A stretch of 47,064 nucleotides of DNA from Phycisphaerales bacterium JB064 (GTDB lineage Bacteria; Planctomycetota; Phycisphaerae; Phycisphaerales; UBA1924), in NCBI GenBank assembly GCA_044439825.1, contig JBITAB010000092.1, positions 1 through 47,064 on the forward strand. The letters are read 5' to 3'. Below the pieces are notes generated by a model, which searched no databases, had not been told where the DNA came from, and saw only the letters and a list, made by a program, of their open reading frames with translations. Positions within the stretch are counted from its first letter, which is position 1; the number at the start of each line of letters is the position of its first letter. Positions 1 through 47,064 of the stretch are shown here, one piece after another. The position numbers were made by a program, and so were the translations under genes.

Positions 1-601
1 ATGTGCTTGCTCTCTCCTCCGGCGCGAGTTGGGTGGGGGAGGGGGTGGGCTTGGCTGGCTTTAGAGATGAGCGAGAACAGACGGAACGAGTGCCGTTGCA
101 ATCCCACTTGATAATCACCGAGTCAACCCCCTCGACATCGCCTCGCCACACAATCTTGCCCGACTGCCCAAACTCGTTTTGGTAAGCATCGCCCACCTCA
201 AACTCCCGCTTCGCCGCATCCTCCTCCGGCTGCTGGGGCTGGGGGGCGGAGGGGATGGGGATATAGGCCCAGCGGCTCACCCCATTCAGATTGATTAGGA
301 CGCTTGTTCCGCCATCCATGACTAGCCATCGACCACCCGGTTCCTTAGCGACGATCTCGACAACGCCGTTGACCTCGGCATAGAAGGGCAAGCCGGGTCC
401 AGGAGTTGAACGCATGTCGTAGCACCACTCCACCTTCACCGTCGTCGTCATGGGGCCTCCTTTGCTTCTGTGGTCTCGCATAATCCGACCTGTTGCCATG
501 TCACGAATCAGGCCATCTCCTTCGCAGAAGGTGGATGATCGTTCGTCTGACCAGATTCTCCAAGGGTCCAAGTCCCACGCCCACCTCACCTTCTCAGCCA
601 T
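1..601 (-). CDS. hypothetical protein, C-terminal end lies beyond the window edge
   Basis: The minus-strand frame is open from 601 to position 2. It is absent from the ORF track because no stop lies inside the window. The ATG at 601 overlaps the stop of the 27-codon ORF upstream (ATGGCTGA). An in-frame ATG at 451 has a strong SD (AAAGGAGGCCCC-ATG) and may be the real start. Translation from 451 reads MTTTVKVEWCYDMRSTPGPGLPFYAEVNGVVEIVAKEPGG... No domain recognised. Confidence 0.6.
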   Translation of the reverse strand, partial: MAEKVRWAWDLDPWRIWSDERSSTFCEGDGLIRDMATGRIMRDHRSKGGPMTTTVKVEWCYDMRSTPGPGLPFYAEVNGVVEIVAKEPGGRWLVMDGGTSVLINLNGVSRWAYIPIPSAPQPQQPEEDAAKREFEVGDAYQNEFGQSGKIVWRGDVEGVDSVIIKWDCNGTRSVCSRSSLKPAKPTPSPTQLAPEERAST

Positions 602-677
602 CGCGGGCCTCCCTGTCCATGCCACACACCAAGCCTGTGATCCCGCCGATAACCAGGCCAACAAACAATCCGAACAT
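594..677 (-). CDS. 27-aa single-TM peptide (MFGLFVGLVIGGITGLVCGMDREARDG)
   Basis: Hand-translated; too short for the ORF track. AAGGA lies 6 nt upstream of the ATG at 677. The core is hydrophobic. The stop overlaps the next ATG (ATGGCTGA). Confidence 0.35.
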   Translation of the reverse strand: MFGLFVGLVIGGITGLVCGMDREARDG

Positions 678-687
678 AAAGATGTCC

Positions 688-1035
688 TTAGGCTCCACCC
701 TCCACCTCCCCCGCCCCATCGGCCGGCTTGGGGAGGGCGGCGTCGCGTTCAAGGTGCTCTACCGCCAACCGCTCCAACTGTTTGCTTGTCATGGTTTCGT
801 GCCCATAGACAAGATGGTGAATGAGCCAGTCGGCATTTTCCACCTCCTCCCTCAACGCATCCCTTTCCGGCTTCCATGCGAGGGCGGTGGTGAGGGCTTG
901 CTCAAGATTGCGGGCGTTCCGTTCGTAAACTTCTGGCATCTTCTCTTGCTCGCACAGGCGAATCTTCTGGCGAACATCCTCAAGGCACAGCCTCTTGATG
1001 TATTCCACCGCTCGCTCGTCGTTTTGCTCAGGCAT
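688..1035 (-). CDS. hypothetical protein
   Basis: Track ORF 688..1041. The ATG at 1035 is preceded by GGGGAGGAGTGAAG. The sequence looks protein-like (MPEQNDERAVEYIKRLCLEDV...). Confidence 0.7.
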   Translation of the reverse strand: MPEQNDERAVEYIKRLCLEDVRQKIRLCEQEKMPEVYERNARNLEQALTTALAWKPERDALREEVENADWLIHHLVYGHETMTSKQLERLAVEHLERDAALPKPADGAGEVEGGA

Positions 1036-1078
1036 CTTCACTCCTCCCCAATCACGCCCATAGCTTCCAGGGCTCGGT

Positions 1079-1516
1079 TCATGGCGTCGGCGCGGATCGC
1101 TCCAGCACCAACAACCCTCGCTTTGTCACTCCACATCGACGCCACCCCGCCACAATGAAGCAGTACCCTGGGTTTCTGCTCTCGACCGCTTGCGGATCGA
1201 CGTAGGTGTACTGCCTCTCACAAGGCCAGCAGAAATCAGCGATGCTGCAAGCCTGTCGGACAAGCTCTGACGATCGGTACTGGCTCTCGTTGCGGAAGAA
1301 TGCGCAGTTGACTCCGTGCTGGCCGCTGTCGTCGATGAACTTGCGCCATGCCCACCCAGCTCGACCACACTCTGTTCGCAGCACAACCTTCTGTCCTGGG
1401 CCGACAAACAGCTTTCGGCGTCGGCCATCTGCGTAGTGGTAGCACGAGTAATGGCGCTCGTAGAGTTCGAGCAGGTCTGCGTCGCCGTCCTTGGTGAGCC
1501 ACCAGAGTGCTTGCAT
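1079..1516 (-). CDS. conserved phage protein of unknown function
   Basis: This is the inner part of track ORF 1079..1606. The ATG at 1516 is preceded by GAGGAGG. The sequence MQALWWLTKDGD...FVGPGQKVVLRT...NCAFFRNE...NPGYCFIVAGW looks like a globular conserved family, but I cannot name it. Confidence 0.7.
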   Translation of the reverse strand: MQALWWLTKDGDADLLELYERHYSCYHYADGRRRKLFVGPGQKVVLRTECGRAGWAWRKFIDDSGQHGVNCAFFRNESQYRSSELVRQACSIADFCWPCERQYTYVDPQAVESRNPGYCFIVAGWRRCGVTKRGLLVLERSAPTP

Positions 1517-1541
1517 TCCGGCCTCCTCGGCGCGTTCGTGG

Positions 1542-1673
1542 TCACGATGACAACCTCCACAGCATTGTGATCGCCAAGGCAGCGATACCAACGACGATCG
1601 TGACAAGCGTGGCTCGGTGCAACCAATTGCACACGGAGTCTTGGTACGGCGTGATCCACGATTGCTTGCTCAT
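1542..1673 (-). CDS. small membrane protein (43 aa)
   Basis: The internal ATG at 1673 overlaps the upstream stop (ATGA). One hydrophobic helix is present (ATLVTIVVGIAALAITMLW). Confidence 0.5.
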   Translation of the reverse strand: MSKQSWITPYQDSVCNWLHRATLVTIVVGIAALAITMLWRLSS

Positions 1674-1945
1674 GGGCGGTCCTTTCGGGCGAGGAGCATG
1701 GCGTCGGCAAACTCGTAGCACAAGAAAGTCCACACCTGTGCTTCCGTGTAGTTGGGCCCAAACAACTTGACAGCCTCTCCACGCGTAAACGTGTTTGACT
1801 GACGATCTTGTGCGTACCTCGCTGCCGCCGTGCTCGCCGCGAAGTAGTCGCGGAGGGACATGCCGGGCTTGCTATGGCTTGTGGTGCTGTAGCCGTCGCA
1901 TGTTTCCCACTGGTACGGGAACGCCGCTCCTCCATCATCACTCAT
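1670..1945 (-). CDS. hypothetical protein
   Basis: This is the inner part of track ORF 1670..2095. The ATG at 1945 overlaps the upstream stop by 8 nt. Translation reads MSDDGGAAFPYQWETCDGY... Confidence 0.65.
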   Translation of the reverse strand: MSDDGGAAFPYQWETCDGYSTTSHSKPGMSLRDYFAASTAAARYAQDRQSNTFTRGEAVKLFGPNYTEAQVWTFLCYEFADAMLLARKDRP

Positions 1946-2342
1946 CGCCGGACTCCTCGGGGTCGGTGGTTGCGTCCAACGGGATCTGCCTGACCTTGCC
2001 GCTGGCGTGGACTGCGATAATGCCAATAGCCCTGCCCTTGGCACCAGAGTCGAGATAACGCCTTGCCGCGCTCCATGTTCTCGCACCGCCAACATCCGTC
2101 CTGTATGCGATCGCGTAGTACAGCACGGGGTCGTGCTCGATCAGATCGTCAGGGCCAGGGCCGGAAGCGAAGGTGCAGCCGTCCTCGCGGAGCATGGTCA
2201 GGCATCGGACGCTGTCCTTGGTCTCGCTTATTACGGCGAGGCGATACGCCTCCGGGGCTTCCGGCATTGCATACATGGCGATGATCTTGTGATCCTTGTG
2301 GCGGAAGCGGTAGCCCTTCGGGTTGGTGGGGTCGATGGTCAT
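1938..2342 (-). CDS. hypothetical protein
   Basis: Track ORF with an ATGA overlap to the upstream gene at 2339-2342. Confidence 0.7.
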   Translation of the reverse strand: MTIDPTNPKGYRFRHKDHKIIAMYAMPEAPEAYRLAVISETKDSVRCLTMLREDGCTFASGPGPDDLIEHDPVLYYAIAYRTDVGGARTWSAARRYLDSGAKGRAIGIIAVHASGKVRQIPLDATTDPEESGDE

Positions 2343-2596
2343 GTGGGCTCCTCAAACTTCAAGCCTTCCAGCTTCTCGATCTGCTTGCGAAGGCTGGCGA
2401 TCTTCTTCTGGCGTCGCTTCTCGGCGTCGGCCTTGGCTTCGGCGAACGTGTGGTGGATGTCCCGGCCGAGCCTGAAGCTGCACCAGTTGTCGCGGCGGAA
2501 CCAGAAGCCGTCTCCGGCATCGCGGGCTTCAACCTTCTCGACGCCTCCGGTCAGCGCGTACTTCGACAGCCACATCTCGATGTAGGTGTGATTCAC
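2339..2596 (-). CDS. hypothetical protein
   Basis: This is the inner part of track ORF 2339..2674. The GTG at 2596 overlaps the upstream stop (GTGA); an alternative ATG lies at 2575. The C-terminus is a coiled coil (KRRQKKIASLRKQIEKLEGL). Confidence 0.55.
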   Translation of the reverse strand: MNHTYIEMWLSKYALTGGVEKVEARDAGDGFWFRRDNWCSFRLGRDIHHTFAEAKADAEKRRQKKIASLRKQIEKLEGLKFEEPT

Positions 2597-2856
2597 TCCC
2601 CACCTCCATCGCCGGCGAGGGCGTCGGGAATGATCTCGAAGTTCTTCTGGAAGTAATCCCTGGCGACGTACCACTGGTCGGCGTGGTTGTCCGGGTTGCG
2701 TGCGATCACGCCGCCAAGCTCAGGCGTATCCACGGGGCTCACGCTGATGCCGGACAGGTCTTCGCCAGGGTTGTACGGTCGCATCTCGGCGATGTTGGTG
2801 CGTCGGAATCGCTTCCAACGACGGTCTTCTTCCGGCTTGCTTGTGGGGGTGGTCAT
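2593..2856 (-). CDS. hypothetical protein
   Basis: Track ORF with an ATGA overlap to the upstream gene. Confidence 0.7.
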   Translation of the reverse strand: MTTPTSKPEEDRRWKRFRRTNIAEMRPYNPGEDLSGISVSPVDTPELGGVIARNPDNHADQWYVARDYFQKNFEIIPDALAGDGGGE

Positions 2857-3332
2857 GGGGTGGCTCCTGCGGCACTTGGGAACAGGTTGAAAAAACTCAG
2901 GAAGTCGAAGATGCTCAGCTTCCCGTCACGGTCAAAGTCGGCGGCCATGTCCTCGACGGCAAAGGCGTTCTGGAAGGCGAGGAAGTCGAACACGTCGGCA
3001 ACCCCGTCCACGTTGAAGTCGGCGGGCCCCGCCCACATCACGTCCTCGAACCGCCAGCGGATGTCGTTCGCGTGGTTCTCGGCGTAGAACTGGCGGAAGC
3101 TCAGGGTGACGTAGCACGTCGAGTCCACGAACAAGGGCGATCCCCGGTGGTGCGGCTGGTCATCAAAGAACCGCGTGCGACGCATCCATGAACCCTGCTG
3201 CGTCATGCGCTCGAAGGTCACAGCCTCCACGATCGTCGGCAGGCACTCGCTGGTGGTGCTGAGCGTGCGCGGCATCGGCGCGGCTTCGATCACGAGCGTG
3301 CCCTGGTAGTTGGTGGCGATGGCGTCAAGCAT
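2853..3332 (-). CDS. protein with two C-terminal dockerin/EF-hand-like Ca-binding repeats
   Basis: This is the inner part of track ORF 2853..3608. The ATG at 3332 overlaps the upstream stop (ATGCTTGA). The C-terminus ADFNVDGVADVFDFLAFQNAF...ADFDRDGKLSIFDFLSFFNLF contains two D-x-[DN]-x-DG loops, each followed by a DFL-x-F helix. Confidence 0.7.
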   Translation of the reverse strand: MLDAIATNYQGTLVIEAAPMPRTLSTTSECLPTIVEAVTFERMTQQGSWMRRTRFFDDQPHHRGSPLFVDSTCYVTLSFRQFYAENHANDIRWRFEDVMWAGPADFNVDGVADVFDFLAFQNAFAVEDMAADFDRDGKLSIFDFLSFFNLFPSAAGATP

Positions 3333-3876
3333 CGGATGGCTCCGGAGCAAGTGGGACCACCGAGCCAGAGGCGCGGGCGTAGAACAGCGGGCCAGCGTCG
3401 ATGTGCTCCAGAGAGTGGCACGCCGCCAGGACGGCGTACGCCTCTCGGCCGCGGACCATGACGGCAATAGGTTCATCAGGGCCAGCAATGCCGATGTGGA
3501 CATAGGCGTCCTCGATCGATCCCTTGGCCCGCATCGCGTCAACGAGCCGTTGTAATGCCGACCAATTGACCGTAACCCACTCGCGGTGTTGGTGTAGAAC
3601 CTCGCCAACCTTTCTCATCACGTCGGGGAACCGGCCATCTGCGGGCTTGCCGTCTTGGTCAATGAAATACGGCTCGGCTTCTGGCTCCCCGGCGGGCTCG
3701 GCCGATGCGACGATGTAGTGCGGGTTGCACGCAAACACCCACGTCCGGCCTGGGCTTAGGCACGGAACGGCCATTGCCAAGGTGTATGTCCACTTGTCAT
3801 CCAGCGCAGCGCACGGAGCGGACAGGATGTTGCTCTGAATGTCATCAGCCGTCAGTCGTTGGGTTTGCTCAAGCAT
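3325..3876 (-). CDS. hypothetical protein
   Basis: Track ORF 3325..3879. The ATG at 3876 is preceded by a near-perfect SD (GGAGGTGATTG). Confidence 0.7.
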   Translation of the reverse strand: MLEQTQRLTADDIQSNILSAPCAALDDKWTYTLAMAVPCLSPGRTWVFACNPHYIVASAEPAGEPEAEPYFIDQDGKPADGRFPDVMRKVGEVLHQHREWVTVNWSALQRLVDAMRAKGSIEDAYVHIGIAGPDEPIAVMVRGREAYAVLAACHSLEHIDAGPLFYARASGSVVPLAPEPSDA

Positions 3877-4348
3877 CAATCACCTCCGCCAGCACAAGCA
3901 TGGTCTCGAACATCTTCGACGGGCCGAGCAGCACGCGAGCGCCCGGGCCATGCGGCCTCCCGTCGCACCACGCCTTGCCCTGAGCGCCGATCGTGATCTG
4001 CGAGTCGTCCTGGTACAGCACAGCCTGCAGCGAGTCTTCGATTTGCCGCGCGTACTTGAGGGCATCGGGTCGCTGCACCGGCTGTGCGTCCTGGCACTTC
4101 GGACGTAGCACGCCCTTGGCGTTGTAGTGGCCCTTCGGCCGTGCGCGATAGAACATGCACACCAGCGCGAGGGGAACGCCCTTCTCGATCGGGCCGCCGC
4201 TCTTGGCCTTGAGCGCCGCGTCCTGGACGGCCGAGCGCCATGCTTTGCCCTTGATCCCGCTCGAATCCACGAGGATGCCGTTGCCGACGTGCCGCTTGCT
4301 CCCCGCCGTCGCGGGCTCGCCTGGAATCCACAGGTCGATGATGGTCAT
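3869..4348 (-). CDS. rusA: RusA-family Holliday junction resolvase
   Basis: The protein is 159 aa. The layout IPGEPATAGSKRH...KAWRSAV...FYRARPKGH...RPDALKYARQIEDSLQAVLYQDDSQI matches RusA endonucleases, which have a basic N-terminal half and an acidic D..K...D...DD.Q cluster. It has an ATGA overlap with the upstream gene. Confidence 0.8.
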   Translation of the reverse strand: MTIIDLWIPGEPATAGSKRHVGNGILVDSSGIKGKAWRSAVQDAALKAKSGGPIEKGVPLALVCMFYRARPKGHYNAKGVLRPKCQDAQPVQRPDALKYARQIEDSLQAVLYQDDSQITIGAQGKAWCDGRPHGPGARVLLGPSKMFETMLVLAEVIDA

Positions 4349-4755
4349 TGGTCATTTCCTGCGTACTCCGGGTGCTGGTTGGCCATGTGCTGCGCCAGAT
4401 TCTGGAACGTGCGATTGCAGCACGGACACACGCCGTGCGCGACGCGGTTCTTGAGCCTCGTCTTGGCGGCCTTCTCGGCGCGTCGTTGGTTTTCCGTGTG
4501 CGATAGCTCGGCCTTGGTCTGGTCGTGCTGCGCCCGCTCTCGCTGCAACTGTTCTTCGGCCAGTCGCGCTCGCTTCTGGTCCTGCGTCTCTCCCGTCCAG
4601 CACGTGCTACTGCCACACGCCGGGCAGTACACCGAACCCTTCTTGTCGCGGACAGCCCGGCGATACATGCCGTCGTTGATTCCAAAGTTCGTGCCACAGG
4701 TGTAGCAAGCCACGACATGGAACGTTTGCTCAACAGTCCTGGTGAACGTGCTCAT
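4345..4755 (-). CDS. zinc-ribbon / coiled-coil protein
   Basis: Track ORF 4345..4761, with ATG at 4755. Three Cys pairs are present (CYTC, CPAC, CPCC...H....H), separated by a charged coiled-coil segment. Confidence 0.7.
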   Translation of the reverse strand: MSTFTRTVEQTFHVVACYTCGTNFGINDGMYRRAVRDKKGSVYCPACGSSTCWTGETQDQKRARLAEEQLQRERAQHDQTKAELSHTENQRRAEKAAKTRLKNRVAHGVCPCCNRTFQNLAQHMANQHPEYAGNDQ

Positions 4756-4757
4756 CT

Positions 4758-5573
4758 TCAAATCCCCTTCCTGTCTGCAATCGCCAGCACGCGCCGCCGC
4801 TCCGTCGCGGCGTCGATGATGGCCCCGAAGTCGATCGAGCCCTTGTGCTCGTCAAGCCTGCGAAGGTCGCCATGCTGGTAGAACCGCACGCTCTTGGCGC
4901 TCGCGGGCGTTTGCTCGGCCTTGCCGTTCACCGTCCAGTCGAAGGGCTGGAACAACTGCTTGCCGGCGTACCACCGATCCCAGCCCACGCGCTCCCAGCC
5001 AAGCCAGCGGCAGACGTTGGCCGCGCCAAGCAGGAACCGGGTCGCCGGGTGCGGGTGCTGGACGCCGCGGGTGAAGTGCGGATCGTGCAGGACCGGCCTG
5101 GGCGCAGGGACCGCCTGCCCGTGCCAGCGGTGCACGTCGTCGATGGAGTCGGTGGCCATGGTGGCGCGATGCAGCAGGAGCCGTCCGGCCCGCTCCAGCC
5201 AGTATCGCGTGTGCTCACTGGCCTCGGGCTCGCCGGGCAAGACGCCCACAAGGCTGTCCTTGCCCTGCAGGAGCCGTATGGCGGCCTCTCTGGCGTCTCG
5301 GCCGACCATGGACGCCTCGACGGCCTCCGTGGCCCTCCTGAGGCCCATCAGGTTCTCGCGGATCTTGCTGACGCCAGGGAACGCGTCGTGCCTGCGCCGG
5401 ATGTCCTTGAGCCTCGCCTCGACCTGATCGTGCTCGAGCCCGGTGCAGCCCTCCAGCACGATGTCGGCGAGCTCGGCGTTCAGGCTGGCGGCCGGGGTGT
5501 TGCGCCACAGCCTGCCGATCAGCTCTCGTATCCACGCGTTCGAGTCTGGGTCTTGTCTCAGGGTGATGCTCAT
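4758..5573 (-). CDS. hypothetical protein
   Basis: Track ORF 4758..5585. The ATG at 5573 lies 5 nt downstream of a CAACTTGAGGA box. Confidence 0.7.
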   Translation of the reverse strand: MSITLRQDPDSNAWIRELIGRLWRNTPAASLNAELADIVLEGCTGLEHDQVEARLKDIRRRHDAFPGVSKIRENLMGLRRATEAVEASMVGRDAREAAIRLLQGKDSLVGVLPGEPEASEHTRYWLERAGRLLLHRATMATDSIDDVHRWHGQAVPAPRPVLHDPHFTRGVQHPHPATRFLLGAANVCRWLGWERVGWDRWYAGKQLFQPFDWTVNGKAEQTPASAKSVRFYQHGDLRRLDEHKGSIDFGAIIDAATERRRVLAIADRKGI

Positions 5574-5578
5574 GGTCG

Positions 5579-5589
5579 TCCTCAAGTTG
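5579..5589 (-). promoter_or_regulatory. CAACTTGAGGA box, copy 1
   Basis: Exact 11-mer on the minus strand, 5 nt upstream of the ATG at 5573. Confidence 0.9.
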
Positions 5590-5629
5590 GTATTTTCAGA
5601 TTTGCCCGCAAACGGCCCTAGAAGCCCGC

Positions 5630-6439
5630 CTAAGGCGAATCGCGCCTCAGGGGGCCCCGGTGGTCGGCTTGGCCGTTGCGGCGGGCGTACAGAGCCTCAG
5701 CCTCGGCCTTGGCGCTGCCGTTGGTCAGGTCTGTGTCGAATCCCCCGCCCTTGAGCCAGTTCTCCATGTGCGGGACGAACCGGCGCTCGGTGTCGGCCTT
5801 GGACGCCTGGAACGCTCGGATGCGATCCAACAGCCACGCGTGGGCGTCGCTGGGGGCGTCGGCCTTCTTGCGGATCTCGCGGATGGCCAGCTTGTACTCG
5901 TTGAACGCCTTGGCCTTCTCGCCCCGGTCCTTGCCGTAGGCGGACCATGCGGCCTCGAACTCTGGCGAGTAGTCGAACTTCGATCGCTTCGACACACGGT
6001 CCGGCCCCCCTTGGGGGGTAGGGGGGTCTTTCTTCTTCTCTTCTCTTCTCTTCTCTTCTCTAGCTAACGCTGATGTAACGATGGCATCGTTACGGTGCTT
6101 GGACACTCGTTTTGCTGTAAGTGCCCGCGTTTTAGAGGTTTGTGTGTTGTGACGGTCGAAGTTGACAAAGCGATACCCACCGCTTTCGGCTGGCGACAGC
6201 CACCGAACCTCGTCGTGCAGCATCGCGTCCGCCAATCCTGATACGCCCGCGTGACGATCAAGTGCGCTTTTTGTAACGATGCGAGCGTTACCATCTATGG
6301 TCTGCTGATCTGCCCAAATCCACAGGCGCACGAGACCGCCAATGACTTCGTTGACCGTGATGCCAAGCTGTTCGGCCATGTGGTCAATCTCTTCCTTGTC
6401 CGGGGTCGCGTGTTCGATCTTGATCCAGTCGCCAGCCAT
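5630..6439 (-). CDS. replication initiator / replisome-organizer-like protein
   Basis: This is the inner part of track ORF 5630..6589. The ATG at 6439 is preceded by GGAGAAGC. The N-terminus MAGDWIKIEHATPDKEEIDHMAEQLGI...LVRLWIWADQ resembles the N-terminal DNA-binding domain of phage replication organizers. A charged linker is followed by a C-terminal YSPEFEAAWSAYGK... domain. Iteron-like repeats lie inside the gene. Confidence 0.65.
   Translation of the reverse strand: MAGDWIKIEHATPDKEEIDHMAEQLGITVNEVIGGLVRLWIWADQQTIDGNARIVTKSALDRHAGVSGLADAMLHDEVRWLSPAESGGYRFVNFDRHNTQTSKTRALTAKRVSKHRNDAIVTSALAREEKRREEKKKDPPTPQGGPDRVSKRSKFDYSPEFEAAWSAYGKDRGEKAKAFNEYKLAIREIRKKADAPSDAHAWLLDRIRAFQASKADTERRFVPHMENWLKGGGFDTDLTNGSAKAEAEALYARRNGQADHRGPLRRDSP
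6005..6291. other. candidate origin of replication inside the initiator gene
   Basis: The cluster contains a C6-TT-G6 palindrome (6005-6018), (TTCTC)5 (6036-6060), and the inverted repeat GTAACGAT-GGC-ATCGTTAC (6075-6093). It also contains a T-rich stretch at about 6109-6150, GTGACGGT (6149-6156), GTGACGAT (6251-6258) and the inverted repeat GTAACG-N7-CGTTAC (6273-6291). Confidence 0.4.
6036..6060. repeat. perfect pentanucleotide tandem repeat (TTCTC)x5
   Basis: Read directly from the sequence. It encodes REEKRREEK in the initiator linker. Confidence 0.95.
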
Positions 6440-6460
6440 CGCTTCTCCGTGCTCGTGCTG

Positions 6461-6495
6461 AAAAACCCGCCCGTGGGCTTTCGCCTCACGGGGGG
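6461..6495 (-). terminator. intrinsic terminator after recT
   Basis: The minus strand reads CCCGTGAGGC-GAAA-GCCCACGGG followed by CGGGTTTTTC, between the recT stop (6510) and the initiator start (6439). Confidence 0.55.
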
Positions 6496-6509
6496 CTGAG
6501 GAGGAGAGA

Positions 6510-7358
6510 TCAGTTGCTCTCGTACAGGCCCTCTCGGACCTGGGCCTCCACCTCGTCGGTGATGGCCTCGGAATCAATGTCGTCGCCAATCATGGTGCCA
6601 CTGGTCATGGTCGCGACAGGTTCCTCTGCCGGCTCGTCGCCGCCCAGAGCCCCCTCCAGCGCGTCCATGCGCGTCTGCGGCTTCTGTGCCATCTTGGAGG
6701 GGTCGAACGCTGGCTCGATGTCTCGAGCCTCCTCGGTCATGTCCAGCCCGCCCAGAGCGTCGGGGAACGCGTCACGCATGGCCCACGATCGGGCCCGCAT
6801 CTGCATCATCCGCTCGGGGTAGTCCTGCCAGGGGCCGGTCTTGCCCGTGAGCTTGGCGACGGTCGCCTGGGCCCATGTGAAGGTCTGGTGGATCTCCTGT
6901 GGCTCGCCGTCCTTGCGCTTGCGGACGATGACGCAGTGGGCCGTCCAGGTGCTCTTGCGCGCCTCGCCGTCCAGCCACTCCCTCACGCTGACGCATTCGG
7001 GGTGGCGGCGGACCAGGGCGAGCGCCGTGTCGCCCCAGATGGTCGGGCGGTTGTTGATGATCGCCAGCCCGTTGAGCGCCTGCAGGGGGTTGAGCCCCAG
7101 CGGAATGCCCGTCATGATGGCGATGCTGGCCTGCTGCATGGCAAGCTGCGGGTCGAAGTCGCGCCCGATCTTGCCATAGCTGCTTGGTAGCATCTGGGCC
7201 TTGGTGAAGGCGTTGGCCAGCCTCAGGCAGTCGCCGTAGTTCTGGATGGCCACGCCCGCGTCGCGGCTGATACTGATTTCGGACACGGCGCTGCTTTGCA
7301 CCCACTCGTCGAACGTCGGGGTCTTGGTCGCCAGTTGCTTGTTCTGTTCGTCGGTCAT
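6510..7358 (-). CDS. recT: RecT-family single-strand annealing protein
   Basis: The protein is 282 aa. Motifs GLNPLQALNGLAIINNRPTIWGD, TGPWQDYPERMMQMRARSWAMRDAFPD are typical of RecT. The ATG lies 9 nt downstream of a CAACTTGAGGA box. Confidence 0.85.
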   Translation of the reverse strand: MTDEQNKQLATKTPTFDEWVQSSAVSEISISRDAGVAIQNYGDCLRLANAFTKAQMLPSSYGKIGRDFDPQLAMQQASIAIMTGIPLGLNPLQALNGLAIINNRPTIWGDTALALVRRHPECVSVREWLDGEARKSTWTAHCVIVRKRKDGEPQEIHQTFTWAQATVAKLTGKTGPWQDYPERMMQMRARSWAMRDAFPDALGGLDMTEEARDIEPAFDPSKMAQKPQTRMDALEGALGGDEPAEEPVATMTSGTMIGDDIDSEAITDEVEAQVREGLYESN

Positions 7359-7367
7359 GTGCGGTCC

Positions 7368-7378
7368 TCCTCAAGTTG
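7368..7378 (-). promoter_or_regulatory. CAACTTGAGGA box, copy 2
   Basis: Exact 11-mer, 9 nt upstream of the recT ATG (7358) and a few nt after the ssb stop. Confidence 0.9.
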
Positions 7379-7383
7379 GTTGG

Positions 7384-7782
7384 TCAGAATGGGGGCGCGT
7401 CGTCGTCCGGTGGCGGCCCGTCGCCGCCCCCGTAGTGGGCCTGCGCGGCCGCCTGCTGAGTCTTGGGGTTCTCGATGAAGTGGAAGTTGTTGAGCGCGAC
7501 CTTGAGCTTGCTTCGCTTCTGGCCGTCCTGCTCCCACTGGTCGAGCTTCAAGCGGCCTTCGAGCAGGATCTTGTCGCCCTTCTTGAAGTACCGGGCGATG
7601 GTCTCGGCGACCTTGCCCCACGCCTCGCACTCGACCCACACCACGGACTTCTTGGTCGTGCCGTCCTTGGCCCTGTAGCGGTCCTCGACGGCCACGCTGA
7701 GCGCGGCCACAGCGTTGTTGTTGCTGGTGTACCTGAGTTCCACGTCGCGGCCGAGTCGGCCCATGAGATTCACGCTGTTCAT
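7384..7782 (-). CDS. ssb: single-stranded DNA-binding protein
   Basis: These are the last 132 codons of track ORF 7384..8430. The OB-fold N-terminus reads MNSVNLMGRLGRDVELRYT... and the acidic C-terminal tip is DDDAPPF. The ATG at 7782 overlaps the exonuclease stop (ATGA). Confidence 0.9.
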   Translation of the reverse strand: MNSVNLMGRLGRDVELRYTSNNNAVAALSVAVEDRYRAKDGTTKKSVVWVECEAWGKVAETIARYFKKGDKILLEGRLKLDQWEQDGQKRSKLKVALNNFHFIENPKTQQAAAQAHYGGGDGPPPDDDAPPF

Positions 7783-8711
7783 GATGCCTCCGCCCCGATG
7801 AATGGGTGGTCTGTGTCCTGCGCCGGCTGCGCCTTGACCCACCGCGGCACGATGCTCTCGCGGCGCGTGTAGGTGATCTCCTTCTCGGGAACGCGGTCCA
7901 GGCGGATCGCCTTGGGCCAGCCTGGCGCGTAGATCATGCTGGCGTCGCCGGCCTTGTCGTAAATGGCCGCTTCCACGTTCTCGATCTGCTCCTCGATGGC
8001 CTTGCGCTTGGTCTTGAGCTTGTCCAGTTGCTCGAACAACTCGATGCCCACCTGCACGGCTTTGCCTGGCTCGCGGTAGCGCAGGAACGAATGGGCCTTG
8101 CTGACCTCGCCCTCGGGCTCGACGCCCTCGATGACGTGCTTGGTCCACCACGCTTCCAGTTGGCGCACGAGCTTGTCCACCATGCCCGGCTTGTACTCGA
8201 TCTCGTACAGCCGAAACTCCTTGCGATCCATGACGATCAACTCGCACGCGACCCAAGCCCTGCGCCATCCCTTGACGGCCAGTTGGTGCAGCACCTGGGC
8301 GAGCACGTGCACGGGCACGCCCTCGGCCCCGTCGCTCTCGCCGCCCCACTCCTGGGCGAAGTTGGTGCTCTTGCATTCGAGGATGCCGCGCTCGCCATCG
8401 GGCAGCAGCACAACGCGGTCCAGGTTGCACGCCAGGATGCCGTTCTCGTGGACGCTCATGCCGTCCTCGTCCTCGACCACCTCACAGCCGATTCGCTCGG
8501 CGGCCAGCTTGGCCAGGACGGGCTCGACCAGTTCGCCGTAGCGCAGGATGCTCGCGTCGGTGTCGGGCTCGTAGTCGCGTTCGAGCCGCCCGGTTTTCTC
8601 GAGCCAGAGTTCCTTGGGCGTTCGCCACGGGCTGAGCCCGAGCGCCACGGGGGCGTCGGATGAGCCGAGGTACTTCTTGCGTGCCTCGCGCTGTTCTGGG
8701 GTGATGGCCAT
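7779..8711 (-). CDS. YqaJ-like / lambda-Exo-type recombination exonuclease
   Basis: The protein is 310 aa. The N-terminus reads YLGSSDAPVALGLSPWRTPKELW, and GILECKST is the E-x-K of a PD-(D/E)XK site. It is adjacent to ssb and recT. Confidence 0.85.
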   Translation of the reverse strand: MAITPEQREARKKYLGSSDAPVALGLSPWRTPKELWLEKTGRLERDYEPDTDASILRYGELVEPVLAKLAAERIGCEVVEDEDGMSVHENGILACNLDRVVLLPDGERGILECKSTNFAQEWGGESDGAEGVPVHVLAQVLHQLAVKGWRRAWVACELIVMDRKEFRLYEIEYKPGMVDKLVRQLEAWWTKHVIEGVEPEGEVSKAHSFLRYREPGKAVQVGIELFEQLDKLKTKRKAIEEQIENVEAAIYDKAGDASMIYAPGWPKAIRLDRVPEKEITYTRRESIVPRWVKAQPAQDTDHPFIGAEAS

Positions 8712-8881
8712 TAGGCACCACCTTCCCGAATCAGGTTGAACGCACTGCGCCAGAAGGCGAGCGGAGGCTTGGCATCCTCAATGGCAAGGCCAGCCCAAAC
8801 AGCGAGCGTTGACCAGACTCCATTGCCAGCCCTTCCGCCGGGCCAGCATCCATCCATGCCCCATCGTCTCAGAACGTGCAT
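8711..8881 (-). CDS. hypothetical small protein (56 aa)
   Basis: This is the inner part of track ORF 8711..8935. The ATG at 8881 lies 7 nt downstream of a CAACTTGAGGA box, and the stop overlaps the exonuclease ATG (TAATG-type). Confidence 0.5.
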   Translation of the reverse strand: MHVLRRWGMDGCWPGGRAGNGVWSTLAVWAGLAIEDAKPPLAFWRSAFNLIREGGA

Positions 8882-9036
8882 TACAGCCTCCTCAAGTTGA
8901 AGCGACGCCATGCACACGCCACAAGGCGCACGCACAGCGTCACGAGTGAAATCTGGTTCTCGGGCTTTGGCCAGCCGTCCGCGCTAGCGACCTCGAAGTC
9001 GCCTTGACCCTTCCTCACCAGCGGATCGTCCAGCAT
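8881..9036 (-). CDS. possible small protein (51 aa) overlapping the integrase 3' end
   Basis: The ATG at 9036 is preceded by GAGGAGGCTGGTGGCC. Over 9001-9060, third-position GC is 16/20 in this frame and 10/20 in the integrase frame (counted by hand). Confidence 0.35.
   Translation of the reverse strand: MLDDPLVRKGQGDFEVASADGWPKPENQISLVTLCVRLVACAWRRFNLRRL
8889..8899 (-). promoter_or_regulatory. CAACTTGAGGA box, copy 3
   Basis: Exact 11-mer, 7 nt upstream of the ATG at 8881. Confidence 0.9.
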
Positions 9037-10450
9037 GGCCACCAGCCTCCTCGATGAGGGGGTGGGCGGCCTCCACACGGGCCCCGGCCTCCGATAGCCA
9101 CTGGCGGGTCAAGCCTGCCTGGGCCATCGTCCTGGGGGCGCTGCGATCACGGATCAGGGAACGGGGGTTCAGGCGTCGGCGAAGCTGTGACCACGGGAGA
9201 TCGAATCCCGGTGGGGTCATTCGCCTACTCCTGTTGCCACGGCGCTCCTCAACACCGTACTCGCGTGTAGGAGCCGCCGATGGCTCCCCCTCATAACGCT
9301 TGCTACCGAGTGTACCATCGGATACTCCGGGTTGCAAGATCAAATCAGAGGTTGCGAGCAACTTTTTCAGCCGCTCCACCTCAGATTCGGGCAGGAGTGT
9401 GGGTGTTACTGCGTAGGCGAGGGCTTCCAGGGCCTCGTCGCTGGGCCTGACGTAGCTGGCGCTGGTGATGGCGCTGCTGGTGTGGCGGGCCATCGTCGAG
9501 CTCGCCGTGGGCTTCCCGTCCTCCTGGCGCGTGATCTGGCTGAGGATGTCCGAGTCGCTGCGCATGGCCACGTAGGTGATGAAGCCCTTGCGCCAGCGGT
9601 GCCAGAGCCCGGGCTTGCGCTCGATCCCTGCGGCCTCCATGTCCTTGATGAGCGTGTTGTGGTCAGTGGCGGGGAACACGGGTTTATTGGCCCCCAGCGG
9701 CGCATGGCGGTTGTTGGCTCGCTCGATGCGCTCGCGCCCCAGCACCAAGGCCAGTTCCCACGGGATCGGCATGCGGTCCCCGCGGCGGCTCTTGTCCTTG
9801 CGGATCTTGAGCCAGCCCTGGCGCAGGTCCACGTCCGCCCAGACGACGCCATGAGCCTCGGCCCGCCTGAGCCCCATCGTGCCCATAGCGAGGTACAGGG
9901 CCGATCTGCGGCCATGCCGGCGGCTCTGGTGGGCCTCCTCCTCCTGGCCGAGCGCCTGGGCCACCAGCGCCCGCATCTCCTCGAGCGTGAAGGGGTGCGC
10001 CCCGTCCCCGCGATCGCCGGCCCTGACCGGGGCGCTGCGCACGGTCATGAGCGGATCGTGGGTGAGCTCGCCAGAGGCCACCAGATAGCCCGTGAAGGCC
10101 CGCATCATGCTCAGGTGGTTCTTGATCGTCTGCGGGTGTGCACCCTCGCCCCCATTGCCCGCCTCGGCCTGATGGTTGATCCAGGCGAGCATGCTCTTGG
10201 CGTTGATGTCGCTGACGCGCTCCCAGCCGCACCAGTGGGCGATACTCAGGACCGCCACCTCGCACTTGTTGGCGTACTGCTGGCTGCGGCCCAGCCGACC
10301 CAGAAAATCAGCCTTGAACTCTGGCACCACTGCCGTGATGCGTCTCCTCTGCTCTTGCGCCAGCACAGCGTCTCCTTTCGACCCACCACAGGTACAAGGA
10401 TAACGCTTATTCGCTGTGAAACCAGCGCGCAGAACGTCCCAGAACGCCAT
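8984..10450 (-). CDS. int: tyrosine recombinase / phage integrase with long C-terminal extension
   Basis: Track ORF 8984..10507. The ATG at 10450 is preceded by GCGGAGCGAAGTC. Catalytic signature: GLRRAEA (Arg), HRWRKGF (H-x-x-R), ARHTSSAITSASY (His...Tyr). About 140 residues of low-complexity sequence follow the catalytic Tyr. Confidence 0.85.
   Translation of the reverse strand: MAFWDVLRAGFTANKRYPCTCGGSKGDAVLAQEQRRRITAVVPEFKADFLGRLGRSQQYANKCEVAVLSIAHWCGWERVSDINAKSMLAWINHQAEAGNGGEGAHPQTIKNHLSMMRAFTGYLVASGELTHDPLMTVRSAPVRAGDRGDGAHPFTLEEMRALVAQALGQEEEAHQSRRHGRRSALYLAMGTMGLRRAEAHGVVWADVDLRQGWLKIRKDKSRRGDRMPIPWELALVLGRERIERANNRHAPLGANKPVFPATDHNTLIKDMEAAGIERKPGLWHRWRKGFITYVAMRSDSDILSQITRQEDGKPTASSTMARHTSSAITSASYVRPSDEALEALAYAVTPTLLPESEVERLKKLLATSDLILQPGVSDGTLGSKRYEGEPSAAPTREYGVEERRGNRSRRMTPPGFDLPWSQLRRRLNPRSLIRDRSAPRTMAQAGLTRQWLSEAGARVEAAHPLIEEAGGHAGRSAGEEGSRRLRGR
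9291..9328 (+). promoter_or_regulatory. third copy of the TAACGCTTGC...TACTC box (antisense, inside int)
   Basis: The plus strand reads tCATAACGCTTGCTA-N15/16-GATACTCC. The 14-mer GCAAGCGTTATGAG is identical to the copy at 13592-13605. The -10-like part is weak. Confidence 0.3.
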
Positions 10451-10500
10451 GACTTCGCTCCGCACTGGGCGTAGACTCACCGTGAGGCGGTCGTACGCCG

Positions 10501-10511
10501 TCCTCAAGTTG
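10501..10511 (-). promoter_or_regulatory. CAACTTGAGGA box, copy 4
   Basis: Exact 11-mer, but 50 nt upstream of the int ATG and immediately after a hairpin. Confidence 0.9.
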
Positions 10512-10512
10512 G

Positions 10513-10551
10513 CCCCTGTCCGGGTTCTCCACGAGCCCGGCGGGGGTTTTT
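10513..10551 (+). terminator. terminator-like hairpin with T-run on the plus strand
   Basis: CCCCTGTCCGGG-loop-CCCGGCGGGG is followed by TTTTT on the plus strand. On the minus strand the A-run comes before the stem. Confidence 0.4.
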
Positions 10552-10567
10552 CGCCATATCTTAATAA

Positions 10568-10789
10568 TTAGGCGCAGAAAGGTTCCTCTGGCAAGCAGAG
10601 GATGCGCAAATGGCCACTGGTGTACACCAGGACGTGCGTGCCGTCGCCGAGGACGTAGCGGCCGATGCCCTTGGCCTTCTCACGTCGTGAGGCCCGGCCG
10701 TAGTCTCGGCAGAAGTGCCGATCGATCAGGGCGTCGGCGCTCGTCTCGTTACGGTCGAGGGCGATCTGGGCTTCTGGGGTGGTGGTCAT
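10568..10789 (-). CDS. hypothetical protein
   Basis: This is the inner part of track ORF 10568..10807. The ATG at 10789 overlaps the upstream stop (ATGA). Confidence 0.65.
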   Translation of the reverse strand: MTTTPEAQIALDRNETSADALIDRHFCRDYGRASRREKAKGIGRYVLGDGTHVLVYTSGHLRILCLPEEPFCA

Positions 10790-10974
10790 CGTGCAAGCGG
10801 CCACCACTTGCGGCGGCGCTCGATCTTGGTGAGCCGCGACTCAAGCTCGGCGATGCGGCAGCCTTGCTGTTGCACCAGATTCAGCAGCAGCGATGTGGCT
10901 TCAATGCCTTTGCCGGTGAGTTCCATCTGCGATCGAATGGCTTCGATGGTCTGTAGCAGTGGGTGTTGATTCAT
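10786..10974 (-). CDS. hypothetical coiled-coil protein
   Basis: Track ORF 10786..10983, with ATG at 10974. Confidence 0.6.
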   Translation of the reverse strand: MNQHPLLQTIEAIRSQMELTGKGIEATSLLLNLVQQQGCRIAELESRLTKIERRRKWWPLAR

Positions 10975-11011
10975 AAGCCGCACCCGCCCGCTTCCACGGG
11001 CAGGGCGGTGG

Positions 11012-11347
11012 TCATTGCGATCTGGTTTCGTCGATCAAGTCATCAACAGACATCCCAAGCAAGCCTGCAAGCTCTTTCTCTACTCCAACAAGCTCAAGAT
11101 ATACCCTCTCTTCGTCGGCCTCAGGAACGCCGTAGTAGAACATGCGATAGATCTCGAATCGGCGACGACCTAACGCCACGGCCCTTTCACACTCATCACG
11201 CCTTCGGCTCGTCAGGTGCCAAAGGCCGCCCTTTTCGTAGACGTGCATCCTTTTGCCAAACCGCTTGCTCGCCAACCTCGCAGCTCTCTTGGCCTTGCGA
11301 CGAGTCTCGTAGCGAACCTTGTGGCTGTCGCTATGCTCCTCAGGCAT
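11012..11347 (-). CDS. hypothetical basic protein
   Basis: Track ORF 11012..11380. The ATG at 11347 has GAGGGAG 5 nt upstream, whereas the ATG at 11380 has no SD. Confidence 0.6.
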   Translation of the reverse strand: MPEEHSDSHKVRYETRRKAKRAARLASKRFGKRMHVYEKGGLWHLTSRRRDECERAVALGRRRFEIYRMFYYGVPEADEERVYLELVGVEKELAGLLGMSVDDLIDETRSQ

Positions 11348-11392
11348 TCCATCTCCCTCTCGCCGCGCCCATCTCGGCATCGGGCAAGCCGG

Positions 11393-11578
11393 CTACCTGT
11401 TCGCGTAGGCGTATGCCGCCATGACGACGAAAACAGGCCAGATCATCGTGCACTGGAGCCAAATTCGAGCCTCGCGGCCAACGGTGAACGGCCCAATGCC
11501 ATGACGTTTCGCGGCGGCACTGGCCCAAAGATAGATGACCGATCCAATCGCCAGATACCCCAAAATCGCATAGATCAT
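11393..11578 (-). CDS. small membrane protein (2 TM)
   Basis: Track ORF with SD GAAGGAGACACACG-ATG. Hydrophobic segments are IYAILGYLAIGSVIYLWA and TMIWPVFVVMAAYAYA. Confidence 0.65.
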   Translation of the reverse strand: MIYAILGYLAIGSVIYLWASAAAKRHGIGPFTVGREARIWLQCTMIWPVFVVMAAYAYANR

Positions 11579-11638
11579 CGTGTGTCTCCTTCGTGAAAAC
11601 CAGCCCAGGGCCTTTCGGCCCAGGACCGGACTTGAGGC

Positions 11639-11848
11639 TCACTGCTCACGGTATGCGGCGTCGATCTCGTAGCAGTCGGCAGCGCCACCGGCCGCACTGG
11701 CCATCTTCGCGGCCATCTGCTGCCCAAGGTGCTTGGCGCTCTCGGCGTCGTAGGCGTCCACTGCGAGCTTGAACGTCACCTCGACCGTGTAGTCGTGCTC
11801 GTAGGCGTCTGGGGGTTGGGTGCGTGGGTTCTGGGTGAATTGGCTCAC
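11639..11848 (-). CDS. hypothetical protein
   Basis: Track ORF. The GTG start overlaps the upstream stop (GTGA). Confidence 0.6.
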   Translation of the reverse strand: MSQFTQNPRTQPPDAYEHDYTVEVTFKLAVDAYDAESAKHLGQQMAAKMASAAGGAADCYEIDAAYREQ

Positions 11849-12171
11849 TTCCCCACCCCCAGTTCGCGTGCGCGGGCGAGGGCGGCACGGACTCGAGCCA
11901 AATCCGCATCATTCGGATAGCATCCGTTGTCGTCGATGCACACCAGCTCATCCAACGCCTCCACCAACTCCCCGCACACCTCACGCAGCTTGTCACTTTC
12001 CGGCCAACCGACAAGGTTGCTCAGGTGTGCGGCCTCCGCCTCGTACTTGTCGCGTGTGTGCTGGTCAAGGTCGAGCGTGGACACGCACGCACGCAGCGTG
12101 ATGATCCTGGCTTTTGCCCAGCCGATAGAGTCCGCCGGTCGCTCTGGCGTGTGCTTCGCTTGCTCTGTCAT
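11845..12171 (-). CDS. hypothetical protein
   Basis: This is the inner part of track ORF 11845..12219. The ATG at 12171 lies 7 nt downstream of a CAACTTGAGGA box. Confidence 0.7.
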   Translation of the reverse strand: MTEQAKHTPERPADSIGWAKARIITLRACVSTLDLDQHTRDKYEAEAAHLSNLVGWPESDKLREVCGELVEALDELVCIDDNGCYPNDADLARVRAALARARELGVGK

Positions 12172-12178
12172 GTGAATC

Positions 12179-12189
12179 TCCTCAAGTTG
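12179..12189 (-). promoter_or_regulatory. CAACTTGAGGA box, copy 5
   Basis: Exact 11-mer, 7 nt upstream of the ATG at 12171. It is preceded by a 9-bp hairpin and a T-rich run. Confidence 0.9.
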
Positions 12190-12252
12190 AACGAACCAAA
12201 CCGAGGGCCCAGCCGTCAAGCCGAGCCCCGGTATCCCTGGGGGGAATTTGAA

Positions 12253-12612
12253 TCACTGGCGGCCAGAGGCAACAGCCGCGGCCCTGTTCTCGCGCAAGAC
12301 CTCCAGGCCCTCGATGCCGCCATGCTCCAGCGCCTTGGCCACGGCCTCGGTCGCCTCGTCACAAGCGAGCTCGACCAGCGGCAGGGCTTGCTCGAGACCA
12401 GCACAGAACGAGCGCGCCATCTGCTCGGTCGTGAATCGGGCCTCGACGCCCCCGCAGTCGCCAGGGCCGGCCACGTCGCCGATGTCACGATGCACGCTGC
12501 CATCCCGAAACTCGTAGAGGGTCGCGGTCCCGTTGGGGGCCACGTCGAACCCGTAGGCCGTGCGCCCGCCCTCGCTGCGCTTCCGTGCCGCCATAGCGTC
12601 GAATTGATCCAT
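12253..12612 (-). CDS. hypothetical protein
   Basis: This is the inner part of track ORF 12253..12792. The ATG at 12612 lies 8 nt downstream of a CAACTTGAGGA box. Confidence 0.7.
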   Translation of the reverse strand: MDQFDAMAARKRSEGGRTAYGFDVAPNGTATLYEFRDGSVHRDIGDVAGPGDCGGVEARFTTEQMARSFCAGLEQALPLVELACDEATEAVAKALEHGGIEGLEVLRENRAAAVASGRQ

Positions 12613-12620
12613 GATGTTGC

Positions 12621-12631
12621 TCCTCAAGTTG
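12621..12631 (-). promoter_or_regulatory. CAACTTGAGGA box, copy 6
   Basis: Exact 11-mer, 8 nt upstream of the ATG at 12612. Confidence 0.9.
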
Positions 12632-12674
12632 GGGTGAAGCCACGCCCGCGCCGGTAGGCAGGGGCGTAGGGGGT

Positions 12675-13160
12675 TCAGGCGGCGGCCTTGGAGAGCGTCA
12701 GGCTGGCCACGATGTCTACGAGCTTGTCCCACGCATCTGGGGTGCAAGCAATCGCGTTCACGTTGTCCATCGGTGGCGGCAGGTGTGCACACGCCGCAGT
12801 CAAGACGGCACGCTCGGCCTCGGTCTGCAACGTCTCGGCCTCAAGGGCTGGGCAGTTGCCGGGGCGCGACACAGTGAAACCGGCCTCCTTCAGCCTCTGG
12901 TCGATGTCGGCGTAGATGTCCGCACACAGCGCGTCATCCTCGCACAGGTAGAGGCGGCGGATGTCGGTGATGGGCTCACCAGGGCGGCCGTTGCGCGTCG
13001 CGGTCGGCTTCCATAGGGCCAGGGCTTCGGCGTGGATGGGCTCGACGAGCTCGCGCTGAAGCTGGGCGAAAGCCTTGGCCTCGATGAACGCGCGAACGCA
13101 GCGGCGCACCACAGGGTCGCGTTTGATCGCGTCCAGGTGCTTGGTGGTGATGGCTTGCAT
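12675..13160 (-). CDS. hypothetical protein
   Basis: Track ORF. The ATG lies 6 nt downstream of a CAACTTGAGGA box. Confidence 0.7.
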   Translation of the reverse strand: MQAITTKHLDAIKRDPVVRRCVRAFIEAKAFAQLQRELVEPIHAEALALWKPTATRNGRPGEPITDIRRLYLCEDDALCADIYADIDQRLKEAGFTVSRPGNCPALEAETLQTEAERAVLTAACAHLPPPMDNVNAIACTPDAWDKLVDIVASLTLSKAAA

Positions 13161-13166
13161 GATGTC

Positions 13167-13177
13167 TCCTCAAGTTG
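13167..13177 (-). promoter_or_regulatory. CAACTTGAGGA box, copy 7
   Basis: Exact 11-mer, 6 nt upstream of the ATG at 13160. The hairpin CCGGC-N6-GCCGG (13179-13194) abuts it. Confidence 0.9.
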
Positions 13178-13233
13178 GCCGGCACAATCGCCGGAAAGCA
13201 CCCCGAACCCGGTAGGGCTCGAGGGGCGGGGGG

Positions 13234-13512
13234 TTAGGCAGTCTGAAGCTTGCCCTCAGCCTTGGCCGTGTTCATCGCGCGCCGCCCGATCTCGCAAAAC
13301 TTGCGGCCCGTCTCGGTGATCTCGAGCCGAGGCCCAGCCAAACGCCGCGACAGCTTCTTTGACACCAGGGCAGACGCGACGGCCTGAAACTCGTGAAGCT
13401 CGATCCCCTCGCCAAGAAGCACCGCAAACAGGTGCCCTTCGGGCTGGGGGCCAAGCTCGGCCAAAGTCTCAAGAACCGCGAAAGCGACGGCGGCAGGGTT
13501 GGACATCGTCAT
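13234..13512 (-). CDS. winged-helix-like small protein, first gene of the leftward operon
   Basis: Track ORF. The pattern LFAVLLGEGIELHEFQAVASALVSKKLSRRLAGPRLEITETGRKF resembles a wHTH (helix-helix-wing). The function is inferred only. Confidence 0.65.
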   Translation of the reverse strand: MTMSNPAAVAFAVLETLAELGPQPEGHLFAVLLGEGIELHEFQAVASALVSKKLSRRLAGPRLEITETGRKFCEIGRRAMNTAKAEGKLQTA

Positions 13513-13521
13513 CGTTCATAC

Positions 13522-13532
13522 TCCTCAAGTTG
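13522..13532 (-). promoter_or_regulatory. CAACTTGAGGA box, copy 8
   Basis: Exact 11-mer, 9 nt upstream of the ATG at 13512 and about 30 nt downstream of the predicted leftward promoter. Confidence 0.9.
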
Positions 13533-13567
13533 CAGCGCACCAATCCAATCGGCACGCTGATACAAGG

Positions 13568-13595
13568 AGTATATCAAATCGACACCATAGTGCAA
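13568..13595 (-). promoter_or_regulatory. leftward early promoter candidate (TTGCAC-N16-TATACT)
   Basis: On the minus strand the -35 is TTGCAC (13595-13590), followed by a 16-nt spacer and the -10 TATACT (13573-13568). It lies in an AT-richer patch and points into the minus-strand operon. The -35 is embedded in the conserved box CATAACGCTTGC. Confidence 0.5.
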
Positions 13596-13666
13596 GCGTT
13601 ATGAGCTATATTCCTTCAAATAGGGCAAATCCCAATAAAGGATTGGCTCATACTACCCACAACTCA

Positions 13667-13699
13667 GCCCGATAAACGCATAGACAGCGCCTATCGGGC
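13667..13699. repeat. inverted repeat GCCCGATA-N17-TATCGGGC
   Basis: Perfect 8-bp arms read directly, in the AT-richer intergenic patch. Confidence 0.8.
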
Positions 13700-14213
13700 C
13701 ATAGATCACGCTTATACCAGCATTTCCGCTTGTCCCAACAAACGCAGCGCCTTCATTACACCAAGCGGGAGACAATACCACTCCAGGCCCGCGCAGCCAC
13801 AAGCGAGCAGGCCGAAATCAACGCGAAAAATCACGGGGTGAAGCGTTGCATCGACGAGACAGGGCATGGGTTGCGGAGTCTCCCGCGTCCTCGGGCATTC
13901 ATCCCCTTCCGCTATCCGCCCTGCTTCCCATTCGATCGAGACCAACGGTTCCGCTCGGCTTGTGGTGTTCGCTTCGATGCGGGGGGCTTGGGCCTCGCTG
14001 GTGTATTGCTTGTCCGTTTCCCCATTGGGAGGGAGGGTAGCGCGCGCTGTGGGCTTTGGTCTAGAGGGGATTTTCCCCCACTGCTACCGGGATGATGGTC
14101 GCGGGGCCGGAGCCACAGCGCAGGCCAGGGCAGGGATGGAGGAGGGGCAGCGCGTGAGGGGCGGGAGAGGGATCGCAACCCCTGAGGAGGGTCGCGGGGG
14201 GTGGACTAAGACT

Positions 14214-14225
14214 CCCGCAAAATTT
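14214..14225 (+). repeat. 12-mer CCCGCAAAATTT, copy 1 of 2
   Basis: Exact direct repeat of 14488-14499. Confidence 0.9.
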
Positions 14226-14271
14226 TTTATCTGGCAACCCTTACGCTGGGGCAAGTCGGTACACTTCCAGC

Positions 14272-14484
14272 ATGACCGCATTTCCCTGGGATTCTGAGGC
14301 TTCTGACCCGGGCATTGAACGTCGTGCTGCCGCTAACCGCCGTTTGAACGAGTCTTTGGCCCGCCAGCATTATGCTGCCTGGGCGGCTTGGGATGAGGAA
14401 GTTTCTCGTCGTTCTCCTTGGGACTTTCGGGAATTGCCTCCAGTGCCCCCCCGCCGCCATTCACTGCACGTTCAGCGGTGGTAA
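14272..14484 (+). CDS. possible small protein (70 aa), leaderless-looking
   Basis: Track ORF. It has no SD, but TACACT (14260-14265) ends 6 nt before the ATG. Codons are T-ending-rich, unlike the rest of the element, so coding status is uncertain. Confidence 0.3.
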   Translation: MTAFPWDSEASDPGIERRAAANRRLNESLARQHYAAWAAWDEEVSRRSPWDFRELPPVPPRRHSLHVQRW

Positions 14485-14487
14485 CCC

Positions 14488-14499
14488 CCCGCAAAATTT
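14488..14499 (+). repeat. 12-mer CCCGCAAAATTT, copy 2 of 2
   Basis: Exact direct repeat of 14214-14225. Confidence 0.9.
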
Positions 14500-14530
14500 C
14501 CCCTCCCGAAACCCTCTATGGGGGATTCCC

Positions 14531-14550
14531 TGTCTCTGTGTGTCTCTGTG
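14531..14550 (+). repeat. tandem 10-mer TGTCTCTGTG x2 (plus partial third TCTG)
   Basis: Read directly. It is followed by ATATGATGATGTGATG. Confidence 0.9.
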
Positions 14551-14567
14551 TCTGATATGATGATGTG

Positions 14568-14714
14568 ATGCCGTCGAACGCGTGGGAGTGGGTGCTGTGG
14601 TTGATCGGCTTTGGGATCAAGGCTGGGATCGTGTTTTTCGTGGCGTTTTTTGGCGGTGCGTGTGTTCTGGAGCAGTGGCGGAAGTGGCGGTATCGGAGGG
14701 GTTCTGGTAGCTGA
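14568..14714 (+). CDS. possible 48-aa single-TM protein, leaderless-looking
   Basis: Hand-translated as MPSNAWEWVLWLIGFGIKAGIVFFVAFFGGACVLEQWRKWRYRRGSGS. Third-position GC is about 35/47. It has one TM helix and a basic tail. TATGAT (14556-14561) ends 6 nt before the ATG, and there is no SD. Confidence 0.35.
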   Translation: MPSNAWEWVLWLIGFGIKAGIVFFVAFFGGACVLEQWRKWRYRRGSGS

Positions 14715-14766
14715 TCTGGAGAGGCTGGTCGCAGCATCGCCCTCGGGGGAGACCTCGGGGGCGTTT

Positions 14767-15204
14767 TTAGTTGATGATCTCGTCGCTGGTGAACGGCTGG
14801 TATGGGAGCCAGACGCCTTTTTGGTCCAAGCACGGGTAGAGATGCCTTAGGTCATCCTCGGACGGCATGGCGCTCGGGGAGAGGTAGATGCACCGCAATC
14901 GGCACCCCCTGACCGCCTTGGGCGAGTTGGCGACGTAGAAGCCGGCCTGCCGCTGCGATTGGCCGAGTTCTTCGCAGATCCGTGCCGTGAGCGCTTTCTG
15001 GATCGCGCCGCCGAACTTCGTGAAGATCAGGACTCGCGGACCCCTTTGTCCGAACGAGCCATCGTCGTACTTCTTGATCGCTCCGACCATGCCGTCCAGA
15101 TCTGCGAGCTCGATCTCCAGCAATCGCTGCTGTTCTTTGGCCATCGCCTCGGCCGCGGCCTTGAAGGCCGGCACCCACTCGTTTTCCCACTCATGGTCGT
15201 CCAT
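14767..15204 (-). CDS. hypothetical protein (145 aa); positional candidate for the maintenance regulator
   Basis: These are the last 145 codons of track ORF 14767..15699 (MDDHEWENEWVPAFKAAAEAM...). TAGTAT (15215-15210) ends 5 nt before the ATG at 15204 and there is no SD, so it looks leaderless. It is divergent from the rightward promoter. ARICEELGQSQRQAGFYVAN is a possible HTH, but this is weak. Confidence 0.65.
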   Translation of the reverse strand: MDDHEWENEWVPAFKAAAEAMAKEQQRLLEIELADLDGMVGAIKKYDDGSFGQRGPRVLIFTKFGGAIQKALTARICEELGQSQRQAGFYVANSPKAVRGCRLRCIYLSPSAMPSEDDLRHLYPCLDQKGVWLPYQPFTSDEIIN

Positions 15205-15226
15205 ACAGAATACTATGGCGTAACGC

Positions 15227-15255
15227 TTGCCCTGTGTTGTTTGTAGCGGTACTCT
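15227..15255 (+). promoter_or_regulatory. rightward promoter candidate (TTGCCC-N17-TACTCT)
   Basis: The -35 is at 15227-15232 and the -10 at 15250-15255. The -35 is embedded in CGTAACGCTTGC, the same box as at 13592-13603. An AAGGAGAA SD and the ATG at 15294 lie downstream. Confidence 0.5.
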
Positions 15256-15293
15256 TGGTAGCAAGGGACGGATGGCACTCAAGGAGAACGCAG

Positions 15294-15629
15294 ATGACGA
15301 ACTCGAGCGATGTTGGTGTTGACGGCGGGCCTGTGATCGGTCCTGACCCTGTTGGCGAGATCGAGCCTGTGGAGCCCAAGGGGACGATCGGGCCGCGTGA
15401 CCCTGTTGGCGGTCTGGCTCAGCCTGATCCCTCTGGCATCGCCAACGGGACGTGGTGGGGCGTTCTGTCGCCGACCTCGCGTGGCCAGTTGGCCTGGGTC
15501 GAGGATGGCGGGCAGCCCTGCCTGTATTCGGAGCCTGGGAAGGCCGTGATGGCGAGCAAGGGTCTGCAGGGCGCTCATGTGTGCTCTGTGACCCTGACGC
15601 CTGGGCCTGCGTTCCAGAGCGACGGCTGA
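15294..15629 (+). CDS. hypothetical protein, first gene of the rightward unit
   Basis: This is the inner part of track ORF 15234..15629. The ATG at 15294 is preceded by AAGGAGAACGCAG. The N-terminus is P/G/D-rich and the C-terminal half is compact. Confidence 0.65.
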   Translation: MTNSSDVGVDGGPVIGPDPVGEIEPVEPKGTIGPRDPVGGLAQPDPSGIANGTWWGVLSPTSRGQLAWVEDGGQPCLYSEPGKAVMASKGLQGAHVCSVTLTPGPAFQSDG

Positions 15630-15642
15630 ACTCTCTCTCTGT

Positions 15643-15724
15643 CTGGCTTCGTCCTGCGTGCCCCCTGGGTCTCCATTCCCTCGACGCAGTGGACGACAAG
15701 GTGGTTCGAGCCCATCTGGCCAGC
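15643..15724 (+). ncRNA. tRNA-like element A (non-canonical)
   Basis: The T-arm is GGTGG-TTCGAGC-CCATC (15700-15716). Acceptor-like pairing joins CTGGCTT (15643-15649) to TGGCCAG (15717-23) at 6 of 7 positions. A single long bulged hairpin (15651-15659 with 15684-15694) replaces the D and anticodon arms. Confidence 0.25.
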
Positions 15725-15891
15725 TTCGCCCGCTCTGCGTGCCGTGATGCCTCGTCGCGTAGAGCACGTCCCGACCTCTGGGGAACCAGTCTCGGGGCTT
15801 TTCAACACTTCGCCCCGTTGGGCAGGCCGAAGCAGGAGCGGCCTGCGTTGAGGGCGAGCGTAGGGGCCGAGTTGATGAGGTGCCTCTCACG

Positions 15892-15996
15892 CCGGGTACG
15901 TCAAGGACCGGCAATGTCCCGACTCCAGCGAAGGCTGGCTCGGGGCTTTGGACAAGAAAGTGCGCGCAGGTGCTGGTTCGAATCCGGCCGCCCGGA
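15892..15996 (+). ncRNA. tRNA-like element B (non-canonical, 105 nt) or tRNA 3'-fragment
   Basis: The T-arm GCTGG-TTCGAAT-CCGGC (15972-15988) is canonical. The acceptor 3' strand CGCCCGG pairs with CCGGGTA (15892-15898) at 6 of 7 positions. Three internal hairpins do not form a cloverleaf that I can fold by eye. Confidence 0.25.
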
Positions 15997-16035
15997 GAAT
16001 CCGGTGACGTGGTGTAAGGGTAGCACAGCGGCCAC

Positions 16036-16108
16036 GGCTCGCTAGCTCAACTGGTAGAGCGCCCGCCTGTCTAGCGGGAGGTTACGGGATCGAAGCCCGT
16101 GCGAGTCG
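16036..16108 (+). tRNA. tRNA-Asp (anticodon GTC)
   Basis: Cloverleaf folded by hand: acceptor GGCTCGC/GCGAGTC (one G-U), D-arm GCTC-AACTGGTA-GAGC, anticodon arm CCCGC-CTGTCTA-GCGGG, variable AGGTT, T-arm ACGGG-ATCGAAG-CCCGT. There are two unusual positions, a pyrimidine at 37 and an A at 54. No CCA is encoded. Confidence 0.75.
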
Positions 16109-16111
16109 CTT

Positions 16112-16182
16112 GGATCGGTAACTCAAAGGCAGAGAGCTGGTTCCTATCCGGCTTGTTGCAGGTTCGAGTCCTGCCCGATCCG
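16112..16182 (+). tRNA. tRNA-Arg (anticodon CCT)
   Basis: Acceptor GGATCGG/CCGATCC is perfect. The anticodon arm is GCTGG-TTCCTAT-CCGGC, the variable loop is TTGTT, and the T-arm is GCAGG-TTCGAGT-CCTGC. The D-arm is short (3 bp). It starts 3 nt after tRNA-Asp. Confidence 0.75.
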
Positions 16183-16293
16183 TTCAGCCGATGCCGCAAC
16201 CGGGCCGGTTCGTGGCCGGCGAGCCCTCGGTTGTGTGACCCGGTGCGGTGGATGATGGTAGACAGTTTGGTGGAACAAACAAAGGAGCGAATC

Positions 16294-16944
16294 ATGGCAA
16301 CAACAAAGAAGGCAGAAGCGATCTCGATCCCGCGTCCGAACATTCAGCAAGTGACGTTTGGGGTCGTTGGTCTCGCGCCGTACGTCCAAAACAAGTTCAG
16401 CGAGAAGGCTCGCAACGAGATGCGCGAGAAGATGGAGGCTGGCCCGTCTGCCAAGAAGGGCAAGAAGCGCGACGCCAAGGACTTCAAGCAGTGCTACGAG
16501 CAGGCCATCCACTACAGCAAAGAAGGTTGGATCGGCATTCCTGCGCCAGCCTTCCGCAACGCGATGATCTCGGCCTGTCGGCTCGTCAACTTCACCATGA
16601 CGCGGGCCAAACTCAGCGTGTTCGTCGAGCCCGACGGCTTCGACCGAGACGACGGCACTCCGCTGGTCCGCATCACCAAGGGTGAGCCGCGATACGTCGA
16701 ACACATGGTTCGCAATGCAACTGGTGTCGCGGACATTCGGCCTCGACCCATGTGGGACGCCGGCTGGGAGGCCAGTGTGACCGTTCGATTTGACGGCGAT
16801 CAGTTCACGCCGATCGACGTTGCCAACCTGCTCTCTCGTGCGGGCCAGCAGGTCGGCATCGGAGAAGGCCGGCCGGATAGCAAGGCCAGCACCGGCCAGG
16901 GCTGGGGCTTGTTCCTGCTGCAGGAGGGCGAGGGCGATGAGTAA
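16294..16944 (+). CDS. conserved phage protein of unknown function
   Basis: This is the inner part of track ORF 16099..16944. The ATG at 16294 is preceded by AAAGGAGCGAATC. The protein is 216 aa and looks globular (…GIPAPAFRNAMISACR…VGIGEGRP…GWGLF). Confidence 0.8.
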   Translation: MATTKKAEAISIPRPNIQQVTFGVVGLAPYVQNKFSEKARNEMREKMEAGPSAKKGKKRDAKDFKQCYEQAIHYSKEGWIGIPAPAFRNAMISACRLVNFTMTRAKLSVFVEPDGFDRDDGTPLVRITKGEPRYVEHMVRNATGVADIRPRPMWDAGWEASVTVRFDGDQFTPIDVANLLSRAGQQVGIGEGRPDSKASTGQGWGLFLLQEGEGDE

Positions 16945-17362
16945 GACGCTGACTGCTGAACTCGAAAAGATCCGGGTTATGTCTCCGGATGGTGTGCTTC
17001 GACCGGCAGCCGTGGTCGAGTATGCACGCGACCACCCAGAAAGCCCGCTGCACAGCAGGTTTGACTGGAACAAGGACGTTGCGGCCGAGCGATGGCTTCT
17101 GCATCAGGCCCAGGAATTGATTCGCGTGGCCGTGACGTACATCGGTGACGGGCCGAAGACAGTTCGCGCGTTCGTGTCTCTCGATCAGGATCGGGAGAAG
17201 GGCGGCGGGTATCGGTCAACGGCCGAGGTCGCTGCAAACGACGCGCTGCGAGAGGCGATGCTATCGCAGGCCAAGCGTGATGCAGAGTCGTTCGTTCGGA
17301 AGTACAAGGGCCTTGAGGAGTACGCCGAGGCGGTTGCATCGCTTCGTCGCGCGGCAGGCTAG
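16937..17362 (+). CDS. conserved phage protein of unknown function
   Basis: This is the inner part of track ORF 16790..17362. The ATG at 16937 overlaps the upstream stop (ATGAGTAA). The motif PLHSRFDWNKDVAAERWLLHQAQELIR is present. Confidence 0.75.
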   Translation: MSKTLTAELEKIRVMSPDGVLRPAAVVEYARDHPESPLHSRFDWNKDVAAERWLLHQAQELIRVAVTYIGDGPKTVRAFVSLDQDREKGGGYRSTAEVAANDALREAMLSQAKRDAESFVRKYKGLEEYAEAVASLRRAAG

Positions 17363-17660
17363 TCGAGGACGGGCCCGCACTGGCAAGGCTGGGATTGGCG
17401 GGCGAGGCAGGGCTGGGCACGACTGGGAACTGCAGGGCAAGGCAGGCGTGGAAGGGCGGGGCTTGGATAGGCGAGTCTGGGCAAGACATGGCAGGCGTGA
17501 CGTGGATGGGCTAGTCGAGTCGCAGCTAGGCGCGGACAGGCAATGCAACGCAGGCATGGCGAGTCATGAACAGGCGAGGTAGGCCAGGAGCGGCAGGCAT
17601 GGCATCGCTGGGCGGGGCGATTCGAGGCGCGGAGCGGCAAGTCGTTGCAGGCAACGTAAA
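17357..17660 (+). repeat. 300-nt G-rich, C-poor non-coding repeat region
   Basis: GGCTAGTCGAG occurs at 17357-17367 and 17509-17519. GCAGGCRTG occurs at 17442, 17491, 17550 and 17593. There are many GGCRAGGC-type units. A G3N1-7 x4 motif lies at about 17391-17417. No convincing ORF is present. Confidence 0.7.
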
Positions 17661-17671
17661 AGGAGTGGTTG

Positions 17672-18307
17672 ATGGCTGTTGAACTTTACGGGATTCGCCA
17701 GGACATGCTCAAATCCCTGCGCGGGGCGCTGTTCCCCGCCGGGCCTGAGATCACACGCGGGCTGCGAAAGCTCGTGGAGACCGAAAAGCAGATGATCCTG
17801 TGCGCGATGCGCGACGACTTCTCCGTCGAGCAGATCGCCGCGGCCATCGAGTGCCAGGACGTGATCGTCCAGCGCGTCCTCGATGAGTACAACAAGCAGG
17901 CTCCCAAGGGCAAGAAGATCAACCCGACCGGGAACGCCGGCGCTCGCGTCAACCCGATCCCGATCACCTATCGAGAGGTCGTGGACTGCATCAAGCGCTT
18001 CACGCACGGCGAGAGCATCCGGTCGCTCGCCGGCCGCTACAAGAACATGCAGACCAGGAAGCCCGTGACCGACGTGTACGTGCGCGAGATGCTGAAGCGT
18101 CAGGGCGTCTACGACACGAGCGAGGAGCGCAAGGCGATCCAGGATCGTCGCCGGCTGGTCTACGAGCTGACCGTTGGCGGCAAGACGCAGGAGGAGATCC
18201 GCCAAACGCTGGAGAAGAAGAAGATCAACATCAGCCTGAGCATGGTGGGTGCCGATCAGGCGTGGATTCGGAGGAACTGGCCCGATGGGCCCGACAAAGA
18301 GGAGTGA
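17672..18307 (+). CDS. multi-HTH DNA-binding protein
   Basis: Track ORF 17669..18307. The ATG at 17672 is preceded by AAAGGAGTGGTTG. Three HTH-like segments are present: FSVEQIAAAIECQDVIVQRVL, GESIRSLAGRY...VYVREMLKRQG, GGKTQEEIRQTLEKKKINISLSMV. Confidence 0.75.
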   Translation: MAVELYGIRQDMLKSLRGALFPAGPEITRGLRKLVETEKQMILCAMRDDFSVEQIAAAIECQDVIVQRVLDEYNKQAPKGKKINPTGNAGARVNPIPITYREVVDCIKRFTHGESIRSLAGRYKNMQTRKPVTDVYVREMLKRQGVYDTSEERKAIQDRRRLVYELTVGGKTQEEIRQTLEKKKINISLSMVGADQAWIRRNWPDGPDKEE

Positions 18308-18310
18308 GCC

Positions 18311-19075
18311 GTGGTGGGTTCATTTACGCTGGAGGAGTTGTTCGAGGCGTGTGTCCCTCTTGGGACGGTGGACGTGCCTCGTGAGGTGAAGGCTCGTGCG
18401 TGCCGCATGGCGATGCTGGAGGGATACACCAGAAACGTGACTGCGGCGCGTTGTGGTGTGTCCCCGTCGAGCGTGACCGCGTGGACCAGAGAGGTGGAGT
18501 TACGGATGGGTGTGGCGAAGTCGTACCGTCAGTCTGTCTCGGACGCCATTGAATCTGGCGATCAGCGGCTAATGGCGCACGACTACATCAACGCGACGCT
18601 CGCGGCTTTTGGGCTGTACGGCGACGAGTTTCGAGGTCGCGGGCGCGGGCGAGATGTCGTGCTGGCTCGCGTGGTCGCAGCATTTCTCTTGCGCAAGCAC
18701 ACGATTCTGAGCTTTCCAGAGATCGCATACGCGATGGGCCGACCGAATCACAGCAGCGTCATGACGATGATGGCGCGGTACGAGCGGGACAAGGAAAAGC
18801 CGATCGTGGTTGACGGCATCAAGACCACGCTGGCCGGTGCCGTCGAGATGGTCGAGAAGAAGCTGGGAGAGCATCGTGACGATCAACGTTCGCAAGGGCC
18901 CGCAGGGGAAGCAATATCAAGCGTGCGCCGGACAGGTGACGGGTGTGGACCGCGCCACATTCACACGGCCCCTCGTGCAAGAGGGATTGCGGACATCACA
19001 CAACGTGCGGTACGCATGGGCGAGCGACCCGTGGCTGGCGGCGGCTCGTGCGGTTACGAAGTTGAGGCGGGGTGA
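18311..19075 (+). CDS. DNA-binding protein with DnaA domain-IV-like C-terminal domain
   Basis: Track ORF with a GTG start. RGRDVVLARVVAAFLLRKHTILSFPEIAYAMGRPNHSSVMTMMARYE parallels E. coli DnaA domain IV ([47 protein letters not shown]). There is also an N-terminal HTH (TRNVTAARCGVSPSSVTAW). The last 65 or so codons have poor codon bias and overlap a better frame. Confidence 0.7.
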   Translation: MVGSFTLEELFEACVPLGTVDVPREVKARACRMAMLEGYTRNVTAARCGVSPSSVTAWTREVELRMGVAKSYRQSVSDAIESGDQRLMAHDYINATLAAFGLYGDEFRGRGRGRDVVLARVVAAFLLRKHTILSFPEIAYAMGRPNHSSVMTMMARYERDKEKPIVVDGIKTTLAGAVEMVEKKLGEHRDDQRSQGPAGEAISSVRRTGDGCGPRHIHTAPRARGIADITQRAVRMGERPVAGGGSCGYEVEAG

Positions 19076-19088
19076 GCCAAGTGACTGA
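18876..19088 (+). CDS. possible small protein (70 aa) in the +1 frame
   Basis: The GTG at 18876 is preceded by GGGAGAGCATC. Third-position GC is about 72%, against about 55% for the overlapping tail of the 18311 ORF (hand count). Confidence 0.4.
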   Translation: MTINVRKGPQGKQYQACAGQVTGVDRATFTRPLVQEGLRTSHNVRYAWASDPWLAAARAVTKLRRGEPSD

Positions 19089-19674
19089 CGCGCAGGGCAG
19101 CGGCGACATTATCGACCCAAGAGGGTCGGATGGACGGTTCCAGAAGGGGAATCAGGCGTACAAGAAGCGCGCTGTGGACCCGGAGACGAACCTACCGCTG
19201 CCCAAGGACGCGGGCATGGTCATCGTCCGCAAGTCTGACGGGACGCTCGAAAAGATCCCCCTGACGATCGCGCAGCTTGAGCGTGCGATGGCCGGTCGCA
19301 TCCTCGACCAGCACAAGGACTATCTGGAGGCCGAACGCCAGAAGATCCTCAGCGAAGCGGACGCACGAGCCAAGGCCATGTTCGACGACATGATCGAGCA
19401 GGCGGGCGGCGATCCGATGCGGCTGATCATGACGCGCGTGGCGACGCACGTGCAGACCGGCAAGATGATGCAGGTCGTCGATTCCATCTTCAACAAGGCG
19501 TCCGAAGGCAACGCCAAGGCGCAGGAGATGGTGCTGAAGCTGACGGCACAGATGGAGGAGTCGGCGAAGAATCGTGGTGGCGATTCGACCAAGGGCCTCA
19601 GCGATGAGGACCGCGCCGAGATGGATCGCGTTCTTGGTGACTACGCGGAGCCGGAGAAAGCCGACGACGCATAA
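19072..19674 (+). CDS. terminase small subunit candidate
   Basis: It lies immediately upstream of the large terminase. It has a basic N-terminal GSDGRFQKGNQAYKK motif, of a kind seen in many small-terminase-like proteins, then a helical body and an acidic C-terminus. The start is GTG 19072 or GTG 19081. Confidence 0.5.
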   Translation: MSQVTDAQGSGDIIDPRGSDGRFQKGNQAYKKRAVDPETNLPLPKDAGMVIVRKSDGTLEKIPLTIAQLERAMAGRILDQHKDYLEAERQKILSEADARAKAMFDDMIEQAGGDPMRLIMTRVATHVQTGKMMQVVDSIFNKASEGNAKAQEMVLKLTAQMEESAKNRGGDSTKGLSDEDRAEMDRVLGDYAEPEKADDA

Positions 19675-19727
19675 CCGCTCGCTCTGACAACCGAAAGCTG
19701 GTCGAGAGGATTCGCGGCAATCCCTCG

Positions 19728-21248
19728 ATGTTCATCGACTACATTTTTGGCTACCGCTCGTGCGAGATGCACAAGCAGATGCAGGCGGCGCTGAGCAGCA
19801 AGTTCCGCGTCGTGCGCATCATGGTTCCTCGCAACCACGGAAAAAGTCAGCAAGTCTCCATTGGTCGCGTCGCCTACGAGATCGGCCAGAACACCGACAA
19901 CCGAATCGGCATTATCCAGGCGTCCAAGGTCGATGCGATGGACACCTCGGGTGCTATTCGGCAGTTGCTCGAAAGCGATCGCTACCGGCAAATCTTCCCC
20001 AACGTCAAGAAGACGCGAGATTGGGGCAAGGAGAGCCTGACGGTCGAGCGGTCGCGAGTTGGCGACAAGAACCCAACGATCAAGAGCCTGCCGTGGAACG
20101 GCAACGCTGGATTCCGCACCGACATCCTGCTCGGCGACGACATGGAGAGCTTCCGCAACTCGATCCTCGAGCCCGCGACACGGCCGCAGGTCATCGAAGC
20201 GTGGAACAACATCTGGCTGCCGACGCTGGAGCCCGGTGGGCGCGAGTGGACCTGCTGTACGCCCTGGCACGTCGATGGGCAGGGCTGGACGTGGCGCAAG
20301 CAGGCTGAGGAAGCGCCAGATCAGATCCTGTTCTTCTTCCGAAAGTGCGACGGTACCGCGTCGAGCCCGTGGCCTGAGAAGTTCAGCCCAGAGCACCTGA
20401 AACTCGAACGCGCCAAGATGGGGCCGCTGGGCTACGCCCGCGCGTACCTCATGGAGCCTGGGTCGGGCACCGACACGCTCTTTGCCGAGGAATGGCTGGA
20501 TCGGTCTGGGTATTTGAACCCAAACGACGCCACGGGCGGCGTTCGGTGGATGACAACCGACAAGGCGTACAACGAGAAGGACGCGGGGATGAAGGGCCGC
20601 GGCGAGAAGCGCGGCGAGGGCGACCCGTGCGCCTACCTCGTGGCCGACGTGACCAGCCACGGCCAGGTCTTCTGCGTCGAGGCGGCCGAGTATCGCGGCG
20701 GGTTCGAGGCCCACATCAACCGGCTGGTGGATACCTGCAAGCGCCTGAAGGTCAAGCACGCGGACCTGGAGGCCAACGGCCCGCAGAAGGAATTGGCGCG
20801 TCAGGAGGCTCGGGCGCTGGAGGCCGTCGGCGTCACCTGCCACTTCCTCTACCGGGCCGACAAGATGGACAAGTACACGCGGGCGGCGTCGGTCCAGCCC
20901 GTGGCCGAGCAGGGGCGATTCCACCTGTTTGGCCAGCCCGGCGCGTGGCCGACAGGCATGGGCAAGATGCACCGCCAATTGACCGAGTTCCCCTACGCGG
21001 GCCACGACGACCTCGTGGACGTGGCGGTGGACATGATGGCCAAGGTGCGCGATTACGAGCCTCGCGCGTCGGAGATCGAGACGATCGTGGCCAGCGACGG
21101 GGCGAAGGCGCTGGACATCTTCCGGGCCAGCCACATCGAGCGCGAGCTCGACCTGCAGATCGCCCGGCAGAACGGCGGAGACGAGTGGGACGACTGGGAG
21201 CGGCAGATTCGTGATGGATATGACCCGTCCAGGGTTGACCGCTGGTAA
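19728..21248 (+). CDS. terL: terminase large subunit
   Basis: The protein is 506 aa. It has a Walker-A-like VPRNHGKSQ and a Walker-B-like ILLGDDMES. Nuclease-domain acidic motifs are AYLVADV and GHDDLVDVAVDMMA. Confidence 0.9.
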   Translation: MFIDYIFGYRSCEMHKQMQAALSSKFRVVRIMVPRNHGKSQQVSIGRVAYEIGQNTDNRIGIIQASKVDAMDTSGAIRQLLESDRYRQIFPNVKKTRDWGKESLTVERSRVGDKNPTIKSLPWNGNAGFRTDILLGDDMESFRNSILEPATRPQVIEAWNNIWLPTLEPGGREWTCCTPWHVDGQGWTWRKQAEEAPDQILFFFRKCDGTASSPWPEKFSPEHLKLERAKMGPLGYARAYLMEPGSGTDTLFAEEWLDRSGYLNPNDATGGVRWMTTDKAYNEKDAGMKGRGEKRGEGDPCAYLVADVTSHGQVFCVEAAEYRGGFEAHINRLVDTCKRLKVKHADLEANGPQKELARQEARALEAVGVTCHFLYRADKMDKYTRAASVQPVAEQGRFHLFGQPGAWPTGMGKMHRQLTEFPYAGHDDLVDVAVDMMAKVRDYEPRASEIETIVASDGAKALDIFRASHIERELDLQIARQNGGDEWDDWERQIRDGYDPSRVDRW

Positions 21249-21283
21249 CATTTGCGGCCTAGGCTTGGTACAAGGAGTACGCT

Positions 21284-23242
21284 ATGGGCCGCTTCGGCAT
21301 GCCTCCGGGGCCTGATCAGGCCATGATGGCCCGCAGTTCCACGTGGAACGCTGGTGCTGCGCCACAGCCCGCCATTGGCGGCGGGGGCATCATCACTCCC
21401 ACTGGTACCGGGGAAATCTGGGCGTTCTCGAAGACGATCCGGGCGGCCCGCAAGGCCAGAACGCAGCACGAGCCCCTGTGGGACCACTGGCGGCGGCAGT
21501 TGCAAGGGCGCTGGTACAAGGGCGAGGGTCCTGTCCGCATGGAGAATGTCGAGTTCTCCTACGCGTGGCGCATTCTGCAGGACGTGGCGGCGCGGCTGCC
21601 CAAGGTCAGCGTGCGGGCTCGCAAGGAGTTCGTCGATGCGATGACGGCCAAGCTGCACGAGGTCGCGGTGAACGCGATCTTCGACCGCCAGAAGTTCCAT
21701 GACGAGCTTCGGATGGCCGTGCACGACTCCCTGTACGCGGGCGGGTTCATCAAGACCGGCCTGCACCCGACGAGCGGAGCCTTTGGTGGGGACATGCTGG
21801 CGGCGGACGCGGGGCTGCTGGACGGCACGGGCGGCGGGTTCGACCCGACCATGCCCTTTGCCGAGCGGATCAGCCCGTGGACGATGCTGTGGGACGACGC
21901 GGCCGAGCACTGGAACAAGACCGAGTTCTACGGCCACGAGTTCATGCGGAGCCTCGACGCGGCGATCCAGGACGATCGCTACGACATCAACGCGCGACTC
22001 ATGTTCCGGGACCAGACGAGCCTGCTGAGCGAGGCCGAGCGCCATCGCCGGTACGGGCACATCGAGAACCTGGGCCCGATGATCCGGCTGGTGGAGCTTT
22101 GGGTCCGTCACACCAACGAGCTCTGGACGCTCTATGAGGTCGGGCCGACCGAGTTCCGCGTCGTGCGGAAGGTGCCCTTCCACGGGCCCGATCGTGGCCC
22201 GATCCGCTGCCTGGGCTATCTGAACGTGCCCGACAAGGTGCTGCCGTACCCCCTGTATGCGGGCTGGCGCGACCTTGCGGCTGAGCACGAGATCAACCTG
22301 CGGCAGATGACGCGCCAGCACGGGGCGTACAAGCGCGTGGCGACGGTATCGGGTCAGGCGGCCAAGAAGGACGGCAAGCTGATCCAGAAGGTGGACGACG
22401 ACCACCTGATCGAAGCCGATGAGCAGACCAAGTTCGGGTCGATCGAGATTGGCGGCCTGAGCGACACGGTCGTGAAGTGGTACGGGCTGGTCGATGGCCT
22501 GCTGGACCGCCAGAGCGGCCTGACGGACATGCGGATGGGCGTGGCCGGCCAGGGCAACACGGCGACCGAGACGAGCATCGTCAACAACAACGCGAGCTCG
22601 TCGATCCAGGAGATGCGCCGCAACGTCGGCCGCTTCGTCGAGGACATCGCCGACGACATCGGCTGGTACGTCCACAACGACCAGAGCGTGATGGTGTCTG
22701 GCACGATCCGCGGCGAGGACGGGATGCCGGCGGACATCGAGGTCTATGGCGGCATGGACATCGACCCCATGACCGGGCTGCCCATCGAGGGCCAGAGCGG
22801 CTGGGAGGACTTCTACACCAGCGTGAACCCGGACGAGCTCTGGATCTCGACGGACCAACTGGACAAGGCGCAGGCGCGTGAGCAGGCCGAGTTCGTGCTG
22901 GGCATCCTGCGTCCGGCGCTCAACAGCCAGGGCTTCGACATCAACATGCTGTCCTTCGCTCGAGACACGAGCGAGAAGATGGGGATGCGTTCGATCGAAA
23001 GCTGGATCGTGCCCATGAACCCGATGGCGATGGCGATGGGCATGCAGAGCATGATGAGCGAGCCGGGCGGCGGGCAGATCAAGGACGCGATGACGACTCG
23101 GCAGCCTGGCGCTGACCCGGTGCAGAGCGGGATCATGAACGGAGCGGCCAATCCGGCCATTAGCGCCGCCACACAGGCGGCAAGCCCGATGCGCGAGGCG
23201 ATGACGCCCGCAGGGAGCAACAACAGCCCAAGGGGGATGTGA
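21284..23242 (+). CDS. portal protein
   Basis: The protein is 652 aa and lies directly after terL, with SD ACAAGGAGTACGCT-ATG. The call rests on size and position; no motif was recognised by eye. Confidence 0.75.
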   Translation: MGRFGMPPGPDQAMMARSSTWNAGAAPQPAIGGGGIITPTGTGEIWAFSKTIRAARKARTQHEPLWDHWRRQLQGRWYKGEGPVRMENVEFSYAWRILQDVAARLPKVSVRARKEFVDAMTAKLHEVAVNAIFDRQKFHDELRMAVHDSLYAGGFIKTGLHPTSGAFGGDMLAADAGLLDGTGGGFDPTMPFAERISPWTMLWDDAAEHWNKTEFYGHEFMRSLDAAIQDDRYDINARLMFRDQTSLLSEAERHRRYGHIENLGPMIRLVELWVRHTNELWTLYEVGPTEFRVVRKVPFHGPDRGPIRCLGYLNVPDKVLPYPLYAGWRDLAAEHEINLRQMTRQHGAYKRVATVSGQAAKKDGKLIQKVDDDHLIEADEQTKFGSIEIGGLSDTVVKWYGLVDGLLDRQSGLTDMRMGVAGQGNTATETSIVNNNASSSIQEMRRNVGRFVEDIADDIGWYVHNDQSVMVSGTIRGEDGMPADIEVYGGMDIDPMTGLPIEGQSGWEDFYTSVNPDELWISTDQLDKAQAREQAEFVLGILRPALNSQGFDINMLSFARDTSEKMGMRSIESWIVPMNPMAMAMGMQSMMSEPGGGQIKDAMTTRQPGADPVQSGIMNGAANPAISAATQAASPMREAMTPAGSNNSPRGM

Positions 23243-23832
23243 TGGAAGTCGAAAGTGGTGTTGGTGGGTATGGATCGCACGCATCGGAAGAAAAGATTCT
23301 GTTTGATCGCATGATGAATATGCTTCTGCAAGAAGAAGGCCAAGGTGGGAACTGTTCGCAGAGGATCGAACGCCTTCAGACAAAGGCCGAGGAAATGTCG
23401 AGGTCTGGCATGTCTATGGATCTGCGATTCCTCGGCGGACTCGCCTTGGCTGGTTTTGCAAGGTTTATGATTCACTGTGATCGACAGTTGGACCGTATTC
23501 ACGTTGACAACCAGACAAAGCGAGCATGGCTAGACAGGAAGGTTAAGGGTGGAGGCGTCCCATTGTGGTACGACAACGACGACCGTTACGAGCATGAGAT
23601 GGATGCGATTCATCACGGTCGTTGCGAAGCTGCTTATCGCCGTGGGTTTCAACAAGGTATGGTTTGCGCGCAAGGCATTCTCAAGCACATGGGGTTAGAC
23701 GGTGCTGCGGCAAGACTTGATTACCCGGCCAAGAACTTGGCAGAGTCCATGCGATTTGACGGCAAGCCGCACACAGACTACATGAACGAAATTGCTGCCA
23801 AAACCCTTGGCGTTCCGTGGGGTGACGAGTGA
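23242..23832 (+). CDS. hypothetical protein, first gene of glyco-island 1 (AT-richer codon usage)
   Basis: Track ORF 23239..23832. The ATG at 23242 overlaps the portal stop (TGATG). It has visibly more A/T-ending codons than its neighbours. Confidence 0.65.
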   Translation: MEVESGVGGYGSHASEEKILFDRMMNMLLQEEGQGGNCSQRIERLQTKAEEMSRSGMSMDLRFLGGLALAGFARFMIHCDRQLDRIHVDNQTKRAWLDRKVKGGGVPLWYDNDDRYEHEMDAIHHGRCEAAYRRGFQQGMVCAQGILKHMGLDGAAARLDYPAKNLAESMRFDGKPHTDYMNEIAAKTLGVPWGDE

Positions 23833-24572
23833 TTGCCAGTGTTGTGACGACGTACAACCGTCCTGAGCAGTTGGCCAAGACGCTGCCGCAGATTGCGGCG
23901 TTGGGCGCGCCGGTTCTGGTGGTGGATGATGGGAGTGACGCCCGCCTTCACGCCGAAGGCGACAAGGTCAACGCTTCACATGGATTCCGAGTGCATGTTG
24001 CATGTTGTGATTGTGGCATTGAGCACTACATCCGGCTACACAGCAATCGCGGCCTCGCCTGCGCCCTGAACATCGGCCTGTCCTACTGGCTGGCCGACCC
24101 CGAGGTCGAGTTCATCAGCGTGTTCCAGGACGACTGCGACATCGACCCGGACCTGCACCGGGTGATGCTCGAAGTGTGCCGCTCGTTCGACCGCGACGCT
24201 CGAACCCTGTTTACGGGCTTCGACGCCATCGAGCATGGCAAGGGGCATCTGCAGGCCGTTCAAGGGATCGAGGTCTACGAGAAGCAGACCGGCGGCGGCG
24301 TCCACCTATTCGGGCGTCGGCACGTCTGGGAAAGCCTCATGCCGATCCCCTCGCTCGGCGTCGGCCTGCCGCGTGACGGCATGGGCAGCCGAGTGGACTT
24401 CAACCTGACCAGCCATGCCCGAGGCGGCGCTGTGCCCCTGCTGTGCGTGCCCGGACTCGTGAGCCATCGCGCGTGGAAGGGCGAGGATTCGACGTGGTGC
24501 CGATCCGATCGCGTGTGCGGCAAGGATGGCCCGCTCGATCGCAGCGCCATCAAGGGCTGGGTGCCGGCATGA
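23829..24572 (+). CDS. family-2 (GT-A) glycosyltransferase
   Basis: The N-terminus reads VIASVVTTYNRPEQL...VLVVDDGSD and is followed by a DXD-like FQDDCDID. The GTG start overlaps the upstream stop (GTGA). Confidence 0.8.
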   Translation: MIASVVTTYNRPEQLAKTLPQIAALGAPVLVVDDGSDARLHAEGDKVNASHGFRVHVACCDCGIEHYIRLHSNRGLACALNIGLSYWLADPEVEFISVFQDDCDIDPDLHRVMLEVCRSFDRDARTLFTGFDAIEHGKGHLQAVQGIEVYEKQTGGGVHLFGRRHVWESLMPIPSLGVGLPRDGMGSRVDFNLTSHARGGAVPLLCVPGLVSHRAWKGEDSTWCRSDRVCGKDGPLDRSAIKGWVPA

Positions 24573-24772
24573 TGCAGTTCTTTATCGCGGCGTCATTCTT
24601 GTGCTGGTCTATATGGTTTTTCGTTGGGACGCTGCGCATCTTGACGGGCAAGTACGAAAGGCGTATTGACGAAGTGTACGCGCTTGCCAAACACTGCTTT
24701 TGCGCCCACGCCGCAGGCCTGTTACTAGCTCTGGTGACGCTTGCAGTGCAACAACTTGAGGCGTTGACATGA
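24569..24772 (+). CDS. small 2-TM membrane protein
   Basis: This is the inner part of track ORF 24443..24772. The ATG at 24569 overlaps the GT2 stop (ATGA). Hydrophobic segments are FFIAASFLCWSIWFFVGTL and AAGLLLALVTLAV. Confidence 0.6.
   Translation: MMQFFIAASFLCWSIWFFVGTLRILTGKYERRIDEVYALAKHCFCAHAAGLLLALVTLAVQQLEALT
24752..24761 (+). promoter_or_regulatory. near copy of the CAACTTGAGGA box (CAACTTGAGGc) on the plus strand
   Basis: 10 of 11 positions match. It lies 7 nt upstream of the ATG at 24769. Confidence 0.6.
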
Positions 24773-25545
24773 CCGTGGTATTCGGCCCCTACGTCGGCGA
24801 GTTCGGCTGGGAGGTTCGCGCCTGGGCTCCGCACGTCTACGCGCGTGTGGTTCGGATGCGTGTTGCCGGCGACCAGACGCCGGTGACGATCATCGCCAAG
24901 GAGGGCAGCCGCGCGCTGTACGAGCCTGCGCTGGCGCTCAAGGGCGTGGAGTTCTGCACGCGCGAGGACTGGCCGAAGGAGCCTGCCGAGTACATGCACC
25001 TGCACCATCCCGGCGCGCAGCGAGCATGGGAGGAGCGCCTGGACGAGCAGACTTCGCTGTTAAAGATCGCGGCGATCCGTCCGAAGCCTGGGCTTGCCTT
25101 TGCCGAGTCGTGTCTGGAGGACATCAAGAAGCATGGGTATGAGGCCAACCCAACAACGCAATCTGGCTACATGATTGCGATATGCCGGCGAGACCGCGCT
25201 GACCTTGCGCCTGAGCGCAATTACCAACGGTGGGACGACCTGAGGGATCATCTGGTTGACACGGCGACGCCTCACAATTGGGTAAGCAAGACATGGTCTT
25301 GCGTTGCCCTTGACGATCTTCGATCCGCGCCAGTTGCGGTCGGCGAATCCTCCGGCCCCATGCACCTTGCCATCACGGCGGGCGTGCCGATCGTGACGTG
25401 GGGCAAGCCTGGGACACGCGAGAAGTACGAGCACGATAACTGGCATGGCGTGCCGATGCGCATCATCGACGGGCTCCAGCCCGAACCACAGGCCATCGCT
25501 GACGCGGTGGCGGATTTGCTCGAGGAGGTCTCTGGTGGGGTATAA
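24769..25545 (+). CDS. GT-B glycosyltransferase, family-9 (heptosyltransferase)-like
   Basis: VAVGESSGPMHLAITAGVPIVTWG matches the nucleotide-sugar-binding motif of GT9 enzymes (DSGPMHLAAA.G.P). It has an ATGA overlap with the upstream gene. Confidence 0.7.
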   Translation: MTVVFGPYVGEFGWEVRAWAPHVYARVVRMRVAGDQTPVTIIAKEGSRALYEPALALKGVEFCTREDWPKEPAEYMHLHHPGAQRAWEERLDEQTSLLKIAAIRPKPGLAFAESCLEDIKKHGYEANPTTQSGYMIAICRRDRADLAPERNYQRWDDLRDHLVDTATPHNWVSKTWSCVALDDLRSAPVAVGESSGPMHLAITAGVPIVTWGKPGTREKYEHDNWHGVPMRIIDGLQPEPQAIADAVADLLEEVSGGV

Positions 25546-26134
25546 CCCGGTGGAATATTGGAAGGGTCGGTACGAGCAGCAGGGCCCGGTCTACGTGGCC
25601 CGGCATGGCATGACGCCCGAGCAGGCGGCCGGACAGGCCGGGATGTTCAGGAAGGCCATCGATCGGACGCGGGGCCGAGTGCTGGACTACGGGTGCGGCG
25701 TCGGCCGTCTGGCTGCCTACCTGTCCGAGACGGCGCACGAGTACGTCGGCATGGACATCTGCGAGGGTGCGCTGGAGTTCGCCCGCAAGGCGCACGGGTC
25801 CAACAACGTCCTCTTTGAGCCCGCATCAGGGCTGCATCTGCTGCCCGATGGCTACTTCGACCTGACGGTCTGCTGCACGGTCCTCCAGCACGTCCCTGAC
25901 GAGGACATCGACCGCGTAATGGCGCAACTCAAGCGCGTCACCAAGGGCCGATTCTGCATCATCGACAGCGCCGAGTTCGACAGCACGGCCGAGCATATGT
26001 TCCCGCGCGAGCCCCGAGAGTTCACGAGATGGCTCGACCTGCAAGAGCCGATCAAGCGGATGCTCGACGTGGACCATCGCGGCTCGCACTACGTCCTGAC
26101 CGGACGCGCCGCAACCGACATCGTGGCCGCTTAA
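25535..26134 (+). CDS. class I SAM-dependent methyltransferase
   Basis: This is the inner part of track ORF 25445..26134. The GTG at 25535 is preceded by GAGGAGG. Motif I is VLDYGCGVGRLAAYL, with later motifs YVGMDI and CCTVLQHVPDEDI. Confidence 0.85.
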   Translation: MGYNPVEYWKGRYEQQGPVYVARHGMTPEQAAGQAGMFRKAIDRTRGRVLDYGCGVGRLAAYLSETAHEYVGMDICEGALEFARKAHGSNNVLFEPASGLHLLPDGYFDLTVCCTVLQHVPDEDIDRVMAQLKRVTKGRFCIIDSAEFDSTAEHMFPREPREFTRWLDLQEPIKRMLDVDHRGSHYVLTGRAATDIVAA

Positions 26135-26167
26135 CAACACTGAATCGACAAGCATTATCTTTTCTTC

Positions 26168-26206
26168 GTGGCGCAACTCATATTGAGTCTGCGCCACGCT
26201 TGTTTT
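26168..26206 (+). terminator. intrinsic terminator ending the terminase-portal-glyco unit
   Basis: GTGGCGCAACTCA-TAT-TGAGT(C)TGCGCCAC is followed by GCTTGTTTTG. Confidence 0.7.
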
Positions 26207-26270
26207 GTGGTGGTCTGGGCAATTCCGACAAGCGAAACATTAGTGTTTCTACGGATGCTGCCCTGTTTAT

Positions 26271-26594
26271 ATGCCAATGTACGAGTTCCGCGCCGAGACC
26301 GGAGAGGTCATCGAGCGGTTCTATCGCATGAACGACACTCGGCCAGAGGTCATCGTCGAGGATGGCGTCGAGTATCGCCGCGTCTACAGCGCCGTGCAGG
26401 TTGACGACGGGCGGCGCAAGGGCCAGTACCCCTACGTCAGCCACGCCATCGCCGGAACCCCGGCGGCGCGCGACTGCAAGCACGTAGACGCCCCGGTGGC
26501 CGGTGGGAAGCACAACGAGCGCCTGCCGCTTGTCGAGAGCCGCGCCCACGAGGAGCGGCTGATGGGCAAGCACGGCATGTACAAGCGCGAATAG
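26271..26594 (+). CDS. hypothetical protein
   Basis: Track ORF with no clear SD. The N-terminus MPMYEFRAETGEVIERF resembles FmdB-type zinc-ribbon N-termini but lacks the cysteines. Confidence 0.55.
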   Translation: MPMYEFRAETGEVIERFYRMNDTRPEVIVEDGVEYRRVYSAVQVDDGRRKGQYPYVSHAIAGTPAARDCKHVDAPVAGGKHNERLPLVESRAHEERLMGKHGMYKRE

Positions 26595-26602
26595 GAGCAA
26601 GC

Positions 26603-27790
26603 ATGGACCCGAAGGATCTGACGAACGCCGCTGGCAAGCCCGCAAGCCTCAAGATGGCCGACACCGGCCCCTCCGTCGAGGAGATGGAGGATGCTGCGAT
26701 GGATTCGCTCCTGGATGGCAACGCCCCCGGCGAATCCGAGCAGCCCGAGCAGCGCGGCCAGACGCTCCAGGACGGCCTGATGGCGGCCGCGCGTGCGGCG
26801 GACCAGCAGCACCAGACCCAGCAGGAGATCGAGGAGCCGCCCCCGGCGACGGAATTGTCGATGGGCGAGCAGATGTTCCTCAGCCGCTCGGGCTACAGCG
26901 CCGAGCAGGTCGAGACGATCCGCGGCATGTCGCCCGAGCAGCGCGCGATCCTGTGGTCGAAGCTCGAGACCCCCGGCGGCTTCCAGAACCAGCAGCCGCA
27001 GTTTGGCCAGCCGAACCCGTACCTGAGCCAGCAGCAGCCCTGGCAGAGCCAGCAGCAGCCCTGGCAGAGCCAGCCGCAGTTCTACCCAAGCCAGAACGCG
27101 CCGCAGCCGCAATTCCGAACGCAGGGCCAGCAGCCCGTCACATGGAACCAGCAGCCCCAGTTCACCCAGCAGCAGGGCTACCAGCCCCAGCAGCAGCCCG
27201 GCTACCCGCAGGTGGACCAGCGGCAGTTGCAATCGCTGGCCGACCAGATGGGCGTGGACGCGGCGGCGCTGCAGGGCCTCACCCAGTTCCAACTCGATCA
27301 GGCCGCCGCTCGCTTCCAGCAGCACCAGCAGCAGAACGATCAGCGGTTCGAGCAGATGCAGCAGCAGTTCGAGCGCGTGCAGGCCGCCCAGCGCGAGCAG
27401 CACGTCACCCGCTCGATGGACGAGGCTTTCCAGGCCATCACCCAGCGATACCCGCAGTTTGGCACGCGCGGCGACTTCGATCGCCTCGTGCTGGATCGCA
27501 CCGTGGCGGCGCAGGCCCGCTACATGGAAGAGAACTTCGGCGTCCCTCTCAGTCAGGCGTTGGCGGCGACGGTCGAGCAGATGGTCGCTCCGCAAATGAA
27601 CCAGCAGATGGGCCGCACCACACAGCAGCAACTCCACCAGAACGCCCGGCGGGCACGAAACACCGCCGAGCGGACCCCGCAGGTTGGCCGGGCTCCCGCC
27701 CCGCCGGCGCTCCGCGAGGGCCGCGATGGCGTTGACGACTACGTGGACCAGTTGCTGCGGCAGGGCGCGTTCGACCAGCGCGCCGGATAA
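26603..27790 (+). CDS. scaffolding protein candidate (Q-rich)
   Basis: It lies immediately upstream of the capsid gene. It is 395 aa with an acidic N-terminus, a long Q/P-rich low-complexity centre and a helical C-terminus. Confidence 0.6.
   Translation: MDPKDLTNAAGKPASLKMADTGPSVEEMEDAAMDSLLDGNAPGESEQPEQRGQTLQDGLMAAARAADQQHQTQQEIEEPPPATELSMGEQMFLSRSGYSAEQVETIRGMSPEQRAILWSKLETPGGFQNQQPQFGQPNPYLSQQQPWQSQQQPWQSQPQFYPSQNAPQPQFRTQGQQPVTWNQQPQFTQQQGYQPQQQPGYPQVDQRQLQSLADQMGVDAAALQGLTQFQLDQAAARFQQHQQQNDQRFEQMQQQFERVQAAQREQHVTRSMDEAFQAITQRYPQFGTRGDFDRLVLDRTVAAQARYMEENFGVPLSQALAATVEQMVAPQMNQQMGRTTQQQLHQNARRARNTAERTPQVGRAPAPPALREGRDGVDDYVDQLLRQGAFDQRAG
27028..27069 (+). repeat. perfect 21-bp tandem duplication
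   Basis: CCAGCAGCAGCCCTGGCAGAG occurs twice in tandem and encodes QQQPWQS x2 within the scaffold candidate. Confidence 0.95.
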
Positions 27791-27806
27791 GCAGGAGGGC
27801 TGACCA

Positions 27807-28922
27807 ATGCCCGGAATCCGACTGGACAACTTCGCGGACTTCGCCCTGGCGACGGACGCGGCCGTGATGACCGGCCCCGACAAGATCATCAACGACCTGA
27901 GCCGGTATCACACGTACAACTTCTTCCGGATCTGGAACCGCCACAAGAAGATCGGCGGCGGCAACGGCATCGAGGACTACATCGAGCTCAAGCCGATCAA
28001 CACCGGCCAGTGGGTGAACTCTGGCCACACGTTCAACGTGACCTCGACGGACGGCCTGGTCAAGCACCAGGTCAACTGGGCGCGGTACGCCAACTACCTC
28101 ACCTGGGACAAGGACGAGGTGGAGATGAACGAGGGCCCCGAGGCCAAGGCCAAGACCTACAAGAAGGTCTACAAGTCCAAGCGCATGCGCGTTCGTGAGA
28201 ACACGGCAAGCGACCTTGAGACCGCCCTGTGGGCTGACCCCACCAACGAGATGGAGCTTCCCACCGGCACGACGGCCGTGGCCCCCACGACCCCGCGCCA
28301 GATGTACTCCATCCCCGCGCTCATCACCAACGACGGCCTCGCGCCGAGCGCCTTCACCACGTCGGGAACGGTCCAGGGCATCGACCCCAGCAACCCCGAC
28401 TACGTGAACTGGCGCAACCAGTTCTACTCGTTGGCCAACTGGGAGAGCGAGCTCGAGGCCGCGCTCTTCGAGATGAAGCACATGAGCAAGTGGGAGAAGT
28501 CTGGCGGCCCCGCCGACGAGGTGATGACGGGCACCAGCGTCGAGAACGTCGAGTGCTACTGCGACTTCAAGACCCTGGACACCATCCGCCGCATCCTCCT
28601 GGCCCGCAACGACTCGCTGGCCTACCTGGGTCAGCGCGACGACACGCTCCGCTACATGAACGTCAAGTTCAACTGGGCCGAGCCTCTGGGCGGACCGACC
28701 ACCACCGAGACCGAGCAGCAGATCTTCGGCGTCAACTGGGACTACCTGATGCCCACCTGCCGCAAGGACTACTTCATGAAGCTGTTCGGCATGGACAACG
28801 GCGGCCCGTTCGTTCCGTGGGACACCCCTCTGCAGCGCGTGCTGTACGAGTTCACCGACGTCCAGTTGTTCCTGGCCAGCCGTCGTCGTCACTTCAAGAT
28901 TTTCCACCAGGATGCCGCCTAA
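27807..28922 (+). CDS. major capsid protein candidate
   Basis: The protein is 371 aa with SD GCAGGAGGGCTGACCA-ATG. It sits after the scaffold, and a strong terminator lies downstream of the next small gene. The call rests on position and size. Confidence 0.75.
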   Translation: MPGIRLDNFADFALATDAAVMTGPDKIINDLSRYHTYNFFRIWNRHKKIGGGNGIEDYIELKPINTGQWVNSGHTFNVTSTDGLVKHQVNWARYANYLTWDKDEVEMNEGPEAKAKTYKKVYKSKRMRVRENTASDLETALWADPTNEMELPTGTTAVAPTTPRQMYSIPALITNDGLAPSAFTTSGTVQGIDPSNPDYVNWRNQFYSLANWESELEAALFEMKHMSKWEKSGGPADEVMTGTSVENVECYCDFKTLDTIRRILLARNDSLAYLGQRDDTLRYMNVKFNWAEPLGGPTTTETEQQIFGVNWDYLMPTCRKDYFMKLFGMDNGGPFVPWDTPLQRVLYEFTDVQLFLASRRRHFKIFHQDAA

Positions 28923-28949
28923 TCCGGGCTGTAGCCCAGGAGGTTTATC

Positions 28950-29354
28950 ATGCCCGTGACCGTGAATCTCAACAGCGCTCTCCCGCAGAACTGGGGGATC
29001 GACATCCCCTGCCGTGCGGCGGAGAACCTGACGCTCGGCAACATCGTCTTTCTGACGCAATCCGGCGGCAACTGGCACGCGAACCAGAGCAACGGCGTGA
29101 CCGATCCCGGTTTCGCCGGCGTGGCGCTGGCGACCGTGGCCAGTGGCGCGAGCGTGCGCGTCAAGGTGCAGGGCATCGCCGTGGTGTCCACGAGCCTGAG
29201 CGGTCTGTCTGGCGCTGCCCAGAACCTTCCGCTGGCTCCGGCCGCCGCCGGCGCGTGCGCGCCGCGTTCGACTTCGCTGACCCCCGCTCTCGGCACCGTC
29301 TGGTCGCTTGCGAACAACCAGATCAAGCTGAACGGCTGGGGCCCGCACGCCTGA
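28950..29354 (+). CDS. head decoration/cement-like protein
   Basis: The protein is 134 aa, G/A/V-rich and beta-type, and lies directly after the capsid gene. Confidence 0.45.
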   Translation: MPVTVNLNSALPQNWGIDIPCRAAENLTLGNIVFLTQSGGNWHANQSNGVTDPGFAGVALATVASGASVRVKVQGIAVVSTSLSGLSGAAQNLPLAPAAAGACAPRSTSLTPALGTVWSLANNQIKLNGWGPHA

Positions 29355-29409
29355 TCCACCAACCGCCGCGGGGAACGCCAGCTCCGCCCCGCGGCACCCA
29401 CCAAGGGCT

Positions 29410-29436
29410 CGGCCGGGACACCGGCCGGGTCTTTTT
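29410..29436 (+). terminator. intrinsic terminator after the capsid genes
   Basis: CGGCCGG-GACA-CCGGCCG is followed by GGTCTTTTTC. An additional hairpin CCGCGGGG...CCCCGCGG lies at 29366-29394. Confidence 0.7.
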
Positions 29437-29438
29437 CA

Positions 29439-30527
29439 ATGGCCACAACCGTCGATCAGACCTTTGAGGTCGCCTACTCGCAGACGCCGATGGACGCCGA
29501 CACGGCGAAGCTGCGCATCCAGACCACGACCGCGCTGAACGGCACGGCTTCTGGCTCGGACATCACGCTCGAGACCGGGCCCGTGACCGAAGTGGAGATG
29601 AGCCAGTACCACCCTGGGCTGTTCTCCTACACGACCACCGGCGGCGTCCTGACGCGAGGCCAGACCTACCGGGCCTTCTACTCGATCGAGGTTGGCGGTT
29701 CCGAGGCCGAGACGCACACGCAGGACTTCACGGCCTTTGGCGACGCCTTCGACAGCCTGCTCGCGCGCTCGCCCTACACGCTGACCCTGGCGGACATGCA
29801 GGGGTACGTAAGCCGGGTTCTGGGCGAGTCTGACCTGTCCAACCCCGGCACGAGCACGCTGATCGACATCGTGAACGACGCGATCCAGCGGGTCTGGGAC
29901 GCGCACCCGTGGTCGTTCCGCACGTCGGACCCGTGGCAGATGAGCCTTGTGAGCGGGCAGTACCGCTACCGCCTGCCGATCGACTGCGTGGACATCGACC
30001 AGATCGTCTGGCGTGACAACCTGACGGCCAAGGTGCAGCGCAAGCCCATCGACACGATCGTGCGCCTGCGCGAGAACACGAGCACGGGCGCGACGAACCT
30101 GCTGTACTGGGACGCGGTGTACGACTCGACGCCCGACGACCCGATGACCGAGGGCCGCCACATCCTGGAGGTCTGGCCGACGCCAACGGGCTTCCGCGAC
30201 CGGGCTCTTGAGGTGCGCTACCAGCGTCGCCCCATGAAGGTCTGCAAGGCCGCCGACGTGATCCCGCTTCCGCACGGGTACCACACGCTCGTCAAGGAGT
30301 GCGTGCGTTATCTGGCGGCTGCCGAGGTCGGCATGAACGAGCAGGCCGCGTACTGGAAGGCCGAGTACCTGGATGCCCTGCGTGAGCGCAAAGAGGCCGA
30401 CAACCGCTACGGCCCGACCGACCTTGGCCGCGTCGGCTGCCGCCCCACCGCCTTCGACGTAGACGAAGACCCGTGGAGCCCGTACCTGCACATCGACCCA
30501 AACGCACGCTGGGACCCCAGCGCGTAA
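29439..30527 (+). CDS. virion structural protein (head-tail connector region)
   Basis: Track ORF of 362 aa, positioned between the capsid and tail genes. Confidence 0.65.
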   Translation: MATTVDQTFEVAYSQTPMDADTAKLRIQTTTALNGTASGSDITLETGPVTEVEMSQYHPGLFSYTTTGGVLTRGQTYRAFYSIEVGGSEAETHTQDFTAFGDAFDSLLARSPYTLTLADMQGYVSRVLGESDLSNPGTSTLIDIVNDAIQRVWDAHPWSFRTSDPWQMSLVSGQYRYRLPIDCVDIDQIVWRDNLTAKVQRKPIDTIVRLRENTSTGATNLLYWDAVYDSTPDDPMTEGRHILEVWPTPTGFRDRALEVRYQRRPMKVCKAADVIPLPHGYHTLVKECVRYLAAAEVGMNEQAAYWKAEYLDALRERKEADNRYGPTDLGRVGCRPTAFDVDEDPWSPYLHIDPNARWDPSA

Positions 30528-30537
30528 GGAGACTGAC

Positions 30538-31095
30538 ATGCCCGCCGCAACCATCGTCCACGACCTTGCCGAGTCCGGAGCGCTTCGGCTCAAGGCGTAC
30601 CAGTACATCCTGGACGTTCCAGCAACCAATGGCACGATCGCCATGAACGCCAGCGACAGCACGACCGTGCTCGTGCCCAAGGGCGGCATGATCTGGAAGA
30701 TGAAGGTTGACCAGATCAACCGATCGAGCGCCATCACTCTTGCCGGCACGAGCGCCACGCGACTGATCCTCTACCGCGATGCTGCGACCGACGACGTTCT
30801 GGCGCAGGCCACAGCCATCTCGGACGGCGCGACGATCGCGCCTGGCGCTCTCAGCTACATCCATGCCGCCGGCATGTTCAACCCTGGCCCTGCCAACGTG
30901 GCCCTGGCGGACGTGACGCCCGCGACGCTCAAGCTCGGAACCGGCCTGATTACCAGCGGCGTCCTCGGCCTTGCCTCTGGCGCTGGCTTCAGCAAGATCA
31001 GCACCGGCCTTGCCAACGCCCTGCGCGTGCAGTTCTGGGTGGCCATCCCCTACTACAACGCGGACCCGGACAAGGCCGATCCCAAGTGGTCATAA
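30538..31095 (+). CDS. tail adaptor-like protein (T7 gp11 position and size)
   Basis: The protein is 185 aa and lies immediately before the nozzle-like gene. The call is inferred from gene order only. Confidence 0.45.
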   Translation: MPAATIVHDLAESGALRLKAYQYILDVPATNGTIAMNASDSTTVLVPKGGMIWKMKVDQINRSSAITLAGTSATRLILYRDAATDDVLAQATAISDGATIAPGALSYIHAAGMFNPGPANVALADVTPATLKLGTGLITSGVLGLASGAGFSKISTGLANALRVQFWVAIPYYNADPDKADPKWS

Positions 31096-31104
31096 GGGGG
31101 CCCC

Positions 31105-32784
31105 ATGCCGCGTGCGCGACCGGGCTTCCCGCTCAAGGGCGCGACCGATAGGTCGTCGTTCCAGGACAATCCTGACGGCTATGCGCCCATCAGCTACATG
31201 CTCAACGTGCGCCCACGCGACGTGTACGAGGGGCGCGAGCGCGGCGGGCAGCGCCCCGGCCTTGTCGGTCTTGCGACGGCCAGCGGGGAGGCGTGGGGTC
31301 AGGTCGGCGAGGGCCCGATCCAACTGATCCAGGCCATCGAGCGCCCCGCGCGCATCGAGGGCTACGAGATCGGCGTCTGCCGAGACGCCTTCGCCTTCTT
31401 CGACAGCCGCGACGGCGCGACGCAGTTGCAGGGCAACCTGTACGTCGCCAAGGGCAAGACGACCACTCGGCCCGGCGTGATCCGCAACGCCGACATCGGC
31501 GACGCCCTGGCCTTTTCTGGGCGCGGCAGCCCGGCCAGCCGCATCTACGTCGAGGCGGCGGCCTTCTACGGCGAGAACGCCATCTTCGGGGCGCTCAACG
31601 AGCTTCCGGGCAACGAGGCGGGCAGCACCAGCGAGCACTTCCTGTTCAAGACCTACTTCGCGGCCGGTCGTCCGGGCGGCGGCTTCGGAAGCCCGCAGTG
31701 GGACGTGGTCAGCCAGACTGGCCTGCCGCTCGACGGCGCGACGCCCGTGCAACCCTACCCGTGCGACGCGGTGTGCGCCTTCCCTCCGGGCATCGGTTAC
31801 GCCAGCGACAACCTCAACGGGGTCGGCTTCGCCTCGCTGAGCAACCCCCTGAGCGTCAACGGCGAGCGTGACTGGGCCTATCTGGCGGCGTTCGACCTGA
31901 CGGCCAGCAGCAACCACCTCATCACCTACGTCAACCCACGCTTCGAGGAGAAGGGCCCAGGCGGCGCTCCCGAGAAGCCCGGTGCGCAGGAGATCCGGGC
32001 GCTGCGCGCGGTCGTTCAGGGCGGCCGGGCCTACGTCTACTTCACCTATCGCACCAACCCGATGGTGCACAGCAAGATCGGCCGCTTCGACGTGACCGAC
32101 TTCACGACCGCCAGCGGCACGTTCTCGCACGACGGCCTGAGCGGCGCGGTGCAGATCGACGGGTCCGGGCTCGACGAGACGGCGATCAACTACCCCCGCG
32201 GTGCGACGCCCGGCGACGTGTGCGTGGCTCCGAACGGTGCGGTCTACTTCACGAGGTCCAGCACGGGCTACGGGCGCGTGGGCACGGCCCTGGAGATCGA
32301 CCCGCTCAACCCCGCCCGCGTCCCCGTCACCGTGGTCAAGATCAACCCCACAGGCACGGCGTTCGAGTGGGAGATCGGCTGGCGGGCGACGGGCTCGCCG
32401 CAGCTTGACGGCCTGGGCGTGCGCGAGCCGGAAGTGACCTGCTGTGATTGCGACGCCACGGGCGTGTACGTCGGCAGCCACGACGGGCATGTGGCCAAGC
32501 TCGACCAGCAGGACGGTCGCGTGCGATGGGAGAACCAGATCATCTCTGGCTCCAACCGCATCACCGGCTGCCGGATCGATCCTGCCGATGGCAACCCCAT
32601 CTTCTCGGGCGGGTCGTCGCTGCTGGGCTCTGGCACGACGAACTTCGCCTTTGCGATCAAGGTGGACCGGACCAACGGACGGCAGATGTGGATTCTGCCT
32701 GCGGGCGGCGCTCCTGAGATCGGGCGCTGCATCGACATCCACCCGACGAGCGACCTGTTCCTGATCGGGAAGTACAGCAAGTAA
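31105..32784 (+). CDS. tail nozzle-like protein with beta-propeller repeats
   Basis: The protein is 559 aa. The N-terminus FPLKGATDRSSFQDNPDGYAPISYMLNVRP...GGQRPGL resembles the N-terminal pattern of T7 gp12-type tail tubular proteins. The C-terminal half has PQQ/propeller-like repeats (VYVGSHDGHVAKLDQQDGRVRWE). Confidence 0.55.
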   Translation: MPRARPGFPLKGATDRSSFQDNPDGYAPISYMLNVRPRDVYEGRERGGQRPGLVGLATASGEAWGQVGEGPIQLIQAIERPARIEGYEIGVCRDAFAFFDSRDGATQLQGNLYVAKGKTTTRPGVIRNADIGDALAFSGRGSPASRIYVEAAAFYGENAIFGALNELPGNEAGSTSEHFLFKTYFAAGRPGGGFGSPQWDVVSQTGLPLDGATPVQPYPCDAVCAFPPGIGYASDNLNGVGFASLSNPLSVNGERDWAYLAAFDLTASSNHLITYVNPRFEEKGPGGAPEKPGAQEIRALRAVVQGGRAYVYFTYRTNPMVHSKIGRFDVTDFTTASGTFSHDGLSGAVQIDGSGLDETAINYPRGATPGDVCVAPNGAVYFTRSSTGYGRVGTALEIDPLNPARVPVTVVKINPTGTAFEWEIGWRATGSPQLDGLGVREPEVTCCDCDATGVYVGSHDGHVAKLDQQDGRVRWENQIISGSNRITGCRIDPADGNPIFSGGSSLLGSGTTNFAFAIKVDRTNGRQMWILPAGGAPEIGRCIDIHPTSDLFLIGKYSK

Positions 32785-32793
32785 GGAGTTGAT

Positions 32794-33210
32794 ATGCGAA
32801 AGCTGACGGATTGTGACGTTGAAGGCAAGTGCGCGAACCTGGACGTGTACGTCCATGATGAGCCTGGGCAGGGTGGCGCATGCCATCTGTACAGCATCGG
32901 CGGGTATGACACCAGCACCAACCCATCGAGCGACGCTGTGGAGTTCAGGAGCCCGCCCATCGACCGGACTGGTACGTCGATCTTGTTCCAGAACGGGCCA
33001 ATCGACGAGGACGGCAACGGTGCCAACGGCATCCAGATCGAGAACCTGCTGGCCATCGTGCAGGATCGCCTTCGTGGCTTCCAGAGCGGCAAGTACGCCT
33101 GCGACGCCAACCAGATCGCGCTCGACCACACGACCGCCGCGCTCGAAGCCCTCAAGGCTCGCACACGCGAGCGCCTGGGCCGTGGCGTCGAAGGAACCCA
33201 CACGGTTTAA
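32794..33210 (+). CDS. small conserved phage protein
   Basis: Track ORF with SD TAAGGAGTTGAT-ATG. The motif is FQNGPIDEDGNGANGIQIENLLAIVQDRLRGFQSGKYAC...RGVEGTHTV. Confidence 0.7.
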   Translation: MRKLTDCDVEGKCANLDVYVHDEPGQGGACHLYSIGGYDTSTNPSSDAVEFRSPPIDRTGTSILFQNGPIDEDGNGANGIQIENLLAIVQDRLRGFQSGKYACDANQIALDHTTAALEALKARTRERLGRGVEGTHTV

Positions 33211-33213
33211 CCC

Positions 33214-35496
33214 ATGACCTGGACGCGCGTGACCGGCCAGCCCAAGGTGCTCCTGCACAACGGGTCGGGTCGTGACGTGGCCATTTCCGGGATGCAGAGC
33301 GGGAGCGGCGAGTTCGATCCCGACCAGATGCTCCGGGACATGGGCACGTATCTGGTGACGGCCGGGCGCGCGGACCACCTGATCCGTTGGGCGCTGCACA
33401 CCAGCGAGGACGGACGCCAGTGCATCGAGGCCGGGATCTTCGAGGGCAATTCGCTTGACGCTGCCGATTCTGGAGCGCGCGGCAGCGGCTTGTACGCGGC
33501 CATCGTCCGAGTCAACTGGAACGACGCGCTCTCGGAGGCGGACGCATGGACTGTCCTGGCGGCGTCGAGCGGCGATCTGGTGTCGATCAACGCGATCGGC
33601 AGCACGACGACCAACGACGTGGAGATCGAGCCACGCATCGAGGCGGGCAACATCCACGTTCGGATCTATGGCCAGCGTGTGACCCCGGACTACGCCCTGA
33701 CGCCAGCCGACTACCCCGAGTTCACGGACTTCGGGGTGGTGACCGAGGTCGACCAGGCGACCGCCAAGTTTGGCCGCGTCTGCGGGCTGGACGCGATCAC
33801 AAGCAGCGCCGGGCAGATCATCTGCATCATCTCGAATGGCGTGCTCTACGTCAGCGAGGGGTTCGGGACGCCGGTGCGCAAGGGCCCGATCTGCCGGGGA
33901 TCGGACACCCAGCCGAGCGCGACGGTCTACGACGCCCGACTGTTCGTGGTGGACGGTCAGGTCGCAAACTACTACGACGCCTCCGACGACACGATCTACC
34001 CGTGGGGGCCGGTGGATGCGGACTACTGGGACTCGACGACGACGGGCTACCTGCCGGGAGCGCCGGTGGACCCGAGCGGGGCGGATCGTCGCCAGATCGG
34101 GGTGACGACGGCGACGGTGGTGACGACCCACCTGAACCGCGTCATGCTCGCCGGGATGCCCGAGGCCCGCGCTGACGTGTGGGCCAGCGCCGTGGGCGAC
34201 CCCTTCGACTACAACCTTGGCGCTCTGACCGATGGACGCGCATGGCGTCTGGCGACCGAGTTGTCCGCCGGCCAGCCGCGCACGCCCATCACCGGCATGT
34301 GGTCCTACGCCGACGACTACCTCCTGATCGGCGGTCTGGGCGACATCACGATCCTGCGCGGCGATCCGGTCTTCGACCAGGGCCGCGTTGGCCTCGTGAC
34401 GACCGACGCCGGGATTCCGCACAAGACGGCCGCCTGGGTCAGCGATCGCGGCGTGGTCTACGCCGTCACCGAGCAGGGCCTTGCCGTCATCGCCGGCGAC
34501 CAGATCACCTACCCGTCCAAGGACGTGCTCACGCACACCATCGCCAAGCTGAGCAACGCCAACCGCTACCGCACGCGGATCGTGCACGACGCCGACCGCT
34601 ATGGCGTGCTGATCGCCTTCGACCCGGTGGCGGCCACGGAAGTCTCCACGCACCTGTGGTGGGACGTTCGCACGATGGGCTTCTTCCCCGAGCAGTACCC
34701 CGTGGACATGGGACCGACCGCCCTGGCTCGCGTCGGCAACCGGATGCTGCTGGGCTCGAGGGACGGCTACGTCTACGAGTTCTCCGACGCGTCCAAGGCC
34801 GACGAAACGCCCGATGGCGGGCAGGCGATCGATTCCTACGTCCCCCTCACGCTCATGCACAACACCGAGGACCCGTCGCGGGCCATGCGCCTGACGACGT
34901 GGACGCTGGTGAAGGACACGCGCAGCGACGAGATCGACGTGTACGTGCAGGGTGCCAACACGGCCGAGTTCGCCTACCGCAGCCCCAAGATCAAGATCGC
35001 CACGCGCACGAGCGGATCACGGACGGTGCGCACGCGGCCGGTCAGGGCCCAGAGCGTGGTCATCTTCCTCCACAGCCCGGTGCAGGACGGGGCGAGCTCG
35101 TGGGCGTTCGAGAACTGCGTCGCCGAGTGGATGCCCGGTGGCGTCGTGCTCGAATCCATCACCGAGAGCTATTGCGGCGCGTCCGGCAGCGGGTCGGGAT
35201 CTGGCTCGGGCAGTGGGTCTGGTTCCGGGTCGGGCTCGGGCAGCGGCGGCGGGTTCGGCGACCCTGGCGCTGGATCGGGCTCGGGGTCTGGCTCTGGCGA
35301 CCCCATCGAGAGCGGTAGCGGGTCGGGCGTGTTCGGCCCGATCCCAAGCGGCTCGGGCGGCACGACGCCGGGCGGGGCGGTCTTTGGCCCCATCAGCAGC
35401 GACATCATCTCGCCCAACACCACAGGCGTCGGCGACAACGCCGGCGCGAGCGGCGCGGCGGGCAGCGGCGAGTTCGGCTGGGGGATGAGTTCATGA
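33214..35496 (+). CDS. large tail/virion protein with C-terminal (SG)n tail
   Basis: The protein is 760 aa. The C-terminal 100 or so residues are SGSGSG... and G/S/P-rich. Its stop overlaps the start of the next gene (ATGA). Confidence 0.75.
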   Translation: MTWTRVTGQPKVLLHNGSGRDVAISGMQSGSGEFDPDQMLRDMGTYLVTAGRADHLIRWALHTSEDGRQCIEAGIFEGNSLDAADSGARGSGLYAAIVRVNWNDALSEADAWTVLAASSGDLVSINAIGSTTTNDVEIEPRIEAGNIHVRIYGQRVTPDYALTPADYPEFTDFGVVTEVDQATAKFGRVCGLDAITSSAGQIICIISNGVLYVSEGFGTPVRKGPICRGSDTQPSATVYDARLFVVDGQVANYYDASDDTIYPWGPVDADYWDSTTTGYLPGAPVDPSGADRRQIGVTTATVVTTHLNRVMLAGMPEARADVWASAVGDPFDYNLGALTDGRAWRLATELSAGQPRTPITGMWSYADDYLLIGGLGDITILRGDPVFDQGRVGLVTTDAGIPHKTAAWVSDRGVVYAVTEQGLAVIAGDQITYPSKDVLTHTIAKLSNANRYRTRIVHDADRYGVLIAFDPVAATEVSTHLWWDVRTMGFFPEQYPVDMGPTALARVGNRMLLGSRDGYVYEFSDASKADETPDGGQAIDSYVPLTLMHNTEDPSRAMRLTTWTLVKDTRSDEIDVYVQGANTAEFAYRSPKIKIATRTSGSRTVRTRPVRAQSVVIFLHSPVQDGASSWAFENCVAEWMPGGVVLESITESYCGASGSGSGSGSGSGSGSGSGSGSGGGFGDPGAGSGSGSGSGDPIESGSGSGVFGPIPSGSGGTTPGGAVFGPISSDIISPNTTGVGDNAGASGAAGSGEFGWGMSS

Positions 35497-36395
35497 ACCT
35501 GCTGGAGAACCCCGCAAACGGCATCGGCGACGCGATCCTGTTCGCGTGGCTGGCGGTGCACGCCAAGGCCGCCGGGATCGACGTGGGCCTGTACATGGAC
35601 CGCCACCACGACTGGGTGGCCCCTGTCGTCGGCGTGGACGCACTGCTGACCTGCCGCTCGGGCGAGGCATCCCGCGATCGCACCAAGGCGTGGGAAGCCA
35701 TGTGCACGGCCGAGAAGCTGATGCGCAACCGCGGCGAGGCCAAGCACCGCCTGGACGCCTGGGCCAAGCACTTCGGATTGGAGCTCGACGGCTTCGAGCG
35801 CCCGGTGTGCGAGATCCACCCGCACGATCAGGCGTTCGCCGACGAGTGGTGGGCACGGACGGCGACGGACACCAAGGTCGCCAGCGACGCCCTGCGCGTG
35901 CTCGTGTTCCCGGCCTGTGCCTGGGCCCAGCGCCGCTGGCCGAAGGCGTACTGGATCGACGTGGCCGGGAGCCTCAAGGAGTGCGGGCACGCCGTCCTGG
36001 CGATGGTCGAGAGCGACGCGGACCAGAAGCATTGCGGCTTCCCGTTCGGGCTCTGGGGCACGACGCCTGGCCAGTGCTGGGCGATCGTGGCCGGTGCCGA
36101 CGTGGTGCTGAGCGCCGACACGGGGCCGGCGCACCTCGCGGCGACGCTGGGCAAGCCCGTGGTGGTGGCGCAGGGGCCGACGCGCGCGGAGTGGGTGTTC
36201 GGGCACGCGGCCGACACCATCACGTCGGTGAGCGGTTCGAGGCCGTGCACGGGCTGCGATCTGGAGACCGAGAAGGGGTTTGCCGACCACTGCCTGCACG
36301 GGTGCCAGAGCCTCATGGACCTGACGCCGCGCGTGCTGCTGGCGGCGGCCCTCGAGGTCTGCGCCGAGGCCAAGGCGGAAAGGGCCATCGCGTGA
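35493..36395 (+). CDS. GT9 (heptosyltransferase)-like glycosyltransferase 1
   Basis: Motifs are an N-terminal NGIGDAILFAW, the donor-binding VVLSADTGPAHLAATLGKPVVV, and a C-terminal Cys motif PCTGC...C.HGCQSLMDL. Confidence 0.8.
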   Translation: MNLLENPANGIGDAILFAWLAVHAKAAGIDVGLYMDRHHDWVAPVVGVDALLTCRSGEASRDRTKAWEAMCTAEKLMRNRGEAKHRLDAWAKHFGLELDGFERPVCEIHPHDQAFADEWWARTATDTKVASDALRVLVFPACAWAQRRWPKAYWIDVAGSLKECGHAVLAMVESDADQKHCGFPFGLWGTTPGQCWAIVAGADVVLSADTGPAHLAATLGKPVVVAQGPTRAEWVFGHAADTITSVSGSRPCTGCDLETEKGFADHCLHGCQSLMDLTPRVLLAAALEVCAEAKAERAIA

Positions 36396-37327
36396 CGCAC
36401 ACCAGCCACCGCACCGACCACGGCCTGACGGTCATCGACGCCTGCTACGACGGGCTCGGGGACGCCATCACCTACGCCTGGATCGCGCGCACGGCGGCCG
36501 ACAACGGCGAGCCCGTGGCGGTCAACTTCGGGCGCTGGCACGACGTGGCGGTCCTGCTGGACGTGGAGCCGTGGGCGACCTTCGAGCACAGCGATCGCTA
36601 CTACACCCAGCGCAGCGGGTTCAGCAAGCACCACCTGGGCGAGATCGAGGCGGTGTTCGACTGGCATCGTGACGGCGGCGACATGCCCACACGCTTCGCC
36701 TCCTGGTGCGCCTTCTTCGGGGTCGATGGTGGCCAGCCGTCGCGGCCCATGTACGTCGAGGACGAGCGCGACGCGATCGAGGCGGAAGCCTCGTGGAAGG
36801 CCGTGCGCGAGGGCTTGCAGAAGGCGGGCAAGGCCGCCGATGGGCCGGTGGTGGTCCTGTCCCCGATCGCCAATTCCGCCGAGCGGTCGTGGCCGATGGC
36901 TCGCTGGGGCGAGCTGGCCAAGACGATGATCGAGGCCGGGTGCGTGGTGGCCGTGGTCGTGCCCGATGGCGTGGACCCCAAGCACTTCCCGGCGGTGATC
37001 GGGACCGAGCGACTGGGCTCGCTGTTCGCCATCGTGCAGAGGGCCGATCTGGTCATCAGCGGCGACTCCGGGCTCGCGCACGTTGGCGGGACGCTGGGCG
37101 TGGCGACGCTCGTGGTCGCGGGCGGGACCGACCCTGCCGTGGTGTTCAGCCACATGGGCGAGGTCGTGACCTGGGTGGGCAACGACGAGATGGCCTGCAC
37201 GGGCTGCCACTGGGACACGGACAAGGGCTATCGGCGGGCGTGCCAGAGCGGCTGCCAGAGCCTCCTGACGCTCTCGGTCGATCGCGTGATGGACGCGGCC
37301 GATGCGAGGCTGGAGGTGCGCCGATGA
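36392..37327 (+). CDS. GT9 (heptosyltransferase)-like glycosyltransferase 2
   Basis: This is the last 311 codons of track ORF 35546..37327. The GTG at 36392 overlaps the upstream stop (GTGA). Motifs are DGLGDAITYAW, LVISGDSGLAHVGGTLGVATLVV, ACTGC...CQSGCQSLLTL. Confidence 0.8.
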   Translation: MTHTSHRTDHGLTVIDACYDGLGDAITYAWIARTAADNGEPVAVNFGRWHDVAVLLDVEPWATFEHSDRYYTQRSGFSKHHLGEIEAVFDWHRDGGDMPTRFASWCAFFGVDGGQPSRPMYVEDERDAIEAEASWKAVREGLQKAGKAADGPVVVLSPIANSAERSWPMARWGELAKTMIEAGCVVAVVVPDGVDPKHFPAVIGTERLGSLFAIVQRADLVISGDSGLAHVGGTLGVATLVVAGGTDPAVVFSHMGEVVTWVGNDEMACTGCHWDTDKGYRRACQSGCQSLLTLSVDRVMDAADARLEVRR

Positions 37328-37707
37328 GCAGGGCTGGCGCAGCGCACGGCGGGGCGGACCCGAGGGACACGAGTGCGATTCGTCGGACGCTGCGCCAGTT
37401 GCAGAAGGGCGTCGAGGACAACCTGTTCTCGTCGGCGGGCGGCACGGTCAGCCTGACCTTCGCAGACAGCCCGCACGACCTGAAGCGCCGGACGCTCATG
37501 GCGTTTGCCGACACGACCGGCGGGCAGGTGGTGGTCAACCTGCCGACTTCGGACAGGTCCATGAAGGTGCTCGTGGTGCAGACGGACGGGGCGAACGGCA
37601 TCGTGCTGGCGGCCCAGAGCGGCCAGACCATCGACGGCGTGGCCAGCGCGTCGGGCGACAGCAGGTGGGTAGCGACTCCCGGCAACGGGGCTTGGCACAC
37701 GATTTAG
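37324..37707 (+). CDS. hypothetical virion-associated protein
   Basis: This is the inner part of track ORF 36706..37707. The ATG at 37324 overlaps the upstream stop (ATGA). Confidence 0.65.
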   Translation: MSRAGAAHGGADPRDTSAIRRTLRQLQKGVEDNLFSSAGGTVSLTFADSPHDLKRRTLMAFADTTGGQVVVNLPTSDRSMKVLVVQTDGANGIVLAAQSGQTIDGVASASGDSRWVATPGNGAWHTI

Positions 37708-37716
37708 GAGGCGGAC

Positions 37717-38688
37717 ATGAGTTGGGCAGTTGCAGGCGGACTCGCGGCCGGAGGGCTGGCGAGCGCGTTCGGTTCGCCCGGTGGGTTCTCCAGCAAGCAG
37801 TACATCGCGCCGGGCTTGAGCGATCGGAACGCGCACAACCTGAGCATGGACGCCTACCGGCGCTCGCAGATGGCGCTGTACGGGCAGGCGTACGACCCGC
37901 ACGGCACGAATCCCTACGCGGGCGTACCGAGCTACACCGGGCAGATGCAGGGCTTGATCGGGCAGGCCCAGCAGGCCGGGCAGGGCATCTACGACCTGTA
38001 TGGGCAGGCCGATCGCCGGATGCAGGGCGCGTTTGGCCAGCAGGACCGGCTGTACCAGCAGGCGGGCGGCGACGCCCAGCGTGCGGCACAGCGTGCGACG
38101 CAGGACGCCATGAGCCTGTACAGCGGCTATGGGCAGGGCGCACAGCAGAGCATCCAGGACGCCTACCAGCGGCAGATCGGCAACATCGACCAGGGCCGGG
38201 CGATGGCTCGCACACGCGGCAACTTCTCGGGCGACGACATGCTCGCGGCCGGGCAGCGGCGTGAGGCGATGCAGGGGTACAACCAGTCGATGACCGGGCT
38301 GGCTGGCCAGCAGGCGCAGCTCATGGGCGGCGCTCTCGAGCGTGGCCGCTCGCAGGAGCTTGGCGTCCGGCAGGGCTACGACCAGCAGTACATGAACGCC
38401 CTTGGCCAGCGTCCGGGCGCGCAGGCCGGGATGGCCCAGCTTGGGATGCAGGCCCGGCAGAACCAGTTCGGGCTCCCGGCGCAGTTGCAGCAGCAGTTGT
38501 ACGGGCAGCAGTTCCAGACGCAGATGAGCCCGCAGATGCTTTACCCGACGCACGCGCCCACGTTCATGCTGGGCGGCGGCGGGTACCAGCCGCAGAGCAA
38601 CCCGCTCAGCCAGTTCGTGAGCGGCGCTGGCGGCTTGCTGGCGGGCTACGGCGTGAACCAGATGATGTACCCGCAAGGGGGCCGCTAA
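37717..38688 (+). CDS. Q/G-rich internal virion protein candidate
   Basis: Track ORF. It has an N-terminal hydrophobic segment followed by Q/G/A-rich low-complexity sequence. Confidence 0.65.
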   Translation: MSWAVAGGLAAGGLASAFGSPGGFSSKQYIAPGLSDRNAHNLSMDAYRRSQMALYGQAYDPHGTNPYAGVPSYTGQMQGLIGQAQQAGQGIYDLYGQADRRMQGAFGQQDRLYQQAGGDAQRAAQRATQDAMSLYSGYGQGAQQSIQDAYQRQIGNIDQGRAMARTRGNFSGDDMLAAGQRREAMQGYNQSMTGLAGQQAQLMGGALERGRSQELGVRQGYDQQYMNALGQRPGAQAGMAQLGMQARQNQFGLPAQLQQQLYGQQFQTQMSPQMLYPTHAPTFMLGGGGYQPQSNPLSQFVSGAGGLLAGYGVNQMMYPQGGR

Positions 38689-39998
38689 TGCCGTGGGCAA
38701 ACTTCCTTGGTGGCTTCCAGACCGCACTCGATGCCGGTGCGCGCCAGCAGCAGTTGTTCCAGCAGCAGCAGGCGATGCAGATCCAGCAGGAGCAGTTCCA
38801 GCAGCAGATGATGCAGCGGCAGGCCGAGGAGGCGTTCCGCCAGCAGATGGCCCAGCAGGGATTCGGGCTGGATCAGGCCCGATTCGGGCTCCAGCAGGAC
38901 CAGTTCGCCTACGGACAGCAGCGCGATCAGGTCGGCGATCAGTTCCGCAACCGCGCCTTCGACTACCAGCAGCAGCGCGACACCGTGGGCGATCAGCAGT
39001 TCGATCAGCGCATGGCCTATCAGGCCGGCCGGGACTACATCGGAGATCAGCAGGTGGCGGCGCGGTTCGGGCTCGCGCAGGATCAGGCCAACTTCAACAT
39101 GGGCATGGCTCGCAACCAGGACGAGCGCGCTGCGGCGCTGCACCCCGAGCAGCTTCGCGCCATCCAGATCGGCAACCAGATCGACATGATGAAGGCCCAG
39201 CAGATGGGCATGCCCGCCAGCGGGTTCCCAGAGGACGCCAACGTGCACCGGCTGGCGATGGAGGCCAGCAGGCAGGCGGCGCAGGCGGCGGCCGACGCCA
39301 TCATGAAGAAGTACGACGGCGTGATGCTCGACCCGCGCAAGGGCCAGAACTCGGTCTTTGACGTGATGAGCCCGCAGGATCAGGCGGCGTACACACAAGC
39401 GATCGGCGATGCCGAGCGATTCGCGGCCGGCATCCAGCGGCTCGGCGGACTCTCGCCCTACATGCAGCAGCCCCAGCAGCAGGTCGTGCCCGGCATGGAG
39501 ACGGTCGGCACTGGCTCGCAGGGCGGCATCATGGACTTCTTCGCGCAGGAGGCCGGGCAGGCACCGCAGCCGTCGCCCGGACCCGGCGTGGTCTACGAGC
39601 GCACGCCACATGCCAACAGCTACGGCCCGCCAGTTGTGCCGCAGGAGCGACCGCGCGAGCCCGAGATGGGCGGCGTGAGCGCCCCGCCCGCCGAGGCCCC
39701 GGTCAACGACACGCCCAGCCAGAGCTTGTTCCAGCGCCTCACGTCGATCAGGACATCGCAGGACATCCTGGCAGCACCCGACGCAGGCCCGTCGATCATG
39801 GAGCAGTACGAAGACCTCCTGCGCCAGATCATGAGCAACAACGACTGGACGATGGAGCAGCGGTTGAAGCTGGCCAGCGGCGTCAATGAGCGCGTCAGCA
39901 CGCTCGTGGCCAACGCTCTGCCGTCCGCTTCGGACGCGCTCGGGCCCATGATGGAGATGACCAACCGGCGTCGCCAGATCGTGAGCGAGTACCAGTAA
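38688..39998 (+). CDS. Q-rich internal virion protein candidate
   Basis: Track ORF. It has repeated Q..RD.VGDQ units, and its start overlaps the upstream stop. Confidence 0.65.
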   Translation: MPWANFLGGFQTALDAGARQQQLFQQQQAMQIQQEQFQQQMMQRQAEEAFRQQMAQQGFGLDQARFGLQQDQFAYGQQRDQVGDQFRNRAFDYQQQRDTVGDQQFDQRMAYQAGRDYIGDQQVAARFGLAQDQANFNMGMARNQDERAAALHPEQLRAIQIGNQIDMMKAQQMGMPASGFPEDANVHRLAMEASRQAAQAAADAIMKKYDGVMLDPRKGQNSVFDVMSPQDQAAYTQAIGDAERFAAGIQRLGGLSPYMQQPQQQVVPGMETVGTGSQGGIMDFFAQEAGQAPQPSPGPGVVYERTPHANSYGPPVVPQERPREPEMGGVSAPPAEAPVNDTPSQSLFQRLTSIRTSQDILAAPDAGPSIMEQYEDLLRQIMSNNDWTMEQRLKLASGVNERVSTLVANALPSASDALGPMMEMTNRRRQIVSEYQ

Positions 39999-42900
39999 TG
40001 CCACCCACATTCGAGCAGGACATCTCGGCCATCCTGGCCGAGAGCGATCCTGCGCGCCGTCGCCTCCTGGCCGCCAAGATGATCGATTCGGGCCAGTACA
40101 CGGGGATGACGACCAATCAGGCCCGGCAGGTGATCGACCTCGTGGCCCAGCGCGACACCATCCCCTACGCGCAGGCGGCATCGGAGATTCGCAGTGCATA
40201 CGCCGACATCATGCAGCAGACGCCGGTGCAAGCGCCTCCCCGCTCGATGGACCGCTCGGTGCAACGCGGCGCGTTGGTCCAGCAGGCCCAGCTTGACGCG
40301 GCCGTTCGCGGCGGCGGGGTCCAACTGCCAGCGCCGTACTACGCCGGGCCAGAGGCGGGCCGTGAGGCGTACCAGAAGCGGTTCTACCAGTCGCAAGGGG
40401 CCAATGAGCAGGGCATGATCCCGCGCCAGCGCGGCAACCTCGCGGCGTCGCTCCTGGGCGTCGAGGGCGGGCGGGCGTGGTACACCGACCCGGCAGGCAC
40501 GGCCGTGGCGATCGCCGGCGGGATGGGCGTCGAGCCGGGTGCGAGCATCGGGTACAACCTGATGCGAGAAGTGGGCGATCCCCAGTGGCAGACGCCAGAG
40601 CAGGCTTCGGCGTCGGTCATGCGCAATCAGGCGGCGGCTGGCCCTGTCCGGTTCATCCGCGGCAAGCAGGCCGAGAACATGGCCGGGTCGATCCTGGGTA
40701 CGCTGGGCGGGTACGCCGGTGCTGCCGGCGCTGGTGGCAAGGCCGGTGCGCGGGCGACCGCCGCTCTTGGGCGCGGCGGGGCCCGCACGGCCGCTCGCGT
40801 GGCTGGTGCCGTCGCGGGCGAGAACCTGGGCGTCGGGCTCCAGGCTGGCGTGCTCGAGGCTGGGCGCACGATGGACGCGGGCGCTGGTGCACGCGCGGGC
40901 TGGGAGGCCACGACGCCTGGCGTGGTCGCGTCGGTGGCGACAAAGCTGGCTCGCGGGCAGCAGGTGGCCCCACTGGAGTGGGCGGACCTTGGCCTGTCCG
41001 TGGGCTTCGACGGGCTCAGCGTGTTCCAGGCGATGCGCGCGGTCGGCCTGCCCGAGCAGGTGGCCAAGCAGGCGGCAGATCAGACGGTGGCGGCCAAGGA
41101 GTTGCTGGCCCTGCCGCCGGGGCGTCGGGCTATCAACGTCGATCCTCAGGGCAACGTCGTTGGCGAGAGCGCGATGCCACCGACCGTCTACGAGCCTGCG
41201 CGGACGCGGGCGACGATGGTTGGCGACACGGGGCAGGCGCGGCCGGGCGTGGCCGAGCGAACGCAGGTGCCTCGTGGCCGTCCAGATCCGAAGCCGAAGG
41301 GACCGTACCGCGTTGAGCCCGAGCCCGAGCCGTTGTTCGCCCAGCGGGCCGAGACGCCCAGCCTGACGCGGCAGAACATCGACGACGTTCTGATCGCCAA
41401 GGCCGAGGAGACCGGCGTTCTCAGGTCGGCAGACGATATCGAGGCCCAACTGCGCGACGAGCTTGGAAGCGAGTTCACCACGCGCTTCGCGGGCCCGATG
41501 CCGACCGAGTTGAAGCAGGCCCTTGAGGGCAGGCCGCACCTTCGCACGCTGATTCGGACCAACGAGCCGCAGGCCATCGGAGAGGACGTTCTTGGCCGCA
41601 TCGGCACGGACAGGTTCGTGTCCTACCTCGAGCAGATGGGCGAGAGCCGTGGTCGGGCGGCTGCCGAGGGCCTGGAGGGCTTCACGGACCCGGACATCGA
41701 CTGGCTCGTCCATGCCCGCACTGTTGCACAGCCCAACGAGCGCATGGCGATGGTGCAGGCCGACGCACTCAAGCCTGGGGCGACCTTCAAGCTCGGCGGC
41801 GAGAGCTACACGGTGGCCGAGCGTGGCGGCGACCTGGTGGCCATCGACGCCGATGGCGGTGTGCGAGGCATCATGGGGCAGGTGCCCATCACGCGCGGGA
41901 GCCTGGGCGATGCCAGCCCGCAGGCGGCGTTGGACGCGCTCAAGCGTGCCGACGACTTCGAGTTGAGCGATCCCGGCTTCGACGATCCGTTCTTCCATGC
42001 CCCGAACACCCAGAGCCGTCTGGTGCGAGCCGAGCCCGAGCAGATGCAGGGCGCTGGGTTCGAGCAGGTGGCGACCATGAACACCAAGGAAGCCGCCAAC
42101 GCGTGGATTAAGAGGCACGAGTCTGAGGGCGGCCCGACCCACATGGTGGTCGAGAAGGGCGGCAAGTACGCCGTCATGCGTGGCGGCACGCTGCCGACGC
42201 TCATGGTGGCGATGGGCCTTGGCGCTGTGGCCAAGGGCATCAGCGAGGCCAACAGCCCAGAGGAGGCCGAGGCGGCCATCCAGGCGGCGGGCATGGGCGA
42301 CATGGACCTGAGCGACCCGTGGGTGTGGGCCGCTCTTGGCGCTGTGGCGATCGCCGGCGTTGGCGCTGCAGGCCGCAAGGCGGGCAAGCGCATTCCCGGC
42401 ACGGGCGTCCCGGTCGAGGCCACCAAGTCCACGGCCAAGCTCGGCCGCGAACTCCTCCAGGCCAACACCATGCCCATCCTGGATAGGCTGGGATCGAAGG
42501 CCCCCAAGGGCAAGGGGGGAGAGGCAACGCGGGCGTTCGTCGAGAAGGCCAAGGCCGCGACCGACGAGGCGAACCAGAACGTCCGGCGGATCAAGGCCGA
42601 GATCATCGACCCGGTGGCCAAGCGGCTGAACACGGGCAACCCGGCCAAGGCCCCTGTCGCCATGCGGGCGCGGGCCGAGCTCGAACACCTGGAACTGCTG
42701 GCCGAGGTCGATGGCGTCAAGGCGTACGAGACGCGGGGACAGCGGCTCATCGAGGGTCACGAGCCTGAGGACGGGTTTGGGAAGATCGGCCGACAGTACA
42801 AGCAGACCTACAACCGCGCCTACAAGGAAACCGGCCGCATCATGGAGGAATCTGGCCTCGAAATCGAGGTCATCGGCAAGGACGGCAAGCCAGAACTGGT

Positions 42901-44962
42901 CCCATTCAAGCAGCAGGGCGATCCCAAGTGGGTCCGCAACTTCTCGCCCGACCTGATCCACGCGCTCATGCAGGGCGGCGAGTTCGGCCGCGAGGTCGTC
43001 ATCGCCGTGTCCAAGGTGCTGGCCAAGGCCAACAAGGGCGACGAGGCCGTGGGCGAGTGGACACGCATCGCCAAGGCTATCGAGGACAGCTACAGGGGCG
43101 GTCAGACCGACACGGGCAAGATCATCCGCACGGTCAACGCCGAGCACATTCGCACGATCGATCGGATGCCAGCGGTGATCCGATTCATGCACGATGGCGA
43201 GATGCGTACGGTCCACCTGCTGGAGACCGACCCTGTACGCCAGTTGAACACGATGGCCGAGAAGGCCGCCGGTCGCGCGGCTGTCGCCAAGCACATCGGC
43301 TACGAGCGGTCTACCGGGTACGGGCGCGAGAAGTCGCTGGCCGACATGCGCGAGAGCATCAAGGGCGAGACACAGGCTGGCGGGGTGAGGCTCTATGACG
43401 AGACGATGCGAAGCCTGTCCGGGCTCCCGCTCTCCCAGCACATGCGGATGCAGTGGGAAGCTGGCGGCCGCGCCGAATCGACCGCCAAGGTGCTCCGATC
43501 GATGTTCGGGGCGCTCCGGGCCTTCGGCCTCTCCGCTGCGTTCATCCCCAACATGCTTGAGCCCGTTGGCCTGGGGCGCGTGCAGTTTGGCAACAAGCGT
43601 TTCGTTCAGGCTCTTGCCACGCTGGTGACGCATCCGAGGGCTCTGGTCGAGGAGATGCGGCGCGATGGCGTGCTGGACATCGACCGGCCCCAGTGGTACG
43701 GGCGCTCCCGCTCTCTGACCGAGGGCGATGACCTGGGCAACTTCGGCATCATCAGCGAGAGCATGATTAACAGCGTTGCCCGCGCGTTCGGCCAGCCCAC
43801 CAAGATGGCCAACGGCTTCGCGGCCGTCATGGCCGGGGCGATGGGCCGGCAGATGGAGATCGACCTGCGCAACGGTCGGGCGACCTGGATGGACAAGGCC
43901 CGTCTGAAGATCATGGGCTTCAGCGACGCCCAGATCGAGCAGATGGCCTCTGGCACGGCTCCTGACGCCCTCTACAAGTCGCTCCTCTCCCGGTCGGCCC
44001 GTTACGTCACGGGCTCGGGCAGCAAGCCTCACGAGTTGAGCATGGCGGCCAACACGCCCGAGTATCGGGCGGTCCTGTGGTTCGACCACTGGCGGCAGCA
44101 CATCTTCAACCGCACCGGACGCATCCTGGCGGCGATGCTTGGCCCCGGCAGCACCAAGCCCGAGCGGGCGGCGGCGGCAATCATGGCGGCGGACCTGGGC
44201 ATCGGCGCGGCGACGGCTGGCCTGGGCGGCATCTGGCTCAAGGCCCTGCTGTTCGGCGGCGTGGACGGGCTCGAGACCGAGTGGAATCGCTCCAAGCAGG
44301 AGTTGTCCGGCGAGGAGGGCGCTGCTGCCGTGGGCCGGTTCTTCGCCCGGACCTTCGAAGCCTACTTCGGCGGGCCCATGTACAGCGCCGGCATCAGCGT
44401 GATGGACGACGGGGCCACGAGCGAAGACCTGCTTCGAGCCTCGGGTGGCCTTGGCGCGTCTTTCGATCTGTTCAACTTCTTCACCGGGCAGGGCCGTTAC
44501 GCCCATCTGCCGCTGCACGAGCAGACCGACCTGCTGCTGCGGAGCCGCACGCCCTTGTACCGCGGCATGAGCGACTGGCTGGCCGCGCACGCCCTGGGCG
44601 ACGACAACCCGGCTTATGACGCGGCCAAGCGTGAGGTCTACCGCTACCTGCGGGACCACGACCTGATCAGCAGCGTGCAGGCCAGCGAGGCTGGCGAGTT
44701 CACGGTCGGCATGCGCCGCGCCCGCCGCTTCATCATGGCTGGCGAGTACGAGAAGGCCCGAGAGGCGATGATCGACGCGGCACAGAGTGACGGCCGCAAC
44801 TGGGATCAGGTGCGTCAGAGCCTTCTGGGCATGCGCATCCTGCCCCGTATCCCACTTCAAGACCGTGCCAAGCACCTGCAAGCCATCCGAGCTCGACTGG
44901 GCGAGGACGGGTACGCGCGCGTGCTCATGCACGATCGACTTCTGGAGGCGATGGCGCGATGA
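39998..44962 (+). CDS. giant internal virion/ejection protein (or tape-measure-like), 1654 aa
   Basis: Track ORF. Its start overlaps the upstream stop. Its size and its position after two smaller internal proteins parallel T7 gp14-gp15-gp16. No catalytic motif was recognised. Confidence 0.75.
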   Translation: MPPTFEQDISAILAESDPARRRLLAAKMIDSGQYTGMTTNQARQVIDLVAQRDTIPYAQAASEIRSAYADIMQQTPVQAPPRSMDRSVQRGALVQQAQLDAAVRGGGVQLPAPYYAGPEAGREAYQKRFYQSQGANEQGMIPRQRGNLAASLLGVEGGRAWYTDPAGTAVAIAGGMGVEPGASIGYNLMREVGDPQWQTPEQASASVMRNQAAAGPVRFIRGKQAENMAGSILGTLGGYAGAAGAGGKAGARATAALGRGGARTAARVAGAVAGENLGVGLQAGVLEAGRTMDAGAGARAGWEATTPGVVASVATKLARGQQVAPLEWADLGLSVGFDGLSVFQAMRAVGLPEQVAKQAADQTVAAKELLALPPGRRAINVDPQGNVVGESAMPPTVYEPARTRATMVGDTGQARPGVAERTQVPRGRPDPKPKGPYRVEPEPEPLFAQRAETPSLTRQNIDDVLIAKAEETGVLRSADDIEAQLRDELGSEFTTRFAGPMPTELKQALEGRPHLRTLIRTNEPQAIGEDVLGRIGTDRFVSYLEQMGESRGRAAAEGLEGFTDPDIDWLVHARTVAQPNERMAMVQADALKPGATFKLGGESYTVAERGGDLVAIDADGGVRGIMGQVPITRGSLGDASPQAALDALKRADDFELSDPGFDDPFFHAPNTQSRLVRAEPEQMQGAGFEQVATMNTKEAANAWIKRHESEGGPTHMVVEKGGKYAVMRGGTLPTLMVAMGLGAVAKGISEANSPEEAEAAIQAAGMGDMDLSDPWVWAALGAVAIAGVGAAGRKAGKRIPGTGVPVEATKSTAKLGRELLQANTMPILDRLGSKAPKGKGGEATRAFVEKAKAATDEANQNVRRIKAEIIDPVAKRLNTGNPAKAPVAMRARAELEHLELLAEVDGVKAYETRGQRLIEGHEPEDGFGKIGRQYKQTYNRAYKETGRIMEESGLEIEVIGKDGKPELVPFKQQGDPKWVRNFSPDLIHALMQGGEFGREVVIAVSKVLAKANKGDEAVGEWTRIAKAIEDSYRGGQTDTGKIIRTVNAEHIRTIDRMPAVIRFMHDGEMRTVHLLETDPVRQLNTMAEKAAGRAAVAKHIGYERSTGYGREKSLADMRESIKGETQAGGVRLYDETMRSLSGLPLSQHMRMQWEAGGRAESTAKVLRSMFGALRAFGLSAAFIPNMLEPVGLGRVQFGNKRFVQALATLVTHPRALVEEMRRDGVLDIDRPQWYGRSRSLTEGDDLGNFGIISESMINSVARAFGQPTKMANGFAAVMAGAMGRQMEIDLRNGRATWMDKARLKIMGFSDAQIEQMASGTAPDALYKSLLSRSARYVTGSGSKPHELSMAANTPEYRAVLWFDHWRQHIFNRTGRILAAMLGPGSTKPERAAAAIMAADLGIGAATAGLGGIWLKALLFGGVDGLETEWNRSKQELSGEEGAAAVGRFFARTFEAYFGGPMYSAGISVMDDGATSEDLLRASGGLGASFDLFNFFTGQGRYAHLPLHEQTDLLLRSRTPLYRGMSDWLAAHALGDDNPAYDAAKREVYRYLRDHDLISSVQASEAGEFTVGMRRARRFIMAGEYEKAREAMIDAAQSDGRNWDQVRQSLLGMRILPRIPLQDRAKHLQAIRARLGEDGYARVLMHDRLLEAMAR

Positions 44963-45273
44963 CTGACCATGAATTGCAGATCCAGAACGACATCCTGAGC
45001 AAGATGGCGCTGCTGGTACGAATCGGATGGGTGGTCGCCAGTGGCATCGTCGTGATCCTCTTGTTCGTGATTGGCGTGGCGTTCGCCGCTGGCGTGTGGG
45101 CGGCCGAGACAAAGAAGGACATTGAGTCCATCGCCAAATCCGACGAAAAGCAGGACGCGATCATCGAGAGAATCGACGCCTCGTATTTTCGCAAGGACCA
45201 CATTCCGCTTGCGGCGCGTGAGTTCGCGCGTGAGTTCGCAAGCGAGTGGGCCAAGGTGTACAAGGGGAACTGA
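44959..45273 (+). CDS. membrane protein (TM helix plus coiled coil)
   Basis: Track ORF with an ATGA overlap. The hydrophobic stretch reads LLVRIGWVVASGIVVILLFVIGVAFAAGVWA. Confidence 0.7.
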   Translation: MTDHELQIQNDILSKMALLVRIGWVVASGIVVILLFVIGVAFAAGVWAAETKKDIESIAKSDEKQDAIIERIDASYFRKDHIPLAAREFAREFASEWAKVYKGN

Positions 45274-45275
45274 AG

Positions 45276-45509
45276 ATGTGCGATCTCCCAGAGCGGCAGT
45301 TTGAGCAGCCTCCGGCTGGTGCAAGCGATGATCTTCAACTCTGCTACCTCGCGGCCGAGGGAACCTATGCCGACGACCGAGAGGCGTGCCGCATCGGCAA
45401 CAGCCCGTCGTGCCAGGACAAGCTCGACTGCGAAGCAGCGGCGTGGGCGAAGTACGAGCAGGCCCTTTCGTTCTGCCGCACGGCGTACGGAAATGGGAGC
45501 TCTAACTGA
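45276..45509 (+). CDS. small Cys-rich protein (77 aa)
   Basis: This is the inner part of track ORF 45246..45509. The ATG at 45276 is preceded by AAGGGGAACTGAAG. It has six cysteines. Confidence 0.55.
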   Translation: MCDLPERQFEQPPAGASDDLQLCYLAAEGTYADDREACRIGNSPSCQDKLDCEAAAWAKYEQALSFCRTAYGNGSSN

Positions 45510-47064
45510 TGGCGACGGGCGATCCCACCGGCGTGGAAGTGCTGGCGGACGGGTGGCGTGTGCGCGTGCGCTTCGAGGGTCTGGCGGCGCTCGTTGGCAC
45601 GGCGGCCGTGGCCGACTTCGTCGCCGGCTTCGACTCGGACGAGGTCCCGACGACCGACGCGGCCAACTTCTACCTGACCGTCACGAGCGAGGGCTACGAC
45701 GCGACGGGCACGCTGGGCACGATCGAGCGCATCGTGTACGTCACGCGGGCCATGCGTCAGGAGTATCCGAATCAGGCGAGTCTGGAGGCGTCGTCCGACT
45801 CCGGCGACATGCTCGTGGACTTCGCCCTGTCGGCCTACGTGCACGACGACGACACGGCCACGAGCACGATCAAGAGCGGGCTGCACGCGAGCACCAACGC
45901 CGGCACGCCCACGGTCACGAACAATTCGACGGTGGACTACCCGCCCGTCACGCGCTTCAAGTTCGCCACCGAGCCCGGACAGCGGCTGAGCGGCACCTTC
46001 GAGCCGGCCGTGTCGGTGGGCCACGCCTACGCCCAGCAGGGCCGGGCCGTGGCGGCGGTGGAGTTCACGCTGACCGACAGTAGCGCCAACAGCGTGTCGC
46101 AGGTGGTGACGGCCAGCGAGGCGGACCAGAGCGTGCGCGACCCGGACCTGCCCCTGCGCGTCGAGGTGTTTCGGGCTTCGTTGGATACGTCCTCGCTGGA
46201 CGACGACGAGGCAGCGACGCTTCGGGTGCGCGTGTTCCCCTGGGTGGGCGACGCCGACACGATCCTCGATACCAACGGTGGTACGTTCCCAGATGAGCGG
46301 GCCAACCAGCCGCACCACATCGGCGGCACGGTCTACTACGCCTATGCCCAGGTCGGGGCCGGCGGCGGCACGGTGAGCACGACGGCGGCGACGGCCCAGG
46401 CGGACCCATACCCGAGCATCTGGGATGCCCGCAACGCCCTGAACAGCGCGGCTGGGTCGCTCAACAACTGCGTCATTCGCTGCATCGGTGGCAGCCATGC
46501 GTGGGGCCGAGATTCCTTTGCCGGTGTCGCGGCGGCCAACTCGGCTTTCGTGATCATCGAGACCGATCCAGACGAGGCGAGCAACGCCACCATAACGACG
46601 ACCGAGGCGACGAGCAACGAGATTCGCTGCGCCCGTGTCTGGCTCCGGGACATCAACATCACGCCCGCTGGCTCGGTGTCCAACTTCTTTGCCAGCGTCG
46701 GCTCGTCGGACCTGTACCAGCTCTCCAGGTGTGTCGTCACGCACTCGGGCAGCGGCACGGTATTCAAGGCATCGGCGGTCGAATACTTCCGGGCCTACGA
46801 CTGCCTGCTGGTCAACATGATCGCGTCGTTCACGACCGATGCGTACATGACCGAGTGGCAGAACTGCGAGCACTCGGTCAACATCAACGCGGCCAATATC
46901 CACGGCGGATGGTTCGACGAGGCCAGCAACTTCGGCGGCTCGTCGGTGTTCAGCACGTCTTCGGCGGCGACGTTCTGCCTGACCAACATCAGAATGCAGA
47001 ACGACGCGGCGGCGATCATCAGCCTCGGGCACGCAATCACCAACTCGTACATCGGCCACTCGGT
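45509..47064 (+). CDS. tailspike / receptor-binding protein, beta-helix-like, 3' end beyond window
   Basis: Hand-translated; it is missing from the ORF track because it has no stop in the window. The ATG at 45509 overlaps the upstream stop (TGATG). More than 518 codons have strongly G/C-ending third positions. Translation reads MATGDPTGVEVLADGWRVRVRFEG... Periodic motifs NCVIRCIGGSH, ARVWLRDINIT, RCVVTHSGSG and CLTNIRMQND are typical of parallel beta-helix spikes. Confidence 0.75.
   Translation, partial: MATGDPTGVEVLADGWRVRVRFEGLAALVGTAAVADFVAGFDSDEVPTTDAANFYLTVTSEGYDATGTLGTIERIVYVTRAMRQEYPNQASLEASSDSGDMLVDFALSAYVHDDDTATSTIKSGLHASTNAGTPTVTNNSTVDYPPVTRFKFATEPGQRLSGTFEPAVSVGHAYAQQGRAVAAVEFTLTDSSANSVSQVVTASEADQSVRDPDLPLRVEVFRASLDTSSLDDDEAATLRVRVFPWVGDADTILDTNGGTFPDERANQPHHIGGTVYYAYAQVGAGGGTVSTTAATAQADPYPSIWDARNALNSAAGSLNNCVIRCIGGSHAWGRDSFAGVAAANSAFVIIETDPDEASNATITTTEATSNEIRCARVWLRDINITPAGSVSNFFASVGSSDLYQLSRCVVTHSGSGTVFKASAVEYFRAYDCLLVNMIASFTTDAYMTEWQNCEHSVNINAANIHGGWFDEASNFGGSSVFSTSSAATFCLTNIRMQNDAAAIISLGHAITNSYIGHS

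What the first reader, a model, noticed from the sequence alone, without database searches (positions are those of the whole stretch)
5579..13532. Invariant 11-mer CAACTTGAGGA in front of eight leftward early genes
On the minus strand, CAACTTGAGGA occurs eight times without a single mismatch, at 5579-5589, 7368-7378, 8889-8899, 10501-10511, 12179-12189, 12621-12631, 13167-13177 and 13522-13532. In seven cases the GAGGA end lies 5-9 nt upstream of the start codon (5573, 7358, 8881, 12171, 12612, 13160, 13512), so the box contains the SD. The invariant CAACTT extension is not complementary to the usual anti-SD tail. The eighth copy is 50 nt upstream of the integrase ATG, which has its own GGAG, so the box is more than an SD. 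Genes joined by ATGA/GTGA overlaps never have it. It therefore marks the first gene of each translational cassette. Several copies directly follow hairpins (for example 13179-13194, 10513-10546, and a 9-bp stem plus T-run before 12189). One near copy lies on the plus strand at 24752-24761, 7 nt before the GT9-like gene. The other late genes use ordinary SDs. Possible roles are a translational enhancer or regulator binding site, an RNA processing or re-initiation signal after inter-cassette hairpins, or a module-boundary sequence that promotes mosaic recombination.
Basis: seen in the sequence. Interest (0 to 1): 0.62.

Follow-up and report, generated by a model that had tools for sequence, protein, structure and literature searches.

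The report
Phage early-gene ribosome-site tag with antisense partner
Eight early genes of an uncultured marine phage carry one identical 11-base tag on their ribosome-binding sites. A ninth-type copy, not next to any gene start, looks like the template of a small antisense RNA that could bind all the tags and switch those genes off together.

Summary
CAACTTGAGGA occurs 8 times, all on the minus strand between 5579 and 13532 (0.03 expected). Seven copies lie 5-9 nt before an ATG. The motif is absent from the other 2.76 Mb of the assembly and rare in 300 genomes of the same family, so it is not the host's Shine-Dalgarno (SD) consensus.

Relatives keep the system. One close relative has the same box. 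Two more distant ones have their own box (GCAACACAGGAG), in 5 and 7 copies.

In all four phages, one "orphan" copy lies upstream of the integrase gene with no start codon nearby. Read on the opposite strand, it forms:
- a -10-like TAnnnT
- a 5' hairpin that masks the anti-SD
- a single-stranded complement of the non-SD extension
- a strong hairpin
- a U-rich tail

This module folds better on the opposite strand in 4/4 phages. The hairpins before the real ribosome sites mostly fold better on the mRNA strand.

Best reading (about 45%): the box is a start-associated tag, and a 65-70-nt phage antisense RNA pairs with it to control early-gene translation as a group. No RNA data exist, so the transcript and its effect are inferred.

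The closest known elements are the unexplained start-associated sequences of Cluster K mycobacteriophages and the P1/P7 c4 antisense RNA.

The parts
13522..13532 (-). Box 1, 9 nt before ATG 13512 (92-aa protein, first gene after the leftward promoter)
13167..13177 (-). Box 2, 6 nt before ATG 13160 (161-aa protein)
12621..12631 (-). Box 3, 8 nt before ATG 12612 (119-aa protein, the only small early protein conserved in the relatives)
12179..12189 (-). Box 4, 7 nt before ATG 12171 (108-aa protein)
10501..10511 (-). Orphan box. No ATG/GTG/TTG lies 5-12 nt downstream, and it is about 135 nt upstream of the likely integrase start GTG 10366. On the + strand it reads as the anti-box TCCTCAAGTTG.
8889..8899 (-). 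Box 6, 7 nt before ATG 8881 (56-aa ORF coupled to RecE-like exonuclease 8711-7779). In relative L022 the same box directly precedes the RecE ATG.
7368..7378 (-). Box 7, 9 nt before ATG 7358 (RecT-like annealing protein), 5 nt after the SSB stop codon
5579..5589 (-). Box 8, 5 nt before ATG 5573 (271-aa protein, homologue in the TARA phage)
24752..24762 (+). One-mismatch copy CAACTTGAGGC, 6 nt before ATG 24769 of a gap-preceded gene in the late arm
10484..10551 (+). Predicted 68-nt antisense RNA. It has a 5' hairpin at 10484-10505 (holds the anti-SD), a single-stranded AAGUU at 10506-10510, a terminator-type hairpin at 10511-10546 and a U tail at 10547-10551.
   Evidence: The transcript itself is inferred, not observed.
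10472..10477 (+). -10-like TAGACT, 6 nt before the predicted RNA start. The relatives have TACACT, TACTGT and TATGTT at the same place. The -35 is poor.
13568..13595 (-). Likely leftward early promoter, TTGCAC-N16-TATACT. The relatives have TTGGGT/TTGGTA-N17-TATTAT at the same place.
8904..8942 (-). 17-bp mRNA hairpin between the integrase stop and box 6, conserved in sequence in L022, L185 and L029. More stable on the gene strand (-27.0 vs -18.9 kcal/mol).
12200..12233 (-). mRNA hairpin plus U-rich tail before box 4 (-24.2 on the gene strand vs -15.8 on the opposite strand)
13178..13228 (-). Two mRNA hairpins before box 2
12640..12668 (-). mRNA hairpin before box 3
13533..13560 (-). 12-bp leader hairpin directly before box 1 (-16.0 vs -8.5)
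8984..10366 (-). Tyrosine integrase (460 aa if it starts at GTG 10366)

Best explanation
The 11-mer is a phage-specific 'start-associated' tag on ribosome-binding sites. It consists of the SD core (AGGA/GAGGAG) fused to an invariant 6-nt 5' extension (CAACUU). It defines a group of early leftward genes that are controlled together after transcription.

The partner that reads the tag is most likely a small antisense RNA of about 65-70 nt. It would be transcribed from the opposite strand across the one orphan copy upstream of the integrase gene (predicted + strand 10484-10551).

That RNA carries the exact complement of the tag. Its anti-SD part is folded into a 5' hairpin, so it should not bind ordinary host SDs. 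The complement of the extension (AAGUU) lies single-stranded between that hairpin and a terminator hairpin with a U tail.

Pairing would start at the extension and spread into the SD. This would block ribosome binding, and possibly trigger decay, on every tagged mRNA at once. The tag must therefore stay identical on all genes, and it must change together with the orphan copy.

Shown here: the copies, their positions, their absence from the host, their conservation and co-variation in relatives, and the strand-specific fold with its U tails.

Inferred: that the RNA is made, that it pairs in trans, that the effect is repression, and when it acts (shut-off of early genes, or silencing in the lysogen).
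For: 1. There are 8 exact copies, all co-oriented with the genes, against 0.03 expected. Seven sit at SD distance (5-9 nt) from an ATG.

2. All 18 box-associated starts in the four phages are ATG, against about 65% ATG overall (P about 4e-4).

3. The box is absent from the rest of the 2.8-Mb assembly. In 300 family genomes it occurs 0-4 times, scattered, and no more often than the reversed control. Host SDs are varied. The extension cannot pair with the 16S tail.

4. The close relative L022 keeps the box exactly, including inside a stretch that no longer aligns at the DNA level.

5. The distant relatives L026/L185 (TerL 54-55% identical) and L029 carry a different box, GCAACACAGGAG. L026/L185 has 5 copies and L029 has 7, nearly all 6-8 nt before an ATG.

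6. Every one of the four phages has exactly one orphan copy upstream of int, with no start codon nearby. It always carries that phage's own box type.

7. On the opposite strand, all four orphans are followed by a strong hairpin and a T-rich tail (5, 6, 4 and 5 T in 8 nt; P of at least 4 T is 0.036 each).

8. The hairpin sequences are only 57-75% alike, yet all still pair.

9. The 5' hairpin covaries: GAGG..CCUC in two phages, CAGG..CCUG in the other two.

10. The whole module is more stable on the opposite strand in 4/4 phages: -41.9/-31.8, -49.5/-44.4, -43.5/-39.5 and -41.3/-34.1 kcal/mol. It has 13 G-U pairs there against 3 on the gene strand. By contrast, 15 of the 18 hairpin regions before real ribosome-site boxes are more stable on the gene strand.

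11. In the predicted 65-69-nt RNAs, the nucleotides with unpaired probability above 0.9 are exactly the complement of the non-SD extension.

12. A TAnnnT hexamer lies 5-7 nt before the 5' hairpin in 4/4 phages.

13. A blind screen of about 150 related phage loci looked for 'terminator preceded by the complement of a repeated ribosome-site word'. It found only this phage group, plus one weak chance hit.
Against: - No RNA data exist for this phage. No RNA run holds it, and it is absent from the other runs of the study. The antisense transcript is therefore unobserved.
- The -35 region is poor in all four phages. A promoter is not established and might need an activator.
- Only 4-6 nt of the anti-box are predicted to be single-stranded, which is a short toehold.
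- There are only two box types in four phages, so the co-variation rests on one change.
- Co-variation of the orphan is also expected if one protein reads all the sites.
- Hairpins form on both strands by symmetry. The strand asymmetry is 4-10 kcal/mol per module but comes from few sequences. With only the 60 nt upstream of the orphan, it holds in 3 of 4 phages.
- Seed-duplex energies for tagged sites (-18 to -27 kcal/mol) overlap the tail of the GC-rich background (5th percentile -18.3).
- Not every gap-preceded early gene carries the box.
Confidence: 0.45

Rival explanations
1. The tag is read on the mRNA by a phage-encoded protein. This would be either a translational repressor in the manner of T4 RegA, or an endoribonuclease that cuts in the SD of early messages in the manner of T4 RegB. 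The orphan copy is just one more binding site that regulates integrase, and the opposite-strand terminator is unrelated.
For: - The box sits at SD position, on early genes only, and is invariant. This is the pattern expected of a sequence-specific RNA-binding protein.
- One small early protein (12612-12253) is conserved in all lineages and is itself box-preceded, which would allow autoregulation.
- Co-variation of the orphan with the boxes fits equally well.
Against: - No early protein matched an RNA-binding or nuclease family of this kind in Pfam or PHROGs.
- The conserved 119-aa protein has no fold match in the PDB.
- This reading does not explain why the orphan is wedged between two opposite-strand-favoured hairpins with a U tail in 4/4 phages, or why the accessible part is exactly the complement of the extension.
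Confidence: 0.2
2. The box is a DNA site for a phage repressor that blocks elongating RNA polymerase inside the early operon, like the 13-bp asymmetric 'stoperators' of Cluster A mycobacteriophages.
For: The sites are asymmetric, all in one orientation relative to transcription, in short intergenic spaces and confined to the phage. The orphan would simply be another site. The contig is temperate, with an integrase.
Against: - A DNA site has no reason to keep SD-like spacing (5-9 nt) to an ATG in 18 of 18 cases, or to retain AGGAG in both box types.
- No copy overlaps the likely leftward promoter. The first box lies about 35 nt downstream of the -10.
- There are no copies in the late arm except one degenerate copy.
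- The G-U-based strand asymmetry points to RNA-level selection.
- No repressor gene was identified.
Confidence: 0.1
3. The box acts only in cis, with no dedicated partner. It would be an optimised ribosome landing pad: an unstructured, less GC-rich CAACUU standby site plus a strong SD, placed after stable intergenic hairpins. It stays uniform through copying between sites.
For: CAACUU is AT-richer than the 65% GC surroundings and follows hairpins. ATG is always used. Both box types share CAAC and then AGGAG.
Against: - An enhancer would tolerate variation, yet 8/8, 5/5 and 7/7 copies are identical within each phage while flanks differ.
- There is no consistent complementarity to 16S rRNA. AAGUUG occurs once, at about position 180, in some genus members only.
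- It does not explain an orphan copy with no start codon that is conserved in four phages.
- Host genes do not use it.
Confidence: 0.1
4. The box is a compact phage promoter or transcription start element placed after terminator hairpins, so that each tagged gene has its own short-leader or leaderless message. The orphan copy would be the integrase promoter.
For: Hairpin-then-box-then-gene resembles terminator-promoter-gene units. ATG is used exclusively. Earlier notes of this scan describe such start-abutting promoters in other phages.
Against: - The distance from box to ATG varies from 5 to 9 nt. That fits SD spacing but not a fixed start at the A of AUG.
- Both box types keep a canonical AGGAG, which a leaderless message would not need.
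- No phage RNA polymerase or sigma factor was found among the proteins scanned.
- Only 11 nt are conserved.
Confidence: 0.05
5. The box is mainly a recombination or module-boundary sequence that promotes gene exchange. This is not exclusive of the other readings.
For: One indel junction lies exactly at box plus spacer: the 56-aa ORF is present in the window and absent in L022. Different genes follow the box in different phages, for example RecE-type versus ERF-type recombinases.
Against: Eleven bases are short for homologous exchange. The other breakpoint between the window and L022 (window 10276) is not at a box. This reading does not explain the SD spacing, the ATG preference or the orphan module.
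Confidence: 0.05

Closest known systems
Start-associated sequences (SAS) of Cluster K mycobacteriophages (Pope et al. 2011, PMC3203893; still functionally unexplained in PMC11373665, 2024 and PMC12699233, 2025)
   Same: - Both are short asymmetric invariant words that contain the SD core plus conserved positions unable to pair with 16S rRNA.
- Both lie 3-9 nt before start codons, with a strong ATG preference.
- Both occur in one orientation, on non-structural or early genes only.
- Both are absent from the host genome and precede unrelated gene families.
- In both, a rare copy is not at a gene start. Anaya has a single reverse-oriented SAS in a gene-free gap.
   Different: - The sequence differs (CAACTTGAGGA against GGGATAGGAGCCC).
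- The phage lineage and host are unrelated: a marine metagenome-assembled genome, not Mycobacterium.
- There are fewer copies (8 against 11-19).
- The upstream elements here are unrelated GC hairpins that fold best as mRNA. They are not a conserved 17-bp inverted repeat that is now read as a promoter.
- Here an orphan copy with an opposite-strand terminator suggests an RNA partner. None has been proposed for SAS.
P1/P7 c4 antisense RNA of the immI region (reviewed in PMC12197685). From my own knowledge, also the CI RNA of satellite phage P4.
   Same: A small phage RNA pairs with short complementary sites on the phage's own early transcript, including a ribosome-binding site, and blocks translation. 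The pairing sequences differ between related phages and change together with their targets, which gives heteroimmunity.
   Different: c4 has two target sites in one operon and is processed from the same strand upstream of its targets. Here there would be seven or more target sites on separate genes, and the RNA would come from the opposite strand with its own terminator. The RNA here has not been observed.
T4 RegB endoribonuclease and RegA translational repressor (PMC3014915)
   Same: Both give coordinated post-transcriptional shut-off of many early genes through a motif at or in the SD (RegB cuts GGAG in early intergenic regions).
   Different: Those are protein factors with loose motifs. No homologue was found here. 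The motif here is exact and longer, and it has an antisense-looking orphan copy.
Stoperators of Cluster A mycobacteriophages (contrasted with SAS in PMC3203893)
   Same: Both are asymmetric dispersed sites oriented with transcription in short intergenic spaces of a temperate phage.
   Different: Stoperators act on DNA, occur in both genome arms, include an operator at the early promoter and have no fixed relation to start codons. Here the sites are tied to SD position and to one arm.

Membership tests
Start-associated sequences (as a kind of element; Pope 2011) | Many exact copies of a short asymmetric word, far above chance, in one orientation | tested here: met
   8 copies, all on the minus strand, 0.03 expected
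Start-associated sequences (as a kind of element; Pope 2011) | Located within a few nt (3-9) upstream of start codons, with ATG preferred | tested here: met
   7 of 8 copies lie 5-9 nt before an ATG. 18 of 18 box-associated starts in the four phages are ATG.
Start-associated sequences (as a kind of element; Pope 2011) | Contains the SD core plus conserved positions that cannot pair with the 16S 3' end | tested here: met
   The genus 16S tail is GGAUCACCUCCUUUCU. CAACUU has no complement there.
Start-associated sequences (as a kind of element; Pope 2011) | Restricted to non-structural genes and absent from the host genome | tested here: met
   All copies lie in the early leftward operon. None occurs in the other 2.76 Mb. 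Copies are rare and scattered in 300 family genomes.
Cluster K SAS family proper (homology) | Sequence GGGATAGGAGCCC (up to 2 mismatches), in Cluster K mycobacteriophages, often with a 17-bp inverted-repeat ESAS upstream | tested here: not met
   The word is different. The phage has no close GenBank relative. The upstream hairpins are unrelated to each other in sequence.
Phage antisense-RNA regulators of the c4 type | Short exact complementarity between a small RNA and repeated sites on the early transcript, including a ribosome-binding site | tested here: met
   The + strand at 10501-10511 is the exact complement of all the boxes. The box contains the SD.
Phage antisense-RNA regulators of the c4 type | Pairing sequences co-vary between related phages | tested here: met
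   The window and L022 have CAACTTGAGGA. L185 and L029 have GCAACACAGGAG. Each orphan matches its own phage's boxes. This amounts to only two types.
Phage antisense-RNA regulators of the c4 type | The small RNA exists as a discrete transcript | not testable with these tools
   No RNA run holds the stretch. The support is only indirect: a U-tailed hairpin, strand asymmetry and a TAnnnT hexamer.
Cluster A stoperators | Sites in both genome arms, with one overlapping the early promoter | tested here: not met
   Copies occur in the early arm only, plus one degenerate copy. The first box lies about 35 nt downstream of the -10.
Cluster A stoperators | Bound by the phage immunity repressor as DNA | not testable with these tools
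   No repressor was identified.
T4 RegA / RegB systems | A RegA or RegB homologue is encoded by the phage | tested here: inconclusive
   About 27 early-region proteins were scanned against Pfam and PHROGs without such a hit. Most of them have no family at all.
T7 epsilon-type translational enhancer | Complementarity of the enhancer to an internal 16S rRNA segment of the host | tested here: not met
   AAGUUG occurs once near position 180 in some genus 16S genes and not in others. GUGUUGC does not occur at all.

The most novel reading that the evidence does not exclude
A temperate phage runs its early genes as an RNA-addressed regulon. Each early ribosome-binding site carries a lineage-specific 'address' fused to the SD. 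One small antisense RNA, encoded opposite an orphan copy next to the integrase gene, reads all the addresses through a toehold on the non-SD part, while keeping its anti-SD masked. The address and the RNA evolve together, so related phages have orthogonal switches. If this holds, it would give the first mechanism for start-associated sequences, which have been unexplained since 2011. It would also give a natural, re-programmable multi-gene translational switch.
Probability: 0.4. Interest if true: 0.8.

Novelty: new variant of a known kind. Interest (0 to 1): 0.68.

Why it matters
Start-associated sequences have been catalogued in hundreds of mycobacteriophages since 2011 without any tested mechanism. 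This element has the same anatomy but sits in an unrelated marine phage group.

It comes with a concrete, testable partner: a predicted 68-nt antisense RNA whose accessible bases are the complement of the non-SD part of the tag. That turns an open question into a simple experiment, namely a tagged reporter with and without the RNA, plus compensatory mutations.

If confirmed, it would add a multi-target, phage-internal small-RNA regulon to the few known phage antisense controls. It would also suggest looking for anti-tag RNAs in other phages with such boxes. For example, Anaya has a single reverse-oriented SAS in a gene-free gap.

Tried and rejected
**Relatives and sequencing runs**
- There was no megablast hit in GenBank phages. 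The best TerL hit was 25% identical.
- Single-protein scans of IMG/VR with RecE and TerL found nothing.
- A TerL search of 300 family genomes found no prophage relative.
- Integrase-profile scans of IMG/VR, JGI metagenomes and GTDB genomes found nothing, as did a scan with the 119-aa protein.
- Run X4 holds only 151-nt fragments of a relative, with no box covered. Runs X2 and X3 lack the phage. There are no RNA runs.

**Other checks that gave nothing**
- No attB-like match to the host assembly was found.
- Rfam gave only two tRNAs and a non-significant rdlD match on the + strand at 10500-10552 (E 0.98).
- Whole-RNA duplexfold was uninformative in GC-rich sequence. The seed-only duplex discriminates only weakly.
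- The MAFFT alignment of the four antisense modules (A3) was not structure-consistent, so pairs were counted by folding each sequence instead.
- The AlphaFold model of the conserved 119-aa protein (pLDDT 80) has no PDB fold match.

**Ideas rejected**
- A small ORF or non-canonical start after the orphan box: there is no shared start codon in the four phages.
- A conserved 'KRYPC' peptide in front of the integrase: it is explained by a conserved DNA word, AAGCGTTATCCTTGT, that lies in different frames.
- The CsrA-site resemblance: it fails on alignment (my own reasoning).
- Distant TerL relatives (30-38% identical) do not share the architecture.

Full report
**1. The observation**

CAACTTGAGGA occurs eight times without mismatch, all on the minus strand, at 5579, 7368, 8889, 10501, 12179, 12621, 13167 and 13522. 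Dinucleotide-preserving shuffles give 0.03 copies on average. Allowing mismatches adds one meaningful copy, CAACTTGAGGC at 24752 (+), 6 nt before the ATG of a gap-preceded late-arm gene. Nothing beyond the 11 bases is shared between the copies.

Seven copies end 5, 9, 7, 7, 8, 6 and 9 nt before an ATG. The eighth, at 10501, has no ATG, GTG or TTG at SD distance.

**2. Context**

The window is a whole 47-kb contig of a 2.8-Mb, 78%-complete metagenome-assembled genome from a marine sample. It is a phage genome with these parts:
- A leftward early operon. It encodes four small proteins of unknown function, a tyrosine integrase, a RecE-like exonuclease, SSB, a RecT-like protein, a replication initiator and RusA.
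- A gene-poor switch region.
- Two tRNAs.
- A rightward late arm with terminase and virion genes.

A likely sigma-70-type leftward promoter (TTGCAC-N16-TATACT, 13595-13568) lies just upstream of the first box. The relatives have TTGGGT/TTGGTA-N17-TATTAT at the same place.

**3. Not a host consensus**

The 11-mer is absent from the other 2.76 Mb of the assembly. In 300 genomes of the same family it occurs 0-4 times per genome, scattered, and no more often than the reversed control word.

Host genes do use SDs. GGAG occurs in 24% of the -18..-4 windows against 4% in a control window. The 6-mers in front of GAGGA are all different.

The 16S 3' end in the genus is the canonical GGAUCACCUCCUUUCU. 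AGGA(G) can therefore pair with it, but CAACUU cannot. No conserved internal 16S complement exists. The late genes of the phage use ordinary, varied SDs.

**4. Which genes carry the box**

Genes coupled by ATGA/GTGA overlaps never have it. Most genes that follow an intergenic gap in the early operon do have it. The replication initiator does not: its ATG 6439 aligns from position 1 of the phrog_2509 profile, it follows a 70-nt gap, and it has a plain GGAG.

**5. Hairpins**

Strong GC hairpins precede most boxes. They are more stable as RNA of the gene strand than of the opposite strand, for example -27.0 against -18.9, -24.2 against -15.8 and -16.0 against -8.5 kcal/mol. This is what G-U pairs produce when selection acts on the mRNA.

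**6. Relatives**

The phage has no close relative in GenBank phages, IMG/VR or host-family genomes. The large protein collection gave three relatives:
- **L022**, a 3-kb contig whose RecE is 92% identical. It has the identical box twice. One copy is directly before the RecE ATG. The other is upstream of the integrase, in DNA that no longer aligns with the window.
- **L026/L185/L186**, a 52-kb TARA Oceans scaffold whose TerL is 54-55% identical.
- **L029**, an 11-kb contig.

The TARA phage and L029 carry a different box, GCAACACAGGAG. The TARA phage has 5 copies and L029 has 7. All are on the gene strand, and nearly all lie 6-8 nt before an ATG.

Both box types keep CAAC and AGGAG, but the bases between differ and the register shifts by one. 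The system is therefore conserved while the word is lineage-specific. All 18 box-associated starts are ATG (P about 4e-4 at 65% ATG usage).

**7. The orphan copy**

Each of the four phages has exactly one copy that is not at a start codon. It always lies upstream of the integrase gene and always carries that phage's own box type.

Comparison of integrase N-termini (460, 460 and 463 aa) and of the conserved SD-GTG/ATG suggests that the window's integrase starts at GTG 10366. The orphan is then about 135 nt upstream.

On the gene strand the orphan is preceded by an A-run and a hairpin. On the opposite strand the same DNA reads: anti-box, strong hairpin, T-rich tail. The tails are TTTTTCGC, TTTTTGTC, GCTTTCTC and TCTTTTCC, each with at least 4 T in 8 nt (P = 0.036 each). 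That is the form of an intrinsic terminator for a transcript of the opposite strand. The hairpin sequences are only 57-75% alike, yet all pair.

Just 5' of the anti-box, a second hairpin includes the anti-SD bases. It covaries between the lineages: GAGG..CCUC in two phages and CAGG..CCUG in the other two.

The whole module is more stable on the opposite strand in 4/4 phages: -41.9/-31.8, -49.5/-44.4, -43.5/-39.5 and -41.3/-34.1 kcal/mol. It has 13 G-U pairs there against 3 on the gene strand. This is the reverse of what most hairpins before real ribosome sites show (15 of 18).

A TAnnnT hexamer (TAGACT, TACACT, TACTGT, TATGTT) lies 5-7 nt before the 5' hairpin in all four. The -35 is poor.

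Starting 7 nt after that hexamer gives RNAs of 65-69 nt. In these, the bases with unpaired probability above 0.9 are precisely the complement of the non-SD extension (AAGUU or UGUUGC), and the anti-SD is paired.

As a control, I screened about 150 loci of distantly related phages for a U-tailed hairpin preceded by the complement of a word that recurs before start codons. The screen recovered only this phage group, plus one weak chance hit.

**8. Interpretation**

The simplest account of all this is as follows. The box is a ribosome-site tag read by one phage-specific partner. That partner is a small antisense RNA encoded across the orphan copy.

The RNA would first touch the extension, which explains why those six bases are invariant. 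It would then displace its own 5' hairpin to cover the SD. Masking the anti-SD would spare host messages.

The direction of the effect (repression) and its timing (early shut-off, or silencing of leaky early transcripts in the lysogen) are inferred by analogy with P1/P7 c4 RNA (PMC12197685) and with T4 RegA/RegB logic (PMC3014915).

I put this reading at about 45%. No transcript has been seen, the promoter is weak on paper, and only two box types are available. A protein reading all the sites would also predict co-variation.

**9. Rivals**

- **RNA-binding protein or nuclease (about 20%).** It fits the position and the invariance. It finds no candidate family. The one conserved small early protein has no known fold. 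It leaves the opposite-strand module unexplained.
- **DNA-level stoperator-like site (about 10%).** It does not explain the SD spacing, the ATG rule or the retention of AGGAG.
- **Partner-less translational enhancer (about 10%).** It does not explain exact identity or the orphan.
- **Compact promoter (about 5%).** It is at odds with the 5-9-nt spread and the canonical SD.
- **Module-boundary role (about 5%, not exclusive).** It has one supporting junction. Relative to L022, a 170-nt insert with a 56-aa ORF sits exactly between box plus spacer and the RecE ATG.

**10. Comparison with known systems**

In anatomy this is a start-associated sequence as defined for Cluster K mycobacteriophages. Those are a 13-bp word, 3-9 bp before starts, with the SD core plus non-pairing conserved positions, an ATG bias, on non-structural genes only, and absent from the host (PMC3203893). 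Their function was still called ill-defined in 2024 and 2025.

It is not a member of that family by descent, because the word, the phage and the host all differ.

What is new here is the orphan copy with the hallmarks of an antisense RNA gene, and the lineage-specific co-variation. In Anaya, the single reverse-oriented SAS lies in a 385-nt gene-free gap after a terminator. That is a lead that the same logic could apply there. I did not test it further.

**11. Verdict**

The element is a new variant of a known but unexplained kind, and it now has a specific, falsifiable mechanism attached.

Noticed in passing
window 2960-2992: A 29-33-nt sequence here recurs on 20 or more other contigs of the assembly. 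The public contigs of the source run break at this point, and depth jumps from about 7 to about 18. The left 3 kb of the contig may be mis-joined, or may be a module present in only part of the population.
   Followed up: partly
window 13594-13601 (-), 15221-15228 (+), 9294-9301 (+), 10401-10408 (+): There are four copies of TAACGCTT. Three have the form TAACGCTTGC-N18-20-(A)TACTC, which looks like a promoter. One of these lies inside the integrase gene on the antisense strand and is conserved in L022. The fourth is part of ACAAGGATAAYGCT, which is conserved about 85 nt before the anti-box in all four phages. On the mRNA, that sequence can pair with the integrase SD.
   Followed up: partly
window 8711-8881 (-): A 170-nt insert carrying a 56-aa, Trp-rich ORF with no clear codon bias is present in the window but absent in L022. 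It takes over the box as its ribosome site and ends in TAATG, overlapping the RecE start.
   Followed up: partly
window 8904-8942 (-): The 17-bp hairpin just after the integrase stop is conserved at the sequence level in L022, L185 and L029, although the surrounding genes have diverged to 46-49% protein identity. It could be part of the attachment site or a processing site.
   Followed up: no
L123 3172-4600 (+) (IMGVR_UViG_3300007735_000691): A distant TerL relative has its own start-associated element, ggatgggactgctTCAAGGAGAacac. It has five copies, each 1-3 nt before a start codon (ATG or GTG).
   Followed up: no
L187 39871-39883 (-) = Mycobacterium phage Anaya 59870-59882: The single reverse-oriented SAS of Anaya lies in a 385-nt gene-free gap between gp96 and gp97, about 150 nt after a strong intrinsic terminator. 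A rightward transcript there would carry an anti-SAS.
   Followed up: partly
window 12253-12612 (-): This 119-aa acidic protein is the only small early protein shared by the three lineages, and it is always box-preceded. The AlphaFold model (pLDDT 80: three strands plus a long helical hairpin) has no significant PDB match.
   Followed up: yes
L022 1-19: The contig begins with the Nextera transposase adapter AGATGTGTATAAGAGACAG, so its first bases are not phage sequence.
   Followed up: yes
window 10500-10552 (+): Rfam's only sub-threshold match in the orphan region is to rdlD, an antisense antitoxin RNA, on the + strand (16.5 bits, E 0.98). It is not significant, but it is on the strand predicted to be transcribed.
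   Followed up: no

What the first reader, a model, noticed from the sequence alone, without database searches (positions are those of the whole stretch)
23242..26134. Sugar-modification island translationally coupled to the portal gene
Five genes lie between the portal and the scaffold/capsid genes: an unknown 196-aa protein, a GT2 glycosyltransferase, a 67-aa 2-TM protein, a GT9-like GT-B glycosyltransferase and a SAM methyltransferase. Every junction from the portal stop onward is an overlapping start/stop (TGATG, GTGA, ATGA, ATGA, 11-nt overlap). The unit ends at a strong terminator (26168-26206). These genes should therefore be made late, together with portal and terminase. The first three genes have visibly AT-richer codon usage, which suggests acquisition. 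Classical lysogenic-conversion gtr cassettes sit near int/att and are expressed from the prophage. Virion glycosylation by structural-operon glycosyltransferases is known in a few mycobacteriophages but is rare. A GT2 + GT9-like + methyltransferase + small membrane protein set in this position is not a described arrangement as far as I know.
Basis: partly seen in the sequence, partly recalled or inferred. Interest (0 to 1): 0.7.

Follow-up and report, generated by a model that had tools for sequence, protein, structure and literature searches.

The report
Swappable sugar-enzyme cassette behind phage portal
A previously unseen phage carries, right after its portal gene, a fast-changing and exchangeable block of sugar-adding and methylating enzymes, part of four glycosyltransferases wired into its particle-building genes, which suggests but does not prove that it sugar-coats its own particle.

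Summary
Five tightly overlapping genes lie between the portal gene and the head genes: an ORFan (g1), a GT2 glycosyltransferase (g2), a 67-aa two-helix membrane protein (g3), a GT9-like GT-B glycosyltransferase (g4) and a class I SAM methyltransferase (g5).

- **The site is a cargo slot.** Only five related metagenomic phages exist. In them the same portal-to-g6 slot holds different cargo: a GT-A + g4 + methyltransferase set, a sulfotransferase, a DUF4406 protein plus a methyltransferase, or almost nothing.
- **The island diverges faster than its flanks.** In the nearest relative the portal and capsid proteins are 91-94% identical. The island enzymes are 65-68% identical, g1 is replaced and g3 is absent.
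- **g4 and g5 form an old two-gene module.** Their 11-nt overlap is kept even in an unrelated 105-kb phage.
- **There is a second glycosyltransferase site.** Two bona fide GT9 genes sit directly after a 760-aa tail-module protein that ends in a 106-aa Ser/Gly-rich tail.

All enzymes are soluble. There is no Gtr-type machinery and no gene for a hydroxymethylated DNA base. My best reading is cytoplasmic glycosylation of virion proteins with a methyl-capped glycan (about 0.4-0.45). The main rival is remodelling of host LPS or capsule (about 0.3). The acceptor is untested. This is a new variant of a known kind, of moderate interest.

The parts
21284..23242 (+). Portal gene. Its last codons (..AAGGGGGATGTGATG) carry the Shine-Dalgarno-like run and the stop/start overlap that launch the first cargo gene.
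   Evidence: The junction GGGGGATGTGATGG is conserved in window, L005 and L001 although the downstream gene differs; L002 has GGGGGATGTAGTGG.
23242..23832 (+). g1: 196-aa ORFan, predicted all-helical, 52% GC. Function unknown. Only its C-terminal ~60-aa motif (YRRGFQxG...MRFD..PH..YM) recurs, in three small proteins.
   Evidence: No hits in Pfam, PHROGs or NCBIfam. Representative search and alignment. AF2 pLDDT 53, unusable. Replaced by an unrelated 99-aa gene in L005.
23829..24572 (+). g2: soluble GT2 (GT-A fold) glycosyltransferase.
   Evidence: PF00535 at 35 bits, above the cut-off. DDGSD and QDDCD motifs, no hydrophobic segment. 68% identical to the L005 orthologue and 29% over 156 aa to an L006 protein.
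24569..24772 (+). g3: 67-aa protein with two hydrophobic helices, 52.5% GC. An insertion specific to this phage.
   Evidence: hydropathy; composition; clean indel relative to L005, where the GT2 gene overlaps g4 directly.
24769..25545 (+). g4: short GT-B glycosyltransferase of a GT9-related (heptosyltransferase-type) family.
   Evidence: 73 homologues. 19 of 66 hit PF01075. AF2 pLDDT 85. Foldseek top hits WaaC, 3tov and TibC. hhalign probability 96% against bona fide phage GT9s. Invariant G10-E11-F12-G13-x-E15 and G192..G196..H199-L200 (GESSGPMHLA).
25535..26134 (+). g5: class I SAM-dependent methyltransferase, coupled to g4 by an 11-nt overlap.
   Evidence: Methyltransf_25 and Methyltransf_11 at E ~1e-17. 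80%, 68% and 43% identical to the L001, L005 and L006 partners. The 11-nt overlap is the same in all four phages (and the gene tables).
26167..26211 (+). Hairpin (26167-26198: 14 pairs, one bulge, 3-nt loop) followed by GCUUGUUUUGUGG. Possibly a partial terminator or a stabiliser of the mRNA 3' end.
   Evidence: (-21.8 kcal/mol, z -4.28). Not conserved in L005. Missed by the consensus scan.
26271..26594 (+). g6: conserved 107-aa core gene that forms the right border of the cargo slot.
   Evidence: 48-50% identical in L001, L002 and L003, and 93% in L005. No family match.
33214..35496 (+). 760-aa tail-module protein. Its last 106 residues (nt 35176-35493) are 37% Gly and 29% Ser/Thr, and they are my candidate glycan acceptor.
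   Evidence: The L010 homologue (P0083, 40% identical) has the same kind of tail and is followed by a methyltransferase, an FkbM methyltransferase and a GT9. The distant L011 homologue has neither the tail nor any GT.
35493..36395 (+). GT9a: bona fide family 9 glycosyltransferase, ATGA-coupled to the 760-aa gene.
   Evidence: PF01075 at 48.6 bits, E 8e-13. Junction.
36392..37327 (+). GT9b: second family 9 glycosyltransferase, GTGA-coupled to GT9a. It has a CxxC...C...C four-cysteine knuckle.
   Evidence: PF01075 at 53.1 bits. Start codon. 54% identical to the GT9 at L001:5985-6914, with conserved Cys269, 272, 284 and 288. Best solved relatives are WaaF and WaaC.
37324..37707 (+). 127-aa gene of unknown function, ATGA-coupled to GT9b. 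It closes the second cargo block.

Best explanation
The stretch 23242-26134 is the current cargo of a hypervariable slot in the late operon of a new phage lineage. The slot lies between the portal gene and core gene g6.

Shown:
- The portal's last codons provide a ribosome-binding run and a stop/start overlap that is kept whatever gene follows.
- In this phage the cargo is a glycan-building cassette made of soluble enzymes: a GT-A (GT2) transferase, a GT9-type GT-B transferase (g4), and a SAM methyltransferase (g5) that is always coupled to g4 by the same 11-nt overlap.
- The cassette also carries two recent AT-rich additions, the ORFan g1 and the 2-TM protein g3.
- The cassette is exchanged between phages and diverges much faster than the flanking structural genes.
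- A second block of two GT9 genes follows a tail-module protein that ends in a Ser/Gly-rich tail.

Inferred:
- The genes are translated in small amounts along with the virion proteins late in infection.
- They use host nucleotide sugars. ADP-heptose is the likely donor for the GT9-type enzymes. The window encodes no sugar-nucleotide pathway.
- They build a short oligosaccharide in the cytoplasm, whose terminal sugar g5 methylates.
- The most likely acceptor is a virion protein made at the same time. The disordered Ser/Gly-rich C-terminal tail of the 760-aa protein is the best candidate.
- The result would be a variable glycan coat on the particle.
For: Anatomy and families.

Variable slot (sulfotransferase confirmed):
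- L001: 100 aa + a GT-A-like 243 aa + g4 (62% identical) + methyltransferase (80%).
- L005: 99 aa + GT2 + g4 + methyltransferase.
- L002: 96 aa + a sulfotransferase (PF13469, 38.5 bits).
- L003: 62 aa + a DUF4406/DUF6378 protein + a Methyltransf_24 protein.
- L010: two small genes only.

Mosaicism:
- Against L005, portal 94%, capsid protein 91% and g6 93% identical, but GT2 68%, g4 65% and methyltransferase 68%.
- The nucleotide identity profile shows sharp breaks at the portal stop and at the g6 start.
- The window methyltransferase is closer to that of distant L001 (80%) than to that of near L005 (68%).

Module conservation: g4 + methyltransferase with an 11-nt overlap also occurs in L006, a 105-kb contig with DnaG, DnaB and Dam genes. 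There it is joined by both GT-A types and a sulfotransferase-like protein.

Timing and place:
- All 8 cargo junctions overlap, while most core head and tail genes have spacers.
- No sigma-70-like promoter was found inside the island.
- No enzyme has a hydrophobic segment, which fits action in the cytoplasm, where virions assemble.

Acceptor clue:
- GT9a and GT9b directly follow the 760-aa protein with its Ser/Gly-rich tail.
- L010 keeps the pairing of a Ser/Gly-rich tail with a GT9 and methyltransferases. L011 has neither.
- GT9-fold enzymes can O-heptosylate proteins, as TibC does (PMC4358343), and TibC is among the structural neighbours of g4.
- In mycobacteriophages glycans sit on the C-termini of the capsid and tail-tube subunits (as summarised in PMC12619734).

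Donor clue: a g4-family gene lies beside PfkB, CTP_transf_like, HAD-like and epimerase genes, an HldE/GmhB/HldD-like set.
Against: - No experiment or expression data exist. The acceptor is pure inference.
- The best-known job of GT9 is heptosylation of the LPS core, and g4 relatives sit in large polysaccharide-type clusters.
- In L006 the cassette lies beside replication genes, not structural genes.
- The capsid protein has no Ser/Thr-rich C-terminal extension.
- The link between a Ser/Gly-rich tail and GT9 genes rests on two phages with both and one distant phage with neither.
- Ser/Gly-rich stretches are also ordinary flexible linkers.
- g3 is a membrane protein, which hints at an envelope connection in this phage.
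- Slot cargo in L003 (DUF4406, Methyltransf_24) does not look glycan-related, so the slot itself has no single function.
- A weak integrase-like gene leaves lysogenic expression possible.
Confidence: 0.42

Rival explanations
1. Host-envelope remodelling. The transferases and the methyltransferase act on lipid-linked host glycans (LPS inner core or O-antigen, or capsule precursors) at the cytoplasmic face of the membrane. This changes the cell surface to block superinfection or to stop progeny sticking to debris. If the phage is temperate, it would act as a conversion function.
For: - GT9 relatives are LPS heptosyltransferases: WaaC and WaaF are the top sequence and structure matches.
- g4-family genes sit in polysaccharide-type clusters with sugar-nucleotide genes.
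- g3 is a small membrane protein.
- The window has a weak integrase-like gene plus RecT, YqaJ and RusA genes, which suggests a temperate phage.
- Fast diversification is also typical of O-antigen modification loci.
Against: - No Gtr-type parts are present: no flippase, no polytopic GT-C, and no C-terminal TM helices on the GT2.
- Both glycosyltransferase blocks are translationally chained to structural genes, with no internal promoter detected. Expression in a lysogen, or early enough to renew the surface, is therefore not expected.
- g3 is absent from the relatives that carry the cassette.
- No prophage copy was found among 185,579 species genomes.
Confidence: 0.3
2. Another acceptor or no shared pathway. 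The cassette makes or decorates a soluble or lipid small molecule, such as a glycolipid or a methylated oligosaccharide like the mycofactocin glycan. Alternatively the slot just collects unrelated accessory genes that do not work together.
For: - Slot cargo differs widely between relatives, including a DUF4406 protein with a Methyltransf_24 protein and a lone sulfotransferase.
- g2 and g5 weakly resemble MftF and MftM (E 0.0035 and 8e-7, far below the cut-offs).
- The substrate of g5 cannot be assigned from sequence.
Against: - GT-A + g4 + methyltransferase travel together in four phages, always with the same g4|methyltransferase overlap. That argues for one pathway.
- The Mft similarity is far below the family thresholds.
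Confidence: 0.15
3. DNA glycosylation. The transferases decorate modified bases in phage DNA to evade restriction, as in T-even phages.
For: Phage glycosyltransferases that hypermodify DNA are well known (Pyle et al. 2024, cited in PMC12619734). L003 carries a nucleoside-deoxyribosyltransferase-like gene in the same slot.
Against: - Pfam scans of 45 window ORFs found no thymidylate-synthase-like hydroxymethylase, no hydroxymethyl-nucleotide kinase and no phage DNA polymerase.
- Neither GT2 nor GT9 enzymes are the known DNA glycosyltransferase types (my own knowledge).
- The island enzymes have no tblastn match in deposited phages.
Confidence: 0.05

Closest known systems
Virion glycosylation in actinobacteriophages (Che8 and other cluster F1 mycobacteriophages; Freeman et al. 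2023, known here only through PMC11256854, PMC12619734 and PMC13313380)
   Same: Phage-encoded soluble glycosyltransferases, sometimes with a methyltransferase, are thought or shown to put glycans on virion proteins made in the cytoplasm. The glycans sit on C-terminal regions of structural subunits.
   Different: - Those glycosyltransferase genes lie near the 3' end of the genome, not chained to the portal or tail genes (PMC11256854).
- The hosts are Actinobacteria.
- There is no sequence relation: tblastn of g2 and g4 against 50,697 phage records found nothing.
- Here the enzymes are GT9-type, and the only candidate acceptor is a tail-module protein, not the capsid.
LPS core heptosyltransferases WaaC/WaaF (CAZy GT9) and the GT9-fold protein heptosyltransferase TibC
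   Same: g4 shares the GT-B fold and the C-terminal GxxSGxxHLA nucleotide-sugar motif. GT9a and GT9b pass the Pfam GT9 threshold.
   Different: - g4 is about 70 residues shorter and fails the Pfam threshold itself.
- It has a GEFGWE N-terminal motif where the enzymes of this family usually have a GD motif (the phage GT9s have G[LI]GDA; the comparison with WaaC is from memory).
- It lacks TibC's beta-barrel domain and iron finger.
- The phage GT9s have a four-cysteine knuckle that WaaF lacks. It resembles TibC's iron finger only by analogy (PMC4358343).
- Donor and acceptor are untested.
Gtr-type serotype-conversion cassettes of temperate phages (GtrA/GtrB/GtrC)
   Same: A phage-borne GT2 enzyme lies beside a small membrane protein, and the cassette is variable.
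   Different: - g3 has 2 helices and no GtrA match.
- g2 has no C-terminal membrane anchor.
- There is no polytopic GT-C.
- The cassette is not next to int/att.
- It is translationally coupled to late genes.
Chlorovirus PBCV-1 capsid-glycan enzymes (two glycosyltransferase domains plus a methyltransferase domain in one protein, A064R; from memory)
   Same: The enzyme logic is the same: two transferases plus a methyltransferase that caps a sugar of a virus-made capsid glycan.
   Different: That is a eukaryotic giant virus with fused domains, and no homology was shown here. A PBCV-1 protein of unknown function (Q89398) is only a weak structural neighbour of g4.
Moron or cargo slots in phage late operons
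   Same: A fixed insertion point between conserved structural genes whose content differs between close relatives and has deviant base composition.
   Different: The cargo has no promoter/terminator pair of its own. It relies on stop/start coupling to the portal gene. The cargo is repeatedly a group-transfer enzyme (glycosyl, methyl or sulfo).

Membership tests
GT2 glycosyltransferase (GT-A fold, PF00535), for g2 | Profile match above the curated threshold | tested here: met
   35 bits against a cut-off of 23.3, E 1.7e-8. The L005 orthologue also carries PF00535.
GT2 glycosyltransferase (GT-A fold, PF00535), for g2 | Nucleotide-binding DDGS-type motif and DxD metal motif | tested here: met
   VVDDGSD at residue 33 and FQDDCDID at residue 101.
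GT2 glycosyltransferase (GT-A fold, PF00535), for g2 | Glycosyl transfer from a nucleotide sugar | not testable with these tools
   Needs an enzyme assay.
CAZy GT9 / PF01075 heptosyltransferase family, for g4 | Profile match above the curated threshold | tested here: not met
   g4 itself has no Pfam hit. 19 of 66 family members hit PF01075 at E<=0.01, best 2.3e-7. So g4 belongs to a GT9-related family rather than being a certified member.
CAZy GT9 / PF01075 heptosyltransferase family, for g4 | GT-B two-Rossmann fold with GT9 enzymes as nearest structures | tested here: met
   AF2 pLDDT 85, pTM 0.84. Foldseek top hits are WaaC (6e-6), 3tov GT9 (TM 0.59) and TibC. hhalign probability 96% against phage GT9s.
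CAZy GT9 / PF01075 heptosyltransferase family, for g4 | C-terminal G-x-(D/E)-(S/T)-G-x-x-H-L-A sugar-nucleotide motif | tested here: met
   VGESSGPMHLA, with G192, G196, H199 and L200 invariant in 66 sequences. It aligns to the DSGxAH motif of the phage GT9s.
CAZy GT9 / PF01075 heptosyltransferase family, for g4 | ADP-heptose as donor | not testable with these tools
   Only a contextual hint: an HldE/GmhB/HldD-like gene set lies beside a family member.
Class I SAM-dependent methyltransferase, for g5 | Profile match above threshold and motif I (D/E-x-G-x-G-x-G) | tested here: met
   Methyltransf_25 at 63.8 bits and Methyltransf_11 at 62.8 bits. LDYGCGVGR is present. The substrate class cannot be assigned.
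Gtr serotype-conversion cassette (GtrA/B/C) | GtrA-type flippase, membrane-anchored GtrB, polytopic GtrC, and a position near int/att | tested here: not met
   No such domains. g2 has no hydrophobic segment, and g3 is 67 aa with 2 helices. The island lies between the portal and head genes.
Actinobacteriophage virion-glycosylation system | Homology to its glycosyltransferases | tested here: not met
   tblastn of g2, g4 and GT9b against 50,697 phage records found no match.
Actinobacteriophage virion-glycosylation system | Glycans on C-terminal regions of virion subunits | not testable with these tools
   There is only a candidate acceptor, the 106-aa Ser/Gly-rich tail of the 760-aa protein. The capsid protein has no such tail.
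BAHT protein heptosyltransferases (TibC/AAH) | N-terminal beta-barrel, beta-hairpin thumb, four-Cys iron finger, dodecamer (PMC4358343) | tested here: not met
   g4 (258 aa) and GT9a/b (300 and 311 aa) are too short for the barrel. g4 has no Cys cluster. GT9a/b have a CxxC..C..C knuckle in the C-lobe, but TibC is not among their sequence hits. Oligomeric state could not be tested here.
Phage DNA glycosyltransferase systems | Co-encoded synthesis of a hydroxymethylated base to serve as acceptor | tested here: not met
   No thymidylate-synthase-like or related domain in the 45 window ORFs scanned.

The most novel reading that the evidence does not exclude
This podovirus-like lineage is probably marine and, given its GT9-type enzymes, probably infects Gram-negative hosts. 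In the boldest reading it glycosylates its own virion using up to four late-operon glycosyltransferases and a coupled methyltransferase. The likely target is the Ser/Gly-rich tail of a tail-module protein, and the likely product a methyl-capped, heptose-type glycan. The portal-proximal slot would then be a swap site that lets related phages change their glycan coat, or replace it with sulfation or other chemistry. That would be the first virion glycosylation system outside actinobacteriophages, and one with built-in cassette exchange.
Probability: 0.3. Interest if true: 0.75.

Novelty: new variant of a known kind. Interest (0 to 1): 0.5.

Why it matters
Phage glycosyltransferases are usually filed under DNA protection or lysogenic serotype conversion. 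Glycosylated virions are so far documented only for actinobacteriophages.

Here a whole lineage wires up to four soluble transferases and a methyltransferase into its particle-assembly operon, and it swaps them as cassettes at a fixed site. No member of the lineage is in INPHARED, IMG/VR, GTDB genomes or JGI metagenomes.

If the target is the virion, several things follow:
- Particle glycosylation would extend to Gram-negative or marine phages.
- The lineage would offer a natural system of interchangeable glycan coats, relevant to phage-host recognition, particle stability and phage engineering.
- It would give a testable function to the many "heptosyltransferase" genes that viromes report as auxiliary genes.

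If the target is the host envelope, this is an unusual late-expressed form of surface conversion. Either way, the tightly coupled g4-methyltransferase pair defines a conserved two-enzyme module worth characterising.

Tried and rejected
- **Close relatives among deposited phages.** Megablast of 19700-29000 found nothing. tblastn of the portal, g2, g4 and GT9b found nothing. TerL gave one 25% hit to a Proteus phage. The methyltransferase gave one 27% hit to a Mesorhizobium phage with an uninformative context.
- **Lineage members in large collections.** I searched IMG/VR, GTDB genomes and JGI metagenomes with the portal protein alone (IMG/VR only), a portal alignment and a capsid alignment. All came back empty. 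The host stays unknown and the comparative set is only six contigs.
- **g1.** It has no family in Pfam, PHROGs or NCBIfam. The exhaustive HMMER search gave three marginal hits. The AF2 model had pLDDT 53, so I ran no fold search on it.
- **Identity of the 760-aa protein.** It has no PHROG, Pfam or PDB sequence hit. The label "nozzle-like" rests on gene order alone. Its homologue search was swamped by the low-complexity tail and returned two hits.
- **TibC-like protein heptosyltransferase membership.** Rejected, because the barrel domain is missing and there is no sequence hit.
- **Gtr-type cassette.** Rejected.
- **DNA glycosylation.** Rejected for lack of any modified-base pathway.
- **Sulfotransferases of L002 and L006.** I checked whether they are orthologues. 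They are not detectably similar by BLASTP and share only the Pfam family.
- **Strong-terminator reading.** Weakened, because the hairpin is not conserved in L005 and the head genes lie downstream.
- **Primary paper.** Freeman et al. 2023 (PMC10527164) is not held, so I used secondary citations.

Full report
**1. The window**

The window is a complete 47,064-bp contig with 65% GC. It has the layout of a tailed-phage genome.
- The left arm, on the minus strand, carries RusA, RecT-like and YqaJ genes and a weak tyrosine-recombinase-like gene.
- The right arm, on the plus strand, runs: DnaA_C/HTH protein, small terminase-like gene, TerL (PHROG 38, E 2e-47), portal, the island, a 107-aa core gene (g6), scaffold, major capsid protein, an SU10-type adaptor, then tail and internal proteins.
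- The lineage is new. Megablast and tblastn against 50,697 phage records found nothing.
- A search of 5.8 billion proteins found only four portal relatives.
- IMG/VR, 185,579 species genomes and JGI metagenomes hold no member.

**2. Check of the observation**

| Gene | Coordinates | Length | Junction with upstream gene |
|---|---|---|---|
| g1 | 23242-23832 | 196 aa | TGATG with the portal stop |
| g2 | 23829-24572 | 247 aa | GTGA |
| g3 | 24569-24772 | 67 aa | ATGA |
| g4 | 24769-25545 | 258 aa | ATGA |
| g5 | 25535-26134 | 199 aa | 11-nt overlap, GTG start |

Family assignments:
- g2 is a GT2 enzyme: PF00535 at 35 bits against a cut-off of 23.3, with DDGSD and QDDCD motifs.
- g5 is a class I SAM methyltransferase, E about 1e-17. 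Its substrate cannot be read from sequence.
- g3 has two hydrophobic helices. None of the enzymes has any.
- g4 has no Pfam hit of its own, but it belongs to a family of about 270-aa proteins, mostly from marine samples.
  - 19 of 66 family members match GT9 and nothing else.
  - Its AF2 model (pLDDT 85) is a GT-B fold whose nearest solved structures are WaaC, the Veillonella GT9 and TibC.
  - A profile-profile comparison with bona fide phage GT9s gives 96% probability.
  - The invariant GESSGPMHLA stretch corresponds to the GT9 sugar-nucleotide motif.
- g1 is an ORFan. Only a C-terminal motif of about 60 aa recurs, in three small proteins, and its model is unusable.

Three qualifications apply:
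- The AT-richness is true for g1 (52%) and g3 (52.5%). For g2 it is true only in the first third.
- The hairpin at 26167-26198 is strong. However, it is not conserved in the nearest relative, it has an interrupted U-run, and it sits upstream of essential head genes. A terminator role is therefore doubtful.
- The tight packing is more than chance. All 8 junctions of the two cargo blocks overlap, against 4 of 16 other late junctions (p about 7e-4 by hand).

**3. What relatives show**

The stretch between the portal gene and g6 is a cargo slot.

| Locus | Relation to window | Slot content |
|---|---|---|
| L005 | portal 94% | 99 aa + GT2 + g4 + methyltransferase |
| L001 | TARA sample, portal 64% | 100 aa + unrelated GT-A-like 243 aa + g4 + methyltransferase |
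| L002 | portal 66% | 96 aa + sulfotransferase |
| L003 | portal 38% | 62 aa + DUF4406/DUF6378 protein + Methyltransf_24 |
| L010 | 760-aa homologue 40% (portal not compared) | two small genes only |

- The portal-end junction GGGGGATGTGATGG is kept in window, L005 and L001 whatever follows; L002 has GGGGGATGTAGTGG.
- Against L005, nucleotide identity is about 92% up to the portal stop. It then collapses: g1 has no match, GT2 is about 75%, g3 is a clean indel, g4 is 48-71% and the methyltransferase 65-84%. It returns to 91-94% in g6 and about 90% in the capsid gene.
- At protein level the flanks are 91-94% identical and the enzymes 65-68%.
- The window methyltransferase is closer to that of distant L001 (80%) than to that of near L005 (68%). 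The cassette is therefore exchanged between phages.
- The g4-methyltransferase pair, always with an 11-nt overlap, also occurs in an unrelated 105-kb phage-like contig (L006). There it sits with homologues of both GT-A types and a sulfotransferase-like gene, beside DnaG, DnaB and Dam genes.
- More distant g4-family genes lie in large sugar-nucleotide, methylation and sulfation clusters on low-GC marine contigs. Several of these look phage-like.
- One of those clusters includes a PfkB, CTP_transf_like, HAD-like and epimerase set reminiscent of ADP-heptose synthesis.

**4. A second glycosyltransferase site**

- Two genuine GT9 genes, 35493-36395 and 36392-37327 (PF01075 at 48.6 and 53.1 bits), and a 127-aa gene are chained by ATGA/GTGA overlaps to the 760-aa tail-module gene.
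- The last 106 residues of the 760-aa protein are 37% Gly and 29% Ser/Thr.
- In L010 the homologous 773-aa protein has the same kind of tail. It is followed by a methyltransferase, an FkbM methyltransferase and a GT9.
- A distant relative, L011, has neither the tail nor any transferase.
- L001 keeps its extra GT9 elsewhere.
- The phage GT9s share a four-cysteine knuckle. It is reminiscent of the TibC iron finger (PMC4358343), but they lack TibC's barrel domain and are closer in sequence to WaaF and WaaC.

**5. How it most likely works**

Shown:
- Soluble GT-A and GT9-type transferases plus a coupled methyltransferase sit in a fast-evolving, exchangeable cassette.
- The cassette is translationally chained to late structural genes.
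- The window has no Gtr-type components, no modified-base pathway and no sugar-nucleotide genes.

Inferred:
- The enzymes are made in low amounts together with the virion proteins.
- They use host nucleotide sugars.
- They assemble a short glycan in the cytoplasm, and g5 methylates its end.

Virions are assembled in the cytoplasm at the time these genes should be translated. The second transferase block directly follows a structural protein with a disordered Ser-rich tail. I therefore favour virion-protein glycosylation, at about 0.4.

The main rival, at about 0.3, is modification of lipid-linked host glycans, which fits the classical GT9 role and the membrane protein g3. The late, promoter-less, coupled arrangement fits that rival poorly, and g3 is absent from the other cassette carriers. 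Other acceptors, or unrelated cargo, take about 0.15, and DNA glycosylation about 0.05.

I rate the robust part separately at about 0.85. That part is a mobile glycan-tailoring cassette sitting in a conserved cargo slot of the late operon.

**6. Comparison with known systems and verdict**

- The functional analogy is with actinobacteriophage virion glycosylation. There is no homology to it, and in that system the genes lie near the 3' end of the genome (PMC11256854), with the glycans on capsid and tail-tube C-termini (PMC12619734).
- The enzymes belong to, or are related to, known families: GT2, GT9 and class I methyltransferases.
- What is new:
  - the position and coupling of the cassette;
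  - its exchange at a fixed slot;
  - the conserved g4-methyltransferase module;
  - the pairing of GT9 genes with a structural protein that has a Ser/Gly-rich tail;
  - the lineage itself.

This makes it a new variant of a known kind. The interest is moderate (0.5). It would rise to about 0.75 if virion glycosylation were demonstrated.

Noticed in passing
window 35493-37707: Two tandem bona fide GT9 genes (300 and 311 aa) and a 127-aa gene are chained by ATGA/GTGA overlaps to the 760-aa tail-module gene. With these the phage has four glycosyltransferases and one methyltransferase in its late operon.
   Followed up: partly
window 35176-35493: The 760-aa protein ends in a 106-aa Ser/Gly-rich low-complexity tail (GSGSGS... 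runs). The 773-aa homologue in L010 has a similar tail and is followed by methyltransferases and a GT9. The distant L011 homologue has neither.
   Followed up: partly
window 36392-37327; 35493-36395; L001:5985-6914; L010:13836-14810: The phage GT9s share an invariant CxxC...C...C four-cysteine cluster in the C-lobe. WaaF lacks it. It recalls the TibC iron finger only by analogy.
   Followed up: partly
window 26271-26594: g6 is a 107-aa gene with no family match. It is conserved in all relatives (48-93% identical) and always marks the right edge of the cargo slot. Its role in head assembly is unknown.
   Followed up: no
window 26131-26158: The only sigma-70-like promoter match in 17-31 kb (TTAACA-16-CATTAT) lies just upstream of the 26167-26198 hairpin, between the island and g6.
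   Followed up: no
window 16036-16183: Two adjacent tRNA genes, tRNA-Asp(GTC) and tRNA-Arg(CCT), lie at the start of the plus-strand arm.
   Followed up: no
window 8984-10507 and 3869-8711: A 507-aa protein has a weak tyrosine-recombinase match (18.7 bits, below the cut-off). RusA, RecT-like and YqaJ genes are nearby. The phage may be temperate, but no prophage copy was found in GTDB genomes.
   Followed up: partly
window 26603-27790: The Gln-rich scaffold protein is only 60% identical to that of L005, while the neighbouring g6 and capsid proteins are 91-93% identical. It is a second fast-evolving stretch in the head module.
   Followed up: no
L002:5451-6020; L003:12050-13308: The same slot holds other group-transfer enzymes in relatives: a Sulfotransfer_3 protein in L002, and a DUF4406/DUF6378 (nucleoside-deoxyribosyltransferase-like) protein plus a Methyltransf_24 protein in L003.
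   Followed up: partly
L012-L015 (TARA contigs, 38-39% GC); L008/L009: g4-family genes sit in large clusters with NDP-sugar synthesis, aminotransferase, radical-SAM, sulfotransferase and APS-kinase genes. In L012-L015 these lie next to giant (1700-2600 aa) proteins, and L014/L015 also carry a GH25-containing protein, so several are probably marine phages that encode elaborate glycan pathways.
   Followed up: no
window 23242-23832 (residues 128-190 of g1): A small conserved motif, E..YRRGFQxG...MRFD..PH..YM, is shared with three 79-121-aa metagenomic proteins. It may be a new mini-domain of unknown function.
   Followed up: partly

What the first reader, a model, noticed from the sequence alone, without database searches (positions are those of the whole stretch)
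35493..37327. Two tandem GT9 (heptosyltransferase)-like genes embedded between tail and internal-virion genes
Genes 35493-36395 and 36392-37327 are paralog-like. Both carry G(I/L)GDAI N-terminal motifs, (S)xDxGxAH donor-binding motifs and a C-terminal CTGC...C..GCQSL Cys motif. They are joined to each other by GTGA, and to the upstream tail gene and the downstream gene by ATGA overlaps. Together with the 24769 gene, this element carries three GT9-like enzymes. GT9 enzymes normally build the LPS inner core from ADP-heptose. Three copies inside a phage morphogenesis operon suggests a multi-step heptose or other sugar chain built on a phage or host acceptor late in infection.
Basis: partly seen in the sequence, partly recalled or inferred. 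Interest (0 to 1): 0.68.

Follow-up and report, generated by a model that had tools for sequence, protein, structure and literature searches.

The report
Phage enzymes predicted to sugar-coat tail protein
Two neighbouring phage genes encode heptosyltransferase-like enzymes of a distinct, metal-finger-bearing subfamily that, across many unrelated phages and some bacteria, sits next to proteins carrying Gly-Ser/Gly-Thr repeats, so they most likely attach sugars to the phage's own tail protein rather than to bacterial lipopolysaccharide.

Summary
The two genes are real, intact and translationally coupled as described. Both pass the Pfam GT9 threshold, give confident GT-B models (pLDDT 90.5 and 93.7), and match ADP-heptose transferases best (WaaF, WaaC, TibC). 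They are old paralogs (32% identity), both kept in every relative and under purifying selection. They fall far below the score cut-offs of the WaaC/WaaF/WaaQ family models.

They belong to a large, uncharacterised subfamily of short GT9-like proteins with an invariant C-terminal Cys4 knuckle. In this subfamily the gene sits next to a protein carrying G-S/T repeats: tail proteins, a nozzle, a capsid C-terminus, and DUF4214 proteins in Pirellulales genomes. In those genomes the ADP-heptose synthase HldE lies in the same cluster.

In the window, the gene just upstream (33214-35496) ends in a 110-residue Gly/Ser tail with (GS)10 and (GS)4. My best reading (confidence 0.55) is virion protein O-glycosylation, probably heptosylation, of that tail. 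It works like TibC/AAH but is not a member of that family.

The "third GT9" at 24769 is only remotely GT9-like. No biochemical evidence exists.

The parts
33214..35496 (+). Tail-module protein of 760 aa and the predicted acceptor. The globular part has homologs only in related podovirus-like contigs. The C-terminal ~110 residues are a Gly/Ser-rich tail.
   Evidence: ORF. No Pfam, PHROG or PDB family was found apart from GS-linker hits. Orthologs in L004, L006, L007, L009 and L055 all carry the GS/GT repeat and are all followed directly by a Cys4-GT9 gene. It is the only protein in the window with an S/T/G-saturated segment.
35164..35493 (+). Gly/Ser-rich C-terminal tail of the tail protein (aa 651-760; 39 Gly and 28 Ser in 110 residues). 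It includes (GS)10 at 35185-35244 and (GS)4 at 35272-35295. These are the predicted O-glycosylation sites.
   Evidence: The repeat is written in mixed codons (GGC/GGG/GGA/GGT and AGC/TCG/TCT/AGT/TCC), so it is maintained at the protein level and not by DNA slippage. TRF sees only a 24-nt period with 81% matches.
35493..36395 (+). GT9-A, a 300-aa GT-B glycosyltransferase of the Cys4-GT9 subfamily. Its start overlaps the tail gene's stop codon (ATGA).
   Evidence: Pfam PF01075, 48.6 bits. AF2 pLDDT 90.5, pTM 0.90. Foldseek matches WaaF, 3tov, WaaC and TibC. Orthologs occupy the same position after the tail gene in L004-L008. dN/dS is 0.22.
35520..35531 (+). N-terminal G-I-G-D motif of GT9-A (G10, G12, D13). 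D13 is the putative catalytic base.
   Evidence: G12 and D13 are invariant in the 77-sequence family alignment (G10 is invariant in 40 sequences and nearly invariant in 77). The match to WaaC Asp13 and TibC Asp110 is inferred from position in the N-lobe (PMC4358343) and was not superposed.
36246..36305 (+). Cys4 knuckle of GT9-A (C252, C255, C267, C271; CTGCx11CxxxC). It lies between the last beta strand of the C-lobe and the C-terminal helix.
   Evidence: Invariant or nearly invariant in family alignments. Present in 150 of 157 proteins checked, nearly all of them top library hits. Absent at the aligned position of E. coli WaaF.
36392..37327 (+). GT9-B, a 311-aa paralogous Cys4-GT9 glycosyltransferase. 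Its GTG start overlaps the stop of A (GTGA), and its stop overlaps the next gene's ATG (ATGA). Cys4 knuckle at C269, C272, C284, C288 (37196-37255).
   Evidence: Pfam PF01075, 53.1 bits. AF2 pLDDT 93.7, pTM 0.91. Foldseek. Orthologs at 52-54% identity lie at a different genomic position in relatives. L008 has A followed by B, as in the window. dN/dS is 0.26.
37324..37707 (+). 127-aa gene of unknown function that follows the GT9 gene or genes in all relatives. It marks the conserved downstream boundary of the module.
   Evidence: ORF overlap at ATGA. 128-aa counterparts follow GT9-A in L004, L005, L006 and L007. No family hit.
23829..24572 (+). GT2-family (GT-A) glycosyltransferase in a second glycosylation-type cluster between portal and scaffold. 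It possibly belongs to the same glycan pathway.
   Evidence: Pfam PF00535, E = 1.7e-8. A gene of matching size (243 aa) holds the same position in the TARA relative.
24769..25545 (+). 258-aa protein that is only remotely GT9-like (donor-motif region only). Probably a divergent GT-B enzyme, role unknown.
   Evidence: No Pfam or NCBIfam GT9 hit. hhalign probability 92.9% over 42 columns. 67% identical ortholog in TARA.
25445..26134 (+). SAM-dependent methyltransferase and candidate sugar O-methyltransferase. The ORF start as listed overlaps the previous gene, so the true start may lie further downstream.
   Evidence: Pfam Methyltransf_25/11, E = 1e-17. A matching methyltransferase gene lies at the same position in TARA.

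Best explanation
GT9-A and GT9-B are cytoplasmic, late-expressed protein O-glycosyltransferases. They are most likely O-heptosyltransferases that draw on the host's ADP-heptose pool. They decorate the phage's own virion.

The proposed acceptor is the Gly/Ser-repeat C-terminal tail of the tail protein encoded immediately upstream (33214-35496). Translational coupling (ATGA, GTGA, ATGA) makes enzyme and substrate together.

One paralog, probably A because it always stays next to the tail gene, would put the first sugar on Ser hydroxyls of the (GS)n tract. The other paralog, B, would extend the chain or serve a second class of sites. B's acceptor-side N-lobe is only 24% identical to A's. The GT2, the divergent GT-B-like protein and the methyltransferase at 23829-26134 may finish or vary the glycan.

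What is shown: gene integrity, GT9 family membership, GT-B fold, the conserved catalytic Asp and donor motif, the Cys4 knuckle, purifying selection, and the recurrent genomic coupling to G-S/T-repeat proteins and to HldE.

What is inferred: the acceptor, the sugar, the order of action of A and B, and the biological benefit (a hydrophilic glycan brush or shield on the tail).
For: 1. Enzyme identity. Pfam GT9 above threshold. AF2 models have pLDDT 90.5 and 93.7. The most significant Foldseek matches, and nearly all matches with TM above 0.5, are ADP-heptose transferases or GT9 proteins: WaaF 1psw, GT9 3tov, WaaC, and the protein heptosyltransferase TibC. TibC gives TM 0.56-0.61, at least as good as WaaC at 0.47-0.54.

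2. A distinct subfamily. The family has an invariant GxGD motif, a DSGxxH motif and a C-terminal CxxC-x(8-14)-C-x3-C knuckle. The knuckle is in 150 of 157 proteins checked, nearly all of them top library hits. It is absent at the aligned position of WaaF. The predicted N-lobe has few strands. TibC also has a four-stranded N-lobe and a Cys4 iron finger inserted late in the C-lobe (PMC4358343).

3. Coupling to G-S/T repeats. All 17 ORFs carrying (G[ST])>=4 across the fetched loci lie within 4 kb of the GT9 gene and on the same strand. None lies in 248 kb of farther flank. Most are the gene directly upstream.

4. The repeat proteins are unrelated to each other. They fall into at least 9 families: the window-type tail protein, a T7-type nozzle PF25675 (L012), a siphovirus tail protein after the tape measure (L010), DUF4214 proteins, and others.

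5. The capsid-linked clade. In 11 of 11 loci tested, the gene upstream of the GT9 is a protease plus major-head fusion. Where its C-terminus was read, it ends in a conserved G[ST]G[ST]xR tail.

6. Overall count. 39 of 52 upstream genes carry the motif, against 11 of 457 control ORFs.

7. Donor sugar. In Pirellulales chromosomes the clusters are [GSx84 protein]-[HldE]-[3 Cys4-GT9] and [GT9]-[HldE]-[GT9]-[methyltransferase]-[GTx137 protein]. HldE scores 450-457 bits on NF008454.

8. In the window, the GS tail is the only such segment. It is conserved in orthologs and written in mixed codons.

9. Both paralogs are retained in every relative sampled, and dN/dS is 0.22-0.26.

10. Precedents. BAHT genes sit next to their serine-modified substrates (PMC4358343). 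O-linked oligo-heptose and a GT/S glycosylation motif occur on a Planctomycete S-layer protein (10.1101/2020.12.03.409086). Capsids of mycobacteriophages Che8 and Rita are reported to be glycosylated (as reported in PMC11256854).
Against: No experiment supports the model: there is no glycoproteomics, no enzymology and no isolate.

By sequence the enzymes are closer to LPS heptosyltransferases than to TibC. TibC is not detected by profile search.

GS/GT tracts are also ordinary flexible linkers, and glycosyltransferase 'morons' often sit beside tail genes. Adjacency alone therefore does not prove an enzyme-substrate relation.

The locus counts are not phylogenetically independent.

The HldE-GT9 clusters in Pirellulales could be LPS-core clusters that merely lie next to a repeat protein.

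B orthologs in two relatives are not next to any repeat protein.

The equivalence of the Cys4 knuckle to the TibC iron finger was not tested by superposition, because no model coordinates were available.

The host is unknown, so whether it makes ADP-heptose is also unknown.
Confidence: 0.55

Rival explanations
1. Host-envelope modification. The enzymes add heptose or another sugar to the host's LPS core or another envelope glycan. The purpose would be to block superinfection or to stop progeny adsorbing to debris, as classical prophage seroconversion glycosyltransferases do.
For: GT9 is canonically the LPS inner-core heptosyltransferase family. By sequence the best solved relatives are WaaF and WaaC. 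GT9 plus methyltransferase genes in P. aeruginosa prophages are tabulated under 'Viral defense proteins' (PMC10449497). HldE-GT9 clusters in Pirellulales genomes could be LPS-core loci. Accessory glycosyltransferases often lie near tail genes (general knowledge).
Against: Scores against the WaaC/WaaF/WaaQ equivalog models are 12-32 bits, against cut-offs of 134-569. The acceptor-side N-lobe is shortened and divergent. The subfamily gene is consistently the immediate downstream neighbour of a virion structural gene in three different morphogenesis contexts: capsid, nozzle and tail. Those neighbours share a G-S/T motif although they are unrelated. In the window the genes are translationally coupled inside the late structural operon of a phage in which no integrase was noticed among the ORFs scanned.
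Confidence: 0.2
2. Virion glycosylation, but on a different acceptor. The enzymes glycosylate another phage protein such as the capsid, working with the GT2, GT-B-like and methyltransferase cluster. The GS tail of the upstream protein would be only a flexible linker or spacer.
For: A second glycosylation-type cluster lies between portal and scaffold, and genes of matching size and order lie there in the TARA relative. In the large sister clade the partner is the capsid protein. GS tracts are generic linkers (PDB hits are all engineered linkers).
Against: No other window protein has an S/T/G-rich tract or a G[ST]G[ST] C-terminus. GT9-A keeps its position directly after the GS-tailed gene in all relatives, while the other glycosyltransferases sit 10 kb away. 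The GS/GT association recurs with unrelated proteins.
Confidence: 0.12
3. DNA hypermodification. The GT-B enzymes glycosylate modified bases such as 5hmC in phage DNA, as T4 beta-glucosyltransferase and newly described phage GT-B enzymes do. Some of those enzymes add heptose.
For: Phage GT-B enzymes that install heptose or Kdo on 5hmC exist (bioRxiv 10.1101/2023.12.21.572611).
Against: Those enzymes resemble T4 beta-GT, BshA and MshA rather than GT9, and they cluster with C5-methyltransferase, 5mYOX or ThyS genes. The Pfam scan of the ten largest early-region ORFs found only RusA, RecT-like, YqaJ and a DnaA_C HTH, and no base-modification genes. T4 beta-GT is absent from the listed top 50 Foldseek matches of either model. 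The genes lie in the structural operon.
Confidence: 0.03
4. Chance or non-functional genes. The two ORFs would be decaying acquisitions with no current function.
For: None specific. High-GC DNA generates many long spurious ORFs.
Against: GC3 is 0.94 for A, with a coding-type codon-position pattern. Both genes have a Pfam hit above threshold. Catalytic and Cys4 residues are conserved. Orthologs at 49-85% identity are intact. dN/dS is 0.22-0.26.
Confidence: 0.02

Closest known systems
Bacterial autotransporter heptosyltransferases (BAHT: TibC, AAH)
   Same: Both have a GT-B catalytic core related to WaaC. TibC is among the best structural matches (TM 0.56-0.61). Both have a four-Cys metal knuckle late in the C-lobe, a reduced N-lobe and a catalytic Asp near the start of the N-lobe. 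Both are soluble enzymes without obvious signal or membrane segments (from reading the sequences; not tested with a predictor), and BAHTs modify their substrate in the cytoplasm (general knowledge). In both cases the enzyme gene lies next to the gene of a Ser-rich acceptor protein. BAHTs modify Ser residues flanked by Gly (PMC4358343).
   Different: No detectable sequence similarity (TibC is not found by profile search). The phage enzymes are about 100 residues shorter, and the GxGD motif begins at residue 10, which leaves no room for the ~97-residue N-terminal beta-barrel. The Cys spacing differs (CxxC-x11-C-x3-C against CxxC-x15-C-x11-C). Dodecamer formation and the beta-hairpin thumb are unknown. 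The acceptor is a disordered dipeptide repeat on a virion protein, not a beta-helical autotransporter passenger. The gene order is substrate then enzyme.
LPS inner-core heptosyltransferases WaaC, WaaF and WaaQ (GT9 proper)
   Same: Same Pfam family (PF01075). Same GT-B fold, N-terminal GxGD motif, (K/R)xWP motif and D(S/T)GxxH donor motif. They are the best sequence-level matches among solved structures.
   Different: Scores are far below every equivalog cut-off. The proteins are 30-50 residues shorter, with a reduced N-lobe. They have an extra Cys4 knuckle that is absent in WaaF. The genomic context is virion structural genes, not LPS genes.
Mycobacteriophage virion glycosylation (Che8, Rita; Freeman et al. 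2023, as reported in PMC11256854)
   Same: [quoted passage not shown] The capsid-linked sister clade found here has the same logic.
   Different: In the related phage Maravista the putative glycosyltransferase genes lie near the 3' end of the genome, not beside the substrate gene. The hosts are Gram-positive-type actinobacteria. No GT9 or Cys4 enzymes and no heptose are reported there, as far as I could check.
Serine-rich-repeat adhesin glycosylation (GtfA/GtfB on SRRPs) and Ser-Gly proteoglycan attachment sites (serglycin)
   Same: Dipeptide Ser-X repeats serve as dense O-glycosylation acceptors for a dedicated GT-B enzyme encoded nearby (general knowledge). A GS-repeat stretch of the L010 tail protein gives a weak Pfam Serglycin hit.
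   Different: Different glycosyltransferase families (GT4/GT8 or xylosyltransferase), different sugars and different organisms. This is an analogy only.
O-glycans of anammox Planctomycete S-layer proteins
   Same: O-linked oligo-heptose chains and a GT/S attachment motif, with methylated sugars, occur in a phylum that dominates the genomic hits of this subfamily.
   Different: The enzymes responsible there are unknown. No link to this subfamily has been shown.

Membership tests
Pfam PF01075 / CAZy GT9 (sequence family) | Match to the family HMM above the curated gathering score | tested here: met
   A scores 48.6 bits and B 53.1 bits against a cut-off of 22. The 24769 product has no hit.
Pfam PF01075 / CAZy GT9 (sequence family) | GT-B fold with two Rossmann-like lobes | tested here: met
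   AF2 pLDDT 90.5 and 93.7, pTM 0.90 and 0.91. Foldseek probability 1.00 to WaaF, 3tov, WaaC and TibC. The N-lobe has fewer strands than usual.
Pfam PF01075 / CAZy GT9 (sequence family) | N-terminal GxGD catalytic Asp and C-lobe (K/R)xWP and D(S/T)GxxH donor motifs | tested here: met
   D13, W149 and H214 are invariant in the 77-sequence family alignment, and R147, P150 and D209 are nearly invariant. The motifs align to the WaaF and WaaC motifs. Catalytic roles are inferred from WaaC and TibC.
LPS heptosyltransferase I/II/III (WaaC/WaaF/WaaQ equivalogs) | Score above the NCBIfam equivalog cut-off | tested here: not met
   The best scores are 30.3 bits (A) and 32.5 bits (B) against cut-offs of 134.6-569.
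LPS heptosyltransferase I/II/III (WaaC/WaaF/WaaQ equivalogs) | Transfer of heptose to Kdo2-lipid A or Hep-Kdo2-lipid A | not testable with these tools
   Needs enzymology or complementation.
LPS heptosyltransferase I/II/III (WaaC/WaaF/WaaQ equivalogs) | Location in an LPS-core gene cluster | tested here: not met
   In the window and in phage relatives the neighbours are virion genes. Only the Pirellulales chromosomal loci have HldE nearby.
BAHT (TibC/AAH) protein O-heptosyltransferases | More than about 50% sequence similarity to TibC/AAH (PMC4358343) | tested here: not met
   TibC (4rap/4rb4) is not found by HMM profile search of PDB sequences at E up to 10. Structural identity is 12-15%.
BAHT (TibC/AAH) protein O-heptosyltransferases | N-terminal beta-barrel domain of about 97 residues | tested here: not met
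   A begins its catalytic GxGD motif at residue 10 and is 300 aa long. B begins it at residue 21 and is 311 aa long. Models show no such domain.
BAHT (TibC/AAH) protein O-heptosyltransferases | Four-Cys iron finger inserted in the C-lobe | tested here: inconclusive
   An invariant Cys4 knuckle lies between the last C-lobe strand and the C-terminal helix. Its spacing from the donor motif (~43 residues) is similar to that in TibC (~35-40). No superposition and no metal identification were possible.
BAHT (TibC/AAH) protein O-heptosyltransferases | Beta-hairpin thumb and dodecameric ring | not tested
BAHT (TibC/AAH) protein O-heptosyltransferases | Gene adjacent to that of a Ser-rich protein substrate; Ser O-heptosylation | tested here: inconclusive
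   Adjacency to G-S/T-repeat proteins is strongly recurrent. The modification itself is untested.
Phage virion glycosylation systems (Che8 type) | Glycans covalently attached to virion proteins by phage-encoded glycosyltransferases | not testable with these tools
   Needs virion glycoproteomics. There is genomic inference only.

The most novel reading that the evidence does not exclude
Cys4-GT9 enzymes are a widespread, unrecognised family of protein O-heptosyltransferases whose sequon is the G-S/T dipeptide repeat. Phages of several morphotypes would use them to grow oligo-heptose brushes on tails, nozzles and capsid C-termini. Planctomycetes would use them, together with a dedicated HldE, on giant (GS)84 and (GT)137 surface proteins. 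The window phage carries an initiating and an extending paralog. This would be the first virion glycosylation system described for phages of Gram-negative-type hosts, and a new enzyme-sequon pair usable for glyco-engineering.
Probability: 0.4. Interest if true: 0.82.

Novelty: new variant of a known kind. Interest (0 to 1): 0.7.

Why it matters
Phage virions were long regarded as unglycosylated. The only well-studied exception known to me concerns mycobacteriophage capsids, where the glycans alter antibody production and binding (as reported in PMC11256854). If these enzymes do glycosylate G-S/T repeats on tail, nozzle and capsid proteins, three things follow:

1. Virion glycosylation would be much more widespread, reaching uncultured marine and soil phages of several morphotypes.
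2. A very common "linker" sequence in phage tail proteins would turn out to be a modification site. That bears on receptor binding, stability and immune visibility.
3. A compact, soluble ~300-aa enzyme with a simple repeat sequon would be a candidate tool for cytoplasmic protein glycosylation. It would also offer a candidate enzyme family for the O-linked heptose chains seen on Planctomycete surface proteins.

It also corrects the default annotation "ADP-heptose:LPS heptosyltransferase" that sources give to some of these proteins; most carry no functional name.

Tried and rejected
Searches that found nothing:
- GenBank phages: blastn of 33000-40000 found only a GS-repeat hit in a Gordonia phage. 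tblastn of A, B and a capsid-clade GT9 found nothing. No isolate relative exists in that collection.
- IMG/VR scans with single proteins found nothing. Only the family alignment worked.
- PHROGs has no family for A, B, the tail protein or the 24769 product.
- PDB sequence searches with the tail protein or its family profile returned only engineered GS linkers, so its structural role (fibre, nozzle accessory or other) remains unassigned.
- Literature searches for phage GT9, tail glycosylation or GS-repeat glycosylation found no description of this system.

Steps that were blocked:
I used the second job for GT9-B instead, so the fold of 24769 is untested.
- Freeman et al. 2023 could not be read.
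I also could not retrieve a TibC sequence. The Cys4-knuckle/iron-finger equivalence rests on position and spacing only.

Hypotheses rejected:
- DNA glycosylation, because no base-modification genes were found and the fold matches are of the wrong type.
- Pseudogenes, because of conservation and dN/dS.
- Recent tandem duplication. A and B are sister clades that split before the sampled relatives diverged, and B has moved.

Full report
**1. The observation**

The window is a complete 47-kb, 60-70% GC contig of a podovirus-like phage. It has a T7-type large terminase (19728-21248), an SU10-type adaptor (29439-30527), a beta-propeller tail protein (31105-32784) and a 1654-aa probable internal-virion protein.

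ORFs 35493-36395 (GT9-A, 300 aa) and 36392-37327 (GT9-B, 311 aa, GTG start) are on the + strand. The ATGA, GTGA and ATGA overlaps with the upstream tail gene, with each other and with the downstream gene can be read directly.

The proteins are 32% identical end to end. Both exceed the Pfam Glyco_transf_9 gathering score. Both carry the reported GxGDAI, SxDxGxAH and CTGC...C..GCQSL motifs.

GC3 is 0.94 for A. dN/dS against the closest relative (L008, 85% identity for A) is 0.22 for A and 0.26 for B. These are real, selected genes.

The 'third GT9' at 24769-25545 fails every family test. It resembles GT9 only over 42 residues around the donor motif.

**2. Fold and nearest relatives**

I built a 77-sequence alignment from the protein searches. 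AlphaFold2 then gave pLDDT 90.5 and pTM 0.90 for A, and pLDDT 93.7 and pTM 0.91 for B.

In Foldseek against the PDB, the most significant matches, and nearly all with TM above 0.5, are ADP-heptose enzymes or GT9 proteins. These are WaaF (1psw), the Veillonella GT9 3tov, WaaC and the protein heptosyltransferase TibC. TibC gives TM 0.56-0.61 and rmsd ~6 A. WaaC gives TM 0.47-0.54.

By sequence the enzymes are GT9 (E ~4e-10 to WaaC, WaaF and 3tov), and TibC is not detected. Against NCBI's equivalog models for heptosyltransferases I, II and III they reach 12-32 bits, where 134-569 bits are required. They are therefore GT9-fold enzymes, but not counterparts of the LPS-core enzymes.

**3. A distinct subfamily**

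An exhaustive profile search found 185 cluster representatives at E < 1e-30 and about 12,000 at E < 1e-10. Of the 157 proteins checked, nearly all of them top hits, 150 carry a C-terminal CxxC-x(8-14)-C-x3-C motif.

In family alignments the four Cys are invariant or nearly so. So are the N-terminal G-x-G-D (D13 in A), R147/W149/P150, and D209/H214.

E. coli WaaF has no Cys at the aligned positions. Ordinary GT9 genes picked up at low score mostly lack the motif.

The proteins are short (270-320 aa), and the modelled N-lobe has few strands. TibC likewise has a four-stranded N-lobe. It also has a Cys4 'iron finger' (C339/342/358/370) inserted late in the C-lobe, which is needed for assembly and substrate recognition (PMC4358343). 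I could not superpose the knuckle on the iron finger, so equivalence is a lead and not a result.

No homolog is detectable in 50,697 GenBank phage records. BFVD holds structurally similar proteins of uncultured phages with automatic names such as 'RfaF' and 'Aah/TibC'.

**4. Relatives of this phage**

The relatives are a 52-kb TARA Oceans scaffold and contigs from three other runs. In all of them the GT9-A ortholog sits directly after the ortholog of the 760-aa tail gene and before a 128-aa gene.

The GT9-B ortholog (52-54% identity) sits elsewhere in TARA and SRR19514070, upstream of the DnaA_C-HTH protein and the terminase. In the closest relative, L008, B follows A as in the window.

A neighbour-joining tree makes the A and B clades sisters. 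The duplication is therefore old, both copies are retained in every sampled relative, and one copy has moved.

**5. The key finding: the neighbour carries G-S/T repeats**

The tail protein upstream of GT9-A ends in a 110-residue tail with 39 Gly and 28 Ser. It includes (GS)10 and (GS)4. It is the only such segment in the window.

The repeat is written in mixed Gly and Ser codons, so it is kept at the protein level. The TARA, L006, L009 and L055 orthologs keep it.

I fetched 128 further loci with the family alignment (32 viral, 16 genomic, 80 metagenomic), on top of the 11 found earlier by exact-protein look-up. I then scanned all six frames.

All 17 ORFs with (G[ST])>=4 lie within 4 kb of the GT9 gene, on its strand. 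None lies in the 248 kb of farther flank. Most are the gene immediately upstream.

After masking the repeats, these proteins fall into at least nine unrelated families:
- the window-type tail protein;
- a T7-type nozzle (PF25675, E = 8e-93, in L012);
- a siphovirus tail protein downstream of the tape-measure gene (L010);
- DUF4214 proteins;
- several proteins without any family.

A large soil clade lacks long repeats. There the GT9 gene follows a head-protease plus major-capsid fusion in 11 of 11 loci tested. That capsid protein ends in a conserved ...G[ST]G[ST]xR tail.

Over all loci, 39 of 52 immediately upstream genes carry the motif, against 11 of 457 other same-strand ORFs. Eight of those 11 are repeat proteins lying a little further from the GT9. 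These counts are not phylogenetically independent. The recurrence across unrelated partner proteins is the stronger argument.

**6. The donor sugar**

In two Pirellulales chromosomes the neighbours are SecA, RecQ and ZnuA, so these loci are not prophages. The subfamily forms these clusters:
- [(GS)84 DUF4214 protein]-[HldE]-[three Cys4-GT9];
- [Cys4-GT9]-[HldE]-[Cys4-GT9]-[methyltransferase]-[(GT)137 DUF4214 protein].

HldE, the bifunctional ADP-heptose synthase, scores 450-457 bits on NF008454.

This fits the GT9/TibC structural matches and makes ADP-heptose the most likely donor. It also shows that several paralogous Cys4-GT9 genes in a row are the rule in these loci (L045-L048), which fits stepwise chain building.

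The window encodes no HldE among the ORFs scanned, so it would depend on the host pool. The genomic hits are mostly Planctomycetota. That hints at the host range of the family but does not identify this phage's host.

**7. Mechanism proposed**

The tail protein, GT9-A and GT9-B are made together late in infection through translational coupling. This much is shown by the sequence.

The following steps are inferred:
- A transfers heptose from ADP-heptose to Ser hydroxyls in the disordered GS tail, with D13 as the base.
- B has an N-lobe only 24% identical to A's, against 36% for the donor-binding C-lobe. It extends the chain or serves other sites.
- The Cys4 knuckle helps hold the extended acceptor or mediates oligomerisation, as in TibC.
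- The GT2, the GT-B-like protein and the methyltransferase at 23829-26134, which have counterparts of matching size and order in TARA, may add or methylate further sugars.
- The product would be a hydrophilic glycan brush on the tail.

Precedents:
- BAHT enzymes heptosylate Ser next to Gly in substrates encoded beside them.
- A Planctomycete S-layer protein carries O-linked oligo-heptose and a GT/S glycosylation motif.
- Capsids of mycobacteriophages Che8 and Rita carry covalently attached glycans.

**8. Rivals**

- Host LPS modification remains possible (0.2). GT9 enzymes normally do this, and the HldE clusters could be LPS loci. This does not explain the strict placement after virion genes in three different assembly modules, or the shared motif on unrelated neighbours.
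- A different virion acceptor is possible (0.12).
- DNA glycosylation is unlikely (0.03). No base-modification genes were found, and known DNA GT-B enzymes resemble T4 beta-GT, not GT9.
- Non-function is excluded by conservation.

**9. Verdict**

The genes are members of GT9 by sequence and fold. They are not members of the WaaC/WaaF/WaaQ families or of BAHT. They probably work like BAHT.

The recurrent coupling of a Cys4-GT9 subfamily to G-S/T-repeat proteins and to HldE is, as far as my searches show, undescribed. It is directly testable by co-expression and mass spectrometry.

I rate it a new variant of a known kind, with interest 0.70 and confidence 0.55 in the proposed mechanism.

Noticed in passing
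window 23239-26134: A second glycosylation-type cluster lies between the portal and scaffold genes: a 197-aa unknown, a GT2 glycosyltransferase, a divergent GT-B-like protein (24769) and a SAM methyltransferase. Genes of matching size and order lie at this position in the TARA relative (the 24769 ortholog is 67% identical). The listed methyltransferase ORF overlaps the previous gene by 100 nt, so its true start is probably further downstream.
   Followed up: partly
L045:2-6178 and L048:5533-12206 (Pirellulales MAG contigs): Chromosomal clusters contain HldE (ADP-heptose synthase), two or three tandem Cys4-GT9 genes, a methyltransferase, and DUF4214 proteins with enormous (GS)84 or (GT)137 tracts. 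This looks like a cellular version of the same enzyme-substrate module.
   Followed up: partly
L013, L015-L043, L062-L105 (soil and viral contigs): In a large clade of Cys4-GT9 genes, the gene always follows a fused head-maturation-protease/major-capsid gene whose product ends in a conserved KAxxG[ST]G[ST]xR tail. This suggests capsid C-terminal glycosylation in Mu-like or HK97-like soil phages.
   Followed up: partly
L001:10001-10930 (TARA) against window 17669-19075: The GT9-B ortholog of relatives sits between a 205-aa gene and the DnaA_C-HTH protein upstream of the terminase. The window has counterparts of those neighbours by size, order and one shared domain, but no GT9 there. The gene has therefore been relocated next to GT9-A in the window lineage, or moved away in the others.
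   Followed up: partly
window 37717-39998: Two consecutive proteins (323 and 436 aa) are very rich in Gln and Gly/Met, with low-complexity QQ-type stretches. They precede the 1654-aa protein. They are probably ejection or internal-virion proteins, but they have no family match.
   Followed up: no
L009:14477-20840: A related podovirus-like contig encodes a protein of more than 3000 aa with an ART-PolyVal (ADP-ribosyltransferase) domain, at the position of the window's 1654-aa internal-virion protein.
   Followed up: no
Foldseek results for both models: Subunits of the chloroplast NDH-PSI supercomplex (9grx chain 1, 7wff chain a) appear among the GT9-like structural matches, with TM ~0.5-0.59. 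This suggests a GT9-derived fold in a photosynthetic complex subunit.
   Followed up: no
window 31090-34860 (-), 39620-45112 (-) and others: Very long antisense ORFs (1256 and 1830 aa) overlap the real + strand genes. They are typical high-GC artefacts and have no coding-type GC3/GC2 pattern.
   Followed up: yes
L047:11365-13266 and L050:5539-7287: Other Ser/Gly-rich repeat types lie within 0.5-2.5 kb of Cys4-GT9 genes that lack a strict (G[ST])4 neighbour. Examples are SSGSSSASG repeated many times, and GGSGG-type tracts. The acceptor motif may be broader than G-S/T.
   Followed up: no
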